A DNA stretch of 64,000 nt from Candidatus Omnitrophota bacterium. GTDB taxonomy: Bacteria; Omnitrophota; Omnitrophia; Omnitrophales; JACROU01. Position numbers and translations under genes: made by a program. The stretch lies in contig JAJDCD010000022.1 in assembly GCA_029261035.1 (NCBI GenBank), forward strand, positions 16,063 through 80,062. Reading direction: 5' to 3'. Below the pieces are notes generated by a model. That model was not told the DNA's origin. It was given only the letters and a program-made list of their open reading frames with translations, and searched no databases. Below are positions 1-64,000 of this stretch, one piece after another (the first letter of the stretch is position 1; every line of letters begins with the position of its first letter).

Positions 1-780
1 CGTTATGTGATGGATTATGCTCGAGAAAATTTTAAAGAGGTTCGTTTGGAAACAAAAGTATTAGAAATGGCAACCAGCGGAAAGAAAATTAAAGTTACTT
101 TCGAGATAGATGGAAAGCCGGTGGATGAGCTTTATGACAAAGTATTAGTTTCTGTTGGAAGAGCGCCTAACTGTGAAGATATGGGTCTTGAAAACACAAA
201 GATTGAAAAAGACGAAAAAGGATTTATTAAAGTAAACGAAAAACAACAAACAGCAGACGAAAATATATTTGCTATTGGTGATGTTGTGGGTGGTTTGATG
301 TTGGCACACAAAGCATCGAAAGAAGCACGAATTGCTGTTGATGTATTGAGTGGGGAATATAACGAATTTAAAGATATTATTATTCCAGCTGTGGTTTTTA
401 CAGACCCTGAAGTTGCTTGGGCTGGTTTGACAGAATCGGAAGCCAAACAACAAGGGATAAAAGTTGAAGTGGCTCGTTTTCCATGGGCGGCTTCGGGTCG
501 AGCATTAAGTTTTGACCGCACGGATGGTTTAACCAAATTGATTGTTGAGCCAGAAACAGAAAGAGTTTTAGGGATTGGTGTTGTCGGGCATGGAGCAGGA
601 GAGCTTGTGAGTGAAGGCGCTTTTGCTATTGAGATGGGTGCCACAGTTCGCGATTTGGCAGAAACAGTTCATCCTCATCCAACTTTGTCTGAGACTCTGA
701 TGGAATGCGCTGAGGTTTTCTATGGTCATTGTACGCATATGGCACCTAGAAAAAAGTCTCAGGCTGTAAAGCAGGAGTAG
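1..780 (+). CDS. lpdA: dihydrolipoyl dehydrogenase, C-terminal part (5' end outside window)
   Basis: ORF runs in frame from the window edge. Translation shows the FAD/NAD-binding tail and pyridine-nucleotide-disulfide oxidoreductase dimerisation domain (…FAIGDVVGGLMLAHKA… HPHPTLSETLMECAE…). Confidence 0.85.
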   Translation, partial: RYVMDYARENFKEVRLETKVLEMATSGKKIKVTFEIDGKPVDELYDKVLVSVGRAPNCEDMGLENTKIEKDEKGFIKVNEKQQTADENIFAIGDVVGGLMLAHKASKEARIAVDVLSGEYNEFKDIIIPAVVFTDPEVAWAGLTESEAKQQGIKVEVARFPWAASGRALSFDRTDGLTKLIVEPETERVLGIGVVGHGAGELVSEGAFAIEMGATVRDLAETVHPHPTLSETLMECAEVFYGHCTHMAPRKKSQAVKQE

Positions 781-905
781 TTGCTTTGGGAGGCTCGAAA
801 AGGCCTCTGTTAAAGGAAAAACGAGAAAAGATCGATAATTAATAAAGGCGTTTTATTAATGTTTTCAGTGAGAAACGCTGAGAACCTATACCAGGAGGAA
901 TCAAC

Positions 906-1169
906 ATGCCAAGAGGAAATCCAGCAATTAACAAACCGTTAAAGCTAAGTGCAGATTTAGAAGCTGTTATCGGAAAAGGTCCAATACCTCGTGGACAAGT
1001 AATGAAGAAAATATGGGAATACATTAAAGGGAAAGACCTTCAAGATCCAAACAATAAAAGAGATATTATTGCAGACGATAAGTTAAGACCTCTTTTTGAT
1101 GGAAAAGATAAGGTTAATATGTTTGAAATGACCAAATTGCTTTCTAAGCATTTGACAAAAATCGATTAA
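906..1169 (+). CDS. SWIB/MDM2-domain protein (87 aa)
   Basis: Whole protein matches the standalone SWIB fold (…RGQVMKKIWEYIKGKDLQDPNNKRDIIADDKLRPLF…). RBS AGGAGGA sits 5 nt upstream. Standalone SWIB proteins are typical of Chlamydiae. Confidence 0.85.
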   Translation: MPRGNPAINKPLKLSADLEAVIGKGPIPRGQVMKKIWEYIKGKDLQDPNNKRDIIADDKLRPLFDGKDKVNMFEMTKLLSKHLTKID

Positions 1170-1176
1170 TTTTTAA

Positions 1177-1208
1177 GGGCAGCTCATAATTTGAGCTGCC
1201 CTTTTTTT
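1177..1208 (+). terminator. rho-independent terminator after SWIB gene
   Basis: GGGCAGCTCATAATTTGAGCTGCCC hairpin followed by T7. Confidence 0.8.
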
Positions 1209-1237
1209 ATCTCCTTTATTTACAACGGGTTACATAG

Positions 1238-1262
1238 GCTGCTAAATGCAGCTTATTTTTTT
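1238..1262 (+). terminator. second small hairpin + T-run
   Basis: GCTGCtaaatGCAGC followed by TTATTTTTTTG. Confidence 0.45.
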
Positions 1263-1268
1263 GTTTCT

Positions 1269-1293
1269 AAACTGGACTAAATCAGTCCAGTTT
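1269..1293. promoter_or_regulatory. 10-bp-arm perfect inverted repeat AAACTGGACT-N5-AGTCCAGTTT upstream of Rrf2 regulator gene (candidate operator)
   Basis: Seen directly. It lies about 150 bp upstream of the Rrf2/IscR-like gene and is not followed by a T-run. Confidence 0.35.
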
Positions 1294-1440
1294 GGTAGAA
1301 TTGAGTATGGAAGGAGTAATGGGCCTATTGTCTATGGCAGTAGATAAGGCGTATTCAAGCCGTAGTGTCTTCAGTAGTAATCCTATCTCTATCACTCTTT
1401 CCAATAAGTTTGAAGTTTGTAATCGGATTGGAGAGGTCCA

Positions 1441-1905
1441 ATGAAATTTACAACAAAAACAGAATATGGGCTTGTTTGTTTAATTTATATGGCTCGTAAT
1501 AAACAATTGCAGCCGGTGACGGTTAAAGAGATTGTGAGTGAAGAGCATTTTTCTGTTACGTTTACAGAAAAAATTTTACAACAACTCAGAAAAGCAAATA
1601 TTATTGAATCGCATCAGGGGCATGGCGGTGGTTATGTTCTTGCGCGAAACCCTTCAGAGATTACTTTTAAAGAAGTGATCGAGTGTTTAGAAGGGCAGAC
1701 GTTTGATGTTTTTTGTGCACCAAAGGTAAGGGAAGATATTGTTTGTAACCACTTTTCTTTGTGTGGTCTTAAACCTGTTTGGTCTAAGACAAAGCAATTG
1801 TTGGATGAATTTTACAGTGAAGTAACTTTGGATATGATTGTAAATAAAGAGACAAATATGAATGTTGTGAATGACTTTCATGTGTTAAAGGAGGCGAATG
1901 GGTAA
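1441..1905 (+). CDS. Rrf2-family transcriptional regulator (IscR/SufR-like, three-Cys cluster ligand motif)
   Basis: N-terminal wHTH ([15 protein letters not shown]…) and C92/C103/C108 spacing ([19 protein letters not shown]). Its stop overlaps the sufB start by 1 nt. Confidence 0.85.
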
Positions 1906-3359
1906 TGAGTAAAGAGAAGACGGTTACGATTGATGAAATTGTAAACCGAGAATACAAATACGGATTTAAGACAGACATTAAACCTGGGATGACTATTAAA
2001 GGTTTGTCTGAGGATACGATTCGCTTTATCTCTGCTCATAAAGAGGAGCCCGAGTGGATGCTTGAGTTTCGTCTTAAAGCATTTCGTCATTGGCAAACGA
2101 TGAAAGAACCGGAATGGGCTAATGTCCATTACCCACCTATTGATTTCCAAGAAGTGATTTATTATTCGGAACCTGAGTTAGAGAAGAAAAAATTGCAGAG
2201 TATGGATGAGGTAGATCCTGAACTTAAAAGAACGTTTGATAAATTAGGTATATCTTTGGTCGAGCAAAAAAAATTAGCAAATGTCGCTGTGGACGCTATT
2301 TTTGACAGCGTTTCTGTTGCGACAACGTTTAAAGAAAAGTTAAAAGAAGCAGGGGTTATTTTTTGCTCTTTCTCAGAGGCGGTTAAAGAGTATCCGGAAC
2401 TTATAAAGAAATATATGGGAACAGTGGTTCCTTATACGGATAATTATTATGCCGCATTGAACTCCGCTGTTTTTACCGATGGTTCCTTTGTTTACATTCC
2501 AAAAAACACAAGATGTCCTATGGAGCTTTCGAGTTACTTTAGAATTAACACAGAAAATTCAGGTCAGTTTGAGAGAACGTTAATTATTTGTGAAGACAAC
2601 AGCCATGTCAGCTATCTTGAAGGGTGTACTGCTCCTAAGTTTGATACAAACCAATTGCATGCAGCTATTGTAGAACTTGTTGCGATGGAGAGTTCTGAAA
2701 TTAAATATTCAACTGTTCAGAATTGGTATGCTGGAGATAAAGAGACGGGTAAGGGTGGGATTTATAACTTTGTAACGAAGCGAGGGAAGTGTCAGGGAGC
2801 TTATTCAAAAATTTCCTGGACTCAAATAGAAACTGGATCGGCTATTACTTGGAAGTATCCAAGTTGTATTCTTTTAGGTGATCATTCTGTTGGTGAGTTC
2901 TATTCTGTTGCTCTTACTGTAGGTTATCAGCAAGCAGATACAGGAACGAAGATGATTCATGTTGGAAAAAATACACGTAGTCGTATTATTTCAAAAGGGA
3001 TTTCTGCAGGTAAATCGAGTAACAGTTATCGTGGGTTGGTTCAGATTGGAAAAAATGCAGAAAATGCTAGGAACTTTACGCAATGCGACTCTTTGCTTAT
3101 TGGAGACACGTGTGGGGCTCATACCTTTCCATATATTGATGTTCAAAACTCTTCGGCACAGCTAGAGCATGAGGCAACAACATCCACTATTAGTGATGAC
3201 CAATTATTTTATTTTCTTTCCAGAGGAATTGGGTCAGAGGATGCGATGACAACGATTATTAATGGATTTTGCAAATCTGTATTTAAGGAGTTGCCGATGG
3301 AGTTTGCTGTAGAAGCAACTCAACTTTTAGGACTTAAATTAGAAGGTACGGTAGGGTAA
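1905..3359 (+). CDS. sufB: Fe-S cluster assembly protein SufB
   Basis: 484 aa with a conserved SufB core (…[28 protein letters not shown]…), first gene of the suf operon. Confidence 0.95.
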
Positions 3360-3426
3360 AGACAGTTTTTGGCTTTTAATAAAAACCAATTACTAATAGC
3401 TAAGAACAATGACAAAGGGGAAAGAC

Positions 3427-4170
3427 ATGTTAAGCATTAAAGATTTAACTGCTACGATTGCAGACAAGCAGATTTTGAAGGGGATTAATTTAGAGGTGAA
3501 GGCAGGAGAGGTTCATGCCATTATGGGGCCTAACGGTTCTGGAAAGAGCACTTTAGCTAAGGTTTTGGCTGGAGCACCGCATATTCAAGAAGCAAAAGGT
3601 GAGGTTTTGTTTGAAGGAAAACCTTTGCTGGATATGGCTCCGGAAGACCGAGCTTTGGCAGGTGTGTTTATGGCATTTCAATATCCGGTGGAAGTGCCCG
3701 GGGTGAACAATGCCTCATTTCTAAGAATGGCATATAACGCAAGGTTAAAAGCGGCAGGAAAAGAAGAAGTGGATCCATTGGAGTTTGATGAGTTGCTTAT
3801 TGAAAAATCAAAAATAGTTGAAATTCCAGAACACTTTTTGGATCGGGCTGTAAATCACGGTTTTTCTGGTGGTGAGAAAAAAAGAAATGAAATTTTACAA
3901 ATGGCTGTTCTGGACCCTAAGTTAGCTTTGTTAGATGAAACAGATTCAGGGTTAGATGTAGATGCGCTTCGCATTGTTGCTGGAGGAATTAATAGACTTC
4001 GATCTAAAGATAAAGCTATTATTTTAGTGACGCATTATCAAAGAATCTTAGATTATATTCAACCGGACTTCGTTCATATTTTATTTGATGGACGCATTAT
4101 AAAGTCGGGAGATAAAAGTTTGGCTTTAGAAGTAGAAGAACAAGGTTTTGAGAACATAAAAGCGGGATAG
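3427..4170 (+). CDS. sufC: Fe-S cluster assembly ATPase SufC
   Basis: Walker A GPNGSGKST, ABC signature FSGGEKKR, Walker B LALLDETDSGLD. Start moved to the ATG after the GGGGA RBS; the ORF track starts at 3409. Confidence 0.95.
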   Translation: MLSIKDLTATIADKQILKGINLEVKAGEVHAIMGPNGSGKSTLAKVLAGAPHIQEAKGEVLFEGKPLLDMAPEDRALAGVFMAFQYPVEVPGVNNASFLRMAYNARLKAAGKEEVDPLEFDELLIEKSKIVEIPEHFLDRAVNHGFSGGEKKRNEILQMAVLDPKLALLDETDSGLDVDALRIVAGGINRLRSKDKAIILVTHYQRILDYIQPDFVHILFDGRIIKSGDKSLALEVEEQGFENIKAG

Positions 4171-4175
4171 GAGCC

Positions 4176-4252
4176 TTGTCATCCTGAATGTAACGAAGTA
4201 TATCAGGTAAAAGATTTTTCAGCTCATTTTTTAAAATGCCTCAGAATGACAT
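4176..4252. repeat. MITE-like intergenic repeat, family A (inverted termini GTCATCCTGA / TCAGAATGAC)
   Basis: Seen in sequence, between sufC and sufD. Confidence 0.6.
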
Positions 4253-4281
4253 GTGTAAGATATTTTTTTTGGAGAATAAAG

Positions 4282-5619
4282 ATGACGGATATAAAACAGA
4301 AATCACAGTTTAAAGAGTGCTTTAATGATAAAAAGCTTTCTTTTGAAAGTTTAGATTGGGTGAAATCTGTCCAAGAGAGGGCATGGACTCAGTTTCAGAG
4401 TTTGGGATTTCCGACTCAAAAGGATGAAGGGTGGAAATATTTTAATATAGAGTCACTTCTTAAGAATTCTTATGAGAGTGAAAGAAATTTTGAGCTTACT
4501 TCAGAGATGACGACGCGTATTCAACGTTATTTCTATGAAGAATCAGCTGCGAGTCGATTAACTTTTTTGAATGGAAAAAAAGAAAGTGGTATGACAAGCT
4601 TAAAAGATTTGCCTGCTGGAGTGGAGTTTCTTCCTTTGTCTGAAGCATTAAAAACGAAAGAAAGTAAAATAAAGCCTTATTTAGGTCTGAATATTGAAAA
4701 AGAAGAAAATGCTTTCAGCGCTTTAAATGCGGCACAGTTTGAAGAAGGCATCTTTTTATACGTACCTAGAGATACGGTTGTTGATATTCCGATTCATTTG
4801 TTGTTTTTTAATTTAAGTTCAGATTCCACACCTTGGATTGCTCATCCGCGTAATATTATTGTTGTCGACGAAGGAGCTAAGCTTAATTTGGTTTATGAAC
4901 AAGTAGGATTGGATGTGAATAGTACTTTAATTAATGTATTTAACCAAATTCATTGTGAGAAAAACTCTTCGGTTCATTATCTTGGGATACAAAGAGAATC
5001 TCTTGGATCTTATCATTTAATGAATTCTCATGTTTATCTTCAAGAGGGAAGTAGCTTTGAAGGGGTTTTGTTTGCTCAGGGTGGTTCTGCAAGAAGAGAT
5101 GAATTTCAGTTCTACATTGAAGGAGAAAATACGCACTGCTCTTTGAAGGGGTTAGGGGTTTTGGCAGGAGAGTCCAAGTTGTTTTCTCATGTGACCGTGC
5201 ATCACCAAAAGCCTCATGGTAGCAGTAAGCAGTTATTTAAAAATATTTTAGCGGACAAAGCTCAATCAGAGTTTAATAGTTTGGTTCATGTATATCCGCA
5301 AGCGCAGAAGTCGGACACACATCAGCTAAATAGAAACCTTTTAGTTTCTGATAAAGCTCGAGCGTATTCTAGGCCGCAGCTTAAGATTGAAGCGGATGAT
5401 GTTCAGTGTGCTCACGGCTCTTCCATAGGTCAAATGGAAGAAGATGAGTTGTTTTATTTGCAAAGTCGTGGATTGAATAAACAACTAGCACGCTTTGTGA
5501 TGACATTTGGATTTGCAGAAGAGGTTTTAGAAGGAATTCAGATTCCAACCTTAAAAAGAGATTTGGAATGTGCGCTTCGAATAGAGTTGGAAACAATACT
5601 GAATAAGCATCAAGTGTAA
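4282..5619 (+). CDS. sufD: Fe-S cluster assembly protein SufD
   Basis: SufB/SufD-family C-terminal β-helix. Start chosen at MTDIKQ after the GGAG RBS; the track ORF begins at 4246 inside an intergenic repeat. Confidence 0.85.
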   Translation: MTDIKQKSQFKECFNDKKLSFESLDWVKSVQERAWTQFQSLGFPTQKDEGWKYFNIESLLKNSYESERNFELTSEMTTRIQRYFYEESAASRLTFLNGKKESGMTSLKDLPAGVEFLPLSEALKTKESKIKPYLGLNIEKEENAFSALNAAQFEEGIFLYVPRDTVVDIPIHLLFFNLSSDSTPWIAHPRNIIVVDEGAKLNLVYEQVGLDVNSTLINVFNQIHCEKNSSVHYLGIQRESLGSYHLMNSHVYLQEGSSFEGVLFAQGGSARRDEFQFYIEGENTHCSLKGLGVLAGESKLFSHVTVHHQKPHGSSKQLFKNILADKAQSEFNSLVHVYPQAQKSDTHQLNRNLLVSDKARAYSRPQLKIEADDVQCAHGSSIGQMEEDELFYLQSRGLNKQLARFVMTFGFAEEVLEGIQIPTLKRDLECALRIELETILNKHQV

Positions 5620-5623
5620 TAAG

Positions 5624-5712
5624 TTTGTCATCCTGAGCGTAGCGAAGGATCTCTGGCAAAGGAGTAAAGTTTTTCGGAAGATTCTTCGTCGCAAAGTTCC
5701 TCAGAATGACAG
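5624..5712. repeat. family A repeat (TTGTCATCCTGAGCGTAGCGAAGGATC … CCTCAGAATGACAG)
   Basis: Between sufD and sufS. Its first 27 nt recur inverted at 41140-41166. Confidence 0.65.
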
Positions 5713-5732
5713 TAAGAGGTAGGTGAATAATC

Positions 5733-6965
5733 ATGTTAACAAAAGACATAATCAACGTAGAAAAAATCAGAAAAGATTTCCCCGTTCTTTCTACTACCAT
5801 GCACAAACATCCTCTAGCTTATTTAGATAATGCAGCAACCACACAAAAACCCCTAGTTGTTATTGATAGAATCAACCGTTTCTTAAAAGAAGAGTATGCA
5901 ACCGTAAGTCGTGGTGTTTATATTCTGAGTCAAAATGCAACTCAAGAATGTCATGAGGTTAGGGAAAAGTGTCAGAAGTTTTTGAATGCAGAGAAATTAG
6001 AAGAGATTATTTTTGTTCGAGGTACGACAGAGGCGATTAATTTAGTGGCAGCATCTTATGGTAGGAAGTTTTTAAAATCAGGAGATGAAATTATCATTTC
6101 TGAGATTGAGCATCACGCAAATATTGTTCCCTGGAAACGATTGAGTGATGAAAAGGGTTTGGTTTTAAAAGTGATTCCTGTTAATGATGAGGGAGAGCTT
6201 ATTCTTGAAGAATACAAAAAAATGCTTACAGAAAAGACCAAATTAGTTGCTGTGGGCCATATTTCGAATGCGTTAGGAACCGTGCATCCGATTAAGCAAA
6301 TTATTAAATGGGCCCATGAAGTAGGGGCGAAGGTCCTTATTGATGGAGCTCAAGGAGCGCCTCATACCAAGGTAGATGTTCAGGAATTAGATTGTGATTT
6401 TTACTGTTTTTCAGGCCATAAGATTTATGGTCCAACTGGGATTGGTATCTTATACGGAAAATATGACTTACTTGATTCTATGGATCCATATCAAGGTGGA
6501 GGTGAGATGATCGAATTGGTGACTTTTGAGAAAATCACCTATGCTAAGCCTCCAAGTCGCTTTGAAGCTGGAACTATTGCTATAGCTGAGATAGTAGGTT
6601 TGGGCCCAGCCTTAGACTATATCGAGAAAATTGGTCTAGAAAAAATAGCTGCTTATGAAGATGAGTTATTGAGAGTAGCAACAGAAAAATTGAAAGAAAT
6701 GGACGATATTACTTTGATTGGAACAGCAAAAGAAAAAGCTGGAATTATTTCTTTTGAGATGGATGAGGTGCATCCGCATGATATAGGCACTATTTTAGAT
6801 CAAGAAGGCGTAGCTATTCGGACGGGGCATCATTGCGCTCAGCCAACGATGAAACGGTTTGGTGTGCCTGCAACAGCTCGCGCCTCGTTTTCGTTTTATA
6901 ATAACCAACAAGATCTAGAGGCTCTTTTTAGAGGGTTGGACAAGGTGAGGGAGGTGTTTAAATGA
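5733..6965 (+). CDS. sufS: cysteine desulfurase SufS (class V aminotransferase)
   Basis: PLP-lysine motif FSGHKIYGPTGIG and active-site Cys loop RTGHHCAQP, 410 aa. Confidence 0.93.
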   Translation: MLTKDIINVEKIRKDFPVLSTTMHKHPLAYLDNAATTQKPLVVIDRINRFLKEEYATVSRGVYILSQNATQECHEVREKCQKFLNAEKLEEIIFVRGTTEAINLVAASYGRKFLKSGDEIIISEIEHHANIVPWKRLSDEKGLVLKVIPVNDEGELILEEYKKMLTEKTKLVAVGHISNALGTVHPIKQIIKWAHEVGAKVLIDGAQGAPHTKVDVQELDCDFYCFSGHKIYGPTGIGILYGKYDLLDSMDPYQGGGEMIELVTFEKITYAKPPSRFEAGTIAIAEIVGLGPALDYIEKIGLEKIAAYEDELLRVATEKLKEMDDITLIGTAKEKAGIISFEMDEVHPHDIGTILDQEGVAIRTGHHCAQPTMKRFGVPATARASFSFYNNQQDLEALFRGLDKVREVFK

Positions 6966-7411
6966 ACATCCCAGAACCTAAGTTAGATCATCTATATCAA
7001 GAAACCATTCTTGAACATAATAAGAATCCGAGAAACTTTAAAGAGTTAGAGAGTCCAACGCTTTATTCTCATGGTCATAACCCTGTTTGTGGTGATGACT
7101 ATCATTTATATTTAAATACAGATACAAATAAAGTGATTACTGATATTGCTTTTCATGGCTCAGGATGTGCGATATCAAAATCATGCGCGTCTATCATGAC
7201 GACTCTTGTTAAAGGAAAGACCTTAGAAGAAGCTCAGGAGTTGGAGGAAAACTTTTCTTCTTTTATGACCGATAAAGAAGTGAGTGAAATTACAAAAGAA
7301 AAAGTGGGGCGTTTAAAAATGTTTGAAGGAGTACGAGAGTTTCCTATTCGCATTAAATGCGCCACTTTAATTTGGCATGCACTGAAGGATGCAATCAAAG
7401 ATAGCAAATAG
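6962..7411 (+). CDS. sufU: SUF-system NifU/IscU-like scaffold (SufU)
   Basis: ATGA start/stop overlap with sufS. Conserved Cys residues (NPVCGDD…HGSGCAISKS…IKCATL). Confidence 0.88.
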   Translation: MNIPEPKLDHLYQETILEHNKNPRNFKELESPTLYSHGHNPVCGDDYHLYLNTDTNKVITDIAFHGSGCAISKSCASIMTTLVKGKTLEEAQELEENFSSFMTDKEVSEITKEKVGRLKMFEGVREFPIRIKCATLIWHALKDAIKDSK

Positions 7412-7440
7412 CTATTAGCCTTTAGCCACTAGCCATTGAA

Positions 7441-7515
7441 TTGTCATCCCCGACCTGATCGGGGATCCAGTTTTTTAATTACCTGGATTCCCGACAAAAG
7501 ATTTCTGGAATGACA
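7441..7515. repeat. family A repeat (TTGTCATCCCCGA … CTGGATTCCCGACAAAAGATTTCTGGAATGACAG)
   Basis: After sufU. Its core recurs at 53399-53432 and 57040-57088. Confidence 0.65.
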
Positions 7516-7539
7516 GTTGTTCTGGTTAGGAGGTTTTTT

Positions 7540-7570
7540 CTATCCGCTAAACGCTCTATGCTGAACGCTA
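7540..7570. repeat. family B motif CTATCCGCTAAACGCTCTATGCTGAACGC, immediately 5' of DUF59 gene
   Basis: Recurs at 52094-52126 (5' of lipA) and partially inverted at 56935-56950. Confidence 0.55.
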
Positions 7571-7589
7571 ATAAACAGAGGATAATAAC

Positions 7590-8135
7590 ATGGAACCAGG
7601 AACAGTAATTGAATTAACTCGAGATTGTGAAGTGACCCTCATCCCTGAGGGTACCAAAGCAACCATTGCAAAAGGAACCAGTGTGCGTGTTACACAGTCA
7701 TTAGGAGGGACTCATACTGTGGTTACAGAGCAGGGGCCTATGGTAAGTATTTCTAGTGAAAATGCAGATGCTTTAGGGGTTGAGGCAGCAGGTTCTGAGA
7801 ATCAATATGATGAAAATATGGATAAAGATGAATTTGAAAAGTGCGTTTGGGAAAAATTGAAAACTTGTTATGACCCTGAGATTCCTCATAATATTGTTGA
7901 TTTGGGTTTGATTTATGGATGTAATATTATTGAGAAAGACGGGCTTAGAACCGTGGGTATTACGATGACTCTTACAGCTCCTGGTTGTGGGATGGGCGAC
8001 TGGCTCGCTCAAGATATTAGAACCAAAGTAAGTGTTCTTCCAAAAGTGGAGAAAGTCCATGTGGAAGTTGTTTTTGACCCTCCTTGGGATAAAGAAAAAA
8101 TGTCCCCAGCTTTACGTCGCCAAATGAACTTATAA
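7590..8135 (+). CDS. DUF59 (MIP18/SufT-like) Fe-S assembly protein with ~75-aa N-terminal extension
   Basis: C-terminal …YDPEIPHNIVDLGLIYG…TLTAPGCGMG… is the DUF59 signature. The N-terminal 75 aa is unassigned. Confidence 0.75.
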   Translation: MEPGTVIELTRDCEVTLIPEGTKATIAKGTSVRVTQSLGGTHTVVTEQGPMVSISSENADALGVEAAGSENQYDENMDKDEFEKCVWEKLKTCYDPEIPHNIVDLGLIYGCNIIEKDGLRTVGITMTLTAPGCGMGDWLAQDIRTKVSVLPKVEKVHVEVVFDPPWDKEKMSPALRRQMNL

Positions 8136-8199
8136 TTTATCTAACCTTGATCCTTTTTATAGCTAAGGTATACTATAATTATATTAACCTTTAACGGTA

Positions 8200-8457
8200 G
8201 TGGTGGATATGTCTTCAGAAAAAGAAAATATTAAAAATATAATAGACTTATTGTTAGTGGATATAGAAGAAGAGGAAGTGGGGATTAGTCTGCTTTCAAC
8301 CTTTTATCAAAACGAAGAAGAGCTTACTCTTTTTTCCAACGGAAATAAAAAGACTGTAATGCGCATTTTGAAACGATTAGCGGATGACAGTATGCGCCAC
8401 AAGCAAATAGTAGAAGAAATTATAGATCTTCTAAGTAAGGAATATCATGGAAAATGA
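8200..8457 (+). CDS. hypothetical small helical protein (85 aa)
   Basis: ORF with acidic helical sequence. Overlaps the next ORF via ATGA. Confidence 0.45.
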   Translation: MVDMSSEKENIKNIIDLLLVDIEEEEVGISLLSTFYQNEEELTLFSNGNKKTVMRILKRLADDSMRHKQIVEEIIDLLSKEYHGK

Positions 8458-8689
8458 GTTCTTAAAGAATTTGTGGCAGCTTCGTTTTGAGAAGATGAAA
8501 AAGAACGAAGAAGAAGCGGCTTGGGCTTATCAAGAAGTTCTAGATCTTTGTCTTGTTCTTTTTGGTGGAGCACACCCTGTTATTGAAAAACTTCAAACGC
8601 TTGTTAAAGAAGAAAGAATGCACGAAAAATTAGCAGAAGAATTGATCGAAATTGGTCGGATGACCCACCCCGAATGTGGTGGCCTTTAA
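8447..8689 (+). CDS. hypothetical small helical protein (80 aa), ExxH motif
   Basis: ORF translationally coupled to the previous one; …EERMHEKLAEE…. Confidence 0.45.
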   Translation: MENEFLKNLWQLRFEKMKKNEEEAAWAYQEVLDLCLVLFGGAHPVIEKLQTLVKEERMHEKLAEELIEIGRMTHPECGGL

Positions 8690-8722
8690 CTTTCTGTTGC
8701 TCTCAACTTTAAAAAGGGAGAT

Positions 8723-10459
8723 ATGGAACAGCCTACTTTTTTTACGGAATTTCTACTTGTTATCGTTGTTGCTACCTGGGTAGCGGTTATCTTTGACCGC
8801 CTTCGCTTGCCCGCAGTTCTTGGGTTTCTCTTGGCTGGCCTTGTTATTGGTCCTCAAGGTTTTTCACTTCTTTCAAGCACTGAAAATATTCATCATTTAG
8901 CAGAAATGGGTGTTGTTCTTTTGATGTTTACCATTGGGCTTGAGTTTTCTGTAGATCACCTTAGGGGTGTTAAAAACATTGCTATTTGGGGCGGCTCTCT
9001 CCAAATTTTAATTTCAATTGGTTTGAGCTTATTGTTTACTTTGTGGTCTTCACTCACATTGTATCAAGGGTTTGTGTTGGGTTCTGTGATTGCGTTAAGT
9101 TCAACAGCCCTGGTTTTAAAATACTTAATCGATAGAGGAGAGGTCGGAACAGAGCATGGGCGTATTGCTATCTCTATTCTTATCTTTCAAGATTTGGCTA
9201 TATTGCCCCTAATGATTTTTACTTCAGGGCTTAGTTTATCTACGGATCAGTTAGCTCAAAATTTGTTTTTTGCTTTTCTGAAAACTTCAGGATTAATTCT
9301 CTTTGTGATTGTCTTTTCTCGATATGTTCTTCCTCATTTATTAAGGCAAATTGCAATGAGTCGAAGTCGTGAGATTTTTTTCTTAACCTCTATTGTAATT
9401 TGTTTAGGGATGGCTTGGGTGAGTGGACAGTTAGGTCTTTCTTTTGCTGTAGGGGCTTTTATCGCGGGGTTTATGTTTGCTAATACGGATTATAAGAGTC
9501 AGATTATGGGAGATGTTATCCCTTTTAGACATGTTTTTGTCAGTATTTTCTTTGTATCCATTGGACTTTTATTTGATATTCATTTTGCGATAGAACATAT
9601 CCTTACTGTGGTTACTGTATTCAGTTTTGTTTTGTTTATTAACTTTGTGTTGATGAGTTTGTTGATTGTCGCTTTTGGTTACCCTCCGCGAGTAGCATTA
9701 GCCGCTGGAATTATGTTATCTCAAATTGGTGAGTTCTCTTTTCTTATCATTGAATCTGCAAGAAATGCGCAAGGAATAGATGAATACTTGTATCAGTTAT
9801 TATTATCTGTCGCTTTTATGACTCTTTTGATTACACCTTTTTTATTTTCTTTAGTTCCTGTGGTGCTGAGAATTTCAGAAAACATTCCGTTTTTTGGTTT
9901 ACCACCCCGCAATTGGAAGAAAAGCAAATTAGAGAAAAACATTGCACTGAAAAATCATTATATTATTTGTGGTTTTGGAAAAGCGGGCGAAGATTTAGCG
10001 ATGACCTTAAAAGAAGAAAAAGTACCTTTTTTGATTATTGAGATGAACCCTCAGAAAGTAAAGAAAGCAAAGAAGTTAAGAATGAAAGCTATTTATGGAG
10101 ATGCTGCTAATGAAGAGGTGATTAAAAGGGCAGGGATTAAAAAGGCGAAGGCCCTTATTGTTAGCTATGTGGACCCCTTTGGTGTGGGGCAAATGATTCG
10201 AATTTCTCAGGGTTTAAATGAGGATGCGGAGATTGTTGTTAGAACACGCTATGAACGGGATGTGGCCAAACTCTATGATTTAGGGGCAGATACCGTTATT
10301 ATTGAAGAGTGGCAATCGAGTTATGAGCTGAATCGTATTATTTTGAGTCAGCTAGAAATTTCTGAGAAAAAAATTAATCATCATTTAGATCGAATACAAT
10401 CCCGTAAAGAACTGCTTGTAGAAGAAGCTATTTTGAAAAAAGATACGGAAGGCTTTTAG
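8723..10459 (+). CDS. CPA2-family cation:proton antiporter (KefB/KefC-like) with C-terminal RCK/TrkA-N domain
   Basis: About 12 TM helices, then a Rossmann GxGxxG (ICGFGKAGEDLA) RCK domain. Confidence 0.88.
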   Translation: MEQPTFFTEFLLVIVVATWVAVIFDRLRLPAVLGFLLAGLVIGPQGFSLLSSTENIHHLAEMGVVLLMFTIGLEFSVDHLRGVKNIAIWGGSLQILISIGLSLLFTLWSSLTLYQGFVLGSVIALSSTALVLKYLIDRGEVGTEHGRIAISILIFQDLAILPLMIFTSGLSLSTDQLAQNLFFAFLKTSGLILFVIVFSRYVLPHLLRQIAMSRSREIFFLTSIVICLGMAWVSGQLGLSFAVGAFIAGFMFANTDYKSQIMGDVIPFRHVFVSIFFVSIGLLFDIHFAIEHILTVVTVFSFVLFINFVLMSLLIVAFGYPPRVALAAGIMLSQIGEFSFLIIESARNAQGIDEYLYQLLLSVAFMTLLITPFLFSLVPVVLRISENIPFFGLPPRNWKKSKLEKNIALKNHYIICGFGKAGEDLAMTLKEEKVPFLIIEMNPQKVKKAKKLRMKAIYGDAANEEVIKRAGIKKAKALIVSYVDPFGVGQMIRISQGLNEDAEIVVRTRYERDVAKLYDLGADTVIIEEWQSSYELNRIILSQLEISEKKINHHLDRIQSRKELLVEEAILKKDTEGF

Positions 10460-10512
10460 TTCTTCTCTCAAAGAATTCCTCCTTAGAAAAAATTCATCCA
10501 ATAAAACTCTTT

Positions 10513-10528
10513 AGTGATCTAAGTCACT
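10513..10528. promoter_or_regulatory. weaker CRP-type box aGTGA-N6-TCACt upstream of desaturase
   Basis: Palindromic with 4/5 match per half-site; the −10 region is poorly defined. Confidence 0.25.
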
Positions 10529-10580
10529 GTAAGAACTGAATTTCAATGTCATTATGCTCCAAATTAAAAGGAGAATCATA

Positions 10581-11753
10581 ATGAAGCCACCATCGCCGCC
10601 TATTCGTAAAATAATTTGGGTCAATGTTATTTTTTTTGCGATAACCACTTTTGTAGCACTCATAGGAGCTCCTACTTATATCTACAAATATGGGCTTTCT
10701 TTTTTTGATATTACTTTATTTGTATTTTTTATGATAGCAACGGGTTTGTCTGTAACTGCTGGATATCATCGTTTGTTTGCACATACGACTTATCAAACAA
10801 ATCCGATTATTCGTTTTTTGTTCTTGTTTTTTGGAGCAGCTGCTTTTGAGCAACCTGTACTGGATTGGGCATCTCAACATCGAGATCATCATCAATATGT
10901 TGATACGGATGAGGACCCTTATAATATTAATAAAGGATTCTTTTATGCACATATGGGGTGGTTGATGTTTTGGGAGCATGATGTAGATCACTCTAATGTG
11001 AAAGATTTACAGAAAGATCCGATGGTAATGCATCAATCTAAATACTACATGTTGTGGGCTGCCGGTTCTGGGATTATTCTCCCTGTTCTTATTGGAGCCT
11101 TTGCAGGTCATGCTTTGGCAGCTTTTATTTTTGCTGTTTGCTTAAGGCTTACCTTGGTGTATCACGCAACTTTCTTTATCAATTCCATTTGCCACATGTT
11201 TGGGAAATCCACATATGATATTCATCAAACAGCAAGGGACCATTGGTTTATAGCATTTTTAACCTATGGAGAAGGCTATCATAATTTTCATCACGCCTTT
11301 CCAAATGACTACCGTAACGGAGTGCGTTGGTACCAATATGACCCATGTAAATGGTTGATTGCATCTATGAATTATATTGGGATGGCACGGGGTTTGAAGA
11401 GGGCTTCTCGTTTTCGTATTTTGGAAAAACGGTTAGCTGCTGAGAATCAACGAACAAACGAATTGTTGGAGTCTCTGATAAAAGATCCTCGTCTGGCAAA
11501 TGCACTTTCGGTTTTTCAAACGCATTATCAGAAGGTGAAAAATAGTTTGCTGGCTTGGGAGGAAACAGCCAAGGAATATAAGCGTATTTTACGTAAACAT
11601 GTGAGCCTAAATAACTTTAATTTGCGTTCAAAAGCATTTAAAGAGATGAAGTCGACACGATCCCTGTTTCAAAGAAAATATCAGAAGTGGAATCGTCTTA
11701 CGAACAAAGACCCTATTCTTCTGACGCAGTTTCTCTTATCTAAAGCAGCTTAA
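10581..11753 (+). CDS. acyl-CoA/acyl-lipid Δ9-type fatty-acid desaturase
   Basis: Three His boxes HRLFAH, HRDHHQY, HNFHHAF. Start moved to MKPPSPP after the AAAAGGAGA RBS. Confidence 0.88.
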   Translation: MKPPSPPIRKIIWVNVIFFAITTFVALIGAPTYIYKYGLSFFDITLFVFFMIATGLSVTAGYHRLFAHTTYQTNPIIRFLFLFFGAAAFEQPVLDWASQHRDHHQYVDTDEDPYNINKGFFYAHMGWLMFWEHDVDHSNVKDLQKDPMVMHQSKYYMLWAAGSGIILPVLIGAFAGHALAAFIFAVCLRLTLVYHATFFINSICHMFGKSTYDIHQTARDHWFIAFLTYGEGYHNFHHAFPNDYRNGVRWYQYDPCKWLIASMNYIGMARGLKRASRFRILEKRLAAENQRTNELLESLIKDPRLANALSVFQTHYQKVKNSLLAWEETAKEYKRILRKHVSLNNFNLRSKAFKEMKSTRSLFQRKYQKWNRLTNKDPILLTQFLLSKAA

Positions 11754-11781
11754 TTTATTTTGACCCCGATGAGGTGTTTGT

Positions 11782-11943
11782 ATGCACGAAAATGAAATAA
11801 ATTTCGAAATTAATGAAATCGTTAATATTAAAGGTTTGATCTTTAAGATTGCACTTGTCGATGCTGGAACTCGAAAGATGTGCCTTAAACAAATTTCCAA
11901 AGAAGAAGCAGCTGTCCTTAAAGAAGAAAGTGAAAAGGGCTAA
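11782..11943 (+). CDS. possible small protein (53 aa), not in ORF track
   Basis: ATG preceded by GAGGTG 5 nt upstream. Translation MHENEINFEINEIVNIKGLIFKIALVDAGTRKMCLKQISKEEAAVLKEESEKG. No homology is recognised. Confidence 0.25.
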   Translation: MHENEINFEINEIVNIKGLIFKIALVDAGTRKMCLKQISKEEAAVLKEESEKG

Positions 11944-11966
11944 GCTTTAAGCTGGAGGAGAATATT

Positions 11967-12419
11967 ATGGAAGAAATTCAAAAAGTTGTTTCTAAACATC
12001 CATTTTTTGAAGGTTTGGATGAATGGTATTTGGAACAACTGGCAAGGTATGGCACGTTCGCAGAATATGCTTCGAATGAATTTTTGATTCGTGAGTGTGG
12101 AGAAGCGGACCAGTTCTTTTTGATTCTAGAAGGAAAAGTCGCTGTGGGTTTTGAGAGTGATGGAGGAAACTTTTCAGCAGTGCAGGAGTTAACAGAGAAG
12201 GACATTTTAGGGTGGTCTTGGCTGATTCCGCCTCACCGGTGGCACTTTGATGCTATGGCTAAGACAGAAGTTAAAGTTATTGTCTTTGATGCGAAATACC
12301 TAAGAACTAAGTGCGAGGAAGATCCTAAATTAGGCTATGAAATGCTTAAGCGATTGACGCACTTCATTACCCAGAGGCTATTAGCAACTCGACTTCAGCT
12401 AGCAACTCCTCCTGTATAG
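11967..12419 (+). CDS. cyclic-nucleotide-binding domain protein (no DNA-binding domain)
   Basis: 150 aa with a cNMP-binding β-roll fold pattern (FFLILEGKVAV…) and no C-terminal HTH. Confidence 0.7.
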   Translation: MEEIQKVVSKHPFFEGLDEWYLEQLARYGTFAEYASNEFLIRECGEADQFFLILEGKVAVGFESDGGNFSAVQELTEKDILGWSWLIPPHRWHFDAMAKTEVKVIVFDAKYLRTKCEEDPKLGYEMLKRLTHFITQRLLATRLQLATPPV

Positions 12420-12485
12420 GATGAAAGAACATGATTTTAATTTCTTATATATAGAAATGGGGGGTTTTTTGCTATACTCCTACCT

Positions 12486-13148
12486 ATGCTTAAAGACATT
12501 CCATTATTCCAAGATTTAACAGCTGATGAAAGAAAGATTCTCGAGACTTGTTTGCATGAGAAGACCTACGAAAAAGGGGAGGTTCTCTTTTTGGCAGGAA
12601 CTATGTGTAAGCGAGTTTTCTTTGTTGCATCTGGAAAAATTAAGCTTTACAGAACCTCTGCTTCTGGAAAAGAACAGGTTTTAGAAGTTCTGGGTGGAGG
12701 TGAAACATGTGCTTGTAATGCTGAAGCTCAAGCCTTTAGTTGTGCTTCTACGGGAGAGGCCCTTATGCCGACAACAGTCTGGTACTTGTCAAAACCAGAT
12801 TATCTCCGCTTAGTACATGAAAATCCTAATATTGCCCGCAAATTGCTTCAAATCTTAACAGATAAGTTATTTAATATTGGGGGTTTAGTTGAAGAAATTT
12901 CTTTGATGAACGTCAAAGAGCGTCTTGTTAAGTTTCTATTAGATATGCTTAAAGATCAGACGAAGGGCGAAGGTAAAGATGAAGTTTTGATATTACCTTT
13001 CACCCGAGAAGAAATAGCTCACCAACTAGGTTCTGCAAGGGAAACGGTAGCGAGAAACCTTCATCAACTGAAGCAAGACAAGCTTATTGATATAAAACCT
13101 CATCAAATCGTTATTCTTGATAAAAATGGATTAGAAAGTCTCTTGTAA
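12486..13148 (+). CDS. Crp/Fnr-family transcriptional regulator (CRP-like recognition helix RETVAR; no FNR Cys cluster)
   Basis: N-terminal cNMP domain and C-terminal HTH …TREEIAHQLGSARETVARNLHQL…. It lies directly upstream of the nar operon. Confidence 0.85.
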   Translation: MLKDIPLFQDLTADERKILETCLHEKTYEKGEVLFLAGTMCKRVFFVASGKIKLYRTSASGKEQVLEVLGGGETCACNAEAQAFSCASTGEALMPTTVWYLSKPDYLRLVHENPNIARKLLQILTDKLFNIGGLVEEISLMNVKERLVKFLLDMLKDQTKGEGKDEVLILPFTREEIAHQLGSARETVARNLHQLKQDKLIDIKPHQIVILDKNGLESLL

Positions 13149-13247
13149 CTCTACTTATTTATCTTCTGTTTTTCATCTCATTTCATTGAAAATCCTACAA
13201 ATACGACAATTTCTGCCTAAAACTTAAAAATAGTTAATTTACCTGTG

Positions 13248-13263
13248 TGTGACCCATGTCACA
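13248..13263. promoter_or_regulatory. perfect CRP-type box TGTGA-CCCATG-TCACA, class-II position relative to TATACT −10 (13285-13290)
   Basis: Seen in sequence. Centre of the box to the −10 first base is 29.5 bp, the class-II geometry. It sits 82 bp upstream of the narC-like start. Confidence 0.65.
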
Positions 13264-13344
13264 AACAGTTTTAAGTAATGGAGCTATACTATTTTACGAG
13301 TTTGCACTATTCACCCAATTCTTTAGACTCTACGAAGGTGTGTA

Positions 13345-14136
13345 ATGAAGATAAATTTGTTGAGATTCTCAATTTCTCTATTTGTTTTGCTGGTATGTTT
13401 TCATTCTGGTAAGGCATTTGCTATCGATGAAGATATGGTGGATATTGACACGTCGGTTCAACTTTATGTACAGAACTGTTCTGGCTGTCATACCGTTGGA
13501 GGAGGAGAGCTGACGGGCCCTGACTTAAAGGATGTTTCTACATGGTCCCAGAATGATCTATTTCCGGCAGTAAAGAGAATGGAGAAAGAGGTAGGGCCTT
13601 TAACGGATGAAGAAATTCAGAGTTTGGTAGATTTCTTAAAGACTCCAGATGCGGGAGAACGTGTAAAAGCAGAAGAAGCAAAGGTTTCTATGAAGTTCCT
13701 GTCCCAGATGTCACCCGCAGATTCGGAGTTAGGAAAAGAATTATTTTTTGGCGAGAAAAGTTTTGAGAATAAAGGCTTAGCTTGCATTTCCTGCCACGGG
13801 ATATCGGATTACCAAGGAGGCCATTTAGGTCCCGACTTAACAGGGATTTACAAGAAAATGGGTGAAACGGCTTTAGTTTCTGCTAATGAAAAAGCTAGCT
13901 TTAAGATTATGCGAGCGGCTTATAAAGATCACGCTATTACAAAACAAGAAGCGCTCCACTTAACCGAGTTTATGAAAAAAGTTTCTGAAGATCCAAAAAC
14001 GGCATCGGAGTTTAATCCTGTTGTATGGATAGGCTCAGGGTTAGCCTTATTATTTTTTATTGTTCTTTTATTTATACGACCTAAAAGAAAAAAAAGCACA
14101 AGACATAATTTAATTAAAAAAACGAAAAAAGGGTAA
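13345..14136 (+). CDS. membrane-anchored dihaem cytochrome c (NarC-like)
   Basis: Signal peptide, two CxxCH motifs (CSGCH, CISCH), C-terminal TM helix and basic tail. First gene of the nar operon, as in Thermus narCGHJIK. Confidence 0.8.
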   Translation: MKINLLRFSISLFVLLVCFHSGKAFAIDEDMVDIDTSVQLYVQNCSGCHTVGGGELTGPDLKDVSTWSQNDLFPAVKRMEKEVGPLTDEEIQSLVDFLKTPDAGERVKAEEAKVSMKFLSQMSPADSELGKELFFGEKSFENKGLACISCHGISDYQGGHLGPDLTGIYKKMGETALVSANEKASFKIMRAAYKDHAITKQEALHLTEFMKKVSEDPKTASEFNPVVWIGSGLALLFFIVLLFIRPKRKKSTRHNLIKKTKKG

Positions 14137-14139
14137 ATC

Positions 14140-17100
14140 ATGAGTTGGATAAAAGATATTTTTTCACCTAAAGAAAGATCCTGGGAAGATTTTTATCGCA
14201 ATCGTTGGGCTTATGACAAGATTGTTCGGAGTACTCATGGTGTAAACTGCACCGGATCTTGTAGTTGGAATATTCATGTAAAGCAGGGGATTGTTACGTG
14301 GGAAATGCAAGCTTTGGACTACCCTCAAATTGATAAACAAATTCCTCCTTACGAACCTCGAGGATGTCAGAGAGGGATTTCTTACTCTTGGTATATCTAT
14401 AGCCCTTTAAGAATTAAGTATCCATTAGTGAGAGGGGTTCTTTTTGATTTGTGGAGAGAAGCTAAAAGAAAATATCCAACGGATCCTGTCAAAGCCTGGG
14501 AATCCATTGTAACGAATGAAAAGTCTAGAAAAGAATACCAACAAGCTCGAGGCAAGGGAGGTTTTAGAAGAGTTTCTTGGGATGAAGTCAGTGAGATTAT
14601 GGCTGCAGCTAATCTTTATACAGTGAAAAAATATGGGCCAGACCGATTGGTTGGATTTTCTCCAATTCCGGCGATGTCTATGATTAGTTATGCCGCAGGA
14701 GCTCGTTTTATGCAGCTTATGGGTGGTGTGGCTATGTCTTTTTATGATTGGTATTGTGATTTACCCCCTGCTTCTCCAGAAGTTTGGGGTGAGCAGACCG
14801 ACGTGGCTGAAAGTGCGGATTGGTATCAATCTAGAATGATCGCTGTTGTGGGATCTAATGTATTGATGACGCGTACGCCCGATGCGCATTACTTAGTCGA
14901 AGTGAGGCATCGTGGAAGTAAAGTTGTTGTTTTTTCTCCAGATTTTAGTCAAACCTCAAAAATTGCTGACGAATGGGTTCCAATTCACCAAGGACAAGAT
15001 GGTGCTTTTTGGCTTGCTGTAGGGCATGTTATTTTGAAAGAGTATTTTGTTGATCAAAAAACGGATTTCTTTTTGGATTATCAAAAGAAGTATACGGATG
15101 GACCTTTTCTTGTGGTTCTAAACAAGGGTGATGACGGAGTTTTTAAAGCGGGGTCTTTTTTAAGAGCTTCTGACTTTAAAGAAACACAAGATGAAGAAAA
15201 TGGAGAATGGAAACTTTTTGTTTGGGATCAAAAAACAAATAAACCGGCTATGCCAACAGGAACTGTAGGACATCGTTGGCAGGAAAAGAAAGGGGAATGG
15301 AATCTTAAAATGGAAGATTCTAAAACAGGAGAAAAACTGGATCCTGTTTTGTTTTTTGAAGGAAAAAATGCGGAGCAGGTTTCTGTTCATATGGACGATT
15401 TCTCTCAAGGGTTTGAAACGCAAAGTTTAGAACGTTCTATGTGTGCTCGGAAAATCAAAACGAAAGATGGGGAAGTGTATGTAACCACTTCTATGGAGCT
15501 GATGTTGGCTCAATATGGTGTTAAAAGATCAGAAAATGCTGAAGGGTTATGGCCAGATAGTTATGAGAATGATCTGGTGTATACGCCTGCTTGGCAAGAA
15601 AAGTTTACAGGCATCAAATCTTCAGTAGTGATTAATTTTGCAAGGGATTGGGCTCAGACGGCTATAGAAAGTGAAGGTCGTTGCAGTATTATTATTGGGG
15701 CTGGCGCAAATCACTGGTATCACAATAATCTGATTTATAGAGCGTGTATTAATGCACTCATCTTTTGTGGATGTGTTGGTAAGAACGGTGGTGGTTGGAA
15801 CCATTATGTAGGGCAAGAAAAACTGGCCCCAATGGCTTCTTGGTCTCCTATTGCATTTGGTACGGATTGGGGCGGTCCTCCTCGGCTTCAAAACTCTCCT
15901 TCATTTCACTATATTCATTCGGATCAATGGCGTTATGAGAAAGCATTTGATGAGGTTTGTGCTGTGAGTGAAAAAGATCATCCTATGACAACAGGACATA
16001 CGGCAGATAAGCAGGCTTTGGCTGTTCGTAACGGTTGGCTTCCATGTTTTCCTCAATTTAATAAAAGTAATTTTGATTTAATTAAAGAAGCTCGAGAGGA
16101 TGGAGCAGACGATCCTGGAAAAATAAAAAATTATGTAGTTAAACAATTAAAAGAGCGTAAGCTTTTATTTTCTATGGAAGATCCAGATAACCCCACGAGC
16201 TTTCCTCGTGTTTGGTACATTTGGCGTGGTAATGCTTTGATGTCTTCTGCTAAGGGGCATGAATATTTTTTAAAACATTATTTAGGAACACATTCCAATG
16301 CGATTTCTGAAGAAGTGGCGAAAGAAGATATTAAAGAGGTTGTTTGGCATGACAAGGTAGAGCTTGGAAAAATGGATTTAGTTGTGGATTTAAATTATCG
16401 TATGGATTCCTCTGCACTTTACTCCGATATTGTATTGCCGGCAGCCACTTATTATGAAAAAGATGATTTAAACTCTACGGACATGCATTCTTTTATCCAT
16501 CCTTTACAAGCGGCGGTTCAGCCTTGTTGGGAATCTAAAAGCGACTGGGCTATTTTTCGAGATTTAGCAAAAGCAACTTCTGAAATGTCGGAACAATATT
16601 TTTCAGAACCTGTTGAGGATATTGTTGTAACTCCTTTACTTCATGATACGCCACAGGAAATCACACAGCCCACCGTGAAAGATTGGGCTAAGGGAGAGTG
16701 TGAACCTATTCCGGGAAAAACAATGCCTAATATTCAAGTTGTTCAGCGGCATTATCCTGATGTGTATAAGAAATTTATTTCTTTAGGGCCTAACTATCGA
16801 AATAAGGGGTTGTCAGCTCATGGGTTGAGTTATATGGCAGATGATGAATATGATCGCTTTTGTGAAGAAGAGCCCGTAGAAAAGTGGGATGGAAAGGTCT
16901 ACCCATCTCTTAAAGAAGATAGAGGTGTTTGTGAGATTATTTTAGCTTTTGCTCCAGAAACGAATGGAGAAATGGCTTGTCGCGCTTATGAGGCGGAATC
17001 TAAAAAAACAGGTTTGGATCTCACTCATCTAGCTGAAGACAGCCGTTCCATTAAATATAATTTTAACGATTTAATCGCTTCTCCTAAGAGGGTATTGACG

Positions 17101-17775
17101 ACACCTTATTGGACAGGGGTAACACGAGACAATCGAACGTATAGTGCCTTTTGTCAGAATATAGAACAGTTGATTCCATGGAGAACTTTGACAGGAAGGC
17201 AGCACTTTTATATGGATCATGAGGCGTATCGGGCTTTTGGGGAACATGTTCCTACCTTTAAAATTAGAATGGATGAAAAACAAAGTCGTGATTTGGTTCA
17301 AACAAAAAAAGAACCAGACAGTCTAACTCTAAATTATTTAACTCCACATGGTAAATGGCATATCCATAGTACTTATGGAGACACGCTTCGTATGAAGACG
17401 TTGTCACGAGGAATTGAACCTATATGGTTGAATGATCGAGATGCTGGTTTAGTGGGTGTTTGTGATAATGATTGGGTCGAGGTGACGAATGATCACGGGT
17501 CTGTTGTTACGAGAGCGTGTGTGAGCGCTCGAATTCCAAGAGGTATTTGTTTTATTTATCATGCAGTGGAAAGAACGGTTGGAGTTCCTAAATCACCGTC
17601 GCGTAATTTTAAACGAGCAGGAGGACATAACAGTTTAACTCGAGCTCGATTGAAGCCTTTGTTTATGATTGGGGGATATGCTCAATTTTCATACTTTTTT
17701 AACTATTGGGGTCCTCAAGGAGTTAATAGAGATACTTTTATAAAAATACGCAAACTAGGCAAATTGGTCTGGTAA
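14140..17775 (+). CDS. narG: respiratory nitrate reductase alpha subunit NarG (cytoplasmic nNar type; no Tat signal)
   Basis: 1211 aa. N-terminal HGVNCTGSCSWNIHVKQG [4Fe-4S]/His motif. Molybdopterin oxidoreductase. Confidence 0.95.
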   Translation: MSWIKDIFSPKERSWEDFYRNRWAYDKIVRSTHGVNCTGSCSWNIHVKQGIVTWEMQALDYPQIDKQIPPYEPRGCQRGISYSWYIYSPLRIKYPLVRGVLFDLWREAKRKYPTDPVKAWESIVTNEKSRKEYQQARGKGGFRRVSWDEVSEIMAAANLYTVKKYGPDRLVGFSPIPAMSMISYAAGARFMQLMGGVAMSFYDWYCDLPPASPEVWGEQTDVAESADWYQSRMIAVVGSNVLMTRTPDAHYLVEVRHRGSKVVVFSPDFSQTSKIADEWVPIHQGQDGAFWLAVGHVILKEYFVDQKTDFFLDYQKKYTDGPFLVVLNKGDDGVFKAGSFLRASDFKETQDEENGEWKLFVWDQKTNKPAMPTGTVGHRWQEKKGEWNLKMEDSKTGEKLDPVLFFEGKNAEQVSVHMDDFSQGFETQSLERSMCARKIKTKDGEVYVTTSMELMLAQYGVKRSENAEGLWPDSYENDLVYTPAWQEKFTGIKSSVVINFARDWAQTAIESEGRCSIIIGAGANHWYHNNLIYRACINALIFCGCVGKNGGGWNHYVGQEKLAPMASWSPIAFGTDWGGPPRLQNSPSFHYIHSDQWRYEKAFDEVCAVSEKDHPMTTGHTADKQALAVRNGWLPCFPQFNKSNFDLIKEAREDGADDPGKIKNYVVKQLKERKLLFSMEDPDNPTSFPRVWYIWRGNALMSSAKGHEYFLKHYLGTHSNAISEEVAKEDIKEVVWHDKVELGKMDLVVDLNYRMDSSALYSDIVLPAATYYEKDDLNSTDMHSFIHPLQAAVQPCWESKSDWAIFRDLAKATSEMSEQYFSEPVEDIVVTPLLHDTPQEITQPTVKDWAKGECEPIPGKTMPNIQVVQRHYPDVYKKFISLGPNYRNKGLSAHGLSYMADDEYDRFCEEEPVEKWDGKVYPSLKEDRGVCEIILAFAPETNGEMACRAYEAESKKTGLDLTHLAEDSRSIKYNFNDLIASPKRVLTTPYWTGVTRDNRTYSAFCQNIEQLIPWRTLTGRQHFYMDHEAYRAFGEHVPTFKIRMDEKQSRDLVQTKKEPDSLTLNYLTPHGKWHIHSTYGDTLRMKTLSRGIEPIWLNDRDAGLVGVCDNDWVEVTNDHGSVVTRACVSARIPRGICFIYHAVERTVGVPKSPSRNFKRAGGHNSLTRARLKPLFMIGGYAQFSYFFNYWGPQGVNRDTFIKIRKLGKLVW

Positions 17776-17813
17776 ATCGAAGAAATATTTTTACATAACA
17801 AAGGAAAAACATA

Positions 17814-19310
17814 ATGGATGTAAGAGCTCAAACAGCAATGGTATTTCATTTGGATAAATGTATTGGATGCCATACCTGTAGTGTGGCATGTAAGAACATT
17901 TGGACTGATCGCCCAGGTGCAGAATATATGTGGTGGAATAATGTAGAAACAAAACCTGGAACGGGTTACCCCACGCTTTGGGAAGATCAGGTTAATTATA
18001 AAGGTGGGTGGGAAGTTACAGACAAGAGAGAACTAAAACTTAAAAGTCAAAACAAGAAAAATTTTTGGCTGAAGATGTTCTATAACCCTAACCAACCTAC
18101 ATTGGATGATTATTACGAACCATGGACTTATGAATATAAGCATTTAACAGATGCTAAGCTAGGAGATGATCAGCCTACAGCTAGACCGATTTCTCAAATC
18201 ACTGGGGAGCCTATTGATATTGAAGCGGGGCCCAACTGGGATGATGATTTATCCGGTTCTCCTATCTATGCCGAAAATGATCCTAATTTAAGCCAATTGT
18301 CAGAAGATGAGAAAAGAATGCTTTTTGAAATCGAAAGTATTTCAATGATGTACTTACCCCGCATTTGTAATCACTGTGCAAACCCAAGTTGTGTAGCTGC
18401 TTGTCCTTCTGGGGCATTGTATAAGCGAGGGGAAGATGGGATTGTACTTGTGAATCAAGATGTTTGTCGTGGTTGGAGAAATTGTGTAGCCGCATGCCCA
18501 TATAAGAAAATTTATTTTAATTGGAAAACAGGAAAATCTGAAAAATGTATTTTGTGTTACCCCCGAATAGAAACGGGGCAGCCTCCAGCATGTTTTCATA
18601 GTTGTGTTGGGAGAATCCGTTATATGGGTGTTTTGCTTTATGATGCAGATCGTGTTGAAGAAGCGATGAAAGCGCCTTTAAATTCTCTTGTGGAGTCGCA
18701 AAGAAGTGTTTTGTTAGATCCTTTTGACCCTGAAGTTATTAAAGGAGCTAAAGAAAACAATATTAGTCCTGAAATGATTGACTCTGCACAGAATTCACCT
18801 GTATGGAATTATGTGATGAAGTGGAAATTAGCCTTACCTCTTCACCCGGAGTTTCGCACACTTCCTATGTTGTACTACGTTCCACCGTTACTTCCTGTAA
18901 TGGGGAAAATAGGGGACGGTATTTACGAGCATAAAACGGAAGACTTTTTTGCTTCAATAGAACAAGCGAGGCTTCCTATGAAGTTTTTGGCTTCTCTTTT
19001 CAGTGCGGGGAACTTAAATGAAATTAGAAGTGTCATGAAAAAACTTTTAGCGATACGACATTTCAAAAGAGCGGAATCTAGAAAAGAATTGGGCTCTGAC
19101 AAGATAAGAAAGATTCTTCATGAATCAAGAATGGACCCAGAAGAAGCAGAAGCAATCTATCAATTAACTTCTTGCCCTGGACCTTACGAGCGATTTGTTT
19201 TACCGCCTCTTCAAAGAGAAGAAGCGATGGAGGGTGGGGAAGAATGCCCTGAGTCTTGTAAAGGGAGTTGTGGCTTAGGAGATGTTCAAACACCAAAGCG
19301 AGGGTTATAA
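17814..19310 (+). CDS. narH: respiratory nitrate reductase beta subunit NarH
   Basis: Four Cys clusters (CIGCHTCSVAC…, CNHCANPSCVAACP…). Confidence 0.95.
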   Translation: MDVRAQTAMVFHLDKCIGCHTCSVACKNIWTDRPGAEYMWWNNVETKPGTGYPTLWEDQVNYKGGWEVTDKRELKLKSQNKKNFWLKMFYNPNQPTLDDYYEPWTYEYKHLTDAKLGDDQPTARPISQITGEPIDIEAGPNWDDDLSGSPIYAENDPNLSQLSEDEKRMLFEIESISMMYLPRICNHCANPSCVAACPSGALYKRGEDGIVLVNQDVCRGWRNCVAACPYKKIYFNWKTGKSEKCILCYPRIETGQPPACFHSCVGRIRYMGVLLYDADRVEEAMKAPLNSLVESQRSVLLDPFDPEVIKGAKENNISPEMIDSAQNSPVWNYVMKWKLALPLHPEFRTLPMLYYVPPLLPVMGKIGDGIYEHKTEDFFASIEQARLPMKFLASLFSAGNLNEIRSVMKKLLAIRHFKRAESRKELGSDKIRKILHESRMDPEEAEAIYQLTSCPGPYERFVLPPLQREEAMEGGEECPESCKGSCGLGDVQTPKRGL

Positions 19311-19313
19311 GTC

Positions 19314-19841
19314 ATGAGCGAAAAAAATGATTATATACAACTAGCAAAGCTTTTGGATTATCCAGATAAAAATTATATCAGTCAGCTAAGAACCATCATT
19401 AATTACTTTCAAGAAAAAAGCCCCGCAACTTCTCGTTTCTTAGAGGACTTTTTATCTCAACTTCTAGATCTGTCTTTGGAGCAAATACAAGAGATACAGA
19501 CAGCAACTTTTGATGTCAATCCTATCTGTGTGCCTTATGTGAGTGTGCATTTGTTTGGAGAAGAAAGTTTTAAGCGTTCTCAGCTTATGGCGGGTTTGGC
19601 GATGGCATATGCAGATGAGGAGTTTGATTCAGGTAAAGAATTAGCAGATCATTTAAGAAATATTCTTAATTTTGCACCTTACTTTAAAGCCGAAGAATGG
19701 GATGAGCTTGTTAGTTTTGTTTTGTTGGATTCAGTTGAAAAGATGCAAGGTAAACTAAAACAGCCGGATCATGTTTTCTTACCCTTATTGAATGCAATTT
19801 TAGAAAGACTGCGTCAAGATTCGCTTATAGGAGTTCTTTAA
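19314..19841 (+). CDS. narJ: nitrate reductase assembly chaperone NarJ
   Basis: 175 aa in the NarJ/TorD family, in its canonical position. Confidence 0.85.
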   Translation: MSEKNDYIQLAKLLDYPDKNYISQLRTIINYFQEKSPATSRFLEDFLSQLLDLSLEQIQEIQTATFDVNPICVPYVSVHLFGEESFKRSQLMAGLAMAYADEEFDSGKELADHLRNILNFAPYFKAEEWDELVSFVLLDSVEKMQGKLKQPDHVFLPLLNAILERLRQDSLIGVL

Positions 19842-21154
19842 TGATGAACCAAATGTTTTTTGTGGGATTGCCTTATTTAGCTTTATTTCTTTTAGTGGCA
19901 GGCTCTATCCTCCGATATGTGTGGAATCCTTTTAGTTATTCTGCGTTGTCGTCTCAGTTTTTAGAGAAAAATGCATTGTTGTGGGGGACGCTTTCTTGGC
20001 ATATAGGAATTTTAATTATTTTGCTTGGTCATCTTCCAGCATTCTTAGTACCCGAACTATGGAAAAGTTTAACTTCCAATTTTGTATTTCTTCTAACAGT
20101 AGAAACTGTGGGAGTGATGGCTTCCATTCTTTGTATTGCAGGACTTATTATTTTAATTGTTAGAAGAGTTGTTTCTGGAAAATTACAGCAAGTAACGACG
20201 GTTATTGATATTCTCTTACTCGTACTTATTTTGTTACAAGTGGTCATTGGTCTTTCGATGGCTCTGATGCATCGGTGGGGAGCTGTATGGTCTACAGGAA
20301 CAACAACACCCTATCTTTGGAGTATTCTTACCTTTCGTCCTGACATTTCTTATATAGAAGAAATGCCTCTTTTAGTTCAAGCTCATATTGTGATGGCCTG
20401 GATTATATTAATGCTCGTTCCTTTCTCAAGATTGGTTCACATATTTTCATTCCCTTTCCAATATTTCTTTCGTCCTCCCCAAAAGGTGGTTTGGGTCAGC
20501 GAGAGGAGGAAAGAACATGATGATTCACTTGTGGTGGTTCAAGAGAGTCGTAGAGACTTTGTTAAAGGGGCTTTGGGATTGTCTGTGGCTGGAGCTTTAT
20601 TGTCCGTAGGGGTTTTGGATAAATTGGCAGGTTTCTTTTATAAACCAGAAGTTTCTGTTGAAGAAGAAAGTAAACTGTTAGAGCAAAAACTAAAACGATT
20701 AGAACAAACAGCAGAAGAACGCACTTATCAGTTAGAAAGAATGAAGAAAGAGTTTATTTACGTATCGCGTCTAAATCAACTGGACATAGAAAAAGGGAAA
20801 TATTTTATTGATTACTTAATGCGTCCTGCTTTAGCGTTTTTGGGTAAGGATGGGCTTCCTATTCTCATATCTGCAAAATGCACCCATTTAGGATGTACCG
20901 TGGGGAGTGAGTTAGATAATCAAGGACGCATATTGTGCCCTTGCCATGTTTCTTATTTTAATATTAATACAGGGATGCCTAATCAAGGGGCTCCAGCTTT
21001 AGATCCTTTGCCTCATTTAGGCTGGGTGATCATGAATGCGAATAACGAGATTATTCTGGAGCAAGATCCATCCGGAAAGAGATATGGAAATGTGAATGTC
21101 AGTAGTATAGACAAAAGCAATCGTGTGTTTATAGCTAAGAAACATAAGGAGTAA
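19841..21154 (+). CDS. narI: NarI (gamma subunit, dihaem b) fused to a C-terminal Tat-anchor-like TM + Rieske [2Fe-2S] domain
   Basis: Residues 1-210 are NarI with His56/66/187/205 at E. coli-equivalent positions. SRRDFVKGALGLSVAGALL is a Rieske-type RR anchor. CTHLGC…CPCHVS are the Rieske boxes. Confidence 0.85.
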   Translation: MMNQMFFVGLPYLALFLLVAGSILRYVWNPFSYSALSSQFLEKNALLWGTLSWHIGILIILLGHLPAFLVPELWKSLTSNFVFLLTVETVGVMASILCIAGLIILIVRRVVSGKLQQVTTVIDILLLVLILLQVVIGLSMALMHRWGAVWSTGTTTPYLWSILTFRPDISYIEEMPLLVQAHIVMAWIILMLVPFSRLVHIFSFPFQYFFRPPQKVVWVSERRKEHDDSLVVVQESRRDFVKGALGLSVAGALLSVGVLDKLAGFFYKPEVSVEEESKLLEQKLKRLEQTAEERTYQLERMKKEFIYVSRLNQLDIEKGKYFIDYLMRPALAFLGKDGLPILISAKCTHLGCTVGSELDNQGRILCPCHVSYFNINTGMPNQGAPALDPLPHLGWVIMNANNEIILEQDPSGKRYGNVNVSSIDKSNRVFIAKKHKE

Positions 21155-21157
21155 TCT

Positions 21158-22264
21158 GTGGCTAAGCAAAGTCGTTTAAAGTATGTAATTGATGCCTTGT
21201 CTGAAAGGCTGCCTATGGAGAAATTAAGCTTTGAATCTATGGTGCAGAAGAAAGAGGTTCCTCTGCATAAAATGAGCTGGGCTTACTATATGGGTGGGTT
21301 GGCGCTCTTTTTCTTTTTGACACAGTTGATTACAGGGGTGATGTTGTTGTTTTACTATGAACCTACGGTTAGTGATGCGCATGCTTCTGTAGAGTATATT
21401 ACGCAACATGTGGTTTGGGGTGATTTGATTCGAAATTTACATACTTGGTCCTCTAGTCTTATGATTCTTTGTGTGATGGTCCATTTGTTAACAACATTTG
21501 CGATGAAGGCATTTGAAGCTCCTCGCGAGTTAACTTGGCTTACCGGTGTTGGCCTTTTAATTATTACTTTTATGTTTGGTTTCACTGGGTATTTACTTCC
21601 TTGGCATCAAATTGCAGTCAATGCGACTAAGGTGGGGTTGCAATCTATTGAATATTTAGGCAATTATCTACCCGGGTTTTTGGCAGAGTGGCCTACGATG
21701 ATTAAAGAGATTATTCAGGGAGGCCCTACTGTAGGACAGGCTACTTTAAGCCGTTTTTATGCGCTTCATGTTGTGATTTTACCTTTATGTTTATTTGGTT
21801 TGTTGGGTCTTCATTTGCTTTCAGTTCAACTTCACGGAATGAGCCAGGGGATTGATAAGCCTTCAAAAAAACAAGAACGCTTTTTTCCATTTTTTGTACT
21901 CAAAGATTTTTCTCTTTGGGGGATTGTGTTTTTAATTACCTTTATTTTGGCTCTCTGTCTTCCGTTTGAATCATTTTTTTCTTTTCCTCTATTTGAACCT
22001 TATGACCCACTGGGATCAACGCCTGATGGAATTAAGCCAGAGTGGTATTTCTTATTTCTTTTTTATCCTCTAGAACTCCTTCCTTTTTGGGTTGTTCTTT
22101 TGGGGTTGATGATTGTGATGGGTGTCTTAACATTTACACCCTGGATTTTCAAAAGTACTTCCAGAAAGATATTAACAATTATTTCACTGTTGTCAGCAGC
22201 ATACCTCATTATTATGACTTTGTTTGGAGGCATAATTTATGAATGGGTTAAAGGGGGACACTGA
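21158..22264 (+). CDS. cytochrome b of bc1/b6f-type complex (full length, PEWY Qo motif)
   Basis: GTG start. Conserved b-haem His residues and …IKPEWYFLFLFYP…. Confidence 0.88.
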   Translation: MAKQSRLKYVIDALSERLPMEKLSFESMVQKKEVPLHKMSWAYYMGGLALFFFLTQLITGVMLLFYYEPTVSDAHASVEYITQHVVWGDLIRNLHTWSSSLMILCVMVHLLTTFAMKAFEAPRELTWLTGVGLLIITFMFGFTGYLLPWHQIAVNATKVGLQSIEYLGNYLPGFLAEWPTMIKEIIQGGPTVGQATLSRFYALHVVILPLCLFGLLGLHLLSVQLHGMSQGIDKPSKKQERFFPFFVLKDFSLWGIVFLITFILALCLPFESFFSFPLFEPYDPLGSTPDGIKPEWYFLFLFYPLELLPFWVVLLGLMIVMGVLTFTPWIFKSTSRKILTIISLLSAAYLIIMTLFGGIIYEWVKGGH

Positions 22265-22266
22265 TA

Positions 22267-22905
22267 ATGAGATGGATTAAGGTTTTATCATTAGTAAGTT
22301 TTCTATTAGGAATCTCTTTTTTATTCCAAGACAACCTTTGTGCTTACCCTGAGTTTCAAGAGTTCTCACAGAAAAATTCAGGACGTTATGTTAACTGTGC
22401 TCTTTGTCATGCCCATCCTGATGGTCCTGAGGGAATTAAGCCAGGGCAGGTAGGTAGTTTGGATGAGGAGGAAAGGCAGTTGTTGAATCAGGCACGAGCA
22501 GCCGTTCAGCCTGGATTTGAAGTTAATAGCCCCATTCTAAATGAGTTTGGCAATGACATTATGAAGCAATTAGGAAAGAAAGAATTTTTATTGTACCGCA
22601 AGTTTCCAGAACGTTTATCTGAAGTGTTAGATCCAAATAGCGATTTAGATAACGATGGAATTTCAGATAGGCAAGAATATTTAGATGGAACTCATCCTTT
22701 AAATAATCAACACGGAAATCCATGGAAGTTATTTAACCATCGATTTTGGAATAATCGTTTTGATATTTTAATTATTGTTTTAGCCACTTTTTTTGGGCTT
22801 TATGGTTTTAAGCATTTGCTTCATTGGCTACATTTTAAGACATCCTCTTTTAATAAGGATGAGGATGAAAGCGAAGATGAGGACAAGGATTCTTATTCCA
22901 TATAA
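22267..22905 (+). CDS. membrane-anchored monohaem cytochrome c (c1-like partner)
   Basis: Signal peptide, CALCHAH, C-terminal TM helix and acidic tail. Confidence 0.75.
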   Translation: MRWIKVLSLVSFLLGISFLFQDNLCAYPEFQEFSQKNSGRYVNCALCHAHPDGPEGIKPGQVGSLDEEERQLLNQARAAVQPGFEVNSPILNEFGNDIMKQLGKKEFLLYRKFPERLSEVLDPNSDLDNDGISDRQEYLDGTHPLNNQHGNPWKLFNHRFWNNRFDILIIVLATFFGLYGFKHLLHWLHFKTSSFNKDEDESEDEDKDSYSI

Positions 22906-22917
22906 GGAGTTATCGTC

Positions 22918-24405
22918 ATGCAAACACAAGCAACTTTTGATTCCCACAAGGCACTTTTTTTAAATACGTTTGCTTTTACTGTGTGTTTTGCCGTTTGGAT
23001 GTTAAACGGGGTGCTCGTAACCTTTTTAGTAGCAAATCAGGTCTTTGACTGGGGTCCTGTTGAAATAGGTTGGTTGTTGGGGATTCCTGTCTTAACGGGT
23101 TCTCTTTTTCGTTTGCCTGCAGGTATGCTTACGGATAAGTTTGGAGGCAAGCCCATTTATGGAGCTTTGCTTTTAATATGCGCTGTACCTATGTACTTAT
23201 TATCGTACGCTAATGATTTTACCAGTTTTGCTTTATGCAGTTTTGGATTTGGATTAGCAGGGGTTAGTTTTTCTATTGGAATTGCGTTTTCTTCTGTTTG
23301 GTATCCTAAAAATATTCAAGGAACAGTACTCGGCATTTTTGGTGCAGGAAATGCTGGAGCAGCGCTCACAACATTGTTTGCTCCTACCATCTTAAATAAA
23401 TTAACACAAAATGGAATCAATATAGAAGGTTGGAGAATGTTACCAAAGTATTATGCTTTGGTATTGATTGCCACTGCTATTGTGTTTTTTATCTTTTCTA
23501 AAAACAAAAAACCTGCTTCGAGTGGCTTGGGTTGGATTGAGATGTTGAAGCCATTAAAAAATATTCGAGTATGGCGATTTGGGCTTTATTACTTTTTGGT
23601 GTTTGGGTGTTTTGTGGCTTTTTCTCAATGGCTAGTACCTTATTTTGTAAATGTTTATTACTTACCTTTAGTTACAGCAGGAATCTTTGCTTCGCTATTT
23701 AGTTTGCCTTCAGGTGTTATTCGAGCTTTAGGAGGGTGGATGTCGGATAAGTTTGGAGCAAGGAAAGTGATGTATTGGATCCTAGCATCTTCAACCATTA
23801 TTTGCTTCTTGTTAATTGTTCCCAAAATGGATATTTACTCCCCAGGGCAGGGGATTATGGCTAAAAGAGCGGGAGAGGTTGTTGGGGTGACTGATGGTGC
23901 AATTAAAGTAGATACTAAGACTTACACCATGGTTAAAGCCCAGAATAAATTTGATGATTTGGATGATCAAGTTTTGGTATTTCCTTCAAAAGAAGTGTGG
24001 CAAGAAGCAGTTGTTGAGGTGGGTCAAAAAGTAAAACGAAAAGAGTTGTTAGCAAAAGGAATAACCCGAATTCATTTTCAGGCGAATGTATGGATTTTTA
24101 CCGTTCTGGTTATTGCATTAGGGGCTATCTGGGGGATTGGAAAAGCAGCCGTTTATAAACATATTCCTGATTATTTTCCTAACGAAGTGGGTGTTGTCGG
24201 AGGGATGGTCGGAGTTCTTGGCGGGTTAGGCGGGTTTTTCTGCCCGATTATTTTTGGTTATTTGCTAAAAGGAACAGGGCTTTGGACGAGTTGTTGGATT
24301 TTTATGTTCTTTTTATCTTTTCTCTGTCTGTGGTGGATGCATCATGTCATTAGTCATATGTTGAGAAAGAAACAACCCGAATTAGAACATCGAATTGACC
24401 ATTAA
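22918..24405 (+). CDS. narK: MFS nitrate/nitrite transporter NarK1
   Basis: 12-TM MFS in the NNP family, with a long central loop. Confidence 0.85.
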   Translation: MQTQATFDSHKALFLNTFAFTVCFAVWMLNGVLVTFLVANQVFDWGPVEIGWLLGIPVLTGSLFRLPAGMLTDKFGGKPIYGALLLICAVPMYLLSYANDFTSFALCSFGFGLAGVSFSIGIAFSSVWYPKNIQGTVLGIFGAGNAGAALTTLFAPTILNKLTQNGINIEGWRMLPKYYALVLIATAIVFFIFSKNKKPASSGLGWIEMLKPLKNIRVWRFGLYYFLVFGCFVAFSQWLVPYFVNVYYLPLVTAGIFASLFSLPSGVIRALGGWMSDKFGARKVMYWILASSTIICFLLIVPKMDIYSPGQGIMAKRAGEVVGVTDGAIKVDTKTYTMVKAQNKFDDLDDQVLVFPSKEVWQEAVVEVGQKVKRKELLAKGITRIHFQANVWIFTVLVIALGAIWGIGKAAVYKHIPDYFPNEVGVVGGMVGVLGGLGGFFCPIIFGYLLKGTGLWTSCWIFMFFLSFLCLWWMHHVISHMLRKKQPELEHRIDH

Positions 24406-24432
24406 CAACGAGTAAAGTTTAAGGAGTGGAAG

Positions 24433-26028
24433 ATGTCAAAAATTAATATTCCCGATTGGGATGTCGAAAATAATGAGTTTTGGAATAATAAGGGTAAAAA
24501 ACTTGCTTCTAAGAACCTTTGGCTTTCTATTCCTGCATTGCTACTGGCTTTTTCTGTCTGGTTGATGTGGGGGATGGTTATTGTTCAGATGAAAAAGCTG
24601 GGATTTAACTTAGGGCTTCCTGCGGAAACTCCGGAGCATTTAAGGCGAATTAACGAACTTTTATGGACGCTTCCTGCGATTGCAGGTTTGTCTGGAGCAA
24701 CATTGAGGATTCCCAATTCTTTTTTAATTGCTGTTGGGGGTGGACGTAATGTTATTTTCTTAACGACAGCACTTCTTCTAATTCCAACAGTGGCTGCAGG
24801 GGTAGCGTTACAGGATGTGAATACGCCTTTTTTCATTTTTGCTTTATTAGCGGCCTTATCCGGGTTTGGGGGAGGTAACTTTGCTTCTTCCATGTCTAAC
24901 ATTAGTTTTTTCTTTCCTAAAAGAGTCCAGGGAACTTCATTGGGTTTGAATGCAGGTCTTGGTAATTTAGGTGTGAGTGTTATGCAGTTTGTGATTCCTA
25001 TTGTTATTGCAGGAGGAGTCTTTGGAGCTGTGGCAGGTGGAGGTTTACCCTTAGTGGAGGTGGATGGCTCTAAAGCTGTGGGAACTTTGGTGTATATTCA
25101 GAACGCGGCATGGGTTTGGGTGCCTCTCTTAATCATTTCTGTTATCGCTGCTTTCTTCGGTATGAACAATTTGAAGTTTGCAACCCCTGCATTAGGTAAT
25201 TATTTTTTAGAGTTTAGTAAAATTATATTATTGATTTTTTTCGGAGTAGTCGCTGCTGGTTTTGGAGGTTGGTTACTAATTGGTTTAAAATTGAATATGT
25301 GGCTTGTGTTGCCCATTACAATTTTGATAACCGTTCTCTTGATGAAATTCTTATCTCCTGGGGAGTTGAAGGAAAATTTAAATAGGCAGTTTTCAATCTT
25401 TAAAAGTAAGCATAACTGGATTATGACGATTATCTATACGATGACTTTTGGCTCTTTTATTGGATACTCTGCTTCTTTCCCAAAATTAATTCAGGATGTG
25501 TTTGGATACCTACCCGATGGAGGGGTGAACCCAAATGCGCCAAACCCTATGACATGGGCTTTTTTAGGCCCCATGTTAGGCGCTTTAATTAGACCCTTAG
25601 GGGGATGGCTTTCTGATAAAGTCAATAGTGGGTCTAAAGTGACGACATGGAGTACGATTGCTCAGGTAGGTGCGGCGCTTGGAGTTGCTTACTTTATAGT
25701 TCAGGCAAAAGGGGTTGAAACTCCTGAAACTTATTGGTGGCCATTTTTTGTACTATTTATGATTTTATTCATTGCTACGGGCGTTGGAAATGGATCTACG
25801 TTTAGAAGTATTCCATATATTTTTAGTAAAGAGCAAGCGGGCCCTGTACTAGGATGGACCTCAGCCATTGCTGCTTATGGGGCATTTATTATTCCCAAAG
25901 TTTTTGGACAACAAATTAAAGCGGGCCATGCGGAATATGCGCTTTATGGATTTACGGCTTATTATTTGATTTGCTTGCTCCTGAATTGGTATTACTATGA
26001 CCGAAAAAATTCGCTCATTAAATGTTAG
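24433..26028 (+). CDS. narK: MFS nitrate/nitrite transporter NarK2
   Basis: Second NNP-family MFS paralogue in tandem. Confidence 0.85.
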   Translation: MSKINIPDWDVENNEFWNNKGKKLASKNLWLSIPALLLAFSVWLMWGMVIVQMKKLGFNLGLPAETPEHLRRINELLWTLPAIAGLSGATLRIPNSFLIAVGGGRNVIFLTTALLLIPTVAAGVALQDVNTPFFIFALLAALSGFGGGNFASSMSNISFFFPKRVQGTSLGLNAGLGNLGVSVMQFVIPIVIAGGVFGAVAGGGLPLVEVDGSKAVGTLVYIQNAAWVWVPLLIISVIAAFFGMNNLKFATPALGNYFLEFSKIILLIFFGVVAAGFGGWLLIGLKLNMWLVLPITILITVLLMKFLSPGELKENLNRQFSIFKSKHNWIMTIIYTMTFGSFIGYSASFPKLIQDVFGYLPDGGVNPNAPNPMTWAFLGPMLGALIRPLGGWLSDKVNSGSKVTTWSTIAQVGAALGVAYFIVQAKGVETPETYWWPFFVLFMILFIATGVGNGSTFRSIPYIFSKEQAGPVLGWTSAIAAYGAFIIPKVFGQQIKAGHAEYALYGFTAYYLICLLLNWYYYDRKNSLIKC

Positions 26029-26037
26029 TTTTGTGAT
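26022..26037. promoter_or_regulatory. CRP-type box TGTGA-TTTGAA-TCACt upstream of radical-SAM gene
   Basis: 9/10 half-site match. ATAATT at 26059 gives a −41.5 centre. Confidence 0.5.
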
Positions 26038-26136
26038 TTGAATCACTGTTTTATTGTACGGCACATGATAATTTAAACTCGTGATCGATTAATTTTTTAT
26101 TAATAAACCAAAGTCTATTAGCGAGTTTAAATTATT

Positions 26137-26904
26137 ATGCCGATTCCACTACAACCCTCAGTCGTTTATGGCCCTATATACTCTCGACGGTTAAATACAT
26201 CCCTAGGGATTAACATTCTGCCAACTGATAGAAAATACTGTTTTTCTAATTGCTTATATTGTCAATATGGCTTTACGGACTTTCTCTCTTTGTCTCAGAG
26301 AAAGCTCAGTTCGATCGATTTTCTAATTAAAAGAATAGAACAAGGCTTTGAAGAACATAAGAAAAAAGGGCTGAAGCCTCATTCCATAACGTTTAGCGGG
26401 AATGGAGAACCTACGGTTCATCCAGAACTTTTCTTTATAGTAAAAGAAGTTAAGAATTTAAGAGATATTTATTTTCCACAAACTCCCATTTCAATTCTCT
26501 CTGATTCTTCAAGGGTTCACTTTAAGAGTGTTCAAAAAGCTCTATCTCAATTTGATTTATGTTATATGAAGCTGGATTCAGGAGATGATGAAATGATGAA
26601 GGTTATTAATGATTCTCGATTTCAGGTTCCTTGGAATAAGAAACTAACGGGTTTGAAAGAAATTTCGAACCTAGCTATTCAAAGTATGTTTTTTTCTACT
26701 CCAGTTAATAATGCTTCTGAAGAGCAGGTAGAGCTTTGGCTTAACAAATTAGAGCAAGTAGCACCAAGCGAAGCTCATTTATACACGATTGACCGTTCTC
26801 CAGCGCATGAGAAAGCAACAGCTGTAAGCAAACAAACGCTTAACAAAATAGCTAAATCAGTAAAGAAAAGAATGGGTGGGGTAGATGTGAAGGTATTTAA
26901 ATAG
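26137..26904 (+). CDS. small radical-SAM protein (CxxxCxxC), function unknown
   Basis: CFSNCLYCQYG motif near the N-terminus, 255 aa. Confidence 0.7.
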   Translation: MPIPLQPSVVYGPIYSRRLNTSLGINILPTDRKYCFSNCLYCQYGFTDFLSLSQRKLSSIDFLIKRIEQGFEEHKKKGLKPHSITFSGNGEPTVHPELFFIVKEVKNLRDIYFPQTPISILSDSSRVHFKSVQKALSQFDLCYMKLDSGDDEMMKVINDSRFQVPWNKKLTGLKEISNLAIQSMFFSTPVNNASEEQVELWLNKLEQVAPSEAHLYTIDRSPAHEKATAVSKQTLNKIAKSVKKRMGGVDVKVFK

Positions 26905-26949
26905 AGCATTAAAATCTTAGGGTTGTAATTTATATAAGGTGGTGATGGC

Positions 26950-28383
26950 ATGAAGATAATATATGTACTTTTAATTGTTGTTATGGGAGTGACAACAAAT
27001 TTATATGCAGAGAATGTAAAAGAACAATTTGCTGTTGATTCTGGAGTTGCCCAACAAGAGAGCGTTGCAAGGTTGCTCGATCGTTCTCTTCAATCGGTTG
27101 ATGATTCTGTAGGAGTTTTGGCAAAACCTTTGGATGTTCTTTTTCAGCCCATTTCCATTTGGGATGAAAATATTACTTTTCAATTAAGTGGCCAATATCG
27201 GTATCGTTTGGAGTTGAGAGATGATTTTAATTTTAATGATGCTCGATTTGAAGATGATGATATTCATTTAATGAGGACTCGTTTAAATGGAAAACTTCAA
27301 ATAGGCCCTTATTTGAAAATTTTTGCACAAGCTCAAGATGCAGAGAGTTTTGCAGGTCGCCAGGCTCATAAATCAAGAGCATTTGTAAACCGATTGGATT
27401 TGAGACAACTTTATGGAGAAGTCATTAGTCCATGGGAAGATATTCCTGTGAGTGTCAAAGTGGGACGTCAGGAGTTGTCTTATGGGGATCAGCGGTTTGT
27501 GGGAGCTTTTAATTGGTCTAATGTTGCAAGGGTATTTGATGCGGTTAAAGTGACAGTGACCCCTGTTTCTTGGTTTAACTTTGATATTTTTCTAAGCCAA
27601 GTTGTTCAAGTTAATCGCAGTCAGCCGGACTCTTCAAATCATAATGATAATTTTTATGGTATTTATAGCACGTTAAAACCATTCCAAGAACACCTGATCG
27701 ACACATTCTTGTTTATACGCCACAATCAGAATCGTGGAATTGTGGGGGAAGTTCCGGGAAGGTTAGGACAGTTAAAAGAGTATACGTTTGGCAACCGTTT
27801 TAAGGGTAAAAAATGGAATTTTGATTATGGATTGGAGTGGGCGTTGCAATTAGGTTCTCGAGCACATGATGAGATTAATGCGTGGGCTTTACACGTCGAA
27901 GCTGGATATACGTTTAAAGATTGCCCTTGGTCCCCGCGATTGTCTTTTGAGTATAACCATGGGTCCGGAGACAGCGATCCTACAGATGGAAAAAATGAGA
28001 ATTTTGATAATTTATTTCCTACAAACCACATGCACTATGGTTATATGGACTTTGCTAGTTTGAGAAATATTGAAAATATCAAACTAGCATTTGATTTAAA
28101 GCCACATAAAAAAATCAAACTAACAACAGCATATCATTGGTTTTTCTTGGATACGACAAACAGTGCTTGGTTTAATGCGGGGCAGGGAGTTATTCGACCT
28201 CGTTCTCCAGGGGCAAGTAACACGATTGGACAAGAGTTAGATCTGACACTTAAGTGGAATATGAACGAACATCTTAATTTATTTGTAGGTTACTCGCATT
28301 TTAATGCAGGCGCTTTTATTAAAGATACAGGAGCAAGTGATAATGCGAATTTCTTCTATGTGCAGTCGACTATTAATTTCTAA
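26950..28383 (+). CDS. outer-membrane β-barrel protein / putative porin
   Basis: Signal peptide, alternating amphipathic β-strands and C-terminal …YVQSTINF (terminal Phe). Confidence 0.65.
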   Translation: MKIIYVLLIVVMGVTTNLYAENVKEQFAVDSGVAQQESVARLLDRSLQSVDDSVGVLAKPLDVLFQPISIWDENITFQLSGQYRYRLELRDDFNFNDARFEDDDIHLMRTRLNGKLQIGPYLKIFAQAQDAESFAGRQAHKSRAFVNRLDLRQLYGEVISPWEDIPVSVKVGRQELSYGDQRFVGAFNWSNVARVFDAVKVTVTPVSWFNFDIFLSQVVQVNRSQPDSSNHNDNFYGIYSTLKPFQEHLIDTFLFIRHNQNRGIVGEVPGRLGQLKEYTFGNRFKGKKWNFDYGLEWALQLGSRAHDEINAWALHVEAGYTFKDCPWSPRLSFEYNHGSGDSDPTDGKNENFDNLFPTNHMHYGYMDFASLRNIENIKLAFDLKPHKKIKLTTAYHWFFLDTTNSAWFNAGQGVIRPRSPGASNTIGQELDLTLKWNMNEHLNLFVGYSHFNAGAFIKDTGASDNANFFYVQSTINF

Positions 28384-28430
28384 ATAAACAAGCAGCTAAA
28401 CTTGGTTTTCTCTGCTTGTCCCGCCAAAAG

Positions 28431-28459
28431 GGCATGGTTTGGGTACTATGCCCTTTTTT
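28431..28459 (+). terminator. rho-independent terminator after porin gene
   Basis: GGGCATggtttgggtactATGCCC followed by TTTTTTA. Confidence 0.7.
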
Positions 28460-28490
28460 ACCTTAATGAGGCTCTATATCTAGGGGGATC

Positions 28491-28510
28491 AATGTGATCT
28501 AGATCACATT
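28491..28510. promoter_or_regulatory. 20-bp perfect palindrome AATGTGATCTAGATCACATT (CRP-type box), class-II spacing to TACAAT −10 (28530-28535)
   Basis: Seen in sequence. Centre to −10 is 29.5 bp; it lies upstream of nrdD. Confidence 0.65.
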
Positions 28511-28581
28511 TTTAACCTTAGATCTTGTATACAATATTTTCTACCTACGATATATAGACACTTTATTCCAAGGAGGGTTTT

Positions 28582-30612
28582 ATGGAGAAGATGTTTCCGG
28601 CTTGCCGAGTTGATGTTGTAAGAAAGAGAAGTGGAGAAACGGTTTCTTTTGATGCGGAAAGAATTAGAAATGCAATTTTAAAAGCAGGGCAAGCAGCCGG
28701 TGAATTTGAAGAGGATGATGCAAATCTCTTAACACTTCAAGTGATTAAAGTTTTAGAAAATAGGTATGATCGAGGAACGTTAGAGATTGAAGAAATTCAG
28801 GATATTGTAGAACAGGTTTTGATTTCAGCAAACTTTTTGAAGACAGCAAGAGCCTATATTGTTTATAGAGAACAACACAAAAATTTAAGAAGAGCAAAAA
28901 AGACAGTTGTGGATGTTGTTTCTTCTGTAAATGAATATTTAGATCGTTTGGATTGGCGTGTGAATGCAAATGCAAATCAAGGGTTTTCATTAGGAGGAAT
29001 GATTCTTAATATTTCGGGGAAAGTCGTGGCGAATTATTGGTTAAGTCATGTCTACCCTCAAGAGGTAGGAGAGGCGCATCGTCAAGCGGATATTCATATT
29101 CATGACTTGGATATGCTTTCGGGTTATTGTGCTGGATGGTCCTTGAGATTGTTGCTTGAAGAAGGTTTTAATGGAGTTCCAGGAAAAATTGAGTCTGGGC
29201 CACCAAAGCATCTTTCTTCTGTCGTTGGTCAGATGGTTAACTTTTTGGGGACATTGCAAAATGAATGGGCGGGAGCTCAGGCGTTTTCTTCGTTTGATAC
29301 TTACTTAGCTCCATATGTGCGTCAGGACCTTTTGACATACCCCGAAGTGAAACAGTGTGTTCAGGAGTTTATTTATAATTTAAATGTGCCTTCTCGTTGG
29401 GGGACTCAAACGCCTTTTACTAATGTTACTTTTGATTGGGTGTGTCCGGAAGATTTGAAAGACCAAGTGCCACAGATTGCAGGTGAGGAAATGCCGTTTA
29501 CCTATGGGGAACTGCAACCTGAGATGGATATGATTAATCGAGCTTATATTGATGTGATGTTGCAGGGAGATGCGAAAGGAAGAGTGTTTACGTTTCCTAT
29601 TCCTACATACAATATCACTAAAGATTTTGATTGGGATCATCCTAATTGCAATACTCTTTTTGAAATGACGGCCAAATATGGGCTTCCTTATTTTCAGAAT
29701 TTTTTAAATTCGGATATGCAGCCCAACCAAATTCGATCGATGTGTTGCCGTCTGCAATTGGATTTAAGAGAATTGTTGAAGCGTGGAAATGGTTTGTTTG
29801 GTTCTGCGGAACAAACAGGATCTATTGGAGTTGTAACGATTAATTGTGCTCGTCTTGGCTATTTGTATGCGGGTGATGAAAAAGCTTTGCTTAATAGAAT
29901 TGATGAACTTGCTTTATTGGCTAAGGAGAGTTTGGAAATTAAGAGAAAGGTGATTCAGCGTTATATTGATGCTGGACTTTTTCCTTATACCAAGCGTTAT
30001 TTAGGCACTTTGAGAAATCATTTTTCTACGATTGGGGTTAATGGAGTTAATGAATGTGTTCGGAATTTTACAGAAGGAAAACAAGATATCACGCACCCAG
30101 AAGGTCACGCTTTTTCAGTGAGGATATTAGAATCCATCAGAGAACGGCTGAAGCAGTTTCAAGAAGAGACGGGTAATTTATATAACTTAGAAGCGACACC
30201 CGCAGAAGGAACTACTTATCGTTTTGCTAAAGAAGATAAGAAGCGTTTTCCTGAAATTTTGCAGGCAGGCACCAAAGAGAGACCTTATTACACGAACTCA
30301 TCACAGCTGCCTGTTGGGTTTACAGATGATCCTTTTGAAGCCTTAGCGCAGCAAGATGAGCTTCAGACAAAATATACGGGTGGAACGGTACTTCATCTTT
30401 ATATGGGGGAACGTATTTCAAGTTCAGATTCTTGTAAGAAGTTAGTAAAACGAGTTCTTGAGACACATAGGTTGCCTTATATTACGATTTCGCCCACGTT
30501 TTCTGTATGTCCTAATCATGGATATTTGGAAGGGGAGCATAAGTATTGTCCTAAATGTGATATTGAAATTTTGAATCGTAAATCTCAATCGTCTGAACCG
30601 GTGACTGTATAA
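28582..30612 (+). CDS. nrdD: anaerobic ribonucleoside-triphosphate reductase NrdD, large polypeptide (ATP-cone + catalytic barrel + Zn ribbon), lacking glycyl-radical tail
   Basis: N-terminal ATP-cone (VDVVRKRSGETVSFDAERIRNAIL). C-terminal CPNHGY…CPKCD ribbon, then a stop. Confidence 0.88.
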   Translation: MEKMFPACRVDVVRKRSGETVSFDAERIRNAILKAGQAAGEFEEDDANLLTLQVIKVLENRYDRGTLEIEEIQDIVEQVLISANFLKTARAYIVYREQHKNLRRAKKTVVDVVSSVNEYLDRLDWRVNANANQGFSLGGMILNISGKVVANYWLSHVYPQEVGEAHRQADIHIHDLDMLSGYCAGWSLRLLLEEGFNGVPGKIESGPPKHLSSVVGQMVNFLGTLQNEWAGAQAFSSFDTYLAPYVRQDLLTYPEVKQCVQEFIYNLNVPSRWGTQTPFTNVTFDWVCPEDLKDQVPQIAGEEMPFTYGELQPEMDMINRAYIDVMLQGDAKGRVFTFPIPTYNITKDFDWDHPNCNTLFEMTAKYGLPYFQNFLNSDMQPNQIRSMCCRLQLDLRELLKRGNGLFGSAEQTGSIGVVTINCARLGYLYAGDEKALLNRIDELALLAKESLEIKRKVIQRYIDAGLFPYTKRYLGTLRNHFSTIGVNGVNECVRNFTEGKQDITHPEGHAFSVRILESIRERLKQFQEETGNLYNLEATPAEGTTYRFAKEDKKRFPEILQAGTKERPYYTNSSQLPVGFTDDPFEALAQQDELQTKYTGGTVLHLYMGERISSSDSCKKLVKRVLETHRLPYITISPTFSVCPNHGYLEGEHKYCPKCDIEILNRKSQSSEPVTV

Positions 30613-30636
30613 AGGTTGCCTTAAAAAGGAGGGGCT

Positions 30637-30798
30637 ATGAGCAAGGAAGCTAATCTTAAAGATGAAGAACGACAAGAGTGTGAAGTTTGGACAAGAGTGA
30701 TGGGGTACCATAGACCTGTTTCAGAGTATAACCTAGGAAAGAAAGGGGAGTACGATGAGAGGCAATGCTTTAGCGAACCTTGTGGAAAAAAGGAGTAG
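30637..30798 (+). CDS. separate 53-aa NrdD glycyl-radical domain ORF
   Basis: Own RBS AAAGGAGG. Translation …TRVMGYHRPVSEYNLGKKGEYDER… matches the class-III RNR Gly-radical motif (T4: RRTCAYLGNPNERGFNLGKNKEI). It is in the same frame as nrdD but separated by two in-frame stops. Confidence 0.6.
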   Translation: MSKEANLKDEERQECEVWTRVMGYHRPVSEYNLGKKGEYDERQCFSEPCGKKE

Positions 30799-31513
30799 TG
30801 TTTCTGTAGACAAAAATTGGTGTCGGCTTCCGGTGGGTGGGATTACCCCATTTACCACTATCGATTTCCCTAATCGTCTAGCAGCAGTAATTTATACCCA
30901 TGGTTGTTCTTGGAGTTGTCGGTATTGCCATAATGCAGAGTTGAGAGGCTCTTCGGATCACCCTTTCGATTTTGAGAAATTAATTCAATTTCTTGAAGAC
31001 AGAAAAGGGAAGTTGGATGGAGTTGTTTTCTCTGGAGGAGAACCTAGTATTCATGATTCTTTATCCACTTGGATGCGTTATGCAAAAACGCTTGGGTATG
31101 AAGTTGGGTTGCACACTAGCGGAATGTTTCCAGAGCGCTTAAAGAATTTGTTGCCTTTGTGTGATTGGGTGGGAATGGATATTAAAGCGCCTTTTAACAA
31201 TTATGATAAAGTTACGCTTGTTGAAGAAAGTGGCATTGAAGCGAAAAAAAGTGCGCGTTTACTTTTGGATAGTGGTGTAGATTATGAATTTAGAACAACA
31301 GTTCATCCAAATCTTCTTTCAGAGAATGATATTAAAAATATAGCTAGAGAGCTTGAGGAGATGGGTGCGAAACGTTTTGTAATTCAAGCTTTTCAGCCCG
31401 AAGGATGTGAGGATGAAGAGTTGAGCCAAGTGAAGATGCCGGTACCTATTATATCGGAAGAGCTTTATCATTTTTTAGATTGTAAGTTTGATTTTGTGGA
31501 TGTAAGGCAGTAG
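30755..31513 (+). CDS. nrdG: anaerobic RNR activating protein NrdG (radical SAM)
   Basis: CSWSCRYCHN motif. Its start is uncertain and it overlaps the small ORF. Confidence 0.85.
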   Translation: MRGNALANLVEKRSSVSVDKNWCRLPVGGITPFTTIDFPNRLAAVIYTHGCSWSCRYCHNAELRGSSDHPFDFEKLIQFLEDRKGKLDGVVFSGGEPSIHDSLSTWMRYAKTLGYEVGLHTSGMFPERLKNLLPLCDWVGMDIKAPFNNYDKVTLVEESGIEAKKSARLLLDSGVDYEFRTTVHPNLLSENDIKNIARELEEMGAKRFVIQAFQPEGCEDEELSQVKMPVPIISEELYHFLDCKFDFVDVRQ

Positions 31514-31681
31514 TTTTTAATTTTAAAAATAAAAATCTCCGATTTTAGTGACCTAAGACCCCTCAGGGTTATGGAAGCTAAAGCGTTTAGGGTTATTTGA
31601 GAAATCATTTAGCCTTCCGAAGATTTAAAGATCAGCCCAGTTAGGGATGATTTCTAAATCCGAATTGAGAAGGAGAAGGAA

Positions 31682-32698
31682 ATGAACCATCAAGACTATC
31701 TTGTTGACTCATACGGTCGACGACTATCTTATCTTAGACTTTCATTAACCGAATTGTGTAATTTTCGTTGCATCTATTGCATGCCTGAAGAAGGTGTGCC
31801 TGTGGTGCCTCCCTCAAAATATCTAACCCGAGATGAAATCTTACGTTTTACTAAAATTATAGGCCGCTTAGGTGTTCACCGTATTCGATTAACCGGTGGA
31901 GAGCCTTTGTTGCGGGAAGATATTCTGGATATTGTCCGAGCTCTTAAAAGTATTGAGACCGTAAAAGAGCTTTCTTTAACAACCAACGCGAGCCGTTTGG
32001 GACCTCTCGTAAATTCTCTTAAAGAGGCGGGACTAGACCGGATTAATATTAGTTTGGATAGTCTAGACCCAGAGAGGTTTAAAGAAATCACCTTAAAGGA
32101 TGTTTATTATGAAGTGTTAGATGCTACTTTTTCTGCGCTTCGAGCAGGATTTCCAGTAAAACTCAACATGGTTGTTTTGAAAGGAATTAGCGATGAGGAG
32201 ATTCTAGAGTTTGCCAAGATGGCTTATGACTTTCCATTGGATGTTCGTTTCTTAGAGTTTATGCCTTTGTGTGGAACAGGTTGGAAACCAGAGTGGGTTC
32301 TTCCTATTGAACATGTTCGTCAAGTGATTCATCAGCATTTTGAGCTGACAGAGGAAAAGAATCGAAAGGACGATGTTGCTCAGAATTATATGATTCACGG
32401 AGGAAAGGGCAAGATTGGTTTAATTGCTTCTCTAACAGAATCTTTTTGTGACCAATGTTCTCGAATCCGTTTGAGTGCAGATGGAAGTCTTTACCCGTGC
32501 CTTTTTTCAGACAAAGAGGTGTCTGTTAAAGATTTGCTTCGCAGTCATGCATCCGATGAAGCAATTATTGAAGCGATTCGTTATGCGGCTTCGATTAAAC
32601 CTAAGGGCAATTGGTTTTATGAAAACAAATTTAATGAAAAAGAGTCTCCTATTGAACAATTACAGTCTCATCCAATGATTCGTTCTATAGGCGGATAA
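31682..32698 (+). CDS. moaA: GTP 3',8-cyclase MoaA
   Basis: CNFRCIYCMP radical-SAM motif plus a C-terminal second cluster. Confidence 0.93.
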   Translation: MNHQDYLVDSYGRRLSYLRLSLTELCNFRCIYCMPEEGVPVVPPSKYLTRDEILRFTKIIGRLGVHRIRLTGGEPLLREDILDIVRALKSIETVKELSLTTNASRLGPLVNSLKEAGLDRINISLDSLDPERFKEITLKDVYYEVLDATFSALRAGFPVKLNMVVLKGISDEEILEFAKMAYDFPLDVRFLEFMPLCGTGWKPEWVLPIEHVRQVIHQHFELTEEKNRKDDVAQNYMIHGGKGKIGLIASLTESFCDQCSRIRLSADGSLYPCLFSDKEVSVKDLLRSHASDEAIIEAIRYAASIKPKGNWFYENKFNEKESPIEQLQSHPMIRSIGG

Positions 32699-32711
32699 AA
32701 GGAGAGTATCA

Positions 32712-33614
32712 ATGAAGTCTGTTACAGAAAAAATAAATACGTTACGTATTGCAACAGCGACAAGTACTTTGGTAGCAAAACCAGAAACAATTGTGCGAAT
32801 GAAAGAGAATGATTTGCCAAAGAAAGATGTGTTGATTGTCGCTAGGGTTGCTGCTGTAAATGCGGTGAAGAAAACGCCAGATTTAATTCCTTACTGTCAT
32901 CCATTGCCAGTAGATTCAGTGAAGGTAGAGTTTGAAGTTAAAAGGGATAGCGTGATTGCAACAGTAACCGTTGAAGCGATTTGGAAGACAGGGGTAGAGA
33001 TAGAAGCTTTGGCCGGAGCTCAAATGGCAACGTTGACGATCTATGATATGTTGAAGCCTGTAGATAAAGAGATGGAAATAACGACGACTAAACTACTCAG
33101 TAAAAAAGGTGGAAAAACATCTTTTAATGAAAAATTGCCGGCTGGTTTTAAAGCAGCTGTAATCGTTAGTTCGGATGGTACTGCAAGTGGAAAGCGAGAG
33201 GATAAGTCAGGTAAAATAATCAAAGAACGTTTAGAGAGTTTTGGGATAGAACCTGCTTATGAGATTCTTCCAGATGAAAAAGAGTTGATACAGGCAAAGA
33301 TTAAAGAGCTTTGTGATGAGGGAGTTCTTCTTATTTTAACAACTGGAGGCACTGGATTGGGGCCTCGAGATGTAACTGTTGAAGCAACTCAAGAAATGAT
33401 TGATCGAGAAATTCCAGGAATCGTAGAAGCGGCACGGAGTTATGGTCAACAGAGAACGCCCTATGCGATGCTTTCCAGAGGATTGGCAGGACAAAGAGGG
33501 AATACGATTATCATTAATTTACCGGGTTCTTCAAATGGTGTTCGGGAAAGCTTGAATGCCATTTTTCCAGCGATTTTACATTCTTATAAAATGATGAAAG
33601 GCTTAGGTCATTAA
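32712..33614 (+). CDS. moaC: MoaC (cPMP synthase) fused to MogA/MoaB-type MoCF domain
   Basis: N-terminal MoaC fold and C-terminal …LILTTGGTGLGPRDVT…. Confidence 0.8.
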   Translation: MKSVTEKINTLRIATATSTLVAKPETIVRMKENDLPKKDVLIVARVAAVNAVKKTPDLIPYCHPLPVDSVKVEFEVKRDSVIATVTVEAIWKTGVEIEALAGAQMATLTIYDMLKPVDKEMEITTTKLLSKKGGKTSFNEKLPAGFKAAVIVSSDGTASGKREDKSGKIIKERLESFGIEPAYEILPDEKELIQAKIKELCDEGVLLILTTGGTGLGPRDVTVEATQEMIDREIPGIVEAARSYGQQRTPYAMLSRGLAGQRGNTIIINLPGSSNGVRESLNAIFPAILHSYKMMKGLGH

Positions 33615-34345
33615 TGTTACCGGTTTATTTTTTTCTTATTGCTTTGTTTTATTCCATGGTTGGGTTTGGAGGAGGGTCTTCTTATATTGCGCTTCTCGCG
33701 TTGATGGGAATGCCTTACCAAACGATACCGCCTATTGCTTTAGTTTGTAATCTGATTGTAGTCGTGGGTGGCTGTTGGCATTTTTATCGAGCGGGTTATT
33801 TAAAATTAAAATTAATATTACCCTTTGTTTTACTCTCTATTCCGATGGCTTATTTAGGGGGTAGGATTCCAATTTCAAATACAGCTTTTTGTTTTGTTTT
33901 AGGGTTTTCTCTTTTGTGTGTTGCTATTCGGATGTTTGTGCCAGATAAATGGTTTGAAAATCCAAAAGAAATTTCATGGAAAGCAGCTTGGTTTCTAGGG
34001 GTTCCCATGGGAGGGTTTTTAGGTTTTTTGGCTGGATTGGTCGGTATTGGCGGGGGAATTTTATTGAGCCCACTTCTTTTGTTTTTGCGTTGGGGGCATG
34101 TTAAAGAGGTTGCTGCTACAGCCAGCTTTTTTATTTTAGTCAACTCTGCTTCAGGGTTGCTTGGGCAAATGCAAAAAGGGGGAGCTGATTTTAGTTTGCT
34201 TCTGCCTTTAGCTGTTGCTGTATTTTTAGGTGGGCAAATAGGTTCTCGTTTAGGGGCTTATCAACTGCCAAAATTACGTTTACAACAACTATTAGCTCTA
34301 CTGGTACTTTATATTTCAGTTCGATTGATAGGAATAGCCATATGA
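33614..34345 (+). CDS. TauE/SafE (DUF81) family anion exporter
   Basis: About 8 TM helices with G-rich repeats. Confidence 0.7.
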   Translation: MLPVYFFLIALFYSMVGFGGGSSYIALLALMGMPYQTIPPIALVCNLIVVVGGCWHFYRAGYLKLKLILPFVLLSIPMAYLGGRIPISNTAFCFVLGFSLLCVAIRMFVPDKWFENPKEISWKAAWFLGVPMGGFLGFLAGLVGIGGGILLSPLLLFLRWGHVKEVAATASFFILVNSASGLLGQMQKGGADFSLLLPLAVAVFLGGQIGSRLGAYQLPKLRLQQLLALLVLYISVRLIGIAI

Positions 34346-35562
34346 TTACTGTTAAACAAGCAAAACAATTAATACAAAAGAATGTACCTCAACCTTTGAG
34401 AAAAATAGTTTCACTGAAGGAAGCGTTAGGTTTGGTATTAGCAAAGGACATAAGCTCTCCATTTCCATTACCTTTATATGATAATTCTGCAATGGATGGT
34501 TTTGTTCTAAATAGTAAAAACACATTAACAGCGACGAAGTTAGCGCCTATTAAATTAAAGCTCGGATTACCTATTAAGGCAGGGGATACTAAAAGAAGAA
34601 TGCTAGATAAGTTTTCTGCGACACCTATTATGACAGGCGCTGTTATCCCGGGTGGAGCAGATACCGTGTTGATGAAAGAATATGCTGAAATAAAAGAGGG
34701 TTACTTAATTTTTAAAGCTCCTTATAAAAATAACAGACATATTCGTTATCGTGGAGAAGAGGTTGAAAAAGGAGAGGTACTTCTTAGTAAGAATGAAGTT
34801 ATTCATTCAGGAACCATGGGTGTGTTAGCTTCTATAGGGAAGGGGCAAGTTCCTATTTTTAAAGCGCCACAAATTTCGTTGATGGCAACAGGCACAGAGC
34901 TTGTATCTCCAGGGAAACCGCTACGTTTTGGTAAAATTTATGACAGTAATTCAACGATGATTCGGTCTGCCTTAAATCAAATGGGCATTCACTCTGTTGA
35001 TGTTACTCGAAGCAGTGACCGATTGGAGTTGTTAAATCAGCGGGTTAAACAAGCGCTTAATCAATCGGATATGTTAATTTTGATGGGGGGCGTTTCTGTA
35101 GGAGACTACGACTTTGTTAAAGATGTTTTAAATCATTTGGGAGTTAAGACGATTTTTTGGAAAGTGAGTCAAAAACCAGGAAAGCCTATTTATTTTGGAA
35201 AAAAGGGAAAGAAACTTATTTTTGGACTTCCGGGTAACCCAGCAAGTGTTTTTACCTGCTTTTATGAGTATGTGTATCCAGCAATTCGACAATGGATGGG
35301 ATTCTCTAAAACAGAATTACCCAAGAAAAAACTTTCATTAGGAACAGAAGTTAAAGGAGATCCATTTAAGACGATCTTTCTAAAAGGAAGGATTGTTGAA
35401 AATAAGGTTCAGCTCTTGTCGAAGCAAGGTTCTCATATGTTATCTTCTTTGGCTGATGCGCACTGTTTTATTGTGTTGCCTCCAAGGCAAAGAGTTTATA
35501 AAAAAAATGAGATTGTGGAAGTACATCAATTTTTTTCTGACGAGAGAGGAGTGTTACTATGA
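34342..35562 (+). CDS. moeA: molybdopterin molybdotransferase MoeA
   Basis: MoeA N/linker and MoCF domains (…GGVSVGDYDFVKDVL…). Confidence 0.88.
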   Translation: MITVKQAKQLIQKNVPQPLRKIVSLKEALGLVLAKDISSPFPLPLYDNSAMDGFVLNSKNTLTATKLAPIKLKLGLPIKAGDTKRRMLDKFSATPIMTGAVIPGGADTVLMKEYAEIKEGYLIFKAPYKNNRHIRYRGEEVEKGEVLLSKNEVIHSGTMGVLASIGKGQVPIFKAPQISLMATGTELVSPGKPLRFGKIYDSNSTMIRSALNQMGIHSVDVTRSSDRLELLNQRVKQALNQSDMLILMGGVSVGDYDFVKDVLNHLGVKTIFWKVSQKPGKPIYFGKKGKKLIFGLPGNPASVFTCFYEYVYPAIRQWMGFSKTELPKKKLSLGTEVKGDPFKTIFLKGRIVENKVQLLSKQGSHMLSSLADAHCFIVLPPRQRVYKKNEIVEVHQFFSDERGVLL

Positions 35563-35795
35563 CGGTTAAAGTTTTGTTTTTTGCAGGCCTCAAAGATTAT
35601 TTTGGAGAGTCCGAAAAGCAAGTGGAGATTAAGGAAAGCGTTACGGTAATTGATTTATGGAAGCGGCTATCTTCTTCGATAAACTCTGTTTCTGTTCCTC
35701 TTTTATTTGCTGTAAACGAAAATTACGTGAAGGGGAGTTATGTTTTAAAAGATAAAGATACCGTGGCTTTTATGACTCCGGTTGCGGGAGGATAG
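35559..35795 (+). CDS. moaD: molybdopterin synthase sulfur-carrier MoaD
   Basis: 78 aa with a ubiquitin-like fold ending in GG. Confidence 0.85.
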   Translation: MTVKVLFFAGLKDYFGESEKQVEIKESVTVIDLWKRLSSSINSVSVPLLFAVNENYVKGSYVLKDKDTVAFMTPVAGG

Positions 35796-35797
35796 AA

Positions 35798-36226
35798 ATG
35801 ATTACAGAACAGAGTATTGATTTAAATACATTTTTAGCTCATCAACCTGACACCTCTTGCGGTGGGGTGGCAACATTTACGGGCATTGTTCGAAACCATC
35901 ATAAGGGACGATCTGTTGAAAAGCTATACTATGAATGTTATACCTCGATGGCAGAGAAAGAGATGGGTCGGATTACTCAAGAAGTGAAGTTGGAATTTGG
36001 GGTTCATGAACTGAGGGTTCTTCACCGAGTTGGATGGCTGGATGTTGGTGAAGCGGCTATTGCTATTTGGGTGAGTGCGGCACATCGCAAAGAAGCTTTT
36101 AGTGCTTGCAGGGCAACGATTGATCGAATTAAAGCACGTGTACCTATTTGGAAGAAAGAAATTTATGTCGACGGAACAAGTGATTGGGTTCTGTGCACCC
36201 ATCAAGAGGTGGAAGTTTTATCATGA
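35798..36226 (+). CDS. moaE: molybdopterin synthase catalytic subunit MoaE
   Basis: 142 aa in the MoaE family. Confidence 0.85.
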   Translation: MITEQSIDLNTFLAHQPDTSCGGVATFTGIVRNHHKGRSVEKLYYECYTSMAEKEMGRITQEVKLEFGVHELRVLHRVGWLDVGEAAIAIWVSAAHRKEAFSACRATIDRIKARVPIWKKEIYVDGTSDWVLCTHQEVEVLS

Positions 36227-36789
36227 AGATCCAAGGGGTTGTTTTGGCGGGGGGGAGAAGTACTCGATTTGGTTCTGATAAGGCCCATGCAAAAATTGGA
36301 AGTATATCTTTAGCTCAAAAAGCGATAAACTTACTTAAAGATATAAATTTAAATCCTTTACTGGTTTCTAATAACGATCAAGACTTTTCGTATTTATCTT
36401 GTCCTGTGGTTGTGGATCAAATACCGAACCAAGGACCTTTGGGTGGGTTGCAAACCGCGTTAACCTTAACAGATGCAGATGCTGTTCTCGTTTTGGTTTG
36501 TGATATGCCCGGAGTTACAAACGAACTGTTGAACCACTTGTTAGAGGAGCATCATTTCTCTCAATTATTGACACACTTTGCTTTTGGGAGAGAGATGGAA
36601 CAGCCTTTTCCGGGTATCTATGATAAAAAACTATTGGATTTAGTTAATCAACAATTGAATCAAGGGAGGCGTTCTATGAAAGCGCTTTCAGAACAAGTGC
36701 AAAGTAAAAAAATAGTTCAGTTAGATCAAAATTTTGATTGTTTTGTTAATGTGAATACTCAGGAAGATTGGAATAAGAAAAATGAGTAA
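36223..36789 (+). CDS. mobA: molybdenum cofactor guanylyltransferase MobA
   Basis: GVVLAGGRSTRFGSDKA. ATGA overlap with moaE; start moved from 36184. Confidence 0.85.
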   Translation: MKIQGVVLAGGRSTRFGSDKAHAKIGSISLAQKAINLLKDINLNPLLVSNNDQDFSYLSCPVVVDQIPNQGPLGGLQTALTLTDADAVLVLVCDMPGVTNELLNHLLEEHHFSQLLTHFAFGREMEQPFPGIYDKKLLDLVNQQLNQGRRSMKALSEQVQSKKIVQLDQNFDCFVNVNTQEDWNKKNE

Positions 36790-38215
36790 GCCATTTCGTA
36801 TTACGATTGTAGGCAGCGGTGTTTCGGGTCTTGCGGCAGCTTACCGTTTAAAGGAGTTATCTCAAGAGAGAGGGATAGATATTCAAATCCAAGTTTTGGA
36901 GGCTTCTCCTGAGGTGGGTCCGGCAATTATGACCACACATCGCGAAGGTTTTTTGTTGGAGTCTGGACCAGACTCTTTTATTACAGAGAAACCATGGGCA
37001 ATGGACTTATGCAAACGTTTGGGTATCGAGACTGAGGTGATTAGTACTCAGAATCAATTCAGAAAAAGCTATGTTGTACGAAACAAGGCTCTACTGCCTG
37101 TTCCGGAAGGTTTTTATCTAATGGCTCCGGTGAAAATCAGTTCTTTTCTATCCTCTAAAATCTTTAGTTTGATGGGAAAAACACGAATGGTTTTGGAGTA
37201 TTTGATTCCAAAAAAGAAAAGTGATAAGGAAGAAAGTTTAACGCAATTTATTCATCGAAGGTTTGGAAAAGAAGCCTTAGAGCGTATTGTGCAACCTATG
37301 ATTTCTGGGGTTTATGCGGCAGATCCGGACCAGTTAAGTTTAAGAGCTACATTTCCTAAGTTCTTAGAAATGGAAAAAAAGTATGGAAGTGTGATTAGAG
37401 GGTTGAGAAAGAAAAGAAGAGAAGAAAGTAGCGAAAAAGCAAGCGGCGCCCGATATAGTTTATTCGCTTCTTTTAAAGGTGGAATGAGAACCTTGGTGGA
37501 TGCTCTAGTTAAAGCGTTGGGTTCAATGATGATTCGTACAGAGTGCTGCGTTGAAAAAATTGAAAAGAAAACAGGCTCCACATCTTGGCAGGTGTATCTA
37601 AAAGGTGGAGAAGTTTTAGATACAGATTATGTTGTTTTAGCTTTACCGGCAAATCGATGTTCGGAGATTTTAAAAAGTGTCGATCTTTCATTGGTGGATG
37701 AACTATCTGAATTTTCGTTTGGTTCTGTGGCGACTGTTAACCTGGCTTATGCACGAGAAGATATTAAACATTCTTTAGATGGTTTTGGGTTTGTGGTTCC
37801 CGCGGCAGAAAATATTCCTCTGGTTGGATGTACTTTTTCAAACGTCAAATATGAGGGAAGAGCTCCAAAAGGATTTGCGTTATTGAGAGCTTTTGTGGGA
37901 GGTGTTCAGAAACCAGATTGTCTTAATATGAGTGATGAGGCCTTAGAATCTCTAGCCCATGAAGAACTGTCTAAGCTTTTAGGAATTAAAAAGAAACCCC
38001 ATTTATCACAAATAGGACGTTATGATAAGGTAATGCCTCATTACTACTTAGGACATTTGGAGAGGGTGGAAAGAATAGAAAAGAGGGTTAGCCGCCACGA
38101 AGGATTAAGTCTAGTAGGCAACAGCTATCGAGGCGTTGGAATTCCAGATGCCATCCACAGCGGAGAACAAGCCGCAGAAGAAATTATAAAAAAATTAGCA
38201 ATAAGCATCCAATAA
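36782..38215 (+). CDS. hemY: protoporphyrinogen oxidase (HemY-type, FAD)
   Basis: N-terminal GSGVSGLAAAY dinucleotide fold, 477 aa, amine-oxidase family. Confidence 0.8.
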   Translation: MSKPFRITIVGSGVSGLAAAYRLKELSQERGIDIQIQVLEASPEVGPAIMTTHREGFLLESGPDSFITEKPWAMDLCKRLGIETEVISTQNQFRKSYVVRNKALLPVPEGFYLMAPVKISSFLSSKIFSLMGKTRMVLEYLIPKKKSDKEESLTQFIHRRFGKEALERIVQPMISGVYAADPDQLSLRATFPKFLEMEKKYGSVIRGLRKKRREESSEKASGARYSLFASFKGGMRTLVDALVKALGSMMIRTECCVEKIEKKTGSTSWQVYLKGGEVLDTDYVVLALPANRCSEILKSVDLSLVDELSEFSFGSVATVNLAYAREDIKHSLDGFGFVVPAAENIPLVGCTFSNVKYEGRAPKGFALLRAFVGGVQKPDCLNMSDEALESLAHEELSKLLGIKKKPHLSQIGRYDKVMPHYYLGHLERVERIEKRVSRHEGLSLVGNSYRGVGIPDAIHSGEQAAEEIIKKLAISIQ

Positions 38216-38220
38216 ACCAT

Positions 38221-39010
38221 AGCTTTTTATTTACAGCCTAAATTCTCTCATTTGGGCCCGGGCCTAAATGGAAGTTTTTTAAAATAAAGAACGTTTTATG
38301 TCGGAAAGATGTTCTTGCTCTTCTTTGTGAATAGGTTGTTCATGAAACTCTTTTATGTCGGATAAGGCATATGACATGTTTTCATTAAACATTGAAAGTC
38401 CTCCTGTTGTATCTAAGTAGTTCCATTCAGGTAAAGTTTTAACGTAACTTCCGTAACTGGACCATCTATAATTTTCTGGAGATGTAACAATATTTGCTTT
38501 TACTGGATTGTTATGGATATATCGAAGTAAAACTTTTCCATAGAGGTTTTCATTTACTAATCTATATTTGTATCTTCCCTGAAATAATGGTCCTATACGC
38601 TTATATTTCGTATTAAAAAAACGTGAGTACGTTGATGTAATATGCCAGATAGCCTCACTTAAATTAGGAGATACTGTTTGGATGAACAGGTGAAAGTGAT
38701 TATCCATAAGGCAGAACGCAAATAGGTTTACGTTATACTTTTTTACACTTTCCGAGGTTGCTTTGAGAAACATTTTTCTATCATAGTCGTCAAAAAATAT
38801 TTCATGCTTATTTACACCTCTATTGTATATATGATAATAAGCCCCTGGGTATTTGATTCTAGCAAAATGAGTCATAACGTATATTATTATAAATAATATA
38901 TAAATTTCAAATAATAAAATAAAAAATTGATAAAATATTCAAACAAGAGACCGATAAGTTTTTATTTTACAGTCTAAATTCTTGCATTTGGGCCCGGGCC
39001 TGTTTGGAAG
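38221..39010 (-). mobile_element. IS200/IS605-like or RAYT-like element: Y1 (HuH) transposase bracketed by ~52-bp direct repeats containing GGGCCCGGGCC palindrome
   Basis: Direct repeats at 38225-38275 and 38959-39010 are about 85% identical. Confidence 0.6.
38279..38875 (-). CDS. tnpA: Y1 HuH transposase (IS200-family/RAYT-like)
   Basis: …NHFHLFIQT… HuH motif, with downstream Tyr candidates. Confidence 0.8.
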   Translation of the reverse strand: MTHFARIKYPGAYYHIYNRGVNKHEIFFDDYDRKMFLKATSESVKKYNVNLFAFCLMDNHFHLFIQTVSPNLSEAIWHITSTYSRFFNTKYKRIGPLFQGRYKYRLVNENLYGKVLLRYIHNNPVKANIVTSPENYRWSSYGSYVKTLPEWNYLDTTGGLSMFNENMSYALSDIKEFHEQPIHKEEQEHLSDIKRSLF

Positions 39011-39067
39011 GTTTTGGGTGGTTTGGGTGTTTTAATTGAGGGGATAAGTAGCTAGTATGAAGGTTTT

Positions 39068-40420
39068 TTGCTAGAATGTGCGGCTATGGATATAGTAAAA
39101 GAGAAAAATATAAAGGTTTCGATTAAGACTTTTGGTTGTCAGATGAATGAGTATGATACGGAGCTTGCTTCTGGTTTGTTGATGAAGCAGGGGTATCAGA
39201 TGACTTCCGATGAGACTGAGGCGGATGTTGCTATCCTGAATACGTGCAGTGTACGGGAGCATGCGGAGACGCGTGTTTTTGGGCGTTTGAGTCGTTTATG
39301 CTTTGAGAAGTCTAAATTTGGTCGTAATGTTGTTGTGGGTGTTATGGGTTGTATGTCTGAGAATTATAAAGGAGAGCTATTTGAGCGCTATCCTCAGCTT
39401 GATTTTATTGTGGGAACTCGTAATGTTAAAGATGTTCCTCGTATCGTAAAACAAGTGATTTCAGATAAAAAACGAGTGATGCTTTTGGAAGAAGAGGGTT
39501 TGGGTATTGAGTTTTCTGAATTCACCCAGCGCAAACACGCTTATCATGCATGGGTTCCTATCATGACAGGTTGTGATAAAGTTTGTACTTTTTGTATTGT
39601 GCCCAAAACTCGAGGTGCTGAAATTTCAAAGCCATCAAAGGATGTGATTGAAGAAGTTACGCGTCTTCGAGATCGAGGTTATAAATCGATTACGCTTCTT
39701 GGACAAAATGTAAATTCTTATGGTAAAGAGTTTGCTGATGGGGTTGGATTTCCTCAGTTGTTAGAACGGTTAGCTCAAATTGATGGAATCGAAATGGTTT
39801 CGTTTACAACAAGTCATCCCAGTGATGCTATTCCAGAACTTTTTGAAGTTATTCGAGATAATCCGGCTATTACGCGTCGTTTTCATTTACCTTTACAATC
39901 AGGCTCAGACCCTATTCTTAAAAAAATGAAACGACATCATAATATGGATCAGTATTTAGAAAAAGTGGAGCAACTTCGGAGTACGGTTCCGGGTGTGGAT
40001 ATCACCACAGATATCATTGTTGGTTTTCCGGGCGAGACGGAAGAGGATTATCAGGCGACAAAAGAAGCTCTACAGAAAATAGAGTTTGATGGGGCTTATA
40101 TTTATAAATATTCTGCACGTCCTGGGACGCCTGCTGCTGAAAACTTTGAAGATGATGTTGCTCTTTCTGACAAAAAAAGAAGAAATAGCGAGCTTCTAGA
40201 TATTCAAGATTGGATTTCTCAAAAGAAAAATCAAAATAGAATAGGCTCAACTCATAAAGTACTCGTGGAGAGAAAAAACTCTCGTGGGGAAGGTGAGGTT
40301 GTTGGGAGAACGTGGATTGATAAAAAGATCGTGTTTCCAGGAACAGAGGCTGTTGGAGATATTTGCGAAGTGAAAATTCAAAAGCTAGTGAATGACACCT
40401 TTTTCGGGGTGAAAGTATGA
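39068..40420 (+). CDS. miaB: tRNA-i6A37 methylthiotransferase MiaB
   Basis: UPF0004 N-terminal domain, radical-SAM CxxxCxxC (CDKVCTFC) and TRAM C-terminal domain. Confidence 0.92.
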   Translation: MLECAAMDIVKEKNIKVSIKTFGCQMNEYDTELASGLLMKQGYQMTSDETEADVAILNTCSVREHAETRVFGRLSRLCFEKSKFGRNVVVGVMGCMSENYKGELFERYPQLDFIVGTRNVKDVPRIVKQVISDKKRVMLLEEEGLGIEFSEFTQRKHAYHAWVPIMTGCDKVCTFCIVPKTRGAEISKPSKDVIEEVTRLRDRGYKSITLLGQNVNSYGKEFADGVGFPQLLERLAQIDGIEMVSFTTSHPSDAIPELFEVIRDNPAITRRFHLPLQSGSDPILKKMKRHHNMDQYLEKVEQLRSTVPGVDITTDIIVGFPGETEEDYQATKEALQKIEFDGAYIYKYSARPGTPAAENFEDDVALSDKKRRNSELLDIQDWISQKKNQNRIGSTHKVLVERKNSRGEGEVVGRTWIDKKIVFPGTEAVGDICEVKIQKLVNDTFFGVKV

Positions 40421-41100
40421 GCGATCCTTCTTTCCCTATTGTGACCCCGGCGCAGATGAAAGTGTTAGAACGACGATGCGTGGAAGATTATGGTATCCCC
40501 AGCTTGATATTGATGGAAAACGCGGGGCGGAGTGTTTTTGAAGTGACTTGTGAGATGCTTAAAGATTCAGGATCTGAAAGCCATGTTAGTATTTTTGTAG
40601 GATCTGGAAATAATGGAGGAGATGGGCTTGTTGCGGGTCGTCATTTATTGAACTTTAATCTTGAGGTTGATTTTTTTGTATTTGCTGAGGAAGAGTCTAT
40701 TAAAGGAGATGCTTTAACAAATCTTCAAATTTTAAAGAAAATGAAAGCACCCATCCATTTTGTAAAAGATGTTGAAAGTGTAAAAGAAAAAGTTGCTGAT
40801 TCCCATTTAATTATGGACGCGCTGTTTGGGACGGGGCTTTCGAGAATAATTGAAGAGCCTTATTTTTCAGTTATCCAATTTATGAATCATTCGAATAAAC
40901 CTATTTTATCTGTTGATATTCCTTCAGGTCTTCATGGGGAGTTTGGAGAGGTTATGGGCTGTGCGGTAAAGGCAACTCGAACAGCGACACTCGGTCTTCC
41001 AAAAAAAGGTTTGTTTGAAAATGAAGGCCCTAAACATGTTGGAGACGTGATCTTGGGAGAGATTTCAATGCCCCGCGAGCTTTTTACGGGGTTTGAATAA
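40417..41100 (+). CDS. nnrE: NAD(P)H-hydrate epimerase (YjeF N-terminal domain)
   Basis: …VGSGNNGGDGLVAGRHL…. Confidence 0.8.
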   Translation: MSDPSFPIVTPAQMKVLERRCVEDYGIPSLILMENAGRSVFEVTCEMLKDSGSESHVSIFVGSGNNGGDGLVAGRHLLNFNLEVDFFVFAEEESIKGDALTNLQILKKMKAPIHFVKDVESVKEKVADSHLIMDALFGTGLSRIIEEPYFSVIQFMNHSNKPILSVDIPSGLHGEFGEVMGCAVKATRTATLGLPKKGLFENEGPKHVGDVILGEISMPRELFTGFE

Positions 41101-41139
41101 TGAAAGCAACTTTTAGCTTTTAAAAAAACGAAAAAAACA

Positions 41140-41230
41140 GATCCTTCGCTTCGCTCAAGGGTGACAATTTGTCTGTTCTCTTTGTCGTTAGATTGCCGCA
41201 GTTATTTTTTTTCCTCGCAATGACACATGC
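41140..41230. repeat. family A repeat, inverted orientation (GATCCTTCGCTTCGCTCAAGGGTGACAA … AGATTGCCGCAG … CCTCGCAATGACAC)
   Basis: Between the nnrE and Rieske genes. Confidence 0.65.
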
Positions 41231-41232
41231 GG

Positions 41233-41544
41233 TCATAATTCCAAATATATTTTATCTTTCTCTATTTTCAGTTTATAAGTTTCGATGGGTGGGGCTGGCA
41301 TGTTGAGACATTCGCCTGACTCTAAATTGAAGAGCCATCCATGAAGAGGGCAGCGGACAGCAGGGCCATTTTCGGTTTCTCCACGATATAAAGGGCCTCC
41401 ACGGTGAGGACAAAAGTTATTAATGGCATAGGCTTTTTCTTTGTGCCAAATAAGAGCAATTTCCTTATCCTCTAATTCAATACAAAGACCTTTGTTTGTT
41501 TTTAGTTCACTTAAATCAGCAATATATTGCCGCTCTTGGGACAT
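41233..41544 (-). CDS. small Rieske [2Fe-2S] protein (NirD/ferredoxin-like)
   Basis: CPHRGGPL…CPLHGW. Confidence 0.8.
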   Translation of the reverse strand: MSQERQYIADLSELKTNKGLCIELEDKEIALIWHKEKAYAINNFCPHRGGPLYRGETENGPAVRCPLHGWLFNLESGECLNMPAPPIETYKLKIEKDKIYLEL

Positions 41545-41708
41545 TCTGAAATTCCTTATATTTTAAGTTCTTTAAGCATAAAGAGTTACATTTCTTCAAT
41601 ATACTAGGGTTTGATTTTTAGCTCTTTTTATGGTTTACTTGTCGTCAATATTTGTCTGTAATCCCTTATTTTCGGACGTTTTACGGCAAATATTAATTAC
41701 TTTCTTGC

Positions 41709-44700
41709 TTGGAGACTCAATTGAATTCAGACTCAAAATTAATAAAAGTTTTAGCATTTTTCATCTCTTTTTATTTTACACTTTTTTCAACCTTTTCTTA
41801 TGCTAAGGCAATCCCTGTAGCTCAAGTGGGTTCTTATGGGGATAATCCTTTAAGCATTTCTATTCCTTCTGAATTAGGAATACTCCGTAATAGTACCCCT
41901 ATTTTTCAAAAGAAGGGTATTATTTTTCATATTCAAGACGCGCATGGGCAATTAGAAGCTCAAGAGAATATTGAGAAATTACTCCACTACTTAAATTCTG
42001 AGCACAATGTAAATCTAATTTTTATGGAAGGAGCTCTTCAGGGAAGTGTTTCAAAAGACTTACTTCGTTTTTACTCCGAGCCAAAAGCGAATGAAAATGT
42101 TGTGGAGCAATTACTTGAAAAAGGGTTGATTGGTGGTGCTGAAAAATTCTTAGTTAATTCGGATAAAGAAACAAAAGGTTTTGGGGTAGAAAATAGTTCT
42201 CTTTATAGAGAAAATTTAGAATTATTTAGAGATGTATATAAATATCGAAAGATCACAGATATTTTCTTAAGCCAGTTTAGAAGTCGAATTGATTTGCTCT
42301 CCACTCATTATTTCAATTCGGACTTAAGAAAGTTTGTTATGGAGTGGTTGAAATTTTCTCGGAAAGAAAATCTTCAATACCGTTTTATTCAATTTTTAAA
42401 TAAATCATCAAAAAAATATCTAAACCTTGATTTAAATAACCCTCGAACCCAACTCCGTTACCCCCAATTAACGCGCTTCTTCACACTAAAGAAACTTGAA
42501 GAAGAGTTGAAGGGTGAGGATGCTCAAAAAGATTTAAAGGTTGAGAAAGTAAAATTTAATAATTGGCTTACTAACAAAGATATTTCTTCTGAGACTCAAA
42601 ATTTATTTAAACTGTTATTAGATTTTCATTCCTTATCTTCTGTTTCGAATATTAAATTTGATATTCGAAAAACTCTCGAAATCTTTTATACTCAAGCTTC
42701 TAAGAAAGGCTTTCAATTTCAAGATTATCCTCAGTTAACACGTGTTATAGGCAGTCTAATGTTATCTCAAGAACTTCAAGCGACGCAGTTGTTTTTAGAA
42801 GTAGAAGGTGTGTCTGAAGCTATTCTGGGAAAGTTAACGCAATCTGAGATAGAGAAAGATTTAGTCGGTTTAATCAAAAAATACTTATCCTTAAAAAAAC
42901 TTTTTGCTTTGGAATTAACGCGTGAAGATTGGAGAAAGATAAATTTATATGGAATTCATTTAATTGCACCTGAAGAATTAGTCTCTTCTATTCATGGAAC
43001 GGTTGAGTCTAAACGTATTGAAGAGTTGAAAGTAGATTTTGAAATTAAAGAAGCTTTTGAGAAAGCGACGCAATTTTATGCAGTAGCTGAAAAGAGAGAG
43101 TCTGTGATTGTTGAGAGTGTTCTCATCAATACAAAAGAGAATCAAAATGCTGTTCTGGTTACCGGAGGTTTTCACTCTGGAGGTTTGAGAGACTTGGTGG
43201 AGAAGGGAAGAAAGACTTTTATTGAGATAACGCCTAAAGTCACTCATTTAAATTCGGATCATACCTATTTAAATCAGATGTTGCTCTCTGATGTGTCTAC
43301 AGTTCCGTCCCTTTCTTTGGGGAAGCTATCATTACCTCAAATTGACCGTAATTTTGGGAGTGAGTCAGGACGATATGTGTTATCACAGCTTATGCCTATT
43401 CTTTCTCGTACAGATGGGAGATCAGGAATAGCCTTTGATGTTCATGGTATTAAACCGACGCATCGGTTGGAGCAACCTCAATTACAGACTGTAAGTGTTG
43501 CAGCCTCTTTAGGGAATAACTATCTAGAAAATGCTTTCTTTAAGTCTGCTCGTTTTGTTTCTCGAATACTGCCAACAACTTGGAAAGAAGATATTAAGAG
43601 TGTAATTTTTAGAAGGTTAGCTAAAAACCTTAAGAAGGCTATAGTGGAGTTTGCGATTCAATATGAAGATTTACATCCAGGAGCTCAAATTGATAAACCA
43701 ACGAAAGAGATGCAAGAAGCTTTCTTGAAAATTGCGAGACCCTTAGTGGAGAAGTGGTCTTCTAAACTTAAAAATAAACTTCGTTATCGTTTTCTTTTAC
43801 CTCTTGTTTTGAATTACCCTGAAGGGGATGAGGAGTACCGTAGAAATTCTATTTTTATAGATAAGGATACGGGATTTGGAATTTTTACTCATGTTTGGAA
43901 AAAGGACGGAAAAACTTTAATTCATAATCATGATGGAACTATGGCGCTGTTGATGCCTTTTACCAATGAGATGAAAGAGGAAGTGTATCAATTGGTAGAA
44001 AAACCCAAGTCTCCGGAGTGGGATAAACAAATACATGACTTAGAGATGATTGAAGAAAGAAAATTAGGATTGGGTACCGTTGCAAGTTTTACAAGAGGTC
44101 AACGGTCGATTCATCGAGTGAAGAACTCTTCTCCTTCGAGAGAAGGGCTTGTGATGGAGATTTACGTTTGGATGGAAAGTAATCCTCCAAAACAAGTGAA
44201 TGTTCCTATTCCTGTTTGGGGAGAAGAAAAAGCACATTTTATTTTGAGAGAAGAAGCCGGTAAATTAGCAGTTCCGTTACACCAGACTTTAAAACCGCAC
44301 TCGGGACAGTTGATAAGACCGGAAATGGTAGGAGTTTTTGTTGATCATTTGAAGCTGCAAATGGAAGAGTATGCGCAGAAGGGGAAGGTGTACCCCATAT
44401 TTATATTTGATGGAAAACAAATTTATGTTTTTGAAGATGTAGAGAAAGCTTTTGAGTGGTATTACGAATTAGATCCCGCAAACAGACCTGATGTTTATAT
44501 TAAGCTTACAGAAGAACAAGAGTATGCTTTTCTGGATGCCTCAAATGTGAATTTCCATCAAGAATCATTAGGCTCGAGTTTGGGGTTATCTGTTACAGAA
44601 GAAGTGCAAGAGAAGGCGGAGCTCTTTCGTACTTTGAAAGGTGTTGGAGATGTTGAATTCATTGATGCTTTTATACAGAATGTTTACTATTCTTTACTGG

Positions 44701-47700
44701 ACTCACCTCCAAGTGAAATAGTTGTAGACCCCGAAAATTATCAAGAGGGCCCTTCTTTGTTTGTTGACTATCGTGAGAAATGGTTAAAACACTTTGAAGG
44801 TTATTTTGATATAGCGACTCTTCTACAAGACGCTACTCCTGAATTTATCGACTACATGAAAGCTATTTTATTAAAGATGTTTTTTGAAAGATTTCCCGAG
44901 GTGGATAATCTGCCTGTTAGAGCTATTGAAGAGTTGGTGTATGAGTTCATTCGTTTGATTACTGGAATGCCAGAAGTAATGTCTTTCTTTAAAATGCGCG
45001 CACTTAGAGTCGGGGTGCACGAATTGCCTTTGCTTCATTTGAATAGTTCTGCTACGAGTAACGCGAGAGAGATGGGACACTATCTGATGGGTTTTGCCGC
45101 TCAAGCAAACATAGCGACCTCAGATGATTTTCGAGCTGCTGGAATAGATATGTATGAAACAGAGCAAAGAATGAAAAGAAATACTACTTTTGATGAAGAT
45201 CAAAAACAGGATTTAATTGAAGAGCCCTTTGCGAAATATGCCATGAGAATTAGAGAGGTTCAACCTAAGTTTTCGATTGATGCTCGGAATCCTCTGTTAA
45301 ACCGTTTGTTAGAAAGAAATGAGGAGGATGAGATTAAATCAAAACAAATTCTCTACTTCTTAGATAATACCATGGAATCCATTTTTGATTTAGGTCTGAT
45401 CCGTTGGATGATACAAATGGGTCATCAGGTTACTTTAGTAGCAAAAGAAAAAGAAGCTGATAATGATATGACTGTTGATGATGTTAATTTGCTATTAAGT
45501 TTAGAGCAAGTAAAAGACTTTTTCAAAGACATTGATATTCAGGAAAAGATAAAAGTAATTTCAAGCGGTTCTGCAACTAGAGGAACAAACCTCAGAAGAG
45601 CAACTCCAGTCTTGGTAGAAGCATGGCAACAAGCAGAGATTATTATTTCAAAGGGAGAGGGGAATAGAGGAACTCTTCAAGGTGTTAATAAGGATGTGTA
45701 TCACTTCGTGATGGCAAAACAAGGACATGAAACTCCTGGGATCCATCAAGGAACCATAGCTGTTGAGCATGTTTTGGCAGCAAAGAAAACAGAAGCTTCA
45801 AGCTTAGGGGTTGAGAATGTTGATGACTCGATGCAGGAATTTATCCTCCGCTATTTAGAGCCTAAATTACCATCGCCTCAAATTGTTGCAAAGCCTAAAC
45901 AGTACCGAATGACATCAAATGTGTTTTCATCTACCCATCCAGAGATTAAGGAAAAAAGAATCGCAAATACTTTTCTCTATTTAGAGATGATGATGCAAGG
46001 GCTGTCGGCAGAAACACAAGAGAAGAACAGATTGCTACTAAAACGTTTCATGGATAGACCGGAATTGGAAGGGGTTAATTTAAGGCTCTTTTCTTTAATT
46101 GTTTATGATTTTATAAAAATTTTGACTGAAAGAAAAGAAGGTTTAAGTAATGCAAAAAAAGAAGCTTATTCTATTGTCCTAGACATTTTGCATATATCGA
46201 AACATGAGTTTGAAGGTTTGGAAAGCGCACGCGAACAAGGGGCTTTAGCTATTGATTTTGCTACGCGCGGAAATCAAACAACTTACCGTACTTTTTTAGA
46301 AATATCTCAAGGATCTATTCCAACGATAGGTTATCGTGCTCACATGATGGCGCTTACGAATGAACCTTTGGCTTGGTCTGTGGATGATCGTTCTGAATTG
46401 TTAGACCTCTTGTTAGAATCAGAAAAAGGAAAGGTGAAGTCGAAGCATGTACTTTATCTTCTGGATAATGTCATAGAAGATGTTTTTGATTTAATATTAG
46501 TTCAGTGGCTCCTTGAACAAGGCCACACAGTTACTCTTGTTGTTAAAGAATTAGAAGCTGGAAATGATACGACCTTTGAGGATATAAACTATTTAATTCA
46601 ACAAGAAAAGGTTTTGGAGTATTTAAAACAGAGTGGAAACGTTTTTAATATTAATATCGTTTCTAGTAAGTCTGCAACGCATGCAACAGATTTGCGTTTT
46701 GTGACAGAAGAAGATAATCTGGGGCTATATCATTCTTGGCTTGCTGCAGATGTGATTATAGCTAAGGGAGAAGGTAATCGTGGAGCTTTGCAGGGAATCC
46801 ATAAAGATTTTTTTAGTTTAGTAAATTCAAAAGCAGGTTACGAAACTCCTGGAATCAAAAAAGGGACACGTGCTGTTGAAAGAAATTTAGGATACCAATC
46901 TAGAACAGCTCTCCGTTCTACTGTATTTCAACACATAAACGGAATTGTTTTAGCTCCCGTGATGAACTCTTTAGCGAAGAGGGGTGTTTTTAATTTGTTC
47001 AGACCTTCAGAAGGTGGATATGAAGAGGTTTCGGAAATGGGTGAAACTCGAGCTGAAACCATGGATGAAGATGAAGCGTTAGACGATGCAGGTCTTTCTA
47101 GAGTTTTAACTTTAAAACAAATCGCGGAAAGTCGATTTGCAAATCGTGCTATTGTTGAGGGTAACCCTGAGGATAATATGGGTAATCTTTATGGAGCTCT
47201 TCGGATGTTGGCTCTTCAAGGTTGGCTCACGATGGAAGGGGTCGATGAGGAGACAAAGTTTGCGTTAACAGAGCAAGGTTGGAAAGCTGTTGGCTTAGCT
47301 GAAAAAGGGACGTATATACCTTCAGTAGAAGCTGTGTCTAACTTAAATCAATTATATCGTTTAATCCGAGGTCCTCCCGCCGGCTTAGGAATGTTGTTTA
47401 GACAAAAATCTGAAAATGATGAGCAATTAAAAAGCTATAAAAAATTAATCCAATTGAGTAAAAAGAATTGGGGTATAAGAGGTGCGAAGTACTCTATTGA
47501 AGAACGTGTTTACCAGCAAGTGGTTAAGCAGATGGACGGGATGTTGTTGGGGCCAACCTTTGTTGCTTTGGCTATGCCTTTATATGAAGAACGAGGCGAA
47601 AAAATAGAAAAAACGGGGCCCTCCTTTTTTGAGCACTTTGATCCAGAAACACACACGCTTGATTTAACAACGTTAAAGGGATCCTTTCACCCTGAGTTTT

Positions 47701-50700
47701 TAAATGAAGCATTAGGACTTTTGGAAAATAAAGGTTTTATCGTTTTTGAAGGCACCGATAAAAAAGTTGTTCGTTTGACTGCTACGGGTCGAGTGATGGG
47801 AACGCGTCCTAGAAAAGGGAAGTCGGAGCTAGCTACAGCTTATGGTGTTACTAATTCTTATCTCGTCGGTTATCAATATGTGGATGAATGGTTGTTTGGT
47901 AATGGAGCTATTCTGGATTCAATTGAAGGGGATCGATTAGATCGTGTGATGGATGTTTGGGGTTCTGGAGGAAGTCATAAGGCTTACTTGGGGGGTGTAT
48001 TGTCTTATATGGAAGAAGTGTTTAATAAACCCCTAGAAGATCAGCCTGAAGGCTATGCGGATATGGGCAGTGGTAGTGGAGAGATGGCTGAAGAAATTAC
48101 AGATTTTATTCTTAATAAAACAGCGCGCGGTAACGTTCTGGAAGAGAAGGCTTTAACTGTGGTTACCTCGGACTATGATCGAGCATCTCAAAGACGTTCT
48201 CGAGCTACGATGGAAACAGCTTTTGGAAATAGAAAGGACATTCATTTAGAAACACTTTATGGTGATATTACAAAACCGGGTGAATATGATGCTGCAATTC
48301 GAAATTCATCCGATCTCAATGGAGCAACTGCTCGTAATTTGGTGCATTCTCAATTTTTTATACCTCACGAACGTTTTCTTCAATTAAAGTATGATGAAAA
48401 AAATAATGCGTTAGATATTATTCGTGAGAGTTTAAGTGCCGTTGATCGAGTTCAGCTAAAAAAAGCCTTAGAGCTTTTAGGAGAAACAAGAGAATTGCCA
48501 ACAGGTGAGAACGAGTTATTTGAGTTTGTTATTCGTCAATTCACAACCTCTTATTCGGATCGAGGTCGCTTGATTCCAGCTGTAGTTCAGGCTGCGGATT
48601 TAATGCAGTTTATGAGAAAGTGGGCGCCTTATACCCAACATGGATTAATTGTTTTAGATTTACATACACCTAGAGTTAACAGTCTGCTATTTCAGGATAT
48701 CCCAAAGGATTTAAATCAACCCATGACCGTGGAATTAACTCCAGCGGTTGCTTATTGGGGAACCCATTGGATTCCGAGAAAGAACGCGCCATCCCAATTG
48801 ATTATGCCTTATGAAGAATATAACCTTGTGATGGTTTTAGCCGGGATGACGCCAATTAGTCCAAAGCAATACCCTCCTAAAAAGACATTGCCAACCAACG
48901 TAAGTTTGACGCTTTACCGTGAGTCTAGTGCCGCAAACTCATTGGGTAAGGAGAATGATTTTCCTTTAACTCAGAAAGAGGCTCTTCAGATGATTTCGAA
49001 GAGAACTTTTAAAACGAAAGACTTAGATCGTATTCAAGGTGTTCCAGTTTCTAAAAGTAATATTTCATACAAACACCCCTATGTAACAGAAACGCAGATG
49101 AAATTATTAGCGAAAGTTTCTGAACAGAAGTATACGGATGAAGAACTTGATGTTGTTATTCAAGGAGGTTTTTTTAAGCCATTAACTCCAAAAGAAAGAG
49201 AAGAAGCTAATAAATTAGAAGATGCTCGAGGCTTTTATCTTTTTGATGAGCGTGATGTTTTGTTTCGTAGAGTAGATGTGGAACGATTATTAAATGGAAT
49301 GATTAGAGAAAAATATGCGCGTCGTCTTATGCGCACAGATCGTATTCGGATTGTTAGGTTATTAAATATTAAAGGAAACAAAGAGCATTGGGAAGTTCAG
49401 ACTTATGGAAAGATTCAATTAATCCCTGTTGCAGTAGTCAGAGAATGGTTAGAAGAAAAAGAACGTTTAGTTCATAGAGCAGTGGCTAAAAAAGTTTTAG
49501 AAGGGTTGGGTATTCGAATTGGTTCTTTTTACAGTTTTCTTAAGAAGCCTAAGAGTCATCTGAAAGGAGTTCAATTACCTGAACATAATAAAGAAAGAGG
49601 TGATTTGCTAAGTGTTAATTTGTATGGTTCTCCTGAATATCTAGATATACGAACTCTATGGTGGATTGTTGAACATCACACTAAAAAACAAGTGGTGAGT
49701 CAGCCTGGAAGTTCGGGGAGTGGAAGAGATGTGTCCAATGCTTCAAGTTTAGGCAATCCAGATAAAAGCGAAAAGTCAGAACGAATACAAAAGGCCATAA
49801 AAAAGACAGGGTATTCGGTGAAAAAATTTACTTCAAAAATGAGAGGGGAAATGTCGGCCTCTACCTTAGCTAGTTGGGCTAGTGGATATTACGAACCGAC
49901 CCTAGAGCAGGTTCAGTGGGTGGAATTAGAATCGGAGCGTTTAATGAAAAAGGTGAGAAAGCAAATTGTTAAACGTGTTCTTTATTTAAAAAATCTTTTA
50001 GATTTATCTCCCAATAAATTTCTTCAATTATTAAAAACAGAATTAAATTGGAAACGTTTTCCAACAGTACTTCAAATAACAGAAGGTGACTTTGACTTAA
50101 CCCCTTCTCAGCTAGAAGAAATTGAGTTGGTAGCAAAAAAAACTATTGCCGAGGAGTTTCGTTATTTGAGAAGAGAGATCTTGAACGAGGGGCAAATTAC
50201 TTTTTCAGATTATCTGGAAACTCATCAAGTGACATTGTCTCGTTACGAGAGAGGTGTTTTGCCGATTACAGTGGATTTAGCTAAAGCTTTAAGAAAAGCG
50301 CGAAGGATTGTTTATGAAAAAGCTCCTGAGAAACTAAAACGAACTCGACTTCAGTTAGATGTATCTCAAGTAAAAATGGGGGAATTGTTAGGTTTTAAGG
50401 TCCAACATGTAAGAAAAAAGACAGAAAACTTAGAGTCAGGTCATACGTTGATGCCTCCTGGGTTATTGCAAAAGGCTCAAAAGCTTTTGGGTACTTTAAA
50501 GAAACAGACAGGTCTTAAACTTCGTTTTTATAGAGAGCGAGCAGGATTGACCCAAGAAGAGCTGGTTGAAGCGATTGACGTTGAAGGCGTTGATAAAGCG
50601 CGAAACATTAGTTTGTTTGAAAAGGGAACGTTGGTGACGCCTTATGAAGTGATGGTGCGAACTAAAGAAATAGCTCGAGAAACAGTTACAGATGAAAATC

Positions 50701-51683
50701 TAAAAAGAGGATTGGAATTAAAATTTTATCGACTTCAAACAGGAATGACTCAACCTGAGTTTGTTGAAGCGCTTAATTTGGATAGTATCAATGAAGGCCG
50801 TCAAGAACTTGGAAGAATGGAAAGAGGGCTGTATCACGTACCTCAAGAAGTTCTCGATGCTGCTCGATTTATAGCTCAGAGACGCTCTGATTTTTCATTG
50901 TTCGAAACTTCAGCTGCTAGTTTAGGTTTAGAGAAATCTGTTATTGAAGTTGCGCGTTTCCCTGGTCAACGATTGTTTCGTGTTTCGGAATTGAGTGGGG
51001 AGCGTATTGGAGAGTTCTTTGAACAATTGGGTTTAGCGGATTCTACTTCTGTTGATAAGGATGTTCAATTATTTAATAAGGATTTAACTATCTTACTTTC
51101 AAATTTAGGTTTTGCTGATAGGCGTCAGCAAGAGAGAAGGTCTCTGCCTTTGATTTTAAACCAAGAAGTTTTGAATATGTATCAGAAGGAATCTGAAAAA
51201 GTTGTTCATAAAATATTAGGGGCAGTAAAACGAGGGGATGAGCTTTTAATTTTAAAGACAGAAAGAAAGGCATCTCGTTTGATTGATCAGTTGAAAACTA
51301 AGGCTCATGGAAAAGTGAAAATTCAAGTTTTGCCCGAAGCGCTTTTCAACTCTCAAAGAGTTGGGGTCTTAACTGAAAAATATCAAACAAAGCCAATTCT
51401 CGTAGAGTCTCTGTCTTCTGGAAAAAGAGATCAAGTTTCTGTGGACGAAATTCGGTTGGACTTAGATGCATTTACCCAAAGAGGAATTGATCCCATTCAG
51501 GTATTAGCCTTAATTAGGAGAATGGCGGATGATCCGAATAAAAGGGCTCAGTTGTTCTTTGAGGCTGGATTTGACTTTAACCAGGACCGTCAATATTGGG
51601 TTGTGGGACAACGCTTTGTACAGATTATGACCCAAATCTACTCCGAATACCTCCAATCGCGTCAGATAGCCCAGGCGGCCTAA
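41709..51683 (+). CDS. giant multidomain protein (3324 aa): signal/anchor, 2× DUF89-like, O-methyltransferase-like SAM domain, 5× XRE-type HTH repeats
   Basis: Uninterrupted ORF. The TTG start at 41709 or 41721 is uncertain (GGAGA RBS precedes 41721). Domain coordinates are given in the findings. Confidence 0.8.
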   Translation: METQLNSDSKLIKVLAFFISFYFTLFSTFSYAKAIPVAQVGSYGDNPLSISIPSELGILRNSTPIFQKKGIIFHIQDAHGQLEAQENIEKLLHYLNSEHNVNLIFMEGALQGSVSKDLLRFYSEPKANENVVEQLLEKGLIGGAEKFLVNSDKETKGFGVENSSLYRENLELFRDVYKYRKITDIFLSQFRSRIDLLSTHYFNSDLRKFVMEWLKFSRKENLQYRFIQFLNKSSKKYLNLDLNNPRTQLRYPQLTRFFTLKKLEEELKGEDAQKDLKVEKVKFNNWLTNKDISSETQNLFKLLLDFHSLSSVSNIKFDIRKTLEIFYTQASKKGFQFQDYPQLTRVIGSLMLSQELQATQLFLEVEGVSEAILGKLTQSEIEKDLVGLIKKYLSLKKLFALELTREDWRKINLYGIHLIAPEELVSSIHGTVESKRIEELKVDFEIKEAFEKATQFYAVAEKRESVIVESVLINTKENQNAVLVTGGFHSGGLRDLVEKGRKTFIEITPKVTHLNSDHTYLNQMLLSDVSTVPSLSLGKLSLPQIDRNFGSESGRYVLSQLMPILSRTDGRSGIAFDVHGIKPTHRLEQPQLQTVSVAASLGNNYLENAFFKSARFVSRILPTTWKEDIKSVIFRRLAKNLKKAIVEFAIQYEDLHPGAQIDKPTKEMQEAFLKIARPLVEKWSSKLKNKLRYRFLLPLVLNYPEGDEEYRRNSIFIDKDTGFGIFTHVWKKDGKTLIHNHDGTMALLMPFTNEMKEEVYQLVEKPKSPEWDKQIHDLEMIEERKLGLGTVASFTRGQRSIHRVKNSSPSREGLVMEIYVWMESNPPKQVNVPIPVWGEEKAHFILREEAGKLAVPLHQTLKPHSGQLIRPEMVGVFVDHLKLQMEEYAQKGKVYPIFIFDGKQIYVFEDVEKAFEWYYELDPANRPDVYIKLTEEQEYAFLDASNVNFHQESLGSSLGLSVTEEVQEKAELFRTLKGVGDVEFIDAFIQNVYYSLLDSPPSEIVVDPENYQEGPSLFVDYREKWLKHFEGYFDIATLLQDATPEFIDYMKAILLKMFFERFPEVDNLPVRAIEELVYEFIRLITGMPEVMSFFKMRALRVGVHELPLLHLNSSATSNAREMGHYLMGFAAQANIATSDDFRAAGIDMYETEQRMKRNTTFDEDQKQDLIEEPFAKYAMRIREVQPKFSIDARNPLLNRLLERNEEDEIKSKQILYFLDNTMESIFDLGLIRWMIQMGHQVTLVAKEKEADNDMTVDDVNLLLSLEQVKDFFKDIDIQEKIKVISSGSATRGTNLRRATPVLVEAWQQAEIIISKGEGNRGTLQGVNKDVYHFVMAKQGHETPGIHQGTIAVEHVLAAKKTEASSLGVENVDDSMQEFILRYLEPKLPSPQIVAKPKQYRMTSNVFSSTHPEIKEKRIANTFLYLEMMMQGLSAETQEKNRLLLKRFMDRPELEGVNLRLFSLIVYDFIKILTERKEGLSNAKKEAYSIVLDILHISKHEFEGLESAREQGALAIDFATRGNQTTYRTFLEISQGSIPTIGYRAHMMALTNEPLAWSVDDRSELLDLLLESEKGKVKSKHVLYLLDNVIEDVFDLILVQWLLEQGHTVTLVVKELEAGNDTTFEDINYLIQQEKVLEYLKQSGNVFNINIVSSKSATHATDLRFVTEEDNLGLYHSWLAADVIIAKGEGNRGALQGIHKDFFSLVNSKAGYETPGIKKGTRAVERNLGYQSRTALRSTVFQHINGIVLAPVMNSLAKRGVFNLFRPSEGGYEEVSEMGETRAETMDEDEALDDAGLSRVLTLKQIAESRFANRAIVEGNPEDNMGNLYGALRMLALQGWLTMEGVDEETKFALTEQGWKAVGLAEKGTYIPSVEAVSNLNQLYRLIRGPPAGLGMLFRQKSENDEQLKSYKKLIQLSKKNWGIRGAKYSIEERVYQQVVKQMDGMLLGPTFVALAMPLYEERGEKIEKTGPSFFEHFDPETHTLDLTTLKGSFHPEFLNEALGLLENKGFIVFEGTDKKVVRLTATGRVMGTRPRKGKSELATAYGVTNSYLVGYQYVDEWLFGNGAILDSIEGDRLDRVMDVWGSGGSHKAYLGGVLSYMEEVFNKPLEDQPEGYADMGSGSGEMAEEITDFILNKTARGNVLEEKALTVVTSDYDRASQRRSRATMETAFGNRKDIHLETLYGDITKPGEYDAAIRNSSDLNGATARNLVHSQFFIPHERFLQLKYDEKNNALDIIRESLSAVDRVQLKKALELLGETRELPTGENELFEFVIRQFTTSYSDRGRLIPAVVQAADLMQFMRKWAPYTQHGLIVLDLHTPRVNSLLFQDIPKDLNQPMTVELTPAVAYWGTHWIPRKNAPSQLIMPYEEYNLVMVLAGMTPISPKQYPPKKTLPTNVSLTLYRESSAANSLGKENDFPLTQKEALQMISKRTFKTKDLDRIQGVPVSKSNISYKHPYVTETQMKLLAKVSEQKYTDEELDVVIQGGFFKPLTPKEREEANKLEDARGFYLFDERDVLFRRVDVERLLNGMIREKYARRLMRTDRIRIVRLLNIKGNKEHWEVQTYGKIQLIPVAVVREWLEEKERLVHRAVAKKVLEGLGIRIGSFYSFLKKPKSHLKGVQLPEHNKERGDLLSVNLYGSPEYLDIRTLWWIVEHHTKKQVVSQPGSSGSGRDVSNASSLGNPDKSEKSERIQKAIKKTGYSVKKFTSKMRGEMSASTLASWASGYYEPTLEQVQWVELESERLMKKVRKQIVKRVLYLKNLLDLSPNKFLQLLKTELNWKRFPTVLQITEGDFDLTPSQLEEIELVAKKTIAEEFRYLRREILNEGQITFSDYLETHQVTLSRYERGVLPITVDLAKALRKARRIVYEKAPEKLKRTRLQLDVSQVKMGELLGFKVQHVRKKTENLESGHTLMPPGLLQKAQKLLGTLKKQTGLKLRFYRERAGLTQEELVEAIDVEGVDKARNISLFEKGTLVTPYEVMVRTKEIARETVTDENLKRGLELKFYRLQTGMTQPEFVEALNLDSINEGRQELGRMERGLYHVPQEVLDAARFIAQRRSDFSLFETSAASLGLEKSVIEVARFPGQRLFRVSELSGERIGEFFEQLGLADSTSVDKDVQLFNKDLTILLSNLGFADRRQQERRSLPLILNQEVLNMYQKESEKVVHKILGAVKRGDELLILKTERKASRLIDQLKTKAHGKVKIQVLPEALFNSQRVGVLTEKYQTKPILVESLSSGKRDQVSVDEIRLDLDAFTQRGIDPIQVLALIRRMADDPNKRAQLFFEAGFDFNQDRQYWVVGQRFVQIMTQIYSEYLQSRQIAQAA

Positions 51684-51711
51684 TTTTACCTAATTCAGTC
51701 CCTGTCCCAAA

Positions 51712-51761
51712 GGTGACTGTCACTAAAGTGACAGTCACCGGTATCAAAGCGGCATTTTTTT
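51712..51761 (+). terminator. 13-bp-arm perfect inverted repeat (GGTGACTGTCACT-AAA-GTGACAGTCACC) followed within 15 nt by T8
   Basis: Seen directly downstream of the giant gene stop. It is a probable terminator or a protein-binding palindrome. Confidence 0.55.
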
Positions 51762-51853
51762 AAAATAATACTGGAATTTTAGGCTAAAAGTGATATAACG
51801 ACTTCTTGCGATGTGGAGAATTACCTATGTTTTTATAGGGTCTTGGAGGACGC

Positions 51854-52048
51854 ATGTTTAAAGGTACATATATTGTGTTATTTCTGTCATTTAGTTTATT
51901 TGCGATTTCGGGTTGCGAATATATGAATGTGGGAATGAATGATTCTGAAAGTGTGAATAGTGGGAACCAGTTTAAGCTTCAATTTAAGGAACGCCCTCAA
52001 GCCGATCCTGACGATGTCCCAGAAGAATTATTAGAAAACGATTACTAG
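51854..52048 (+). CDS. small lipoprotein (64 aa)
   Basis: Signal peptide with an …ISGC lipobox. Confidence 0.5.
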   Translation: MFKGTYIVLFLSFSLFAISGCEYMNVGMNDSESVNSGNQFKLQFKERPQADPDDVPEELLENDY

Positions 52049-52093
52049 TTTGACCAGAGGGCAGAAGTCAGAAAAAGCTTTTTACAAATGACC

Positions 52094-52126
52094 CTATCCG
52101 CTATGCGCTAAACGCTCTACGCTGAT
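52094..52126. repeat. family B motif CTATCCGCTATGCGCTAAACGCTCTACGCTGA 5' of lipA
   Basis: Seen directly. Confidence 0.55.
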
Positions 52127-52142
52127 AGACAAAGGATAAAAG

Positions 52143-53012
52143 ATGCAAACATTAGAAAGAAGACGGTTTCCAAGTTGGTTGAAAAGAGAATTGCCTACTC
52201 AATCTACTTTGAAAACGCATGATATTTTAGAGAAACATAAATTGAGTACCATTTGCGAATCGGCAAAATGCCCTAATCGAAGTGAATGTTATTCTAAAAA
52301 CACCGCAACTTTTTTAATTTTAGGGGAAGTTTGTACTCGGAGTTGTTCTTTTTGTTCTGTGAAGCCAGGAAAGCCAGGTGAGTTAGAATTAGATGAGCCG
52401 GAACGTGTTGCGAAGGCAGCTGTTGAGTTGGGCTTAAAGCATATCGTAGTAACATCCGTGAATCGGGATGATTTAGAATCGGGTGGCGCGGAAATTTTTG
52501 TAGAGACCATTAGAGAGTTAAGGGAGCGTATTCCGGAATGCACGATTGAAGTTTTGACTCCAGATTTTTGTGGAAATTGGGACTCTGTAAGAGCGATCAC
52601 AGATGCTGCGCCCGATGTTTATAATCATAATATGGAAACTGCGAAAGAATTGTACTCTAAGGTAAGGCCTCGAGGGATTTATACTCGGTCATTAGAATTA
52701 TTGGATTTGATCAAAAAGAGAAACCCAGACGTAATTACAAAAAGTGGATTTATGTTGGGTTGCGGGGAAACAAAACAACAAATTGATGTTTTGTTAGAAG
52801 ATTTAAGAAAAGTAGATTGTGACATTGTGACTGTGGGGCAGTATTTGCAGCCCATTGATTCTAAAATGAAAGTAGAAGAATTTGTTCACCCATCTGTTTT
52901 TGAAGATATAGAGAAACAAGCAAAACAAATGGGTTTTAAAGAAGCTTATTGTGCTCCTTTTGTACGAAGCTCGTATCATGCGGGTGAGGTTATGGAAACG
53001 GTTAGAAAATAA
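52143..53012 (+). CDS. lipA: lipoyl synthase LipA
   Basis: Two Cys triads (CPNRSEC…, CTRSCSFC). Confidence 0.93.
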   Translation: MQTLERRRFPSWLKRELPTQSTLKTHDILEKHKLSTICESAKCPNRSECYSKNTATFLILGEVCTRSCSFCSVKPGKPGELELDEPERVAKAAVELGLKHIVVTSVNRDDLESGGAEIFVETIRELRERIPECTIEVLTPDFCGNWDSVRAITDAAPDVYNHNMETAKELYSKVRPRGIYTRSLELLDLIKKRNPDVITKSGFMLGCGETKQQIDVLLEDLRKVDCDIVTVGQYLQPIDSKMKVEEFVHPSVFEDIEKQAKQMGFKEAYCAPFVRSSYHAGEVMETVRK

Positions 53013-53130
53013 ATGAGCACGCAACTTAGGCGCACAGAGTAAGGCTCAAGTTGCCCGTGCGAATTTATCCCAGAAAGCTGCGACCCAGCAGCTTATCAGG
53101 GATCCAAATTAGAAGAAGAGGGAAAAGACA

Positions 53131-53364
53131 ATGGAAGTTAAATTAAAAACAGTATCTCCTGATGTAAGTGAAGCTACAATTAGTTATTGGCATTATGAAG
53201 AAGGAGATTATGTGGAAAAAGGGCAAGAGCTTGTTGAGATTAGTTTGAGTGGATCAAATTATAATATGCTATCACCTGCGACAGGGACGCTTTCAGAGGT
53301 TCTTTATGATGTTGGAGAAGTTGTTGAAGTTGGTGAAACGATAGCAGAGATAGAAGAAAATTAG
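53131..53364 (+). CDS. lipoyl/biotinyl-like domain protein lacking the modifiable lysine
   Basis: 77 aa with a hybrid-barrel pattern (EGDYVEKGQELVEISLSGSNYNMLSPATGTL). The ETDKA position reads SLSGSN. Confidence 0.55.
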   Translation: MEVKLKTVSPDVSEATISYWHYEEGDYVEKGQELVEISLSGSNYNMLSPATGTLSEVLYDVGEVVEVGETIAEIEEN

Positions 53365-53398
53365 AGGTTGTGGTTTGATGAGGGTCGATATCTAAATA

Positions 53399-53432
53399 CT
53401 GGATCCCCGACAAAAGATTTCGGGGATGACAT
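53399..53432. repeat. family A fragment CTGGATCCCCGACAAAAGATTTCGGGGATGACAT
   Basis: Upstream of the aminotransferase gene. Confidence 0.6.
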
Positions 53433-53466
53433 ATTTTTAAGCTGAAAGCGGATAAAGGAGTTTGTT

Positions 53467-54645
53467 GTGGACGAAGCAAGAAGAATGAAGCGGTTACCAC
53501 CGTACATTTTTACTATTGTAGATGCGTTAAAAAGAGAGATTAGAGAGCAGGGAGTTGATGTTATCGATTTTAGTATGGGTAACCCTGATTTACCACCACC
53601 CTCTAACGTGATTGAGCGTGTTACGGATGCTTTAAAAGAGCCTGCAATTCACAGATATTCTAAAAATGATGGTGTGATTGAAAAGAAACTTAGAAAAGTA
53701 ATTGCTGATTGGTATGAAAATAAATTTGGCGTTCGTTTAGACCCTGATACCGAAGTGCTTCCTTTGATTGGTTCAAAAGAAGGAATAGCGCATTTGTCTT
53801 TGGCTTACTTGAATAATGATGATTTAGCTCTTGTTCCGTCTCCTGCATACCCAGTACATTTTAATGGAGTGATTATGGCTGGTGGCATTCTTTATAATCT
53901 GCCACTGAAGGAAGAAGAGGGGTATTTGCCTGACTTTTTTTCACTTCCGAAACAGACAACAGATTTAACAAAGTTAACCATTATTGGTTATCCGCATAAT
54001 CCAACTACAGCAACATGTGATTTGGAATTTTTTAATAAAGTGGTGGCATGGGCAAAGGGAAAAAATATGATCGTGGCGCATGATCTTGCTTATTCCGATT
54101 TTGTTTACAACGGTGCTAAAGCTCATTCTATTTTGGAATCCAAGGGTGCTAAAGAACAATGTATTGAGTTTCATACTTTGTCTAAGTCTTATAGTATGCC
54201 TGGGTGGCGTATTGGTTTTGCTGTAGGAAATAAAAAAATTCTTGCAGGTCTTGCAAAGACGAAAAGTTATTGTGATTTTGGTATCTTTAGAGCGGTTCAA
54301 GAAGCAGCAATCGAAGCGATGTCAGGGCCGCAGGATTATGTAAAAAAGATATCAGAAATTTACAGAAAGAGAATTGACTTGTTTGTAGATGGGTTGAATG
54401 CAATTGGTTGGGAAACAAAGAAACCTAATTCTACATTTTATGTATGGACTCGTATTCCTCAAAAATTCACCTTCCATACCTCTTTAGAATTTTCCGAGTT
54501 ACTTTTGAGAGAGGTGGGTGTTGCCGTTTCTCCAGGAAGTGGGTTTGGAGAATATGGAGAAGGGTATATTCGTTTTGCTTTGGTAGAACCGGATGAGCGA
54601 ATGAAAGAAGCTTTAACTCGTATCAAAAAAGTGCTTAGCCTGTAA
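53467..54645 (+). CDS. class-I/II PLP-dependent aminotransferase
   Basis: …GYPHNPTTA… and LSKSYSMPGWRIGF (PLP-Lys). Confidence 0.8.
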   Translation: MDEARRMKRLPPYIFTIVDALKREIREQGVDVIDFSMGNPDLPPPSNVIERVTDALKEPAIHRYSKNDGVIEKKLRKVIADWYENKFGVRLDPDTEVLPLIGSKEGIAHLSLAYLNNDDLALVPSPAYPVHFNGVIMAGGILYNLPLKEEEGYLPDFFSLPKQTTDLTKLTIIGYPHNPTTATCDLEFFNKVVAWAKGKNMIVAHDLAYSDFVYNGAKAHSILESKGAKEQCIEFHTLSKSYSMPGWRIGFAVGNKKILAGLAKTKSYCDFGIFRAVQEAAIEAMSGPQDYVKKISEIYRKRIDLFVDGLNAIGWETKKPNSTFYVWTRIPQKFTFHTSLEFSELLLREVGVAVSPGSGFGEYGEGYIRFALVEPDERMKEALTRIKKVLSL

Positions 54646-54681
54646 CAACTCTCGCGTATTAAAGTTAGGAACATCATTTTT

Positions 54682-55542
54682 ATGTCTTCACAAAACAAAA
54701 AAAACGTAGCGCGTCCGATTGGTGTTTTTGATTCTGGATTAGGCGGTTTAACCGTTGTTAAAGAATTGAGAAGAAAACTTCCTAATGAAAAAATAATTTA
54801 CTTTGGTGATATTGCACGTCTACCTTATGGTATTAAATCTAAGAAACAAATCATAGAATGCTCAAAAGAAAATACTCAATTTTTGAAGAGCAAGAATGTT
54901 AAAGCTCTTGTTGTGGCTTGTAATTCATCCGCGAGTGTTTCTATCCCCACTTTGAAGAAGATATTCAAACTTCCAATTATCGATGTGATCCAACCTGCTG
55001 TTGAGGCGGCTGTGAGGACGACTCAAGCAGGGAGGATTGCCGTTTTAGGAACTCAAGCAACCATTGATAGTGGGGCTTATCAAAAAGCAATTAAAAAAAA
55101 AGACGAAAAGATAAAAGTATTTTCAATCGCTTGCCCTTTGTTTGTTCCTCTTGTTGAAGAAGGTTGGGCGAATAATGATATTGCAAAAAAAACGATAGAA
55201 ACCTATTTGTCCTCATTGAAGAGTAAGAAAATTGATGTGTTGATTTTAGGATGCACACATTATCCTTTGTTAAAAACAAGTATTCAGAAATTTATGGGGG
55301 ATAAAGTTGTTCTTATTGATTCGGCAGGGCCTACCGTTAAGACTTTAGCTGAAAAGGTTTTACTGAATCAAAAAAGTATTGGAAGTAATAAGGCTTTAGA
55401 AATTTGTGTTACTGATTTTCCTAGAAACTTTGTAAAAATAGGTGAGCGGTTTTTGGGGCATAAGATGGAAAAGGTGCAAGTGATTCAATTAAGTAAAGGG
55501 CTTCTTCGGGGTAAAGAATCAATGGTGTTATCGAGTGAGTAA
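54682..55542 (+). CDS. murI: glutamate racemase MurI
   Basis: GVFDSGLGGLTV and GCTHYP motifs. Confidence 0.9.
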   Translation: MSSQNKKNVARPIGVFDSGLGGLTVVKELRRKLPNEKIIYFGDIARLPYGIKSKKQIIECSKENTQFLKSKNVKALVVACNSSASVSIPTLKKIFKLPIIDVIQPAVEAAVRTTQAGRIAVLGTQATIDSGAYQKAIKKKDEKIKVFSIACPLFVPLVEEGWANNDIAKKTIETYLSSLKSKKIDVLILGCTHYPLLKTSIQKFMGDKVVLIDSAGPTVKTLAEKVLLNQKSIGSNKALEICVTDFPRNFVKIGERFLGHKMEKVQVIQLSKGLLRGKESMVLSSE

Positions 55543-56209
55543 AAAAGCAATTGTATTATTTTCTGGAGGTTTGGATTCAACGACTGTATTGTTCCAAGCT
55601 TTAAAAGAAGGCTATACAGTTCATGCCCTAACAATCCAATATGGCCAACTTCATTTTAAGGAAATTGATTCCGCAAAGAGAATTGCTGGAGATTTAGGGG
55701 TGCCCCATGAGGTGGTGCATTTGTCTTTACCTTGGAAAGGGAGTTCTTTAGTTGATTCGGAATTGAAGCTTCCCAAAAACAGAAGTGCTAATGAGATGGA
55801 AACAGGAATTCCTTCAACCTATGTTCCCGCGCGTAATACCTTATTTTTAAGTTATGCACTCTCTTGGGCTGAGGCGTCTCAGGCTGATTCAGTTTGGATT
55901 GGGGCAAATGCGATTGATTATAGTGGTTACCCTGATTGTCGTCCTGATTTTCTTGCGGCTATGGAAAATGTGTATTGTTTAGGCACCAAACTAGGAAGAG
56001 AAGGAAATCCAATTAAGATAAAAGCGCCTTTAGTAGAAAAAACAAAATCAGATATAGTAAAATTAGCCTTATCATTGAAAGTTCCCTTAGAACAGACTTG
56101 GTCTTGTTATCAAGGAGATGATCAGCCTTGTGAGAAGTGTGATTCTTGCCAATTAAGAGCTAAAGGCTTTCAAGAAGCCGGAGAAAAGGATCCTATTTTA
56201 TCATGTTAA
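55535..56209 (+). CDS. queC: 7-cyano-7-deazaguanine synthase QueC
   Basis: LFSGGLDSTT PP-loop and a C-terminal CxxC…CxxC Zn site. Confidence 0.9.
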   Translation: MSKKAIVLFSGGLDSTTVLFQALKEGYTVHALTIQYGQLHFKEIDSAKRIAGDLGVPHEVVHLSLPWKGSSLVDSELKLPKNRSANEMETGIPSTYVPARNTLFLSYALSWAEASQADSVWIGANAIDYSGYPDCRPDFLAAMENVYCLGTKLGREGNPIKIKAPLVEKTKSDIVKLALSLKVPLEQTWSCYQGDDQPCEKCDSCQLRAKGFQEAGEKDPILSC

Positions 56210-56934
56210 AAATTAAGAGTCCTTTTAAGCCCAAATCTGACCTTGCCCAAATTTCAGAAGTGTTTTCTTCTATTCAAGGCGAAGGGCTTTGTGTCGGAGA
56301 AAAGCATTTATTCGTTCGTTTTCGTTCTTGCAATATCGCTTGTTCTTATTGTGATGAATATGACAAAGTGTACTTTGAAGATCTTTCAGTTATTCAACTC
56401 ATGACTTCCATTCAATCTTTAGATAAAGAAAAAGGGCCGCATGATTATGTGAGCCTGACAGGTGGAGAGCCTTTGCTTTACACGTCTTATCTTAAAAATC
56501 TAATCCCGGAGCTTAAAAGAGAAGGGCATTCCATTTATCTTGAGACAGGGGGTATTCTTTATCATCAGTTAGAAGAGGTTGTCGCTTTTTGTGATTTTAT
56601 TTCAATGGATATGAAGCTACCCAGTGTTACGGGAGAAAAAGATTTTTTTAAAGAACACGAAGCTTTTCTTAAAATTGCTAAACAAAAACAAGTATTTGTT
56701 AAAATTGTTTTGTCCAAGCAAACAAAGTTAGAAGAGTTTCTAAAAGCCCTGGATGTTATTTCTAGAATTGATAAAACAATCCCTCTTGTATTGCAGCCTG
56801 TTACAGATATAAAAACACAGGAGTTGGAACCTGGAATTGGAGAGTATTTATCAAGCTTGGTTTCAGTAGCTAAACGATATTTAGTTACAGTAAAAGCAAT
56901 TCCGCAAACGCATAAGTGGATGAATATACAATAG
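56203..56934 (+). CDS. queE: 7-carboxy-7-deazaguanine synthase QueE (radical SAM)
   Basis: CNIACSYCDE. Confidence 0.85.
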   Translation: MLKIKSPFKPKSDLAQISEVFSSIQGEGLCVGEKHLFVRFRSCNIACSYCDEYDKVYFEDLSVIQLMTSIQSLDKEKGPHDYVSLTGGEPLLYTSYLKNLIPELKREGHSIYLETGGILYHQLEEVVAFCDFISMDMKLPSVTGEKDFFKEHEAFLKIAKQKQVFVKIVLSKQTKLEEFLKALDVISRIDKTIPLVLQPVTDIKTQELEPGIGEYLSSLVSVAKRYLVTVKAIPQTHKWMNIQ

Positions 56935-56935
56935 C

Positions 56936-57088
56936 GTGGAGCGTTTAGCGTGACTGAAGGATCTCGGAAGTGAGAAGCCTGAGATTGCCACAGCTCGGCT
57001 GTTGTTGCTTCACAATGACAAAAAGCATTATGGATTCCCCCGCCCAACAAACTGGTGGACAGGCGATAAAAGATTTCGGGAATGACAC
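56936..57088. repeat. composite family A/B repeat (…GAGATTGCCACAGCTCGG…CACAATGACA…GGATTCCCCCG…AAAAGATTTCGGGAATGACAC)
   Basis: Between queE and rph. Confidence 0.6.
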
Positions 57089-57135
57089 TTTTTCTAATTA
57101 TTATGTCACCTAGTTTAATCAACAAAGGAGAGAAA

Positions 57136-57846
57136 ATGAAGAGGATGGATGGCCGTAAGCCTGATGAAATGAGAAAAGTAAAAGTAAAAATGGGTTATTT
57201 AAAATATGCTCTTGGATCTTGTTTGATAGAGTTCGGGAATACTCGTGTATTGTGTAGCGCTTCGATTGACGATGGTGTTCCGCGATTTTTAAAAGGACAG
57301 GGAAAAGGTTGGCTGACCTCTGAGTATGGAATGTTGCCAGCATCTTGTAATTCTCGTATCTCACGGGAGTCGAGTAAAGGAAAGATTAGTGGTCGAACTT
57401 CAGAAATTCAACGACTTATTGGACGTTCTTTGAGAGCGGTTGTTGATTTAGAAAAATTAGGGGAAAGAACCATTTGGATTGATGCCGATGTGATTCAAGG
57501 CGATGGGGGGACTCGAACAGCAAGTATTACTGGAGCTTATTTGGCGCTAAAGCAAGCAGTTGGAAAGCTTATTAAACAGAAGGTTCTTACAGAAGACCCA
57601 ATTATTGATAATATTTCAGCGATCAGTGTTGGAGTTATCGGAGGAGTTCCTTTTTTAGATTTATGTTACGTTGAAGACTCTAGTGCAGATACCGATATGA
57701 ATGTAGTGATGACCGGTAAGGGTAAGTTTATTGAAGTTCAAGGTACTGCAGAAGGAGCTCCCTTTACTGAGAAGGAACTGAGTCAGTTGTTAGTTCTTGC
57801 TAAAAAAGGGAATAAAGAACTAACAAAATTACAAGATAAGTATTAG
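57136..57846 (+). CDS. rph: ribonuclease PH
   Basis: RNase PH fold (…ITGAYLAL…). Start moved to MKRMDGR after the AAAGGAGAG RBS. Confidence 0.9.
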
Positions 57847-57904
57847 CGTATAGTTGTAGAAAGCTCTCACTACCCCCCCCCTGTCAGGGAGAGGGGATTT
57901 TGTT

Positions 57905-58525
57905 TTGTTATTGCTAATAGAAAGTGATCTGTTGAAGAAGACTATTGTTGTTGCCACAAAAAATGAGCATAAGGTAAGAGAATTTAAATCTATTTGCACA
58001 GGAATGGATTTTAAATTTGTTTCTTTAACTGCTTTTCCTGAAATTAAATCCGTACGAGAAGATGGAAAAACGTTTGAAGAGAATGCGATAAAAAAAGCAG
58101 TTTATGTTGCAAAGAAAACAGGTTGTTTTGCTATAGCGGATGATTCAGGTATTTGTATTGATGCGTTAGGGGGGAAGCCTGGAATTCGATCGGCGCGATT
58201 TGCCGGGTATAAAGGGGATGAGGCTAATAACTCTAAAGTATTTCGATCTTTAAAAGGTGTTTCAGATAAAGATCGAAAAGCTCATTACCATTGTTCTATT
58301 GCTATAGCAAGCCCAGACAAAGTGATTGGATGTTGTGAGGGTAAAGTCTATGGCCGTATCACTCATGAACGAATAGGTGAAAAGGGTTTTGGCTATGATC
58401 CTTTATTTTATTTTCCACCCTTTAAAAAAACATTTGCACAAGTTAGCTTAAAACAAAAAAACAGGGTATCTCACCGTGCAAAAGCCTTAAAAAAAGCGGT
58501 TAGAATACTAAAAAAATTAAAATAA
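57905..58525 (+). CDS. rdgB: dITP/XTP pyrophosphatase (RdgB/Ham1)
   Basis: …ATKNEHKVREF…, FGYDPLF. Confidence 0.85.
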   Translation: MLLLIESDLLKKTIVVATKNEHKVREFKSICTGMDFKFVSLTAFPEIKSVREDGKTFEENAIKKAVYVAKKTGCFAIADDSGICIDALGGKPGIRSARFAGYKGDEANNSKVFRSLKGVSDKDRKAHYHCSIAIASPDKVIGCCEGKVYGRITHERIGEKGFGYDPLFYFPPFKKTFAQVSLKQKNRVSHRAKALKKAVRILKKLK

Positions 58526-58527
58526 AG

Positions 58528-58705
58528 TCATTGCGAGCTTCAGCAAGGATGCGCGGCAGTCTCAGAATTTAGTATTTTTTCCCTTTAATCCGAGATTGCC
58601 ACGGCTCTTTTTTTCGTTGCCTCGCAATGACGTATCTGAGGGTGCTTAGCTGTCCGCCGCAAAAAACGGAGGATCTGTCTTTGACGGAAAAGCGAAGGGC
58701 TGACA
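58528..58705. repeat. composite family A repeat (GTCATTGCGAGC … GAGATTGCCACGGCTC … CCTCGCAATGACG …)
   Basis: Between rdgB and the DUF2203 gene. Inverted GTCATTGCGAG/CTCGCAATGAC termini. Confidence 0.6.
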
Positions 58706-58726
58706 GCTACAGGCTATAATGATATA

Positions 58727-59164
58727 ATGACACCTCAACTTAAAGAGGCTTCCATGGATAAAATTAAACAACCTAAGCTATTGACTCTTGAAGAAGCAAA
58801 TGCAATTCTTCCTGAAATAACTGTGCTTCTCAAACAAATTTCTGACAAAAAAGACCAGATAGAAAAGAAGCAAGTCGAAATCGATTCTCTAGAGCTTATC
58901 TTGGATGAAGATACCCCTAAACTACAGCAAGACTTAATCGACCGTTCTAGTGAATTTAATGAGCTAGTTTCTCAGGTTAAGAAAACGCTTCAGCGCATTG
59001 AAGACAAGGGTGGTTATCTAAAAGATCTAGATTATGGTCTTGTTGATTTTTTTGGAATGCATGAAAATAAAGTTGTTTACTATTGCTGGAAGCTAGGAGA
59101 ATCTAAAATTACTCACTGGCATGAAGTGGGTGAAGGGTTTGCTTCTAGGAAGCCTATTCATTAG
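58727..59164 (+). CDS. DUF2203-family protein
   Basis: Coiled coil, then …GYLKDLDYGLVDF…VYYCWKLGE…WHE…. Confidence 0.6.
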   Translation: MTPQLKEASMDKIKQPKLLTLEEANAILPEITVLLKQISDKKDQIEKKQVEIDSLELILDEDTPKLQQDLIDRSSEFNELVSQVKKTLQRIEDKGGYLKDLDYGLVDFFGMHENKVVYYCWKLGESKITHWHEVGEGFASRKPIH

Positions 59165-62100
59165 TTCTGATTGTTCATTTCTTCTATGGTTGCTCTATAA
59201 CCAATCCCGTGAGTTGTTAAGATTTTAAGCGTTTCATCTGATTCTGCTATTGTTCTCTTCTTTTTCTTTTGTCGATCAGAATAACCTGGAATTTCAATTT
59301 CCGCATCATTTTCTAATCTCTTTTGTTTAATTAAGAGTATGAGGTTTTCTATAAAATCTTTTCTTGATTGTCTATTTTGAAAATAAATTTGAGCTAATAG
59401 AGCTTGGTTTAAATTAAGTATGATTAGTGGCCCTTGAGGTGATGTTGATCCAATTGGACCTCCAATTGAGAATAACCAATTAATATTGTTTCCACTATTA
59501 ATGATGCCAGGGAGAGTGGCGTTAATTGGAGTGGCGTTGATGTTAACACTATCTTGAACATCTAAGAAGCCTAGCGTAGTGCCGCCTTGAGCGTCGATGT
59601 TCCACTGTGTTCCAGGTGTGCTGGATCTTAAGAAGAGTATATTGCCGGCAGCACCTTGTAATGTAAGATTACCAGCTACCGTTAATGTAGAGCTTGCTTG
59701 GAAGGTGAGTGTTGGGTCAACGACATTTACTTTGCTGAAATTATTCACTGTAAAAGAACCTGTAATTGATTGATCTAGACCGTCTAAGACAAAGGTTCCT
59801 CCATTGCCATTAAATGTAGCGGCAGGCGCAACGGTAATATTGTTTTTAACTCTAAAGGTAGTGCTAGGAGCGGTTAATGTTCCACCCGTTAGATTTAAGT
59901 TACCATTTACATCTATAATTCCTGTGTTACCATTCACATTTCCATTGGAGATATTTAAGTTTCCTTCGATTTGCTGGGTGTTTGTTCCTGTGTTAAAGGT
60001 TCCGCCATTAACAGTGACATTGCCTTGGGTTGTGGTTTGTCTTCCGTTGGAGTTTAAGGTACCGCTGGTGATTTGGACGTCATTAGCGACGGTAATATCG
60101 TTTGTTAAAACAAAAGTGGATTTAGCAATATTTTGATCATTGATGGTAAGGTTGAAGAAATTATTGATCCCGTTAATATTTAAAATACCTCCAACTCCAT
60201 CTCCGATATAGCCTACTGTTCCAATCGTATTGTTAAAGGTTCCAATGGTTGGAGTTTCATTTCCTGCAAGTCTGAGAAGTCCGTTGTTATCGACGGTACC
60301 GGCTGTAAAATTATTTTGATTTGCATTTAAAATATCATCGACTCCGATGGTAAGAGTATCTACGGTAACGGAATCTCCTAAAAGAATTGTTTTTGCCGTA
60401 CCATCAACGGTTACATCACCTAAGTCTTGGTTGTTGGCGGATAGAGTAGAGGTGCCATTGCCATCAAAAACCCATCCGCCATTTCCTTTCGTTACTGTTC
60501 CATTGACGGTAATGGTAACGTCACCAGATGCGTTCACCGTAGGGTCATTGGTGAGATCAAAATTTCCGTCTGTAATTGTGACGTTACCATTAATATCAAG
60601 ATTATTGGTTAAAACGACATTGTCTGTAACAGGAGTTGATTTATTAATTGTTAAACCAGCGATTGTTTTTCCTGCAAAGTCAACATTTTGATTGTTGTTT
60701 CCGTTGAGTGTGAATGAAGCAGTAGAAGAAACATTTGAGCTTGTTCCCATCGTAACATTACCTCCAACAGATATGGTGTTGGTAGTAGTGATGCCAGCAT
60801 TAGTGCTATCAGCTACTGTGAGATTTCCTCCCACGGTGATAGGGTTGGCACTTGTGTCGAGTTGGCCTAGGTTTAGAACGGCGTTTCCAACCATGTTAAG
60901 AGCTGAGGAGAAGACATTTTTACTGAGTGCATTTGTTAAATTTAGATTTAAATTATTAATTGTTTCACCAGACCAATCGACTGTTTGGCTACTGCTACCG
61001 TTAAGGTTGATCGTTCCGTTGTTATGAGTTAATGTTGTTATTCCAGATAAATCAATATTGCCACTAACATTACTTGTTCCAGAGGTTGCTGTGTAATTTC
61101 CACCACTAACAGTTAAACCACCTAAGGTGATATCTGCGGTACCTCCAACAAAGTTTCCTCCTGTTTGTGTATAGTTAGCAGCTGTAATGGTATTTGCCCC
61201 ATTCTGATTAAGGAAACCTTGGGTGAGTGTTATGTTTTGTTGTACATCCAAATTAGAAAGTAAAATAAGAGAGCCCGCAATTTTGCTAATAGTTAGATTA
61301 GGAATTGTAGAGTTTGCTGAAGTAGCTGTGAAAGTTTGATTTCCACCACCTGAAAAAGTAAGAGAAGCATTAAAAGAGGTTTCGTTGTCTAAAAGAGCAA
61401 AAGAGCTTGTGTTTCCAGACAGATTAAAGGTTAAATTAATGTCATTTACTGTTACAGCACCGTTTCCTGCCGTAACAGGGAAGCTTAAGTCTCCGCCAAC
61501 AGTAACTGTTGGTGTTCCATTACGAGTAATGGCTAGCGTGGTTCCTGCAGCAGAATTTTGAATGGTGATATTTCCTGCTGTTGAGAAGTTATTACCATCA
61601 ATAAAGGTGCTTCCTGTGCCTGTGCCGGCCGTTCGTTCAAGAGTTAATGTATTTAGGACGGCATTATTAAATCTAAGTGTCATTGGAGCAGCAGTATTGT
61701 TTCTGTGGATTAAACTTCCATTATTGTGAGTAAAAGTCACTGTGCCTGTAAAATCGACATTACCTAATACAGTTAAGTTACCAGAAGTAGACGTGAAAGC
61801 TCCTGCATCTAGATCTAAACTGCCAACTGTAATATCTCCAGAGCCTCCTATCCAGTTACCTGTTGTTTGAGTAAAGGCTTGTGTCACAGTAACGGTGTTT
61901 CCACCATTTTGATCAACGGTTCCCTGTGTTAATGTGAGTCCTAAACTAATGTTTAAGTCGGAGAGTAAGGTTAATATTCCTGAAGTTTTGTTGACTGTAA
62001 AGGAACCAAGGGTCGAGTTCTCAGGAGCGTCATTAAAACTTTGAACCCCTGTTCCTGTAAATTGAACGCTGGCATTAAATGTGGCTTCAGTATCTAAGAT

Positions 62101-64000
62101 ATTTAGAGAACTTGTTGCTCCTGAAAGAATGTAAGTAATATTTACATCATTAACCGTTACAATTCCGTTACCTACGGTTACAGGGATATTAATATTTCCA
62201 CCCACAGTAACTACAGGGAAGCCATTGCGAGTAATGAGTAATGTAGTACCTGCAACAGAGTTTTGAATGGTGATATCCCCAAGAGTAGAGAAGCTGTCAT
62301 TGTCAAAAAAGATACTTCCAGTTCCGGTGCCTGCAGTTCTGTCTAATGTTAATGTGTTAAATACAGCATTGTTTAAGAACATACTACTAGTTGTAGAAGA
62401 GTTGTTTCGAAGGGTAACATTTCCTCCGTTGTGGTTAAAAGTACCTGCTCCTCTTAAATCTACATTACCCATAACCGTTAAAACCCCTGAAGTGGAGGTC
62501 AAAGTGCCTGCATTAAGGTCAATGCCTAAAGTAATGGATATGGTTCCGGATCCCCCAAGAAAAGCACCACCATCCATGACGAGTTGACCGGTAAGAGTTA
62601 AATTGTTTCCATTAACGTCATAAGTTGGTGTGCTAATACCTAAGGTTCCTGTTAATGCAATTGTTCCTGTTTGAGTGGTGTTAGCTGAGAATTCAATGTT
62701 GTCATTTGTGGTTATGATGTCTCCAGCAATATTTACAGATCCTGAACCATTTTGTGTGAAGCTTCCATCTAAATTTAAATCTCCAGCTGCAGTGATGGTG
62801 AGGAGTCCTGTGTTCGTCAGCGTTAGTGTTCCACCACTTGTCGTTGTTATTGTATTGTTAATATTCATTGTTGTGCCTGAAACGATCGTAGTTGTTCCAA
62901 CGGATTGAAGGGCAGCATCTAAAGACAAACTAGTTCCAGCATTCAAACTGACATTTCCTACAGTGTTTACGATGAGCTCATTAATATTAATCGAAGTTGT
63001 CGAAGTGATATTAATAGTAGCACCTGTAGCGGATACACCGACGGTTACTCCGATGCCTCCAATCGTAAGGGCGCCAGTGTTGTTAATAAAAACACCACCG
63101 GTTCCACCGCTAGCTTCAAGGTTAGAAAGGGTTGTTTCTAATGGGTCTAGGGCAGTAGCAATGCCTGCGCCAGCAATCAATACTGCGTTTGCGGCAGTAA
63201 TGTTGTTAGTAGCACCATTTCCATCAATGATAGCGCTTGCTGCACCTCCAGCATTGAGTGTTACGGTATTTGTTCCTGCGCTGATAGGTCCTGTTGCTGT
63301 AATATTACCATTTGTTGTGATGACTGTGATGCCGCCATTATTGGTGGTAATTCCATTAACGCCATCAACAAAACCAATAATAAGTGCGGTTGTATTCGTG
63401 AAACTTGCTGAGTTGCCTGCAGTGAAGATAACAGCAGATAAAGTTCCAACATTATTGGCTTCATTTAATGTAGTGCTTCCACCATTAGAAAATCTTAGGT
63501 TAGGCACGGTGATTGTGGAACCAGCTGTTTGTGTTAATGTGCCAACAGTGCCGCCAGCAAATAAGGTGAGTGTGGAAATGTTACTAGGAGCAATTGCTGT
63601 CGTAACGGTTATTCCTCCTGCGGTAGAGCCGCCAATTCTTAATATATTTGCTGTTATTGTATTTAATTCAGTATTAGTTAATCCTAGAAGACCAACAGCA
63701 TCAGCTGCACCTAAATTAATTGCCGTACCATTCGTTCTGTGGGTCAGAGAAACGATTGAACCTGTGTTTGTTGTTGTTCCAACTAAATTAATATTATCTG
63801 CATTATAATTGATATTGTCATTACCGTTACCGACAACGTCTCCAAGAATAGATAGGAGTTGATTGGCTCCTGCTAGGCTGAGTAAAATTTGCTCCCCAAA
63901 AATATCTTGAGCAGCAGGTGTATTGTTAACTGTCAAATTACCTGTGCTAACAGAAATTATGATATCTCCGTTATTGGTACTAATACCATTAACCCCATCT
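59161..64000 (-). CDS. giant repetitive β-helical surface/adhesin-like protein, partial (N-terminus beyond window)
   Basis: At least 1613 codons, rich in T/G/N/S, with PATR-like GxLTLxG repeats and three tandem units of about 235 aa. There is no autotransporter barrel at the C-terminus. Confidence 0.7.
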   Translation of the reverse strand, partial: DGVNGISTNNGDIIISVSTGNLTVNNTPAAQDIFGEQILLSLAGANQLLSILGDVVGNGNDNINYNADNINLVGTTTNTGSIVSLTHRTNGTAINLGAADAVGLLGLTNTELNTITANILRIGGSTAGGITVTTAIAPSNISTLTLFAGGTVGTLTQTAGSTITVPNLRFSNGGSTTLNEANNVGTLSAVIFTAGNSASFTNTTALIIGFVDGVNGITTNNGGITVITTNGNITATGPISAGTNTVTLNAGGAASAIIDGNGATNNITAANAVLIAGAGIATALDPLETTLSNLEASGGTGGVFINNTGALTIGGIGVTVGVSATGATINITSTTSININELIVNTVGNVSLNAGTSLSLDAALQSVGTTTIVSGTTMNINNTITTTSGGTLTLTNTGLLTITAAGDLNLDGSFTQNGSGSVNIAGDIITTNDNIEFSANTTQTGTIALTGTLGISTPTYDVNGNNLTLTGQLVMDGGAFLGGSGTISITLGIDLNAGTLTSTSGVLTVMGNVDLRGAGTFNHNGGNVTLRNNSSTTSSMFLNNAVFNTLTLDRTAGTGTGSIFFDNDSFSTLGDITIQNSVAGTTLLITRNGFPVVTVGGNINIPVTVGNGIVTVNDVNITYILSGATSSLNILDTEATFNASVQFTGTGVQSFNDAPENSTLGSFTVNKTSGILTLLSDLNISLGLTLTQGTVDQNGGNTVTVTQAFTQTTGNWIGGSGDITVGSLDLDAGAFTSTSGNLTVLGNVDFTGTVTFTHNNGSLIHRNNTAAPMTLRFNNAVLNTLTLERTAGTGTGSTFIDGNNFSTAGNITIQNSAAGTTLAITRNGTPTVTVGGDLSFPVTAGNGAVTVNDINLTFNLSGNTSSFALLDNETSFNASLTFSGGGNQTFTATSANSTIPNLTISKIAGSLILLSNLDVQQNITLTQGFLNQNGANTITAANYTQTGGNFVGGTADITLGGLTVSGGNYTATSGTSNVSGNIDLSGITTLTHNNGTINLNGSSSQTVDWSGETINNLNLNLTNALSKNVFSSALNMVGNAVLNLGQLDTSANPITVGGNLTVADSTNAGITTTNTISVGGNVTMGTSSNVSSTASFTLNGNNNQNVDFAGKTIAGLTINKSTPVTDNVVLTNNLDINGNVTITDGNFDLTNDPTVNASGDVTITVNGTVTKGNGGWVFDGNGTSTLSANNQDLGDVTVDGTAKTILLGDSVTVDTLTIGVDDILNANQNNFTAGTVDNNGLLRLAGNETPTIGTFNNTIGTVGYIGDGVGGILNINGINNFFNLTINDQNIAKSTFVLTNDITVANDVQITSGTLNSNGRQTTTQGNVTVNGGTFNTGTNTQQIEGNLNISNGNVNGNTGIIDVNGNLNLTGGTLTAPSTTFRVKNNITVAPAATFNGNGGTFVLDGLDQSITGSFTVNNFSKVNVVDPTLTFQASSTLTVAGNLTLQGAAGNILFLRSSTPGTQWNIDAQGGTTLGFLDVQDSVNINATPINATLPGIINSGNNINWLFSIGGPIGSTSPQGPLIILNLNQALLAQIYFQNRQSRKDFIENLILLIKQKRLENDAEIEIPGYSDRQKKKKRTIAESDETLKILTTHGIGYRATIEEMNNQN

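What the first reader, a model, noticed from the sequence alone, without database searches (positions are those of the whole stretch)
41709..51683. 3324-aa giant ORF with an unprecedented domain mix (2× DUF89-like, SAM-MTase-like, 5× XRE HTH) and N-terminal signal/anchor
A single 9.97-kb ORF with my domain calls (nt coordinates):
- N-terminal hydrophobic signal or anchor (KLIKVLAFFISFYFTLFSTFSYAKA).
- Two paralogous domains of about 230 aa, roughly 370 aa apart (about 45200-45790 and 46200-46890). Both carry …LY(F/L)LDN-x-x-E-x-x-FD… and …KGEGNRG(T/A)LQG… motifs reminiscent of the DUF89/ARMT1 metal-dependent phosphatase family (DNxGE / KGxxN). The Gly-Glu of motif I is altered in both copies.
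- A winged-helix plus class-I SAM-methyltransferase-like region (about 46900-48400). It has motif I DMGSGSGE and an O-MTase-type dimerisation helix.
- Five tandem Cro/C1-type HTH units of about 65 aa (about 49780-50890), following the pattern (L/F)xx(L/F)RxxxG(L/M)(T/S)QxE(F/L)VEA(L/I)…S…E(K/R)G.
- A 270-aa unassigned C-terminus.

A secreted or membrane-anchored protein carrying five DNA-binding-like HTH modules and metabolite-repair-like or methyltransferase modules has no obvious described counterpart. It could be a host-targeted effector, as with giant proteins of amoeba symbionts, or a novel multi-enzyme.

The gene is bracketed by MITE-like repeats (41140-41230) and a strong palindrome (51712-51739).
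Basis: partly seen in the sequence, partly recalled or inferred. Interest (0 to 1): 0.8.

Follow-up and report, generated by a model that had tools for sequence, protein, structure and literature searches.

The report
Giant modular Omnitrophota polyprotein-like gene

Summary
The ORF (41709-51683, +, 3324 aa) is confirmed. Profile searches support two DUF89/ARMT1-like domains, an AprA/SxtA-type SAM methyltransferase and tandem XRE-type HTH units.

Three first-reader claims fail: the "MITE-like repeat", the "O-MTase dimerisation helix" and the implied chlamydial origin.

Four features are new here:
- The first ~600 aa form a signal/anchor helix plus a domain found at the N-terminus of about 8,000 protein clusters. 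Nearly all named genome matches are Omnitrophota MAGs, many members are 2-8 kaa, and Pfam and NCBIfam have no model.
- The modules are separated by [AG][AS]SLG: 5 sites against 0.02 expected, none in the other 15.9 kaa of the window, with varied codons. Most relatives use RSExR instead.
- 104 of 150 family members end in [AS]-Ala.

A syntenic orthologue is 5,353 aa and only 25-43% identical, although flanking genes are 50-88% identical.

Best reading (about 0.5): a membrane-anchored or exported polyprotein cut at the motifs into a cupin, DUF89 enzymes, a methyltransferase, an HTH array and a tail domain. Cleavage, the protease and the destination are inferred, not shown.

The parts
41709..51683 (+). 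Giant ORF, 3324 aa plus stop codon.
   Evidence: The exact protein is held in NCBI on an 87-kb contig.
41736..41804 (+). N-terminal hydrophobic helix (aa 10-32), a Sec-type signal peptide or signal anchor ending SYAKA.
   Evidence: AF2 predicts a helix at 10-32. It is the only hydrophobic segment in the protein. In the 37 of 150 family members where this scan detected an N-terminal hydrophobic segment, the N-flank carries a net charge of +2.6 and the C-flank -0.7. The segment is unusually conserved with P0005, P0006 and P0009.
41856..43460 (+). Family-defining N-terminal domain (aa ~50-584): an alpha/beta core split by a ~310-aa helical insertion. The core has a TIKI/TraB/EreA/ChaN-like fold. 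H79, E107, E161, R463 and H489 are invariant.
43500..43514 (+). Inter-module motif 1, AASLG (aa 598-602).
   Evidence: It lies in a segment with pLDDT below 50, aa 585-602.
43515..44561 (+). Module 2 (aa 603-951): a cupin resembling cysteine or 3-mercaptopropionate dioxygenase, with conserved H137-x-H139...H200 (numbering within the module), plus a small C-terminal part.
   Evidence: CDO_I scores E = 0.002 and 18.1 bits, below the cut-off of 23. A profile of three orthologues matches CDO 6xb9 at E = 7e-4. Invariant residues are listed.
44562..44585 (+). Inter-module motif 2, the doubled site ESLG-SSLG (aa 952-959).
44586..45794 (+). Module 3 (aa 960-1362): DUF89/ARMT1-like domain, copy 1.
   Evidence: PF01937 at E = 3.6e-24. 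Alignment to PDB 2g8l conserves D-N, N-D and K-G-x-G-N.
45795..45809 (+). Inter-module motif 3, ASSLG (aa 1363-1367).
45810..46889 (+). Module 4a (aa 1368-1727): DUF89/ARMT1-like domain, copy 2. The junction to the methyltransferase reads RNLG here, a degenerate site; P0005 has AASLG at the same place.
   Evidence: PF01937 at E = 6.1e-20. Paralogy with copy 1 is shown.
46890..48932 (+). Module 4b (aa 1728-2408): AprA_N, winged helices and an AprA/SxtA-type class I SAM methyltransferase.
   Evidence: PF23526, PF23589 (weak) and PF23525. PDB 7ucl at E = 1e-19 and 6b39 at E = 3e-12. Stand-alone relatives of ~540 aa share the same three Pfam domains.
48933..48947 (+). Inter-module motif 4, ANSLG (aa 2409-2413), a variant of the consensus.
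48948..49739 (+). Module 5 (aa 2414-2677): unassigned. The only detectable relative is in the orthologue P0009.
   Evidence: No Pfam hit. BLAST to P0009 residues 2211-2449 at E = 1.6e-7.
49740..49754 (+). Inter-module motif 5, ASSLG (aa 2678-2682).
49755..50912 (+). Module 6 (aa 2683-3068): array of XRE/Cro-type HTH units, four supported by HMMs and about six by eye.
50913..50927 (+). Inter-module motif 6, AASLG (aa 3069-3073).
   Evidence: It lies in the disordered N-terminus of the C-domain model.
50928..51680 (+). Module 7 (aa 3074-3324): conserved C-terminal domain with a Rossmann-like, HAD-like fold, a terminal helix and a ...QAA-COOH end.
51712..51739 (.). Palindrome 29 nt after the stop codon: two copies of GTGAC-N-GTCAC. 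It may be a terminator-like hairpin or an operator.
   Evidence: The scan found no canonical terminator there.
41233..41544 (-). Divergently transcribed 103-aa Rieske_2 gene. Its position next to the giant gene is conserved in four loci.

Best explanation
The ORF encodes a member of a very large, so far unannotated family of modular giant proteins, whose named genome matches are almost all from Omnitrophota.

Family plan (shown):
- an N-terminal Sec-type signal or anchor helix;
- a ~550-aa domain with a TIKI/TraB/EreA-like hydrolase core and an invariant 2His/2Glu set;
- a variable string of cargo modules, each the size of an ordinary protein;
- a C-terminal domain ending in [AS]-Ala-COOH.

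In this gene the cargo comprises a cysteine-dioxygenase-like cupin, a DUF89/ARMT1-like metal-phosphatase module, a second DUF89 fused to an AprA/SxtA-type SAM methyltransferase, an unassigned module and an array of XRE-type HTH units.

The modules are joined by disordered linkers carrying the peptide motif [AG][AS]SLG. Sister lineages carry RSE[LVAMI]R at the equivalent places.

Proposed mechanism (inferred):
- The protein is inserted into, or exported across, the cytoplasmic membrane by its N-terminal helix.
- It is then cut at the linker motifs, like a polyprotein, into separate enzymes and a DNA-binding array.
- The protease could be the N-terminal TIKI-like domain, or a trans-acting tail-specific protease that reads the Ala-Ala end.
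- Because the cargo needs cytoplasmic cofactors such as SAM, the products most plausibly act in a cytoplasm. That could be a prey or host cell's, given the predatory or parasitic lifestyle inferred for the phylum.

Shown: the ORF, the domains, the family, the motif and its statistics, the C-terminal hallmark, the synteny and the fast evolution. Inferred: cleavage, the identity of the protease, the topology, the destination and the substrates.
For: ORF and domains.

Family:
- A profile of aa 1-602 finds 7998 representative proteins (2132 at E<=1e-30), always with the domain at the N-terminus. The median length of the top 150 is 2033 aa and the maximum is 7818 aa.
- GTDB genome hits are almost all Candidatus Omnitrophota where a taxon is named, with several paralogues per genome.

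N-terminal domain:
- The AF2 model has pLDDT 82.6 and pTM 0.78.
- That paper defines a 2His/2Glu catalytic set. Here H79, E107, E161 and H489 (plus R463) are 100% conserved across 147 members.

Motif:
- [AG][AS]SLG occurs 5 times against 0.02 expected, with 0 of 20,000 shuffles reaching 5. The enrichment is similar in P0005, P0006 and P0009.
- It occurs 0 times in the other 15,863 residues encoded in the window.
- Position -2 is A or G in 97% of sites although the search did not constrain it. Flanking positions are not conserved. Median spacing is 430 aa.
- Synonymous codons vary at every position, so the signal is at the peptide level.
- Sites fall between Pfam domains and in stretches with pLDDT below 50.
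- Module presence or absence among P0001, P0005 and P0006 is bounded by the motif.
- RSExR is enriched in other members ('RSEL' 153 times against 13 expected) and brackets separate enzymes in P0015.
- The two motif flavours are mutually exclusive and track the clustering of the N-terminal domains, with nearest-neighbour agreement in 82 of 83 cases.

C-terminus: 104 of 150 members end in [AS]A.

Modules as whole proteins: stand-alone ~540-aa relatives of the methyltransferase module exist, and complete family members without cargo are about 1,000 aa.

Evolution: the syntenic orthologue is 5,353 aa and 25-43% identical, while flanking genes are 50-88% identical.

Against: - No experiment or proteomic datum shows cleavage.
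- The catalytic-looking residues are identical in both motif flavours, and no flavour-specific columns were found in the N-terminal domain. This argues against that domain being the specificity determinant.
- The agreement between motif flavour and N-domain clustering could simply reflect common descent.
- Some junctions lack the motif: RNLG at aa 1724-1727 here, and no site across the first 2,011 aa of P0009. Cleavage cannot be obligatory at every boundary.
- 35 of 96 long family members show neither motif.
- A C-out topology, predicted from flanking charges, fits poorly with SAM-dependent and DNA-binding cargo unless the products reach another cell. No secretion or injection apparatus is linked to the gene in the window.
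Confidence: 0.5

Rival explanations
1. The protein is an uncleaved, membrane-tethered multi-enzyme and regulatory scaffold. It works as one polypeptide on the cell's own membrane. The [AG][AS]SLG and RSExR motifs are conserved flexible linkers or docking sites for a partner such as a chaperone, a modifying enzyme or a translocon, and are not cleavage sites.
For: - Some junctions have lost the motif without losing the modules.
- The cargo is of cytoplasmic type: SAM methyltransferase and HTH here, glycogen synthase and phosphorylase in P0015.
- A 2026 preprint reads many Omnitrophota long proteins as inner-membrane-anchored with cytoplasmic content (10.64898/2026.06.07.730766).
- No protease specificity determinant was found in the N-terminal domain.
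Against: - A precise five-residue motif that is conserved at the peptide level, flavour-specific and mutually exclusive, and that sits in otherwise unconserved disordered linkers, is not typical of passive linkers.
- The flanking charges of the N-terminal helix predict an N-in, C-out orientation.
- The invariant hydrolase-like 2His/2Glu set and the universal [AS]A tail would be left unexplained.
Confidence: 0.3
2. The gene is a small-molecule biosynthetic or tailoring megaenzyme, for example for phosphonate or phosphonolipid metabolism or another specialised metabolite. The cupin oxygenase, the DUF89 phosphatases and the AprA/SxtA-type C-methyltransferase would act in sequence together with the neighbouring Rieske protein. 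The HTH array would regulate the pathway.
For: - The methyltransferase is closest to the PKS loading-module methyltransferases AprA MT1 and SxtA.
- A 103-aa Rieske gene sits divergently upstream in four loci.
- In two Omnitrophota loci (L001, L084) the gene lies inside a cluster with PEP mutase, a TPP decarboxylase, aminotransferases and CDP-alcohol phosphatidyltransferases.
Against: - No carrier protein, KS, AT, C or A domain is present.
- The phosphonate genes are absent from the window and from the syntenic L003 locus.
- The cupin and DUF89 modules are dispensable among orthologues.
- This reading explains neither the family-wide N-terminal and C-terminal hallmarks nor the motif.
- It is compatible with the best explanation as a description of the cargo.
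Confidence: 0.12
3. One reading: a novel secreted effector of an amoeba-symbiont chlamydia with an unprecedented domain mix, bracketed by MITE-like repeats.
For: An N-terminal signal-like segment is present and the domain calls are correct.
Against: - Among the 80 genome loci kept, almost all with a named taxon are Omnitrophota MAGs and none is chlamydial.
- The gene has a syntenic orthologue and collinear homologues.
- No repeat exists at 41140-41230.
- The window encodes NarGHI, NrdD and molybdenum-cofactor synthesis, and is syntenic with a 2.17-Mb contig that carries the orthologue.
Confidence: 0.03
4. The ORF is an assembly chimera or a non-coding artefact.
For: None found. Its length and mixed content were the only grounds for suspicion.
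Against: - The architecture is collinear in three independent assemblies, with synteny on both flanks.
- Every segment shows protein-level conservation.
- GC content and GC skew are uniform across 41-52 kb.
Confidence: 0.01

Closest known systems
Giant "multi-enzyme" ORFs of Omnitrophota (West-Roberts et al. 2023, bioRxiv 10.1101/2023.11.21.568195; bioRxiv 10.64898/2026.06.07.730766; Seymour et al. 2023, PMC10066038)
   Same: - The same phylum, by homologue distribution.
- A signal peptide or membrane helix at the N-terminus.
- Many unrelated enzyme and regulatory domains (methyltransferase, HAD, GNAT, glycogen enzymes) strung on one polypeptide.
- Sequences that diverge fast.
- Post-translational cleavage has been proposed for them.
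   Different: - The published sets are >=10-30 kaa or larger; this protein is 3.3 kaa.
- The reported candidate proteases are C39 and S8 domains, which are absent here.
- In the parts of those papers that I searched (term searches of all three, plus one section of the 2026 preprint read in full), I found no mention of the TIKI-like N-terminal domain, the [AG][AS]SLG / RSExR motifs or the [AS]A C-terminus. One paper states that the cleavage points are unknown.
MARTX toxins (multifunctional autoprocessing RTX toxins)
   Same: - A giant protein with conserved terminal regions bracketing a variable set of independent effector modules.
- MARTX modules are released by cleavage at short inter-module sites.
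- One MARTX effector, RRSP, has the same TIKI fold as the N-terminal domain here.
   Different: - There is no RTX repeat and no C80 cysteine-protease domain (no Pfam hit).
- This protein has an N-terminal Sec-like signal rather than a C-terminal type-I secretion signal.
- The cargo is metabolic and regulatory rather than cytotoxic.
- Cleavage is not shown here.
- That the MARTX protease cuts after Leu is from my own knowledge and was not tested.
TIKI / TraB / PrgY / EreA / ChaN superfamily (TIKI Wnt protease, RRSP, erythromycin esterases, Bcr135/136, ChaN, HopBA1)
   Same: - Invariant 2 His + 2 Glu placed after core strands, as in the 2His/2Glu set described in PMC6254334.
- Membrane tethering, as in TIKI and PrgY (from my own knowledge).
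   Different: - No sequence-level match to Pfam TraB or to any PDB chain, and Foldseek is not significant.
- The core is split by a ~310-aa helical insertion.
- The domain is always fused to the N-terminus of long modular proteins.
DUF89 / ARMT1-like damage-control phosphatases (PF01937; PH1575, PDB 2g8l; At2g17340, PDB 1xfi)
   Same: The score is far above the Pfam cut-off. The D-N, N-D and K-G-x-G-N motifs align to PH1575 in both copies.
   Different: - The N-terminal helical half is divergent.
- The Gly of DNxGE is replaced by Met or Ile.
- NCBIfam equivalog scores (66.6 bits) are far below the cut-off of 440, so these are not orthologues of the characterised enzymes.
- The domain is duplicated and embedded in a giant protein.
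AprA MT1 / SxtA metal-dependent C-methyltransferases of PKS loading modules (PF23525, PF23526, PF23589; PDB 6b39, 7ucl)
   Same: The same three-part architecture (AprA_N, winged helix, class I MT core). SAM motif I is conserved, as are the H...H-E/D-R and L-D/E-x-H stretches that align to SxtA.
   Different: - No ACP, GNAT or KS context.
- Identity is low (about 25-30% over the core).
- The closest stand-alone relatives are ~540-aa proteins of unknown function in Marinimicrobia and Flavobacteriales.
- The metal ligands were not verified residue by residue.
Viral and bacterial polyproteins cut at short linear motifs
   Same: Protein-sized units separated by a short, lineage-specific peptide motif in disordered linkers.
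   Different: This is a chromosomal bacterial gene in a housekeeping neighbourhood. No dedicated chymotrypsin- or papain-like protease module was identified, and processing is not demonstrated.

Membership tests
DUF89 / ARMT1-like (PF01937) | Profile score above the Pfam gathering threshold | tested here: met
   146.9 bits against 25 for the whole protein. The two separate stretches score E = 3.6e-24 and E = 6.1e-20.
DUF89 / ARMT1-like (PF01937) | Metal-site and active-site motifs (D-N, N-D, K-G-x-G-N) | tested here: met
   The alignment to PH1575 (2g8l) conserves all three motifs in copy 1. Copy 2 carries LLDN, GNDTT and KGEGNRG. Only the Gly of DNxGE is replaced.
DUF89 / ARMT1-like (PF01937) | Orthology to characterised damage-control phosphatases (NCBIfam equivalog) | tested here: not met
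   NF040824 scores 66.6 bits against a cut-off of 440.
DUF89 / ARMT1-like (PF01937) | Metal-dependent phosphatase activity | not testable with these tools
   A biochemical assay is needed.
AprA/SxtA-type methyltransferase (PF23525 / PF23526 / PF23589) | Profile scores above the gathering thresholds for the MT core and the N-terminal domain | tested here: met
   PF23525 scores 114.8-123.2 bits against 27. PF23526 scores 35.6-44.2 bits against 27.
AprA/SxtA-type methyltransferase (PF23525 / PF23526 / PF23589) | AprA winged-helix domain | tested here: inconclusive
   PF23589 scores 23.2 bits against a cut-off of 27. It is present in the stand-alone relatives.
AprA/SxtA-type methyltransferase (PF23525 / PF23526 / PF23589) | SAM-binding motif I | tested here: met
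   DMGSGSG aligns to DMGCGDG of SxtA.
AprA/SxtA-type methyltransferase (PF23525 / PF23526 / PF23589) | Metal ligands, and an acyl-ACP substrate within a PKS module | tested here: not met
   No ACP, KS or GNAT domain is present in the ORF or in neighbouring genes. The ligand residues were not mapped individually.
XRE/Cro-C1 HTH (PF01381 / PF13560) | Profile score above threshold; tandem units | tested here: met
   HTH_3 scores 46.9 bits against 23 and HTH_31 42.4 bits against 27. Three units come from the iterative HMM and one from Pfam. Two more are seen by eye only.
TIKI / TraB / EreA / ChaN superfamily | Parallel beta-sheet core fold | tested here: met
   [not shown]
TIKI / TraB / EreA / ChaN superfamily | Conserved His/Glu catalytic set (2His/2Glu in PMC6254334) | tested here: inconclusive
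   H79, E107, E161 and H489 are 100% conserved in 147 members and follow core strands. I could not superpose them residue by residue on a solved active site.
TIKI / TraB / EreA / ChaN superfamily | Sequence-profile membership (Pfam TraB/PrgY/GumN, erythromycin esterase) | tested here: not met
   No Pfam or NCBIfam hit for aa 1-600, even at E<=5. No PDB hit with a 23-sequence profile at E<=10.
MARTX toxin | RTX/glycine-rich repeats, a C80 cysteine-protease domain and a T1SS context | tested here: not met
   No such Pfam hits. No T1SS genes in the window.
Cysteine dioxygenase-type cupin (PF05995) | Profile score above threshold, and the 3-His metal motif | tested here: inconclusive
   18.1 bits against a cut-off of 23. 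The profile matches CDO 6xb9 at E = 7e-4. HxH...H is invariant in three orthologues.
HAD-like phosphatase (C-terminal domain) | Rossmannoid fold plus the DxD nucleophile motif after strand 1 | tested here: not met
   [not shown]
Sec signal peptide or signal anchor | Positively charged n-region, hydrophobic h-region and a small-x-small c-region | tested here: inconclusive
   The sequence KLIKVLAFFISFYFTLFSTFSYAKA fits by eye. Charge bias was measured across the family. No SignalP or DeepTMHMM was available.
Anti-phage defence systems (PADLOC) | Any PADLOC model hit | tested here: not met
   0 families.

The most novel reading that the evidence does not exclude
[AG][AS]SLG and RSE[LVAMI]R are the hitherto unknown cleavage points of Omnitrophota giant proteins.

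On this reading, a family of about 8,000 protein clusters consists of exported, self- or tail-processed bacterial polyproteins: an N-terminal membrane-tethered TIKI-like protease, interchangeable cargo cassettes, and a C-terminal Ala-Ala tail.

Such proteins would deliver whole sets of enzymes and DNA-binding arrays, possibly into prey or host cells. They would be a bacterial counterpart of viral polyproteins and MARTX toxins, built from different parts.
Probability: 0.3. Interest if true: 0.85.

Novelty: new variant of a known kind. Interest (0 to 1): 0.66.

Why it matters
Giant ORFs are a hallmark of Omnitrophota, and published work calls their function poorly understood. It explicitly leaves open whether they act as one chain or are cut, and notes that no cleavage points are known.

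This gene is small and tractable at 3.3 kaa. It exposes three simple sequence rules that can be tested directly by proteomics or with recombinant reporters:
- a shared N-terminal TIKI-like domain;
- a lineage-specific five-residue inter-module motif;
- an [AS]-Ala C-terminus.

These rules would also let giant ORFs be split computationally into units for structure and function prediction.

If processing is confirmed, it would establish a widespread polyprotein strategy in bacteria. It would also explain how modules are gained and lost as cassettes: 3,324 aa here against 5,353 aa in the syntenic orthologue.

Tried and rejected
- A whole-protein search of the 5.8-billion-protein set timed out. 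Word-indexed searches with sub-regions returned few hits. Only the exhaustive HMMER scan revealed the family.
- A nucleotide-level explanation of the motifs (internal Shine-Dalgarno plus start codon, RNA processing site or recombination site) is rejected. Codons vary synonymously at every motif position, Leu is often TTA or CTA, and RSE is encoded CGN-TCN-GAR, not AGGAG.
- The MITE claim is rejected.
- The ORF has no PADLOC defence-system hit, and a flanking 4-kb stretch has no near-identical match among plasmid records.
- No canonical promoter or terminator stood out at either end of the gene.
- I looked for N-domain alignment columns specific to the ASLG flavour, as a test of protease-substrate co-evolution. 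None was found.
- I tested whether the ASLG flavour is tied to the HAD-like C-terminal domain. It holds for 9 of 10 complete proteins; P0146 is the exception.
- Foldseek of the N-terminal domain against the PDB gave nothing significant, and neither did a profile search against the PDB.
- The genomic context of the stand-alone methyltransferase relatives was uninformative.
- The neighbouring minus-strand giant ORF is not of this family.
- A literature search for the motif strings found nothing relevant.

Full report
**1. The observation**

The window holds one uninterrupted ORF at 41709-51683 on the + strand. It is 3324 aa long, with a TTG start and a second in-frame TTG four codons downstream. 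GC content and GC skew are uniform across it. The exact protein is already held in NCBI on an 87-kb contig.

- ARMT1-like/DUF89 (PF01937): 146.9 bits, two stretches.
- AprA MT2-like methyltransferase (PF23525): 114.8 bits.
- AprA_N (PF23526).
- HTH_3, HTH_31 and HTH_19.

PDB sequence hits are SxtA MT (7ucl, E = 1e-19), AprA MT1 (6b39) and the DUF89 protein PH1575 (2g8l).

The two DUF89 modules are paralogues, 33% identical over 377 aa with E = 7e-50. Both keep the D-N, N-D and K-G-x-G-N motifs that align to PH1575. Only the Gly of DNxGE is replaced.

An iterative HMM supports three HTH units and Pfam a fourth. Two more are visible by eye only.

Several details of the finding fail. There is no repeat at 41140-41230. 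There is no plant-type O-MT dimerisation domain. The C-terminus is not unassigned. The palindrome at 51712-51739 is real. It consists of two copies of GTGAC-N-GTCAC.

**2. Where it comes from**

The neighbours are housekeeping genes:
- Upstream: Suf, NarGHI, NrdD/G, molybdenum-cofactor synthesis, MiaB and a YjeF_N protein.
- Downstream: LipA, an aminotransferase, a racemase, QueC/E, RNase PH and Ham1.

A 2.17-Mb metagenomic contig (L003) is fully syntenic, and its flanking proteins are 50-88% identical to those of the window. The gene at the same position there is 5,353 aa (P0009) and only 25-43% identical. The locus is therefore stable, but the gene evolves fast and changes its module content.

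A scan of GTDB genomes with the N-terminal region returned 358 confirmed loci, of which the best 80 were kept. Almost all of those with a named taxon are Candidatus Omnitrophota MAGs, often with several paralogues per genome.

**3. Anatomy**

The protein divides into these parts:
- aa 10-32: a hydrophobic helix, the only one in the protein.
- aa ~50-584: a domain with no Pfam, NCBIfam or PDB sequence match.
- Module 2: a cupin with an invariant HxH...H motif. It hits cysteine and 3-mercaptopropionate dioxygenases weakly: CDO_I at 18.1 bits, below the cut-off, and a profile match to 6xb9 at E = 7e-4.
- Module 3: DUF89 copy 1.
- Module 4: DUF89 copy 2 fused to the AprA-type methyltransferase.
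- Module 5: an unassigned stretch of 264 aa.
- Module 6: the HTH array.
- Module 7: a 251-aa C-terminal domain.

The boundaries carry AASLG (aa 598-602), ESLG-SSLG (952-959), ASSLG (1363-1367), ANSLG (2409-2413), ASSLG (2678-2682) and AASLG (3069-3073).

**4. The family**

A profile of aa 1-602, built with the Omnitrophota homologue P0005, was scanned with HMMER against 1.84 billion representative proteins. It found 7998 proteins at E<=1e-3 and 2132 at E<=1e-30. The domain is always at the N-terminus. Among the top 150 the median length is 2033 aa and the maximum is 7818 aa.

Names given by the sources reflect only the cargo: "DUF89 family protein", "helicase-related protein", "GNAT family N-acetyltransferase" or "hypothetical protein".

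The AlphaFold model, built from a 23-sequence alignment, has pLDDT 82.6 and pTM 0.78. It shows a beta-sheet core with strands at 57-62, 71-77, 103-110, 156-161, 481-486 and 503-509, split by a ~310-aa helical insertion.

Across 147 family members H79, E107, E161, R463 and H489 are 100% conserved. Against this, Foldseek finds nothing significant. I therefore rate the fold assignment as probable, not certain.

**5. The inter-module motif**

- *Frequency.* [AG][AS]SLG occurs 5 times in the giant against 0.02 expected, and 0 of 20,000 shuffles reach that count. It occurs 4-5 times each in P0005, P0006 and P0009. It does not occur at all in the other 15,863 residues encoded in the window.
- *Shape.* Across the 14 family members of this flavour, position -2 is Ala or Gly in 97% of sites although the search did not constrain it. 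Neighbouring positions are unconserved. Median spacing is 430 aa.
- *Second flavour.* Most other members carry RSE[LVAMI]R instead, with a median spacing of 290 aa. 'RSEL' occurs 153 times against 13 expected.
- *Exclusivity.* No protein has three or more of both motifs. The flavour follows the clustering of the N-terminal domains, with nearest-neighbour agreement in 82 of 83 cases.
- *Peptide-level signal.* Both motifs are written with varied synonymous codons. That excludes a nucleotide signal or an internal ribosome-binding site.
- *Position.* Sites lie between Pfam domains and in low-confidence linkers of both models. In P0015 they separate a starch-synthase module from a glycogen-phosphorylase module.
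- *Cassettes.* Differences in module content among the orthologues are bounded by the motif. P0005 lacks the cupin, P0006 lacks DUF89, and this gene has DUF89 twice.
- *Module size.* The methyltransferase module corresponds to complete stand-alone proteins of ~540 aa. Complete family members without cargo are about 1,000 aa.
- *Exceptions.* The DUF89-MT junction reads RNLG here but AASLG in P0005. P0009 has no site in its first 2,011 aa. 35 of 96 long members show neither flavour.

**6. The C-terminus**

112 of 150 members end in Ala, and 104 end in [AS]-Ala. Position -5 is hydrophobic and position -9 is Ala. This holds across at least eight unrelated clusters of C-terminal domains. The remaining members are mostly cut off by contig ends.

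The dipeptide preceding SLG in the linkers ([AG][AS]) resembles this tail. A cut before the Ser would give every module a similar C-terminus. That is an inference.

**7. Mechanism**

*Best-supported reading, about 0.5.* The protein is a membrane-inserted or exported polyprotein that is cut at the motifs into separate products.

The steps that are shown are the modular plan, the motif, the hydrolase-like N-terminal domain and the tail. The steps that are inferred are cleavage itself, the protease, the topology and the destination.

For the protease there are two candidates:
- The TIKI-like N-terminal domain. Against it, its catalytic-looking residues do not differ between the two motif flavours.
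- A tail-specific S41/Ctp protease or a ClpX-type reader of the Ala-Ala end. This rests on my own knowledge of those systems and was not tested.

For the topology, an N-flank net charge of +2.6 against -0.7 on the C-flank, in the 37 members where the scan detected an N-terminal hydrophobic segment, predicts an N-in, C-out orientation.

For the destination, SAM-dependent and DNA-binding cargo would be useless in a periplasm. Delivery to another cell is therefore attractive, given the predatory or parasitic lifestyle proposed for Omnitrophota (PMC10066038). No delivery apparatus is linked to the gene here.

*Rivals:*
- An uncleaved membrane-tethered scaffold in which the motif is a linker or docking site (about 0.3).
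- A specialised-metabolite megaenzyme working with the conserved upstream Rieske protein. In two relatives the gene sits next to phosphonate genes. This reading (about 0.12) describes the cargo and is compatible with the best explanation.
- The chlamydial-effector reading (about 0.03).
- An assembly chimera (about 0.01).

**8. Comparison with what is known, and novelty**

Giant multi-enzyme ORFs of Omnitrophota are already described. Cleavage has been proposed for them on the basis of C39 and S8 domains. [quoted passage not shown]

I ran term searches on those three papers and read one section of the 2026 preprint in full. In that material, and in a literature search for the motif strings, I found no description of the N-terminal TIKI-like domain family, the two motifs or the [AS]A tail. 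That is absence of evidence within the library I could search.

The gene is therefore a small member of a known phenomenon, but it exposes features that appear undescribed and that make the question of one chain or many directly testable. MARTX toxins are the closest mechanistic analogue. The defining MARTX features (RTX repeats, a C80 protease, type-I secretion) were tested and not met. The claim is therefore "may work like", not "is a".

Noticed in passing
window 31525-31648 (+): Molybdenum-cofactor riboswitch (RF01055, 37.8 bits against a gathering score of 36), immediately upstream of moaA (31682-32698) and the moaC/mogA-tauE-moeA genes.
   Followed up: partly
window 59161-64000 (-): A second very large ORF runs off the end of the window, with at least 1,612 aa visible. 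Its counterpart in the syntenic contig L003 is called as 11,493 aa. It has no Pfam hit, ends in ...NNQN and lacks the ASLG and RSExR motifs, so it belongs to a different family of giant genes.
   Followed up: partly
window 41233-41544 (-); L003 9334-9651; L001 7760-8071; L084 4814-5143: A ~103-aa Rieske_2 (NirD-like) gene sits upstream on the opposite strand from the giant gene in all four loci examined, with a CDP-alcohol phosphatidyltransferase gene between them in L001 and L084. It is 44-50% identical across the two loci compared (L001, L003), although the rest of the neighbourhood differs in two of the four loci. This suggests a functional or regulatory link.
   Followed up: partly
L001 404-9934 and L084 1-5909, 14687-17574: In two Omnitrophota relatives the homologous giant gene is embedded in a phosphonate/phosphonolipid-type cluster. 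The cluster holds a PEP mutase-nucleotidyltransferase fusion, split TPP decarboxylase genes, aminotransferases and CDP-alcohol phosphatidyltransferases. These genes are absent from the window.
   Followed up: no
window 38279-38875 (-): An IS200-type Y1 transposase gene occupies the same syntenic position in the related 2.17-Mb genome at 58% amino-acid identity. It therefore looks like a long-resident, possibly domesticated gene rather than a recent insertion.
   Followed up: partly
window 51712-51739: The palindrome after the giant gene is two copies of the 11-bp palindrome GTGAC-N-GTCAC, 4 nt apart. It is unique in the window, and its 12-nt arm sequence (GGTGACTGTCAC) was found in only one other fetched locus (L029). 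No T-run directly follows, so it could be an operator rather than a terminator.
   Followed up: partly
window 19841-21154 (+): The nitrate reductase gamma subunit (NarI) is fused to a C-terminal Rieske domain, downstream of narG-like (14140-17775) and narH-like (17814-19310) genes.
   Followed up: no
L003 10001-26062 (P0009): The syntenic orthologue owes much of its extra 2,000 aa to an expanded HTH array. An iterative HMM finds 22 XRE-type units there, against 3-4 supported here. It also has an Aca2/YdiL-like domain.
   Followed up: partly
giant aa 530-540 (window about 43296-43328) and family members: A second SLG-containing stretch, VP-x-x-S-L-G-K, lies inside the end of the N-terminal region. 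It recurs in relatives of both motif flavours (for example P0006, P0009 and P0018). Its meaning is unknown; it could be an ancestral site or a pseudo-substrate.
   Followed up: no
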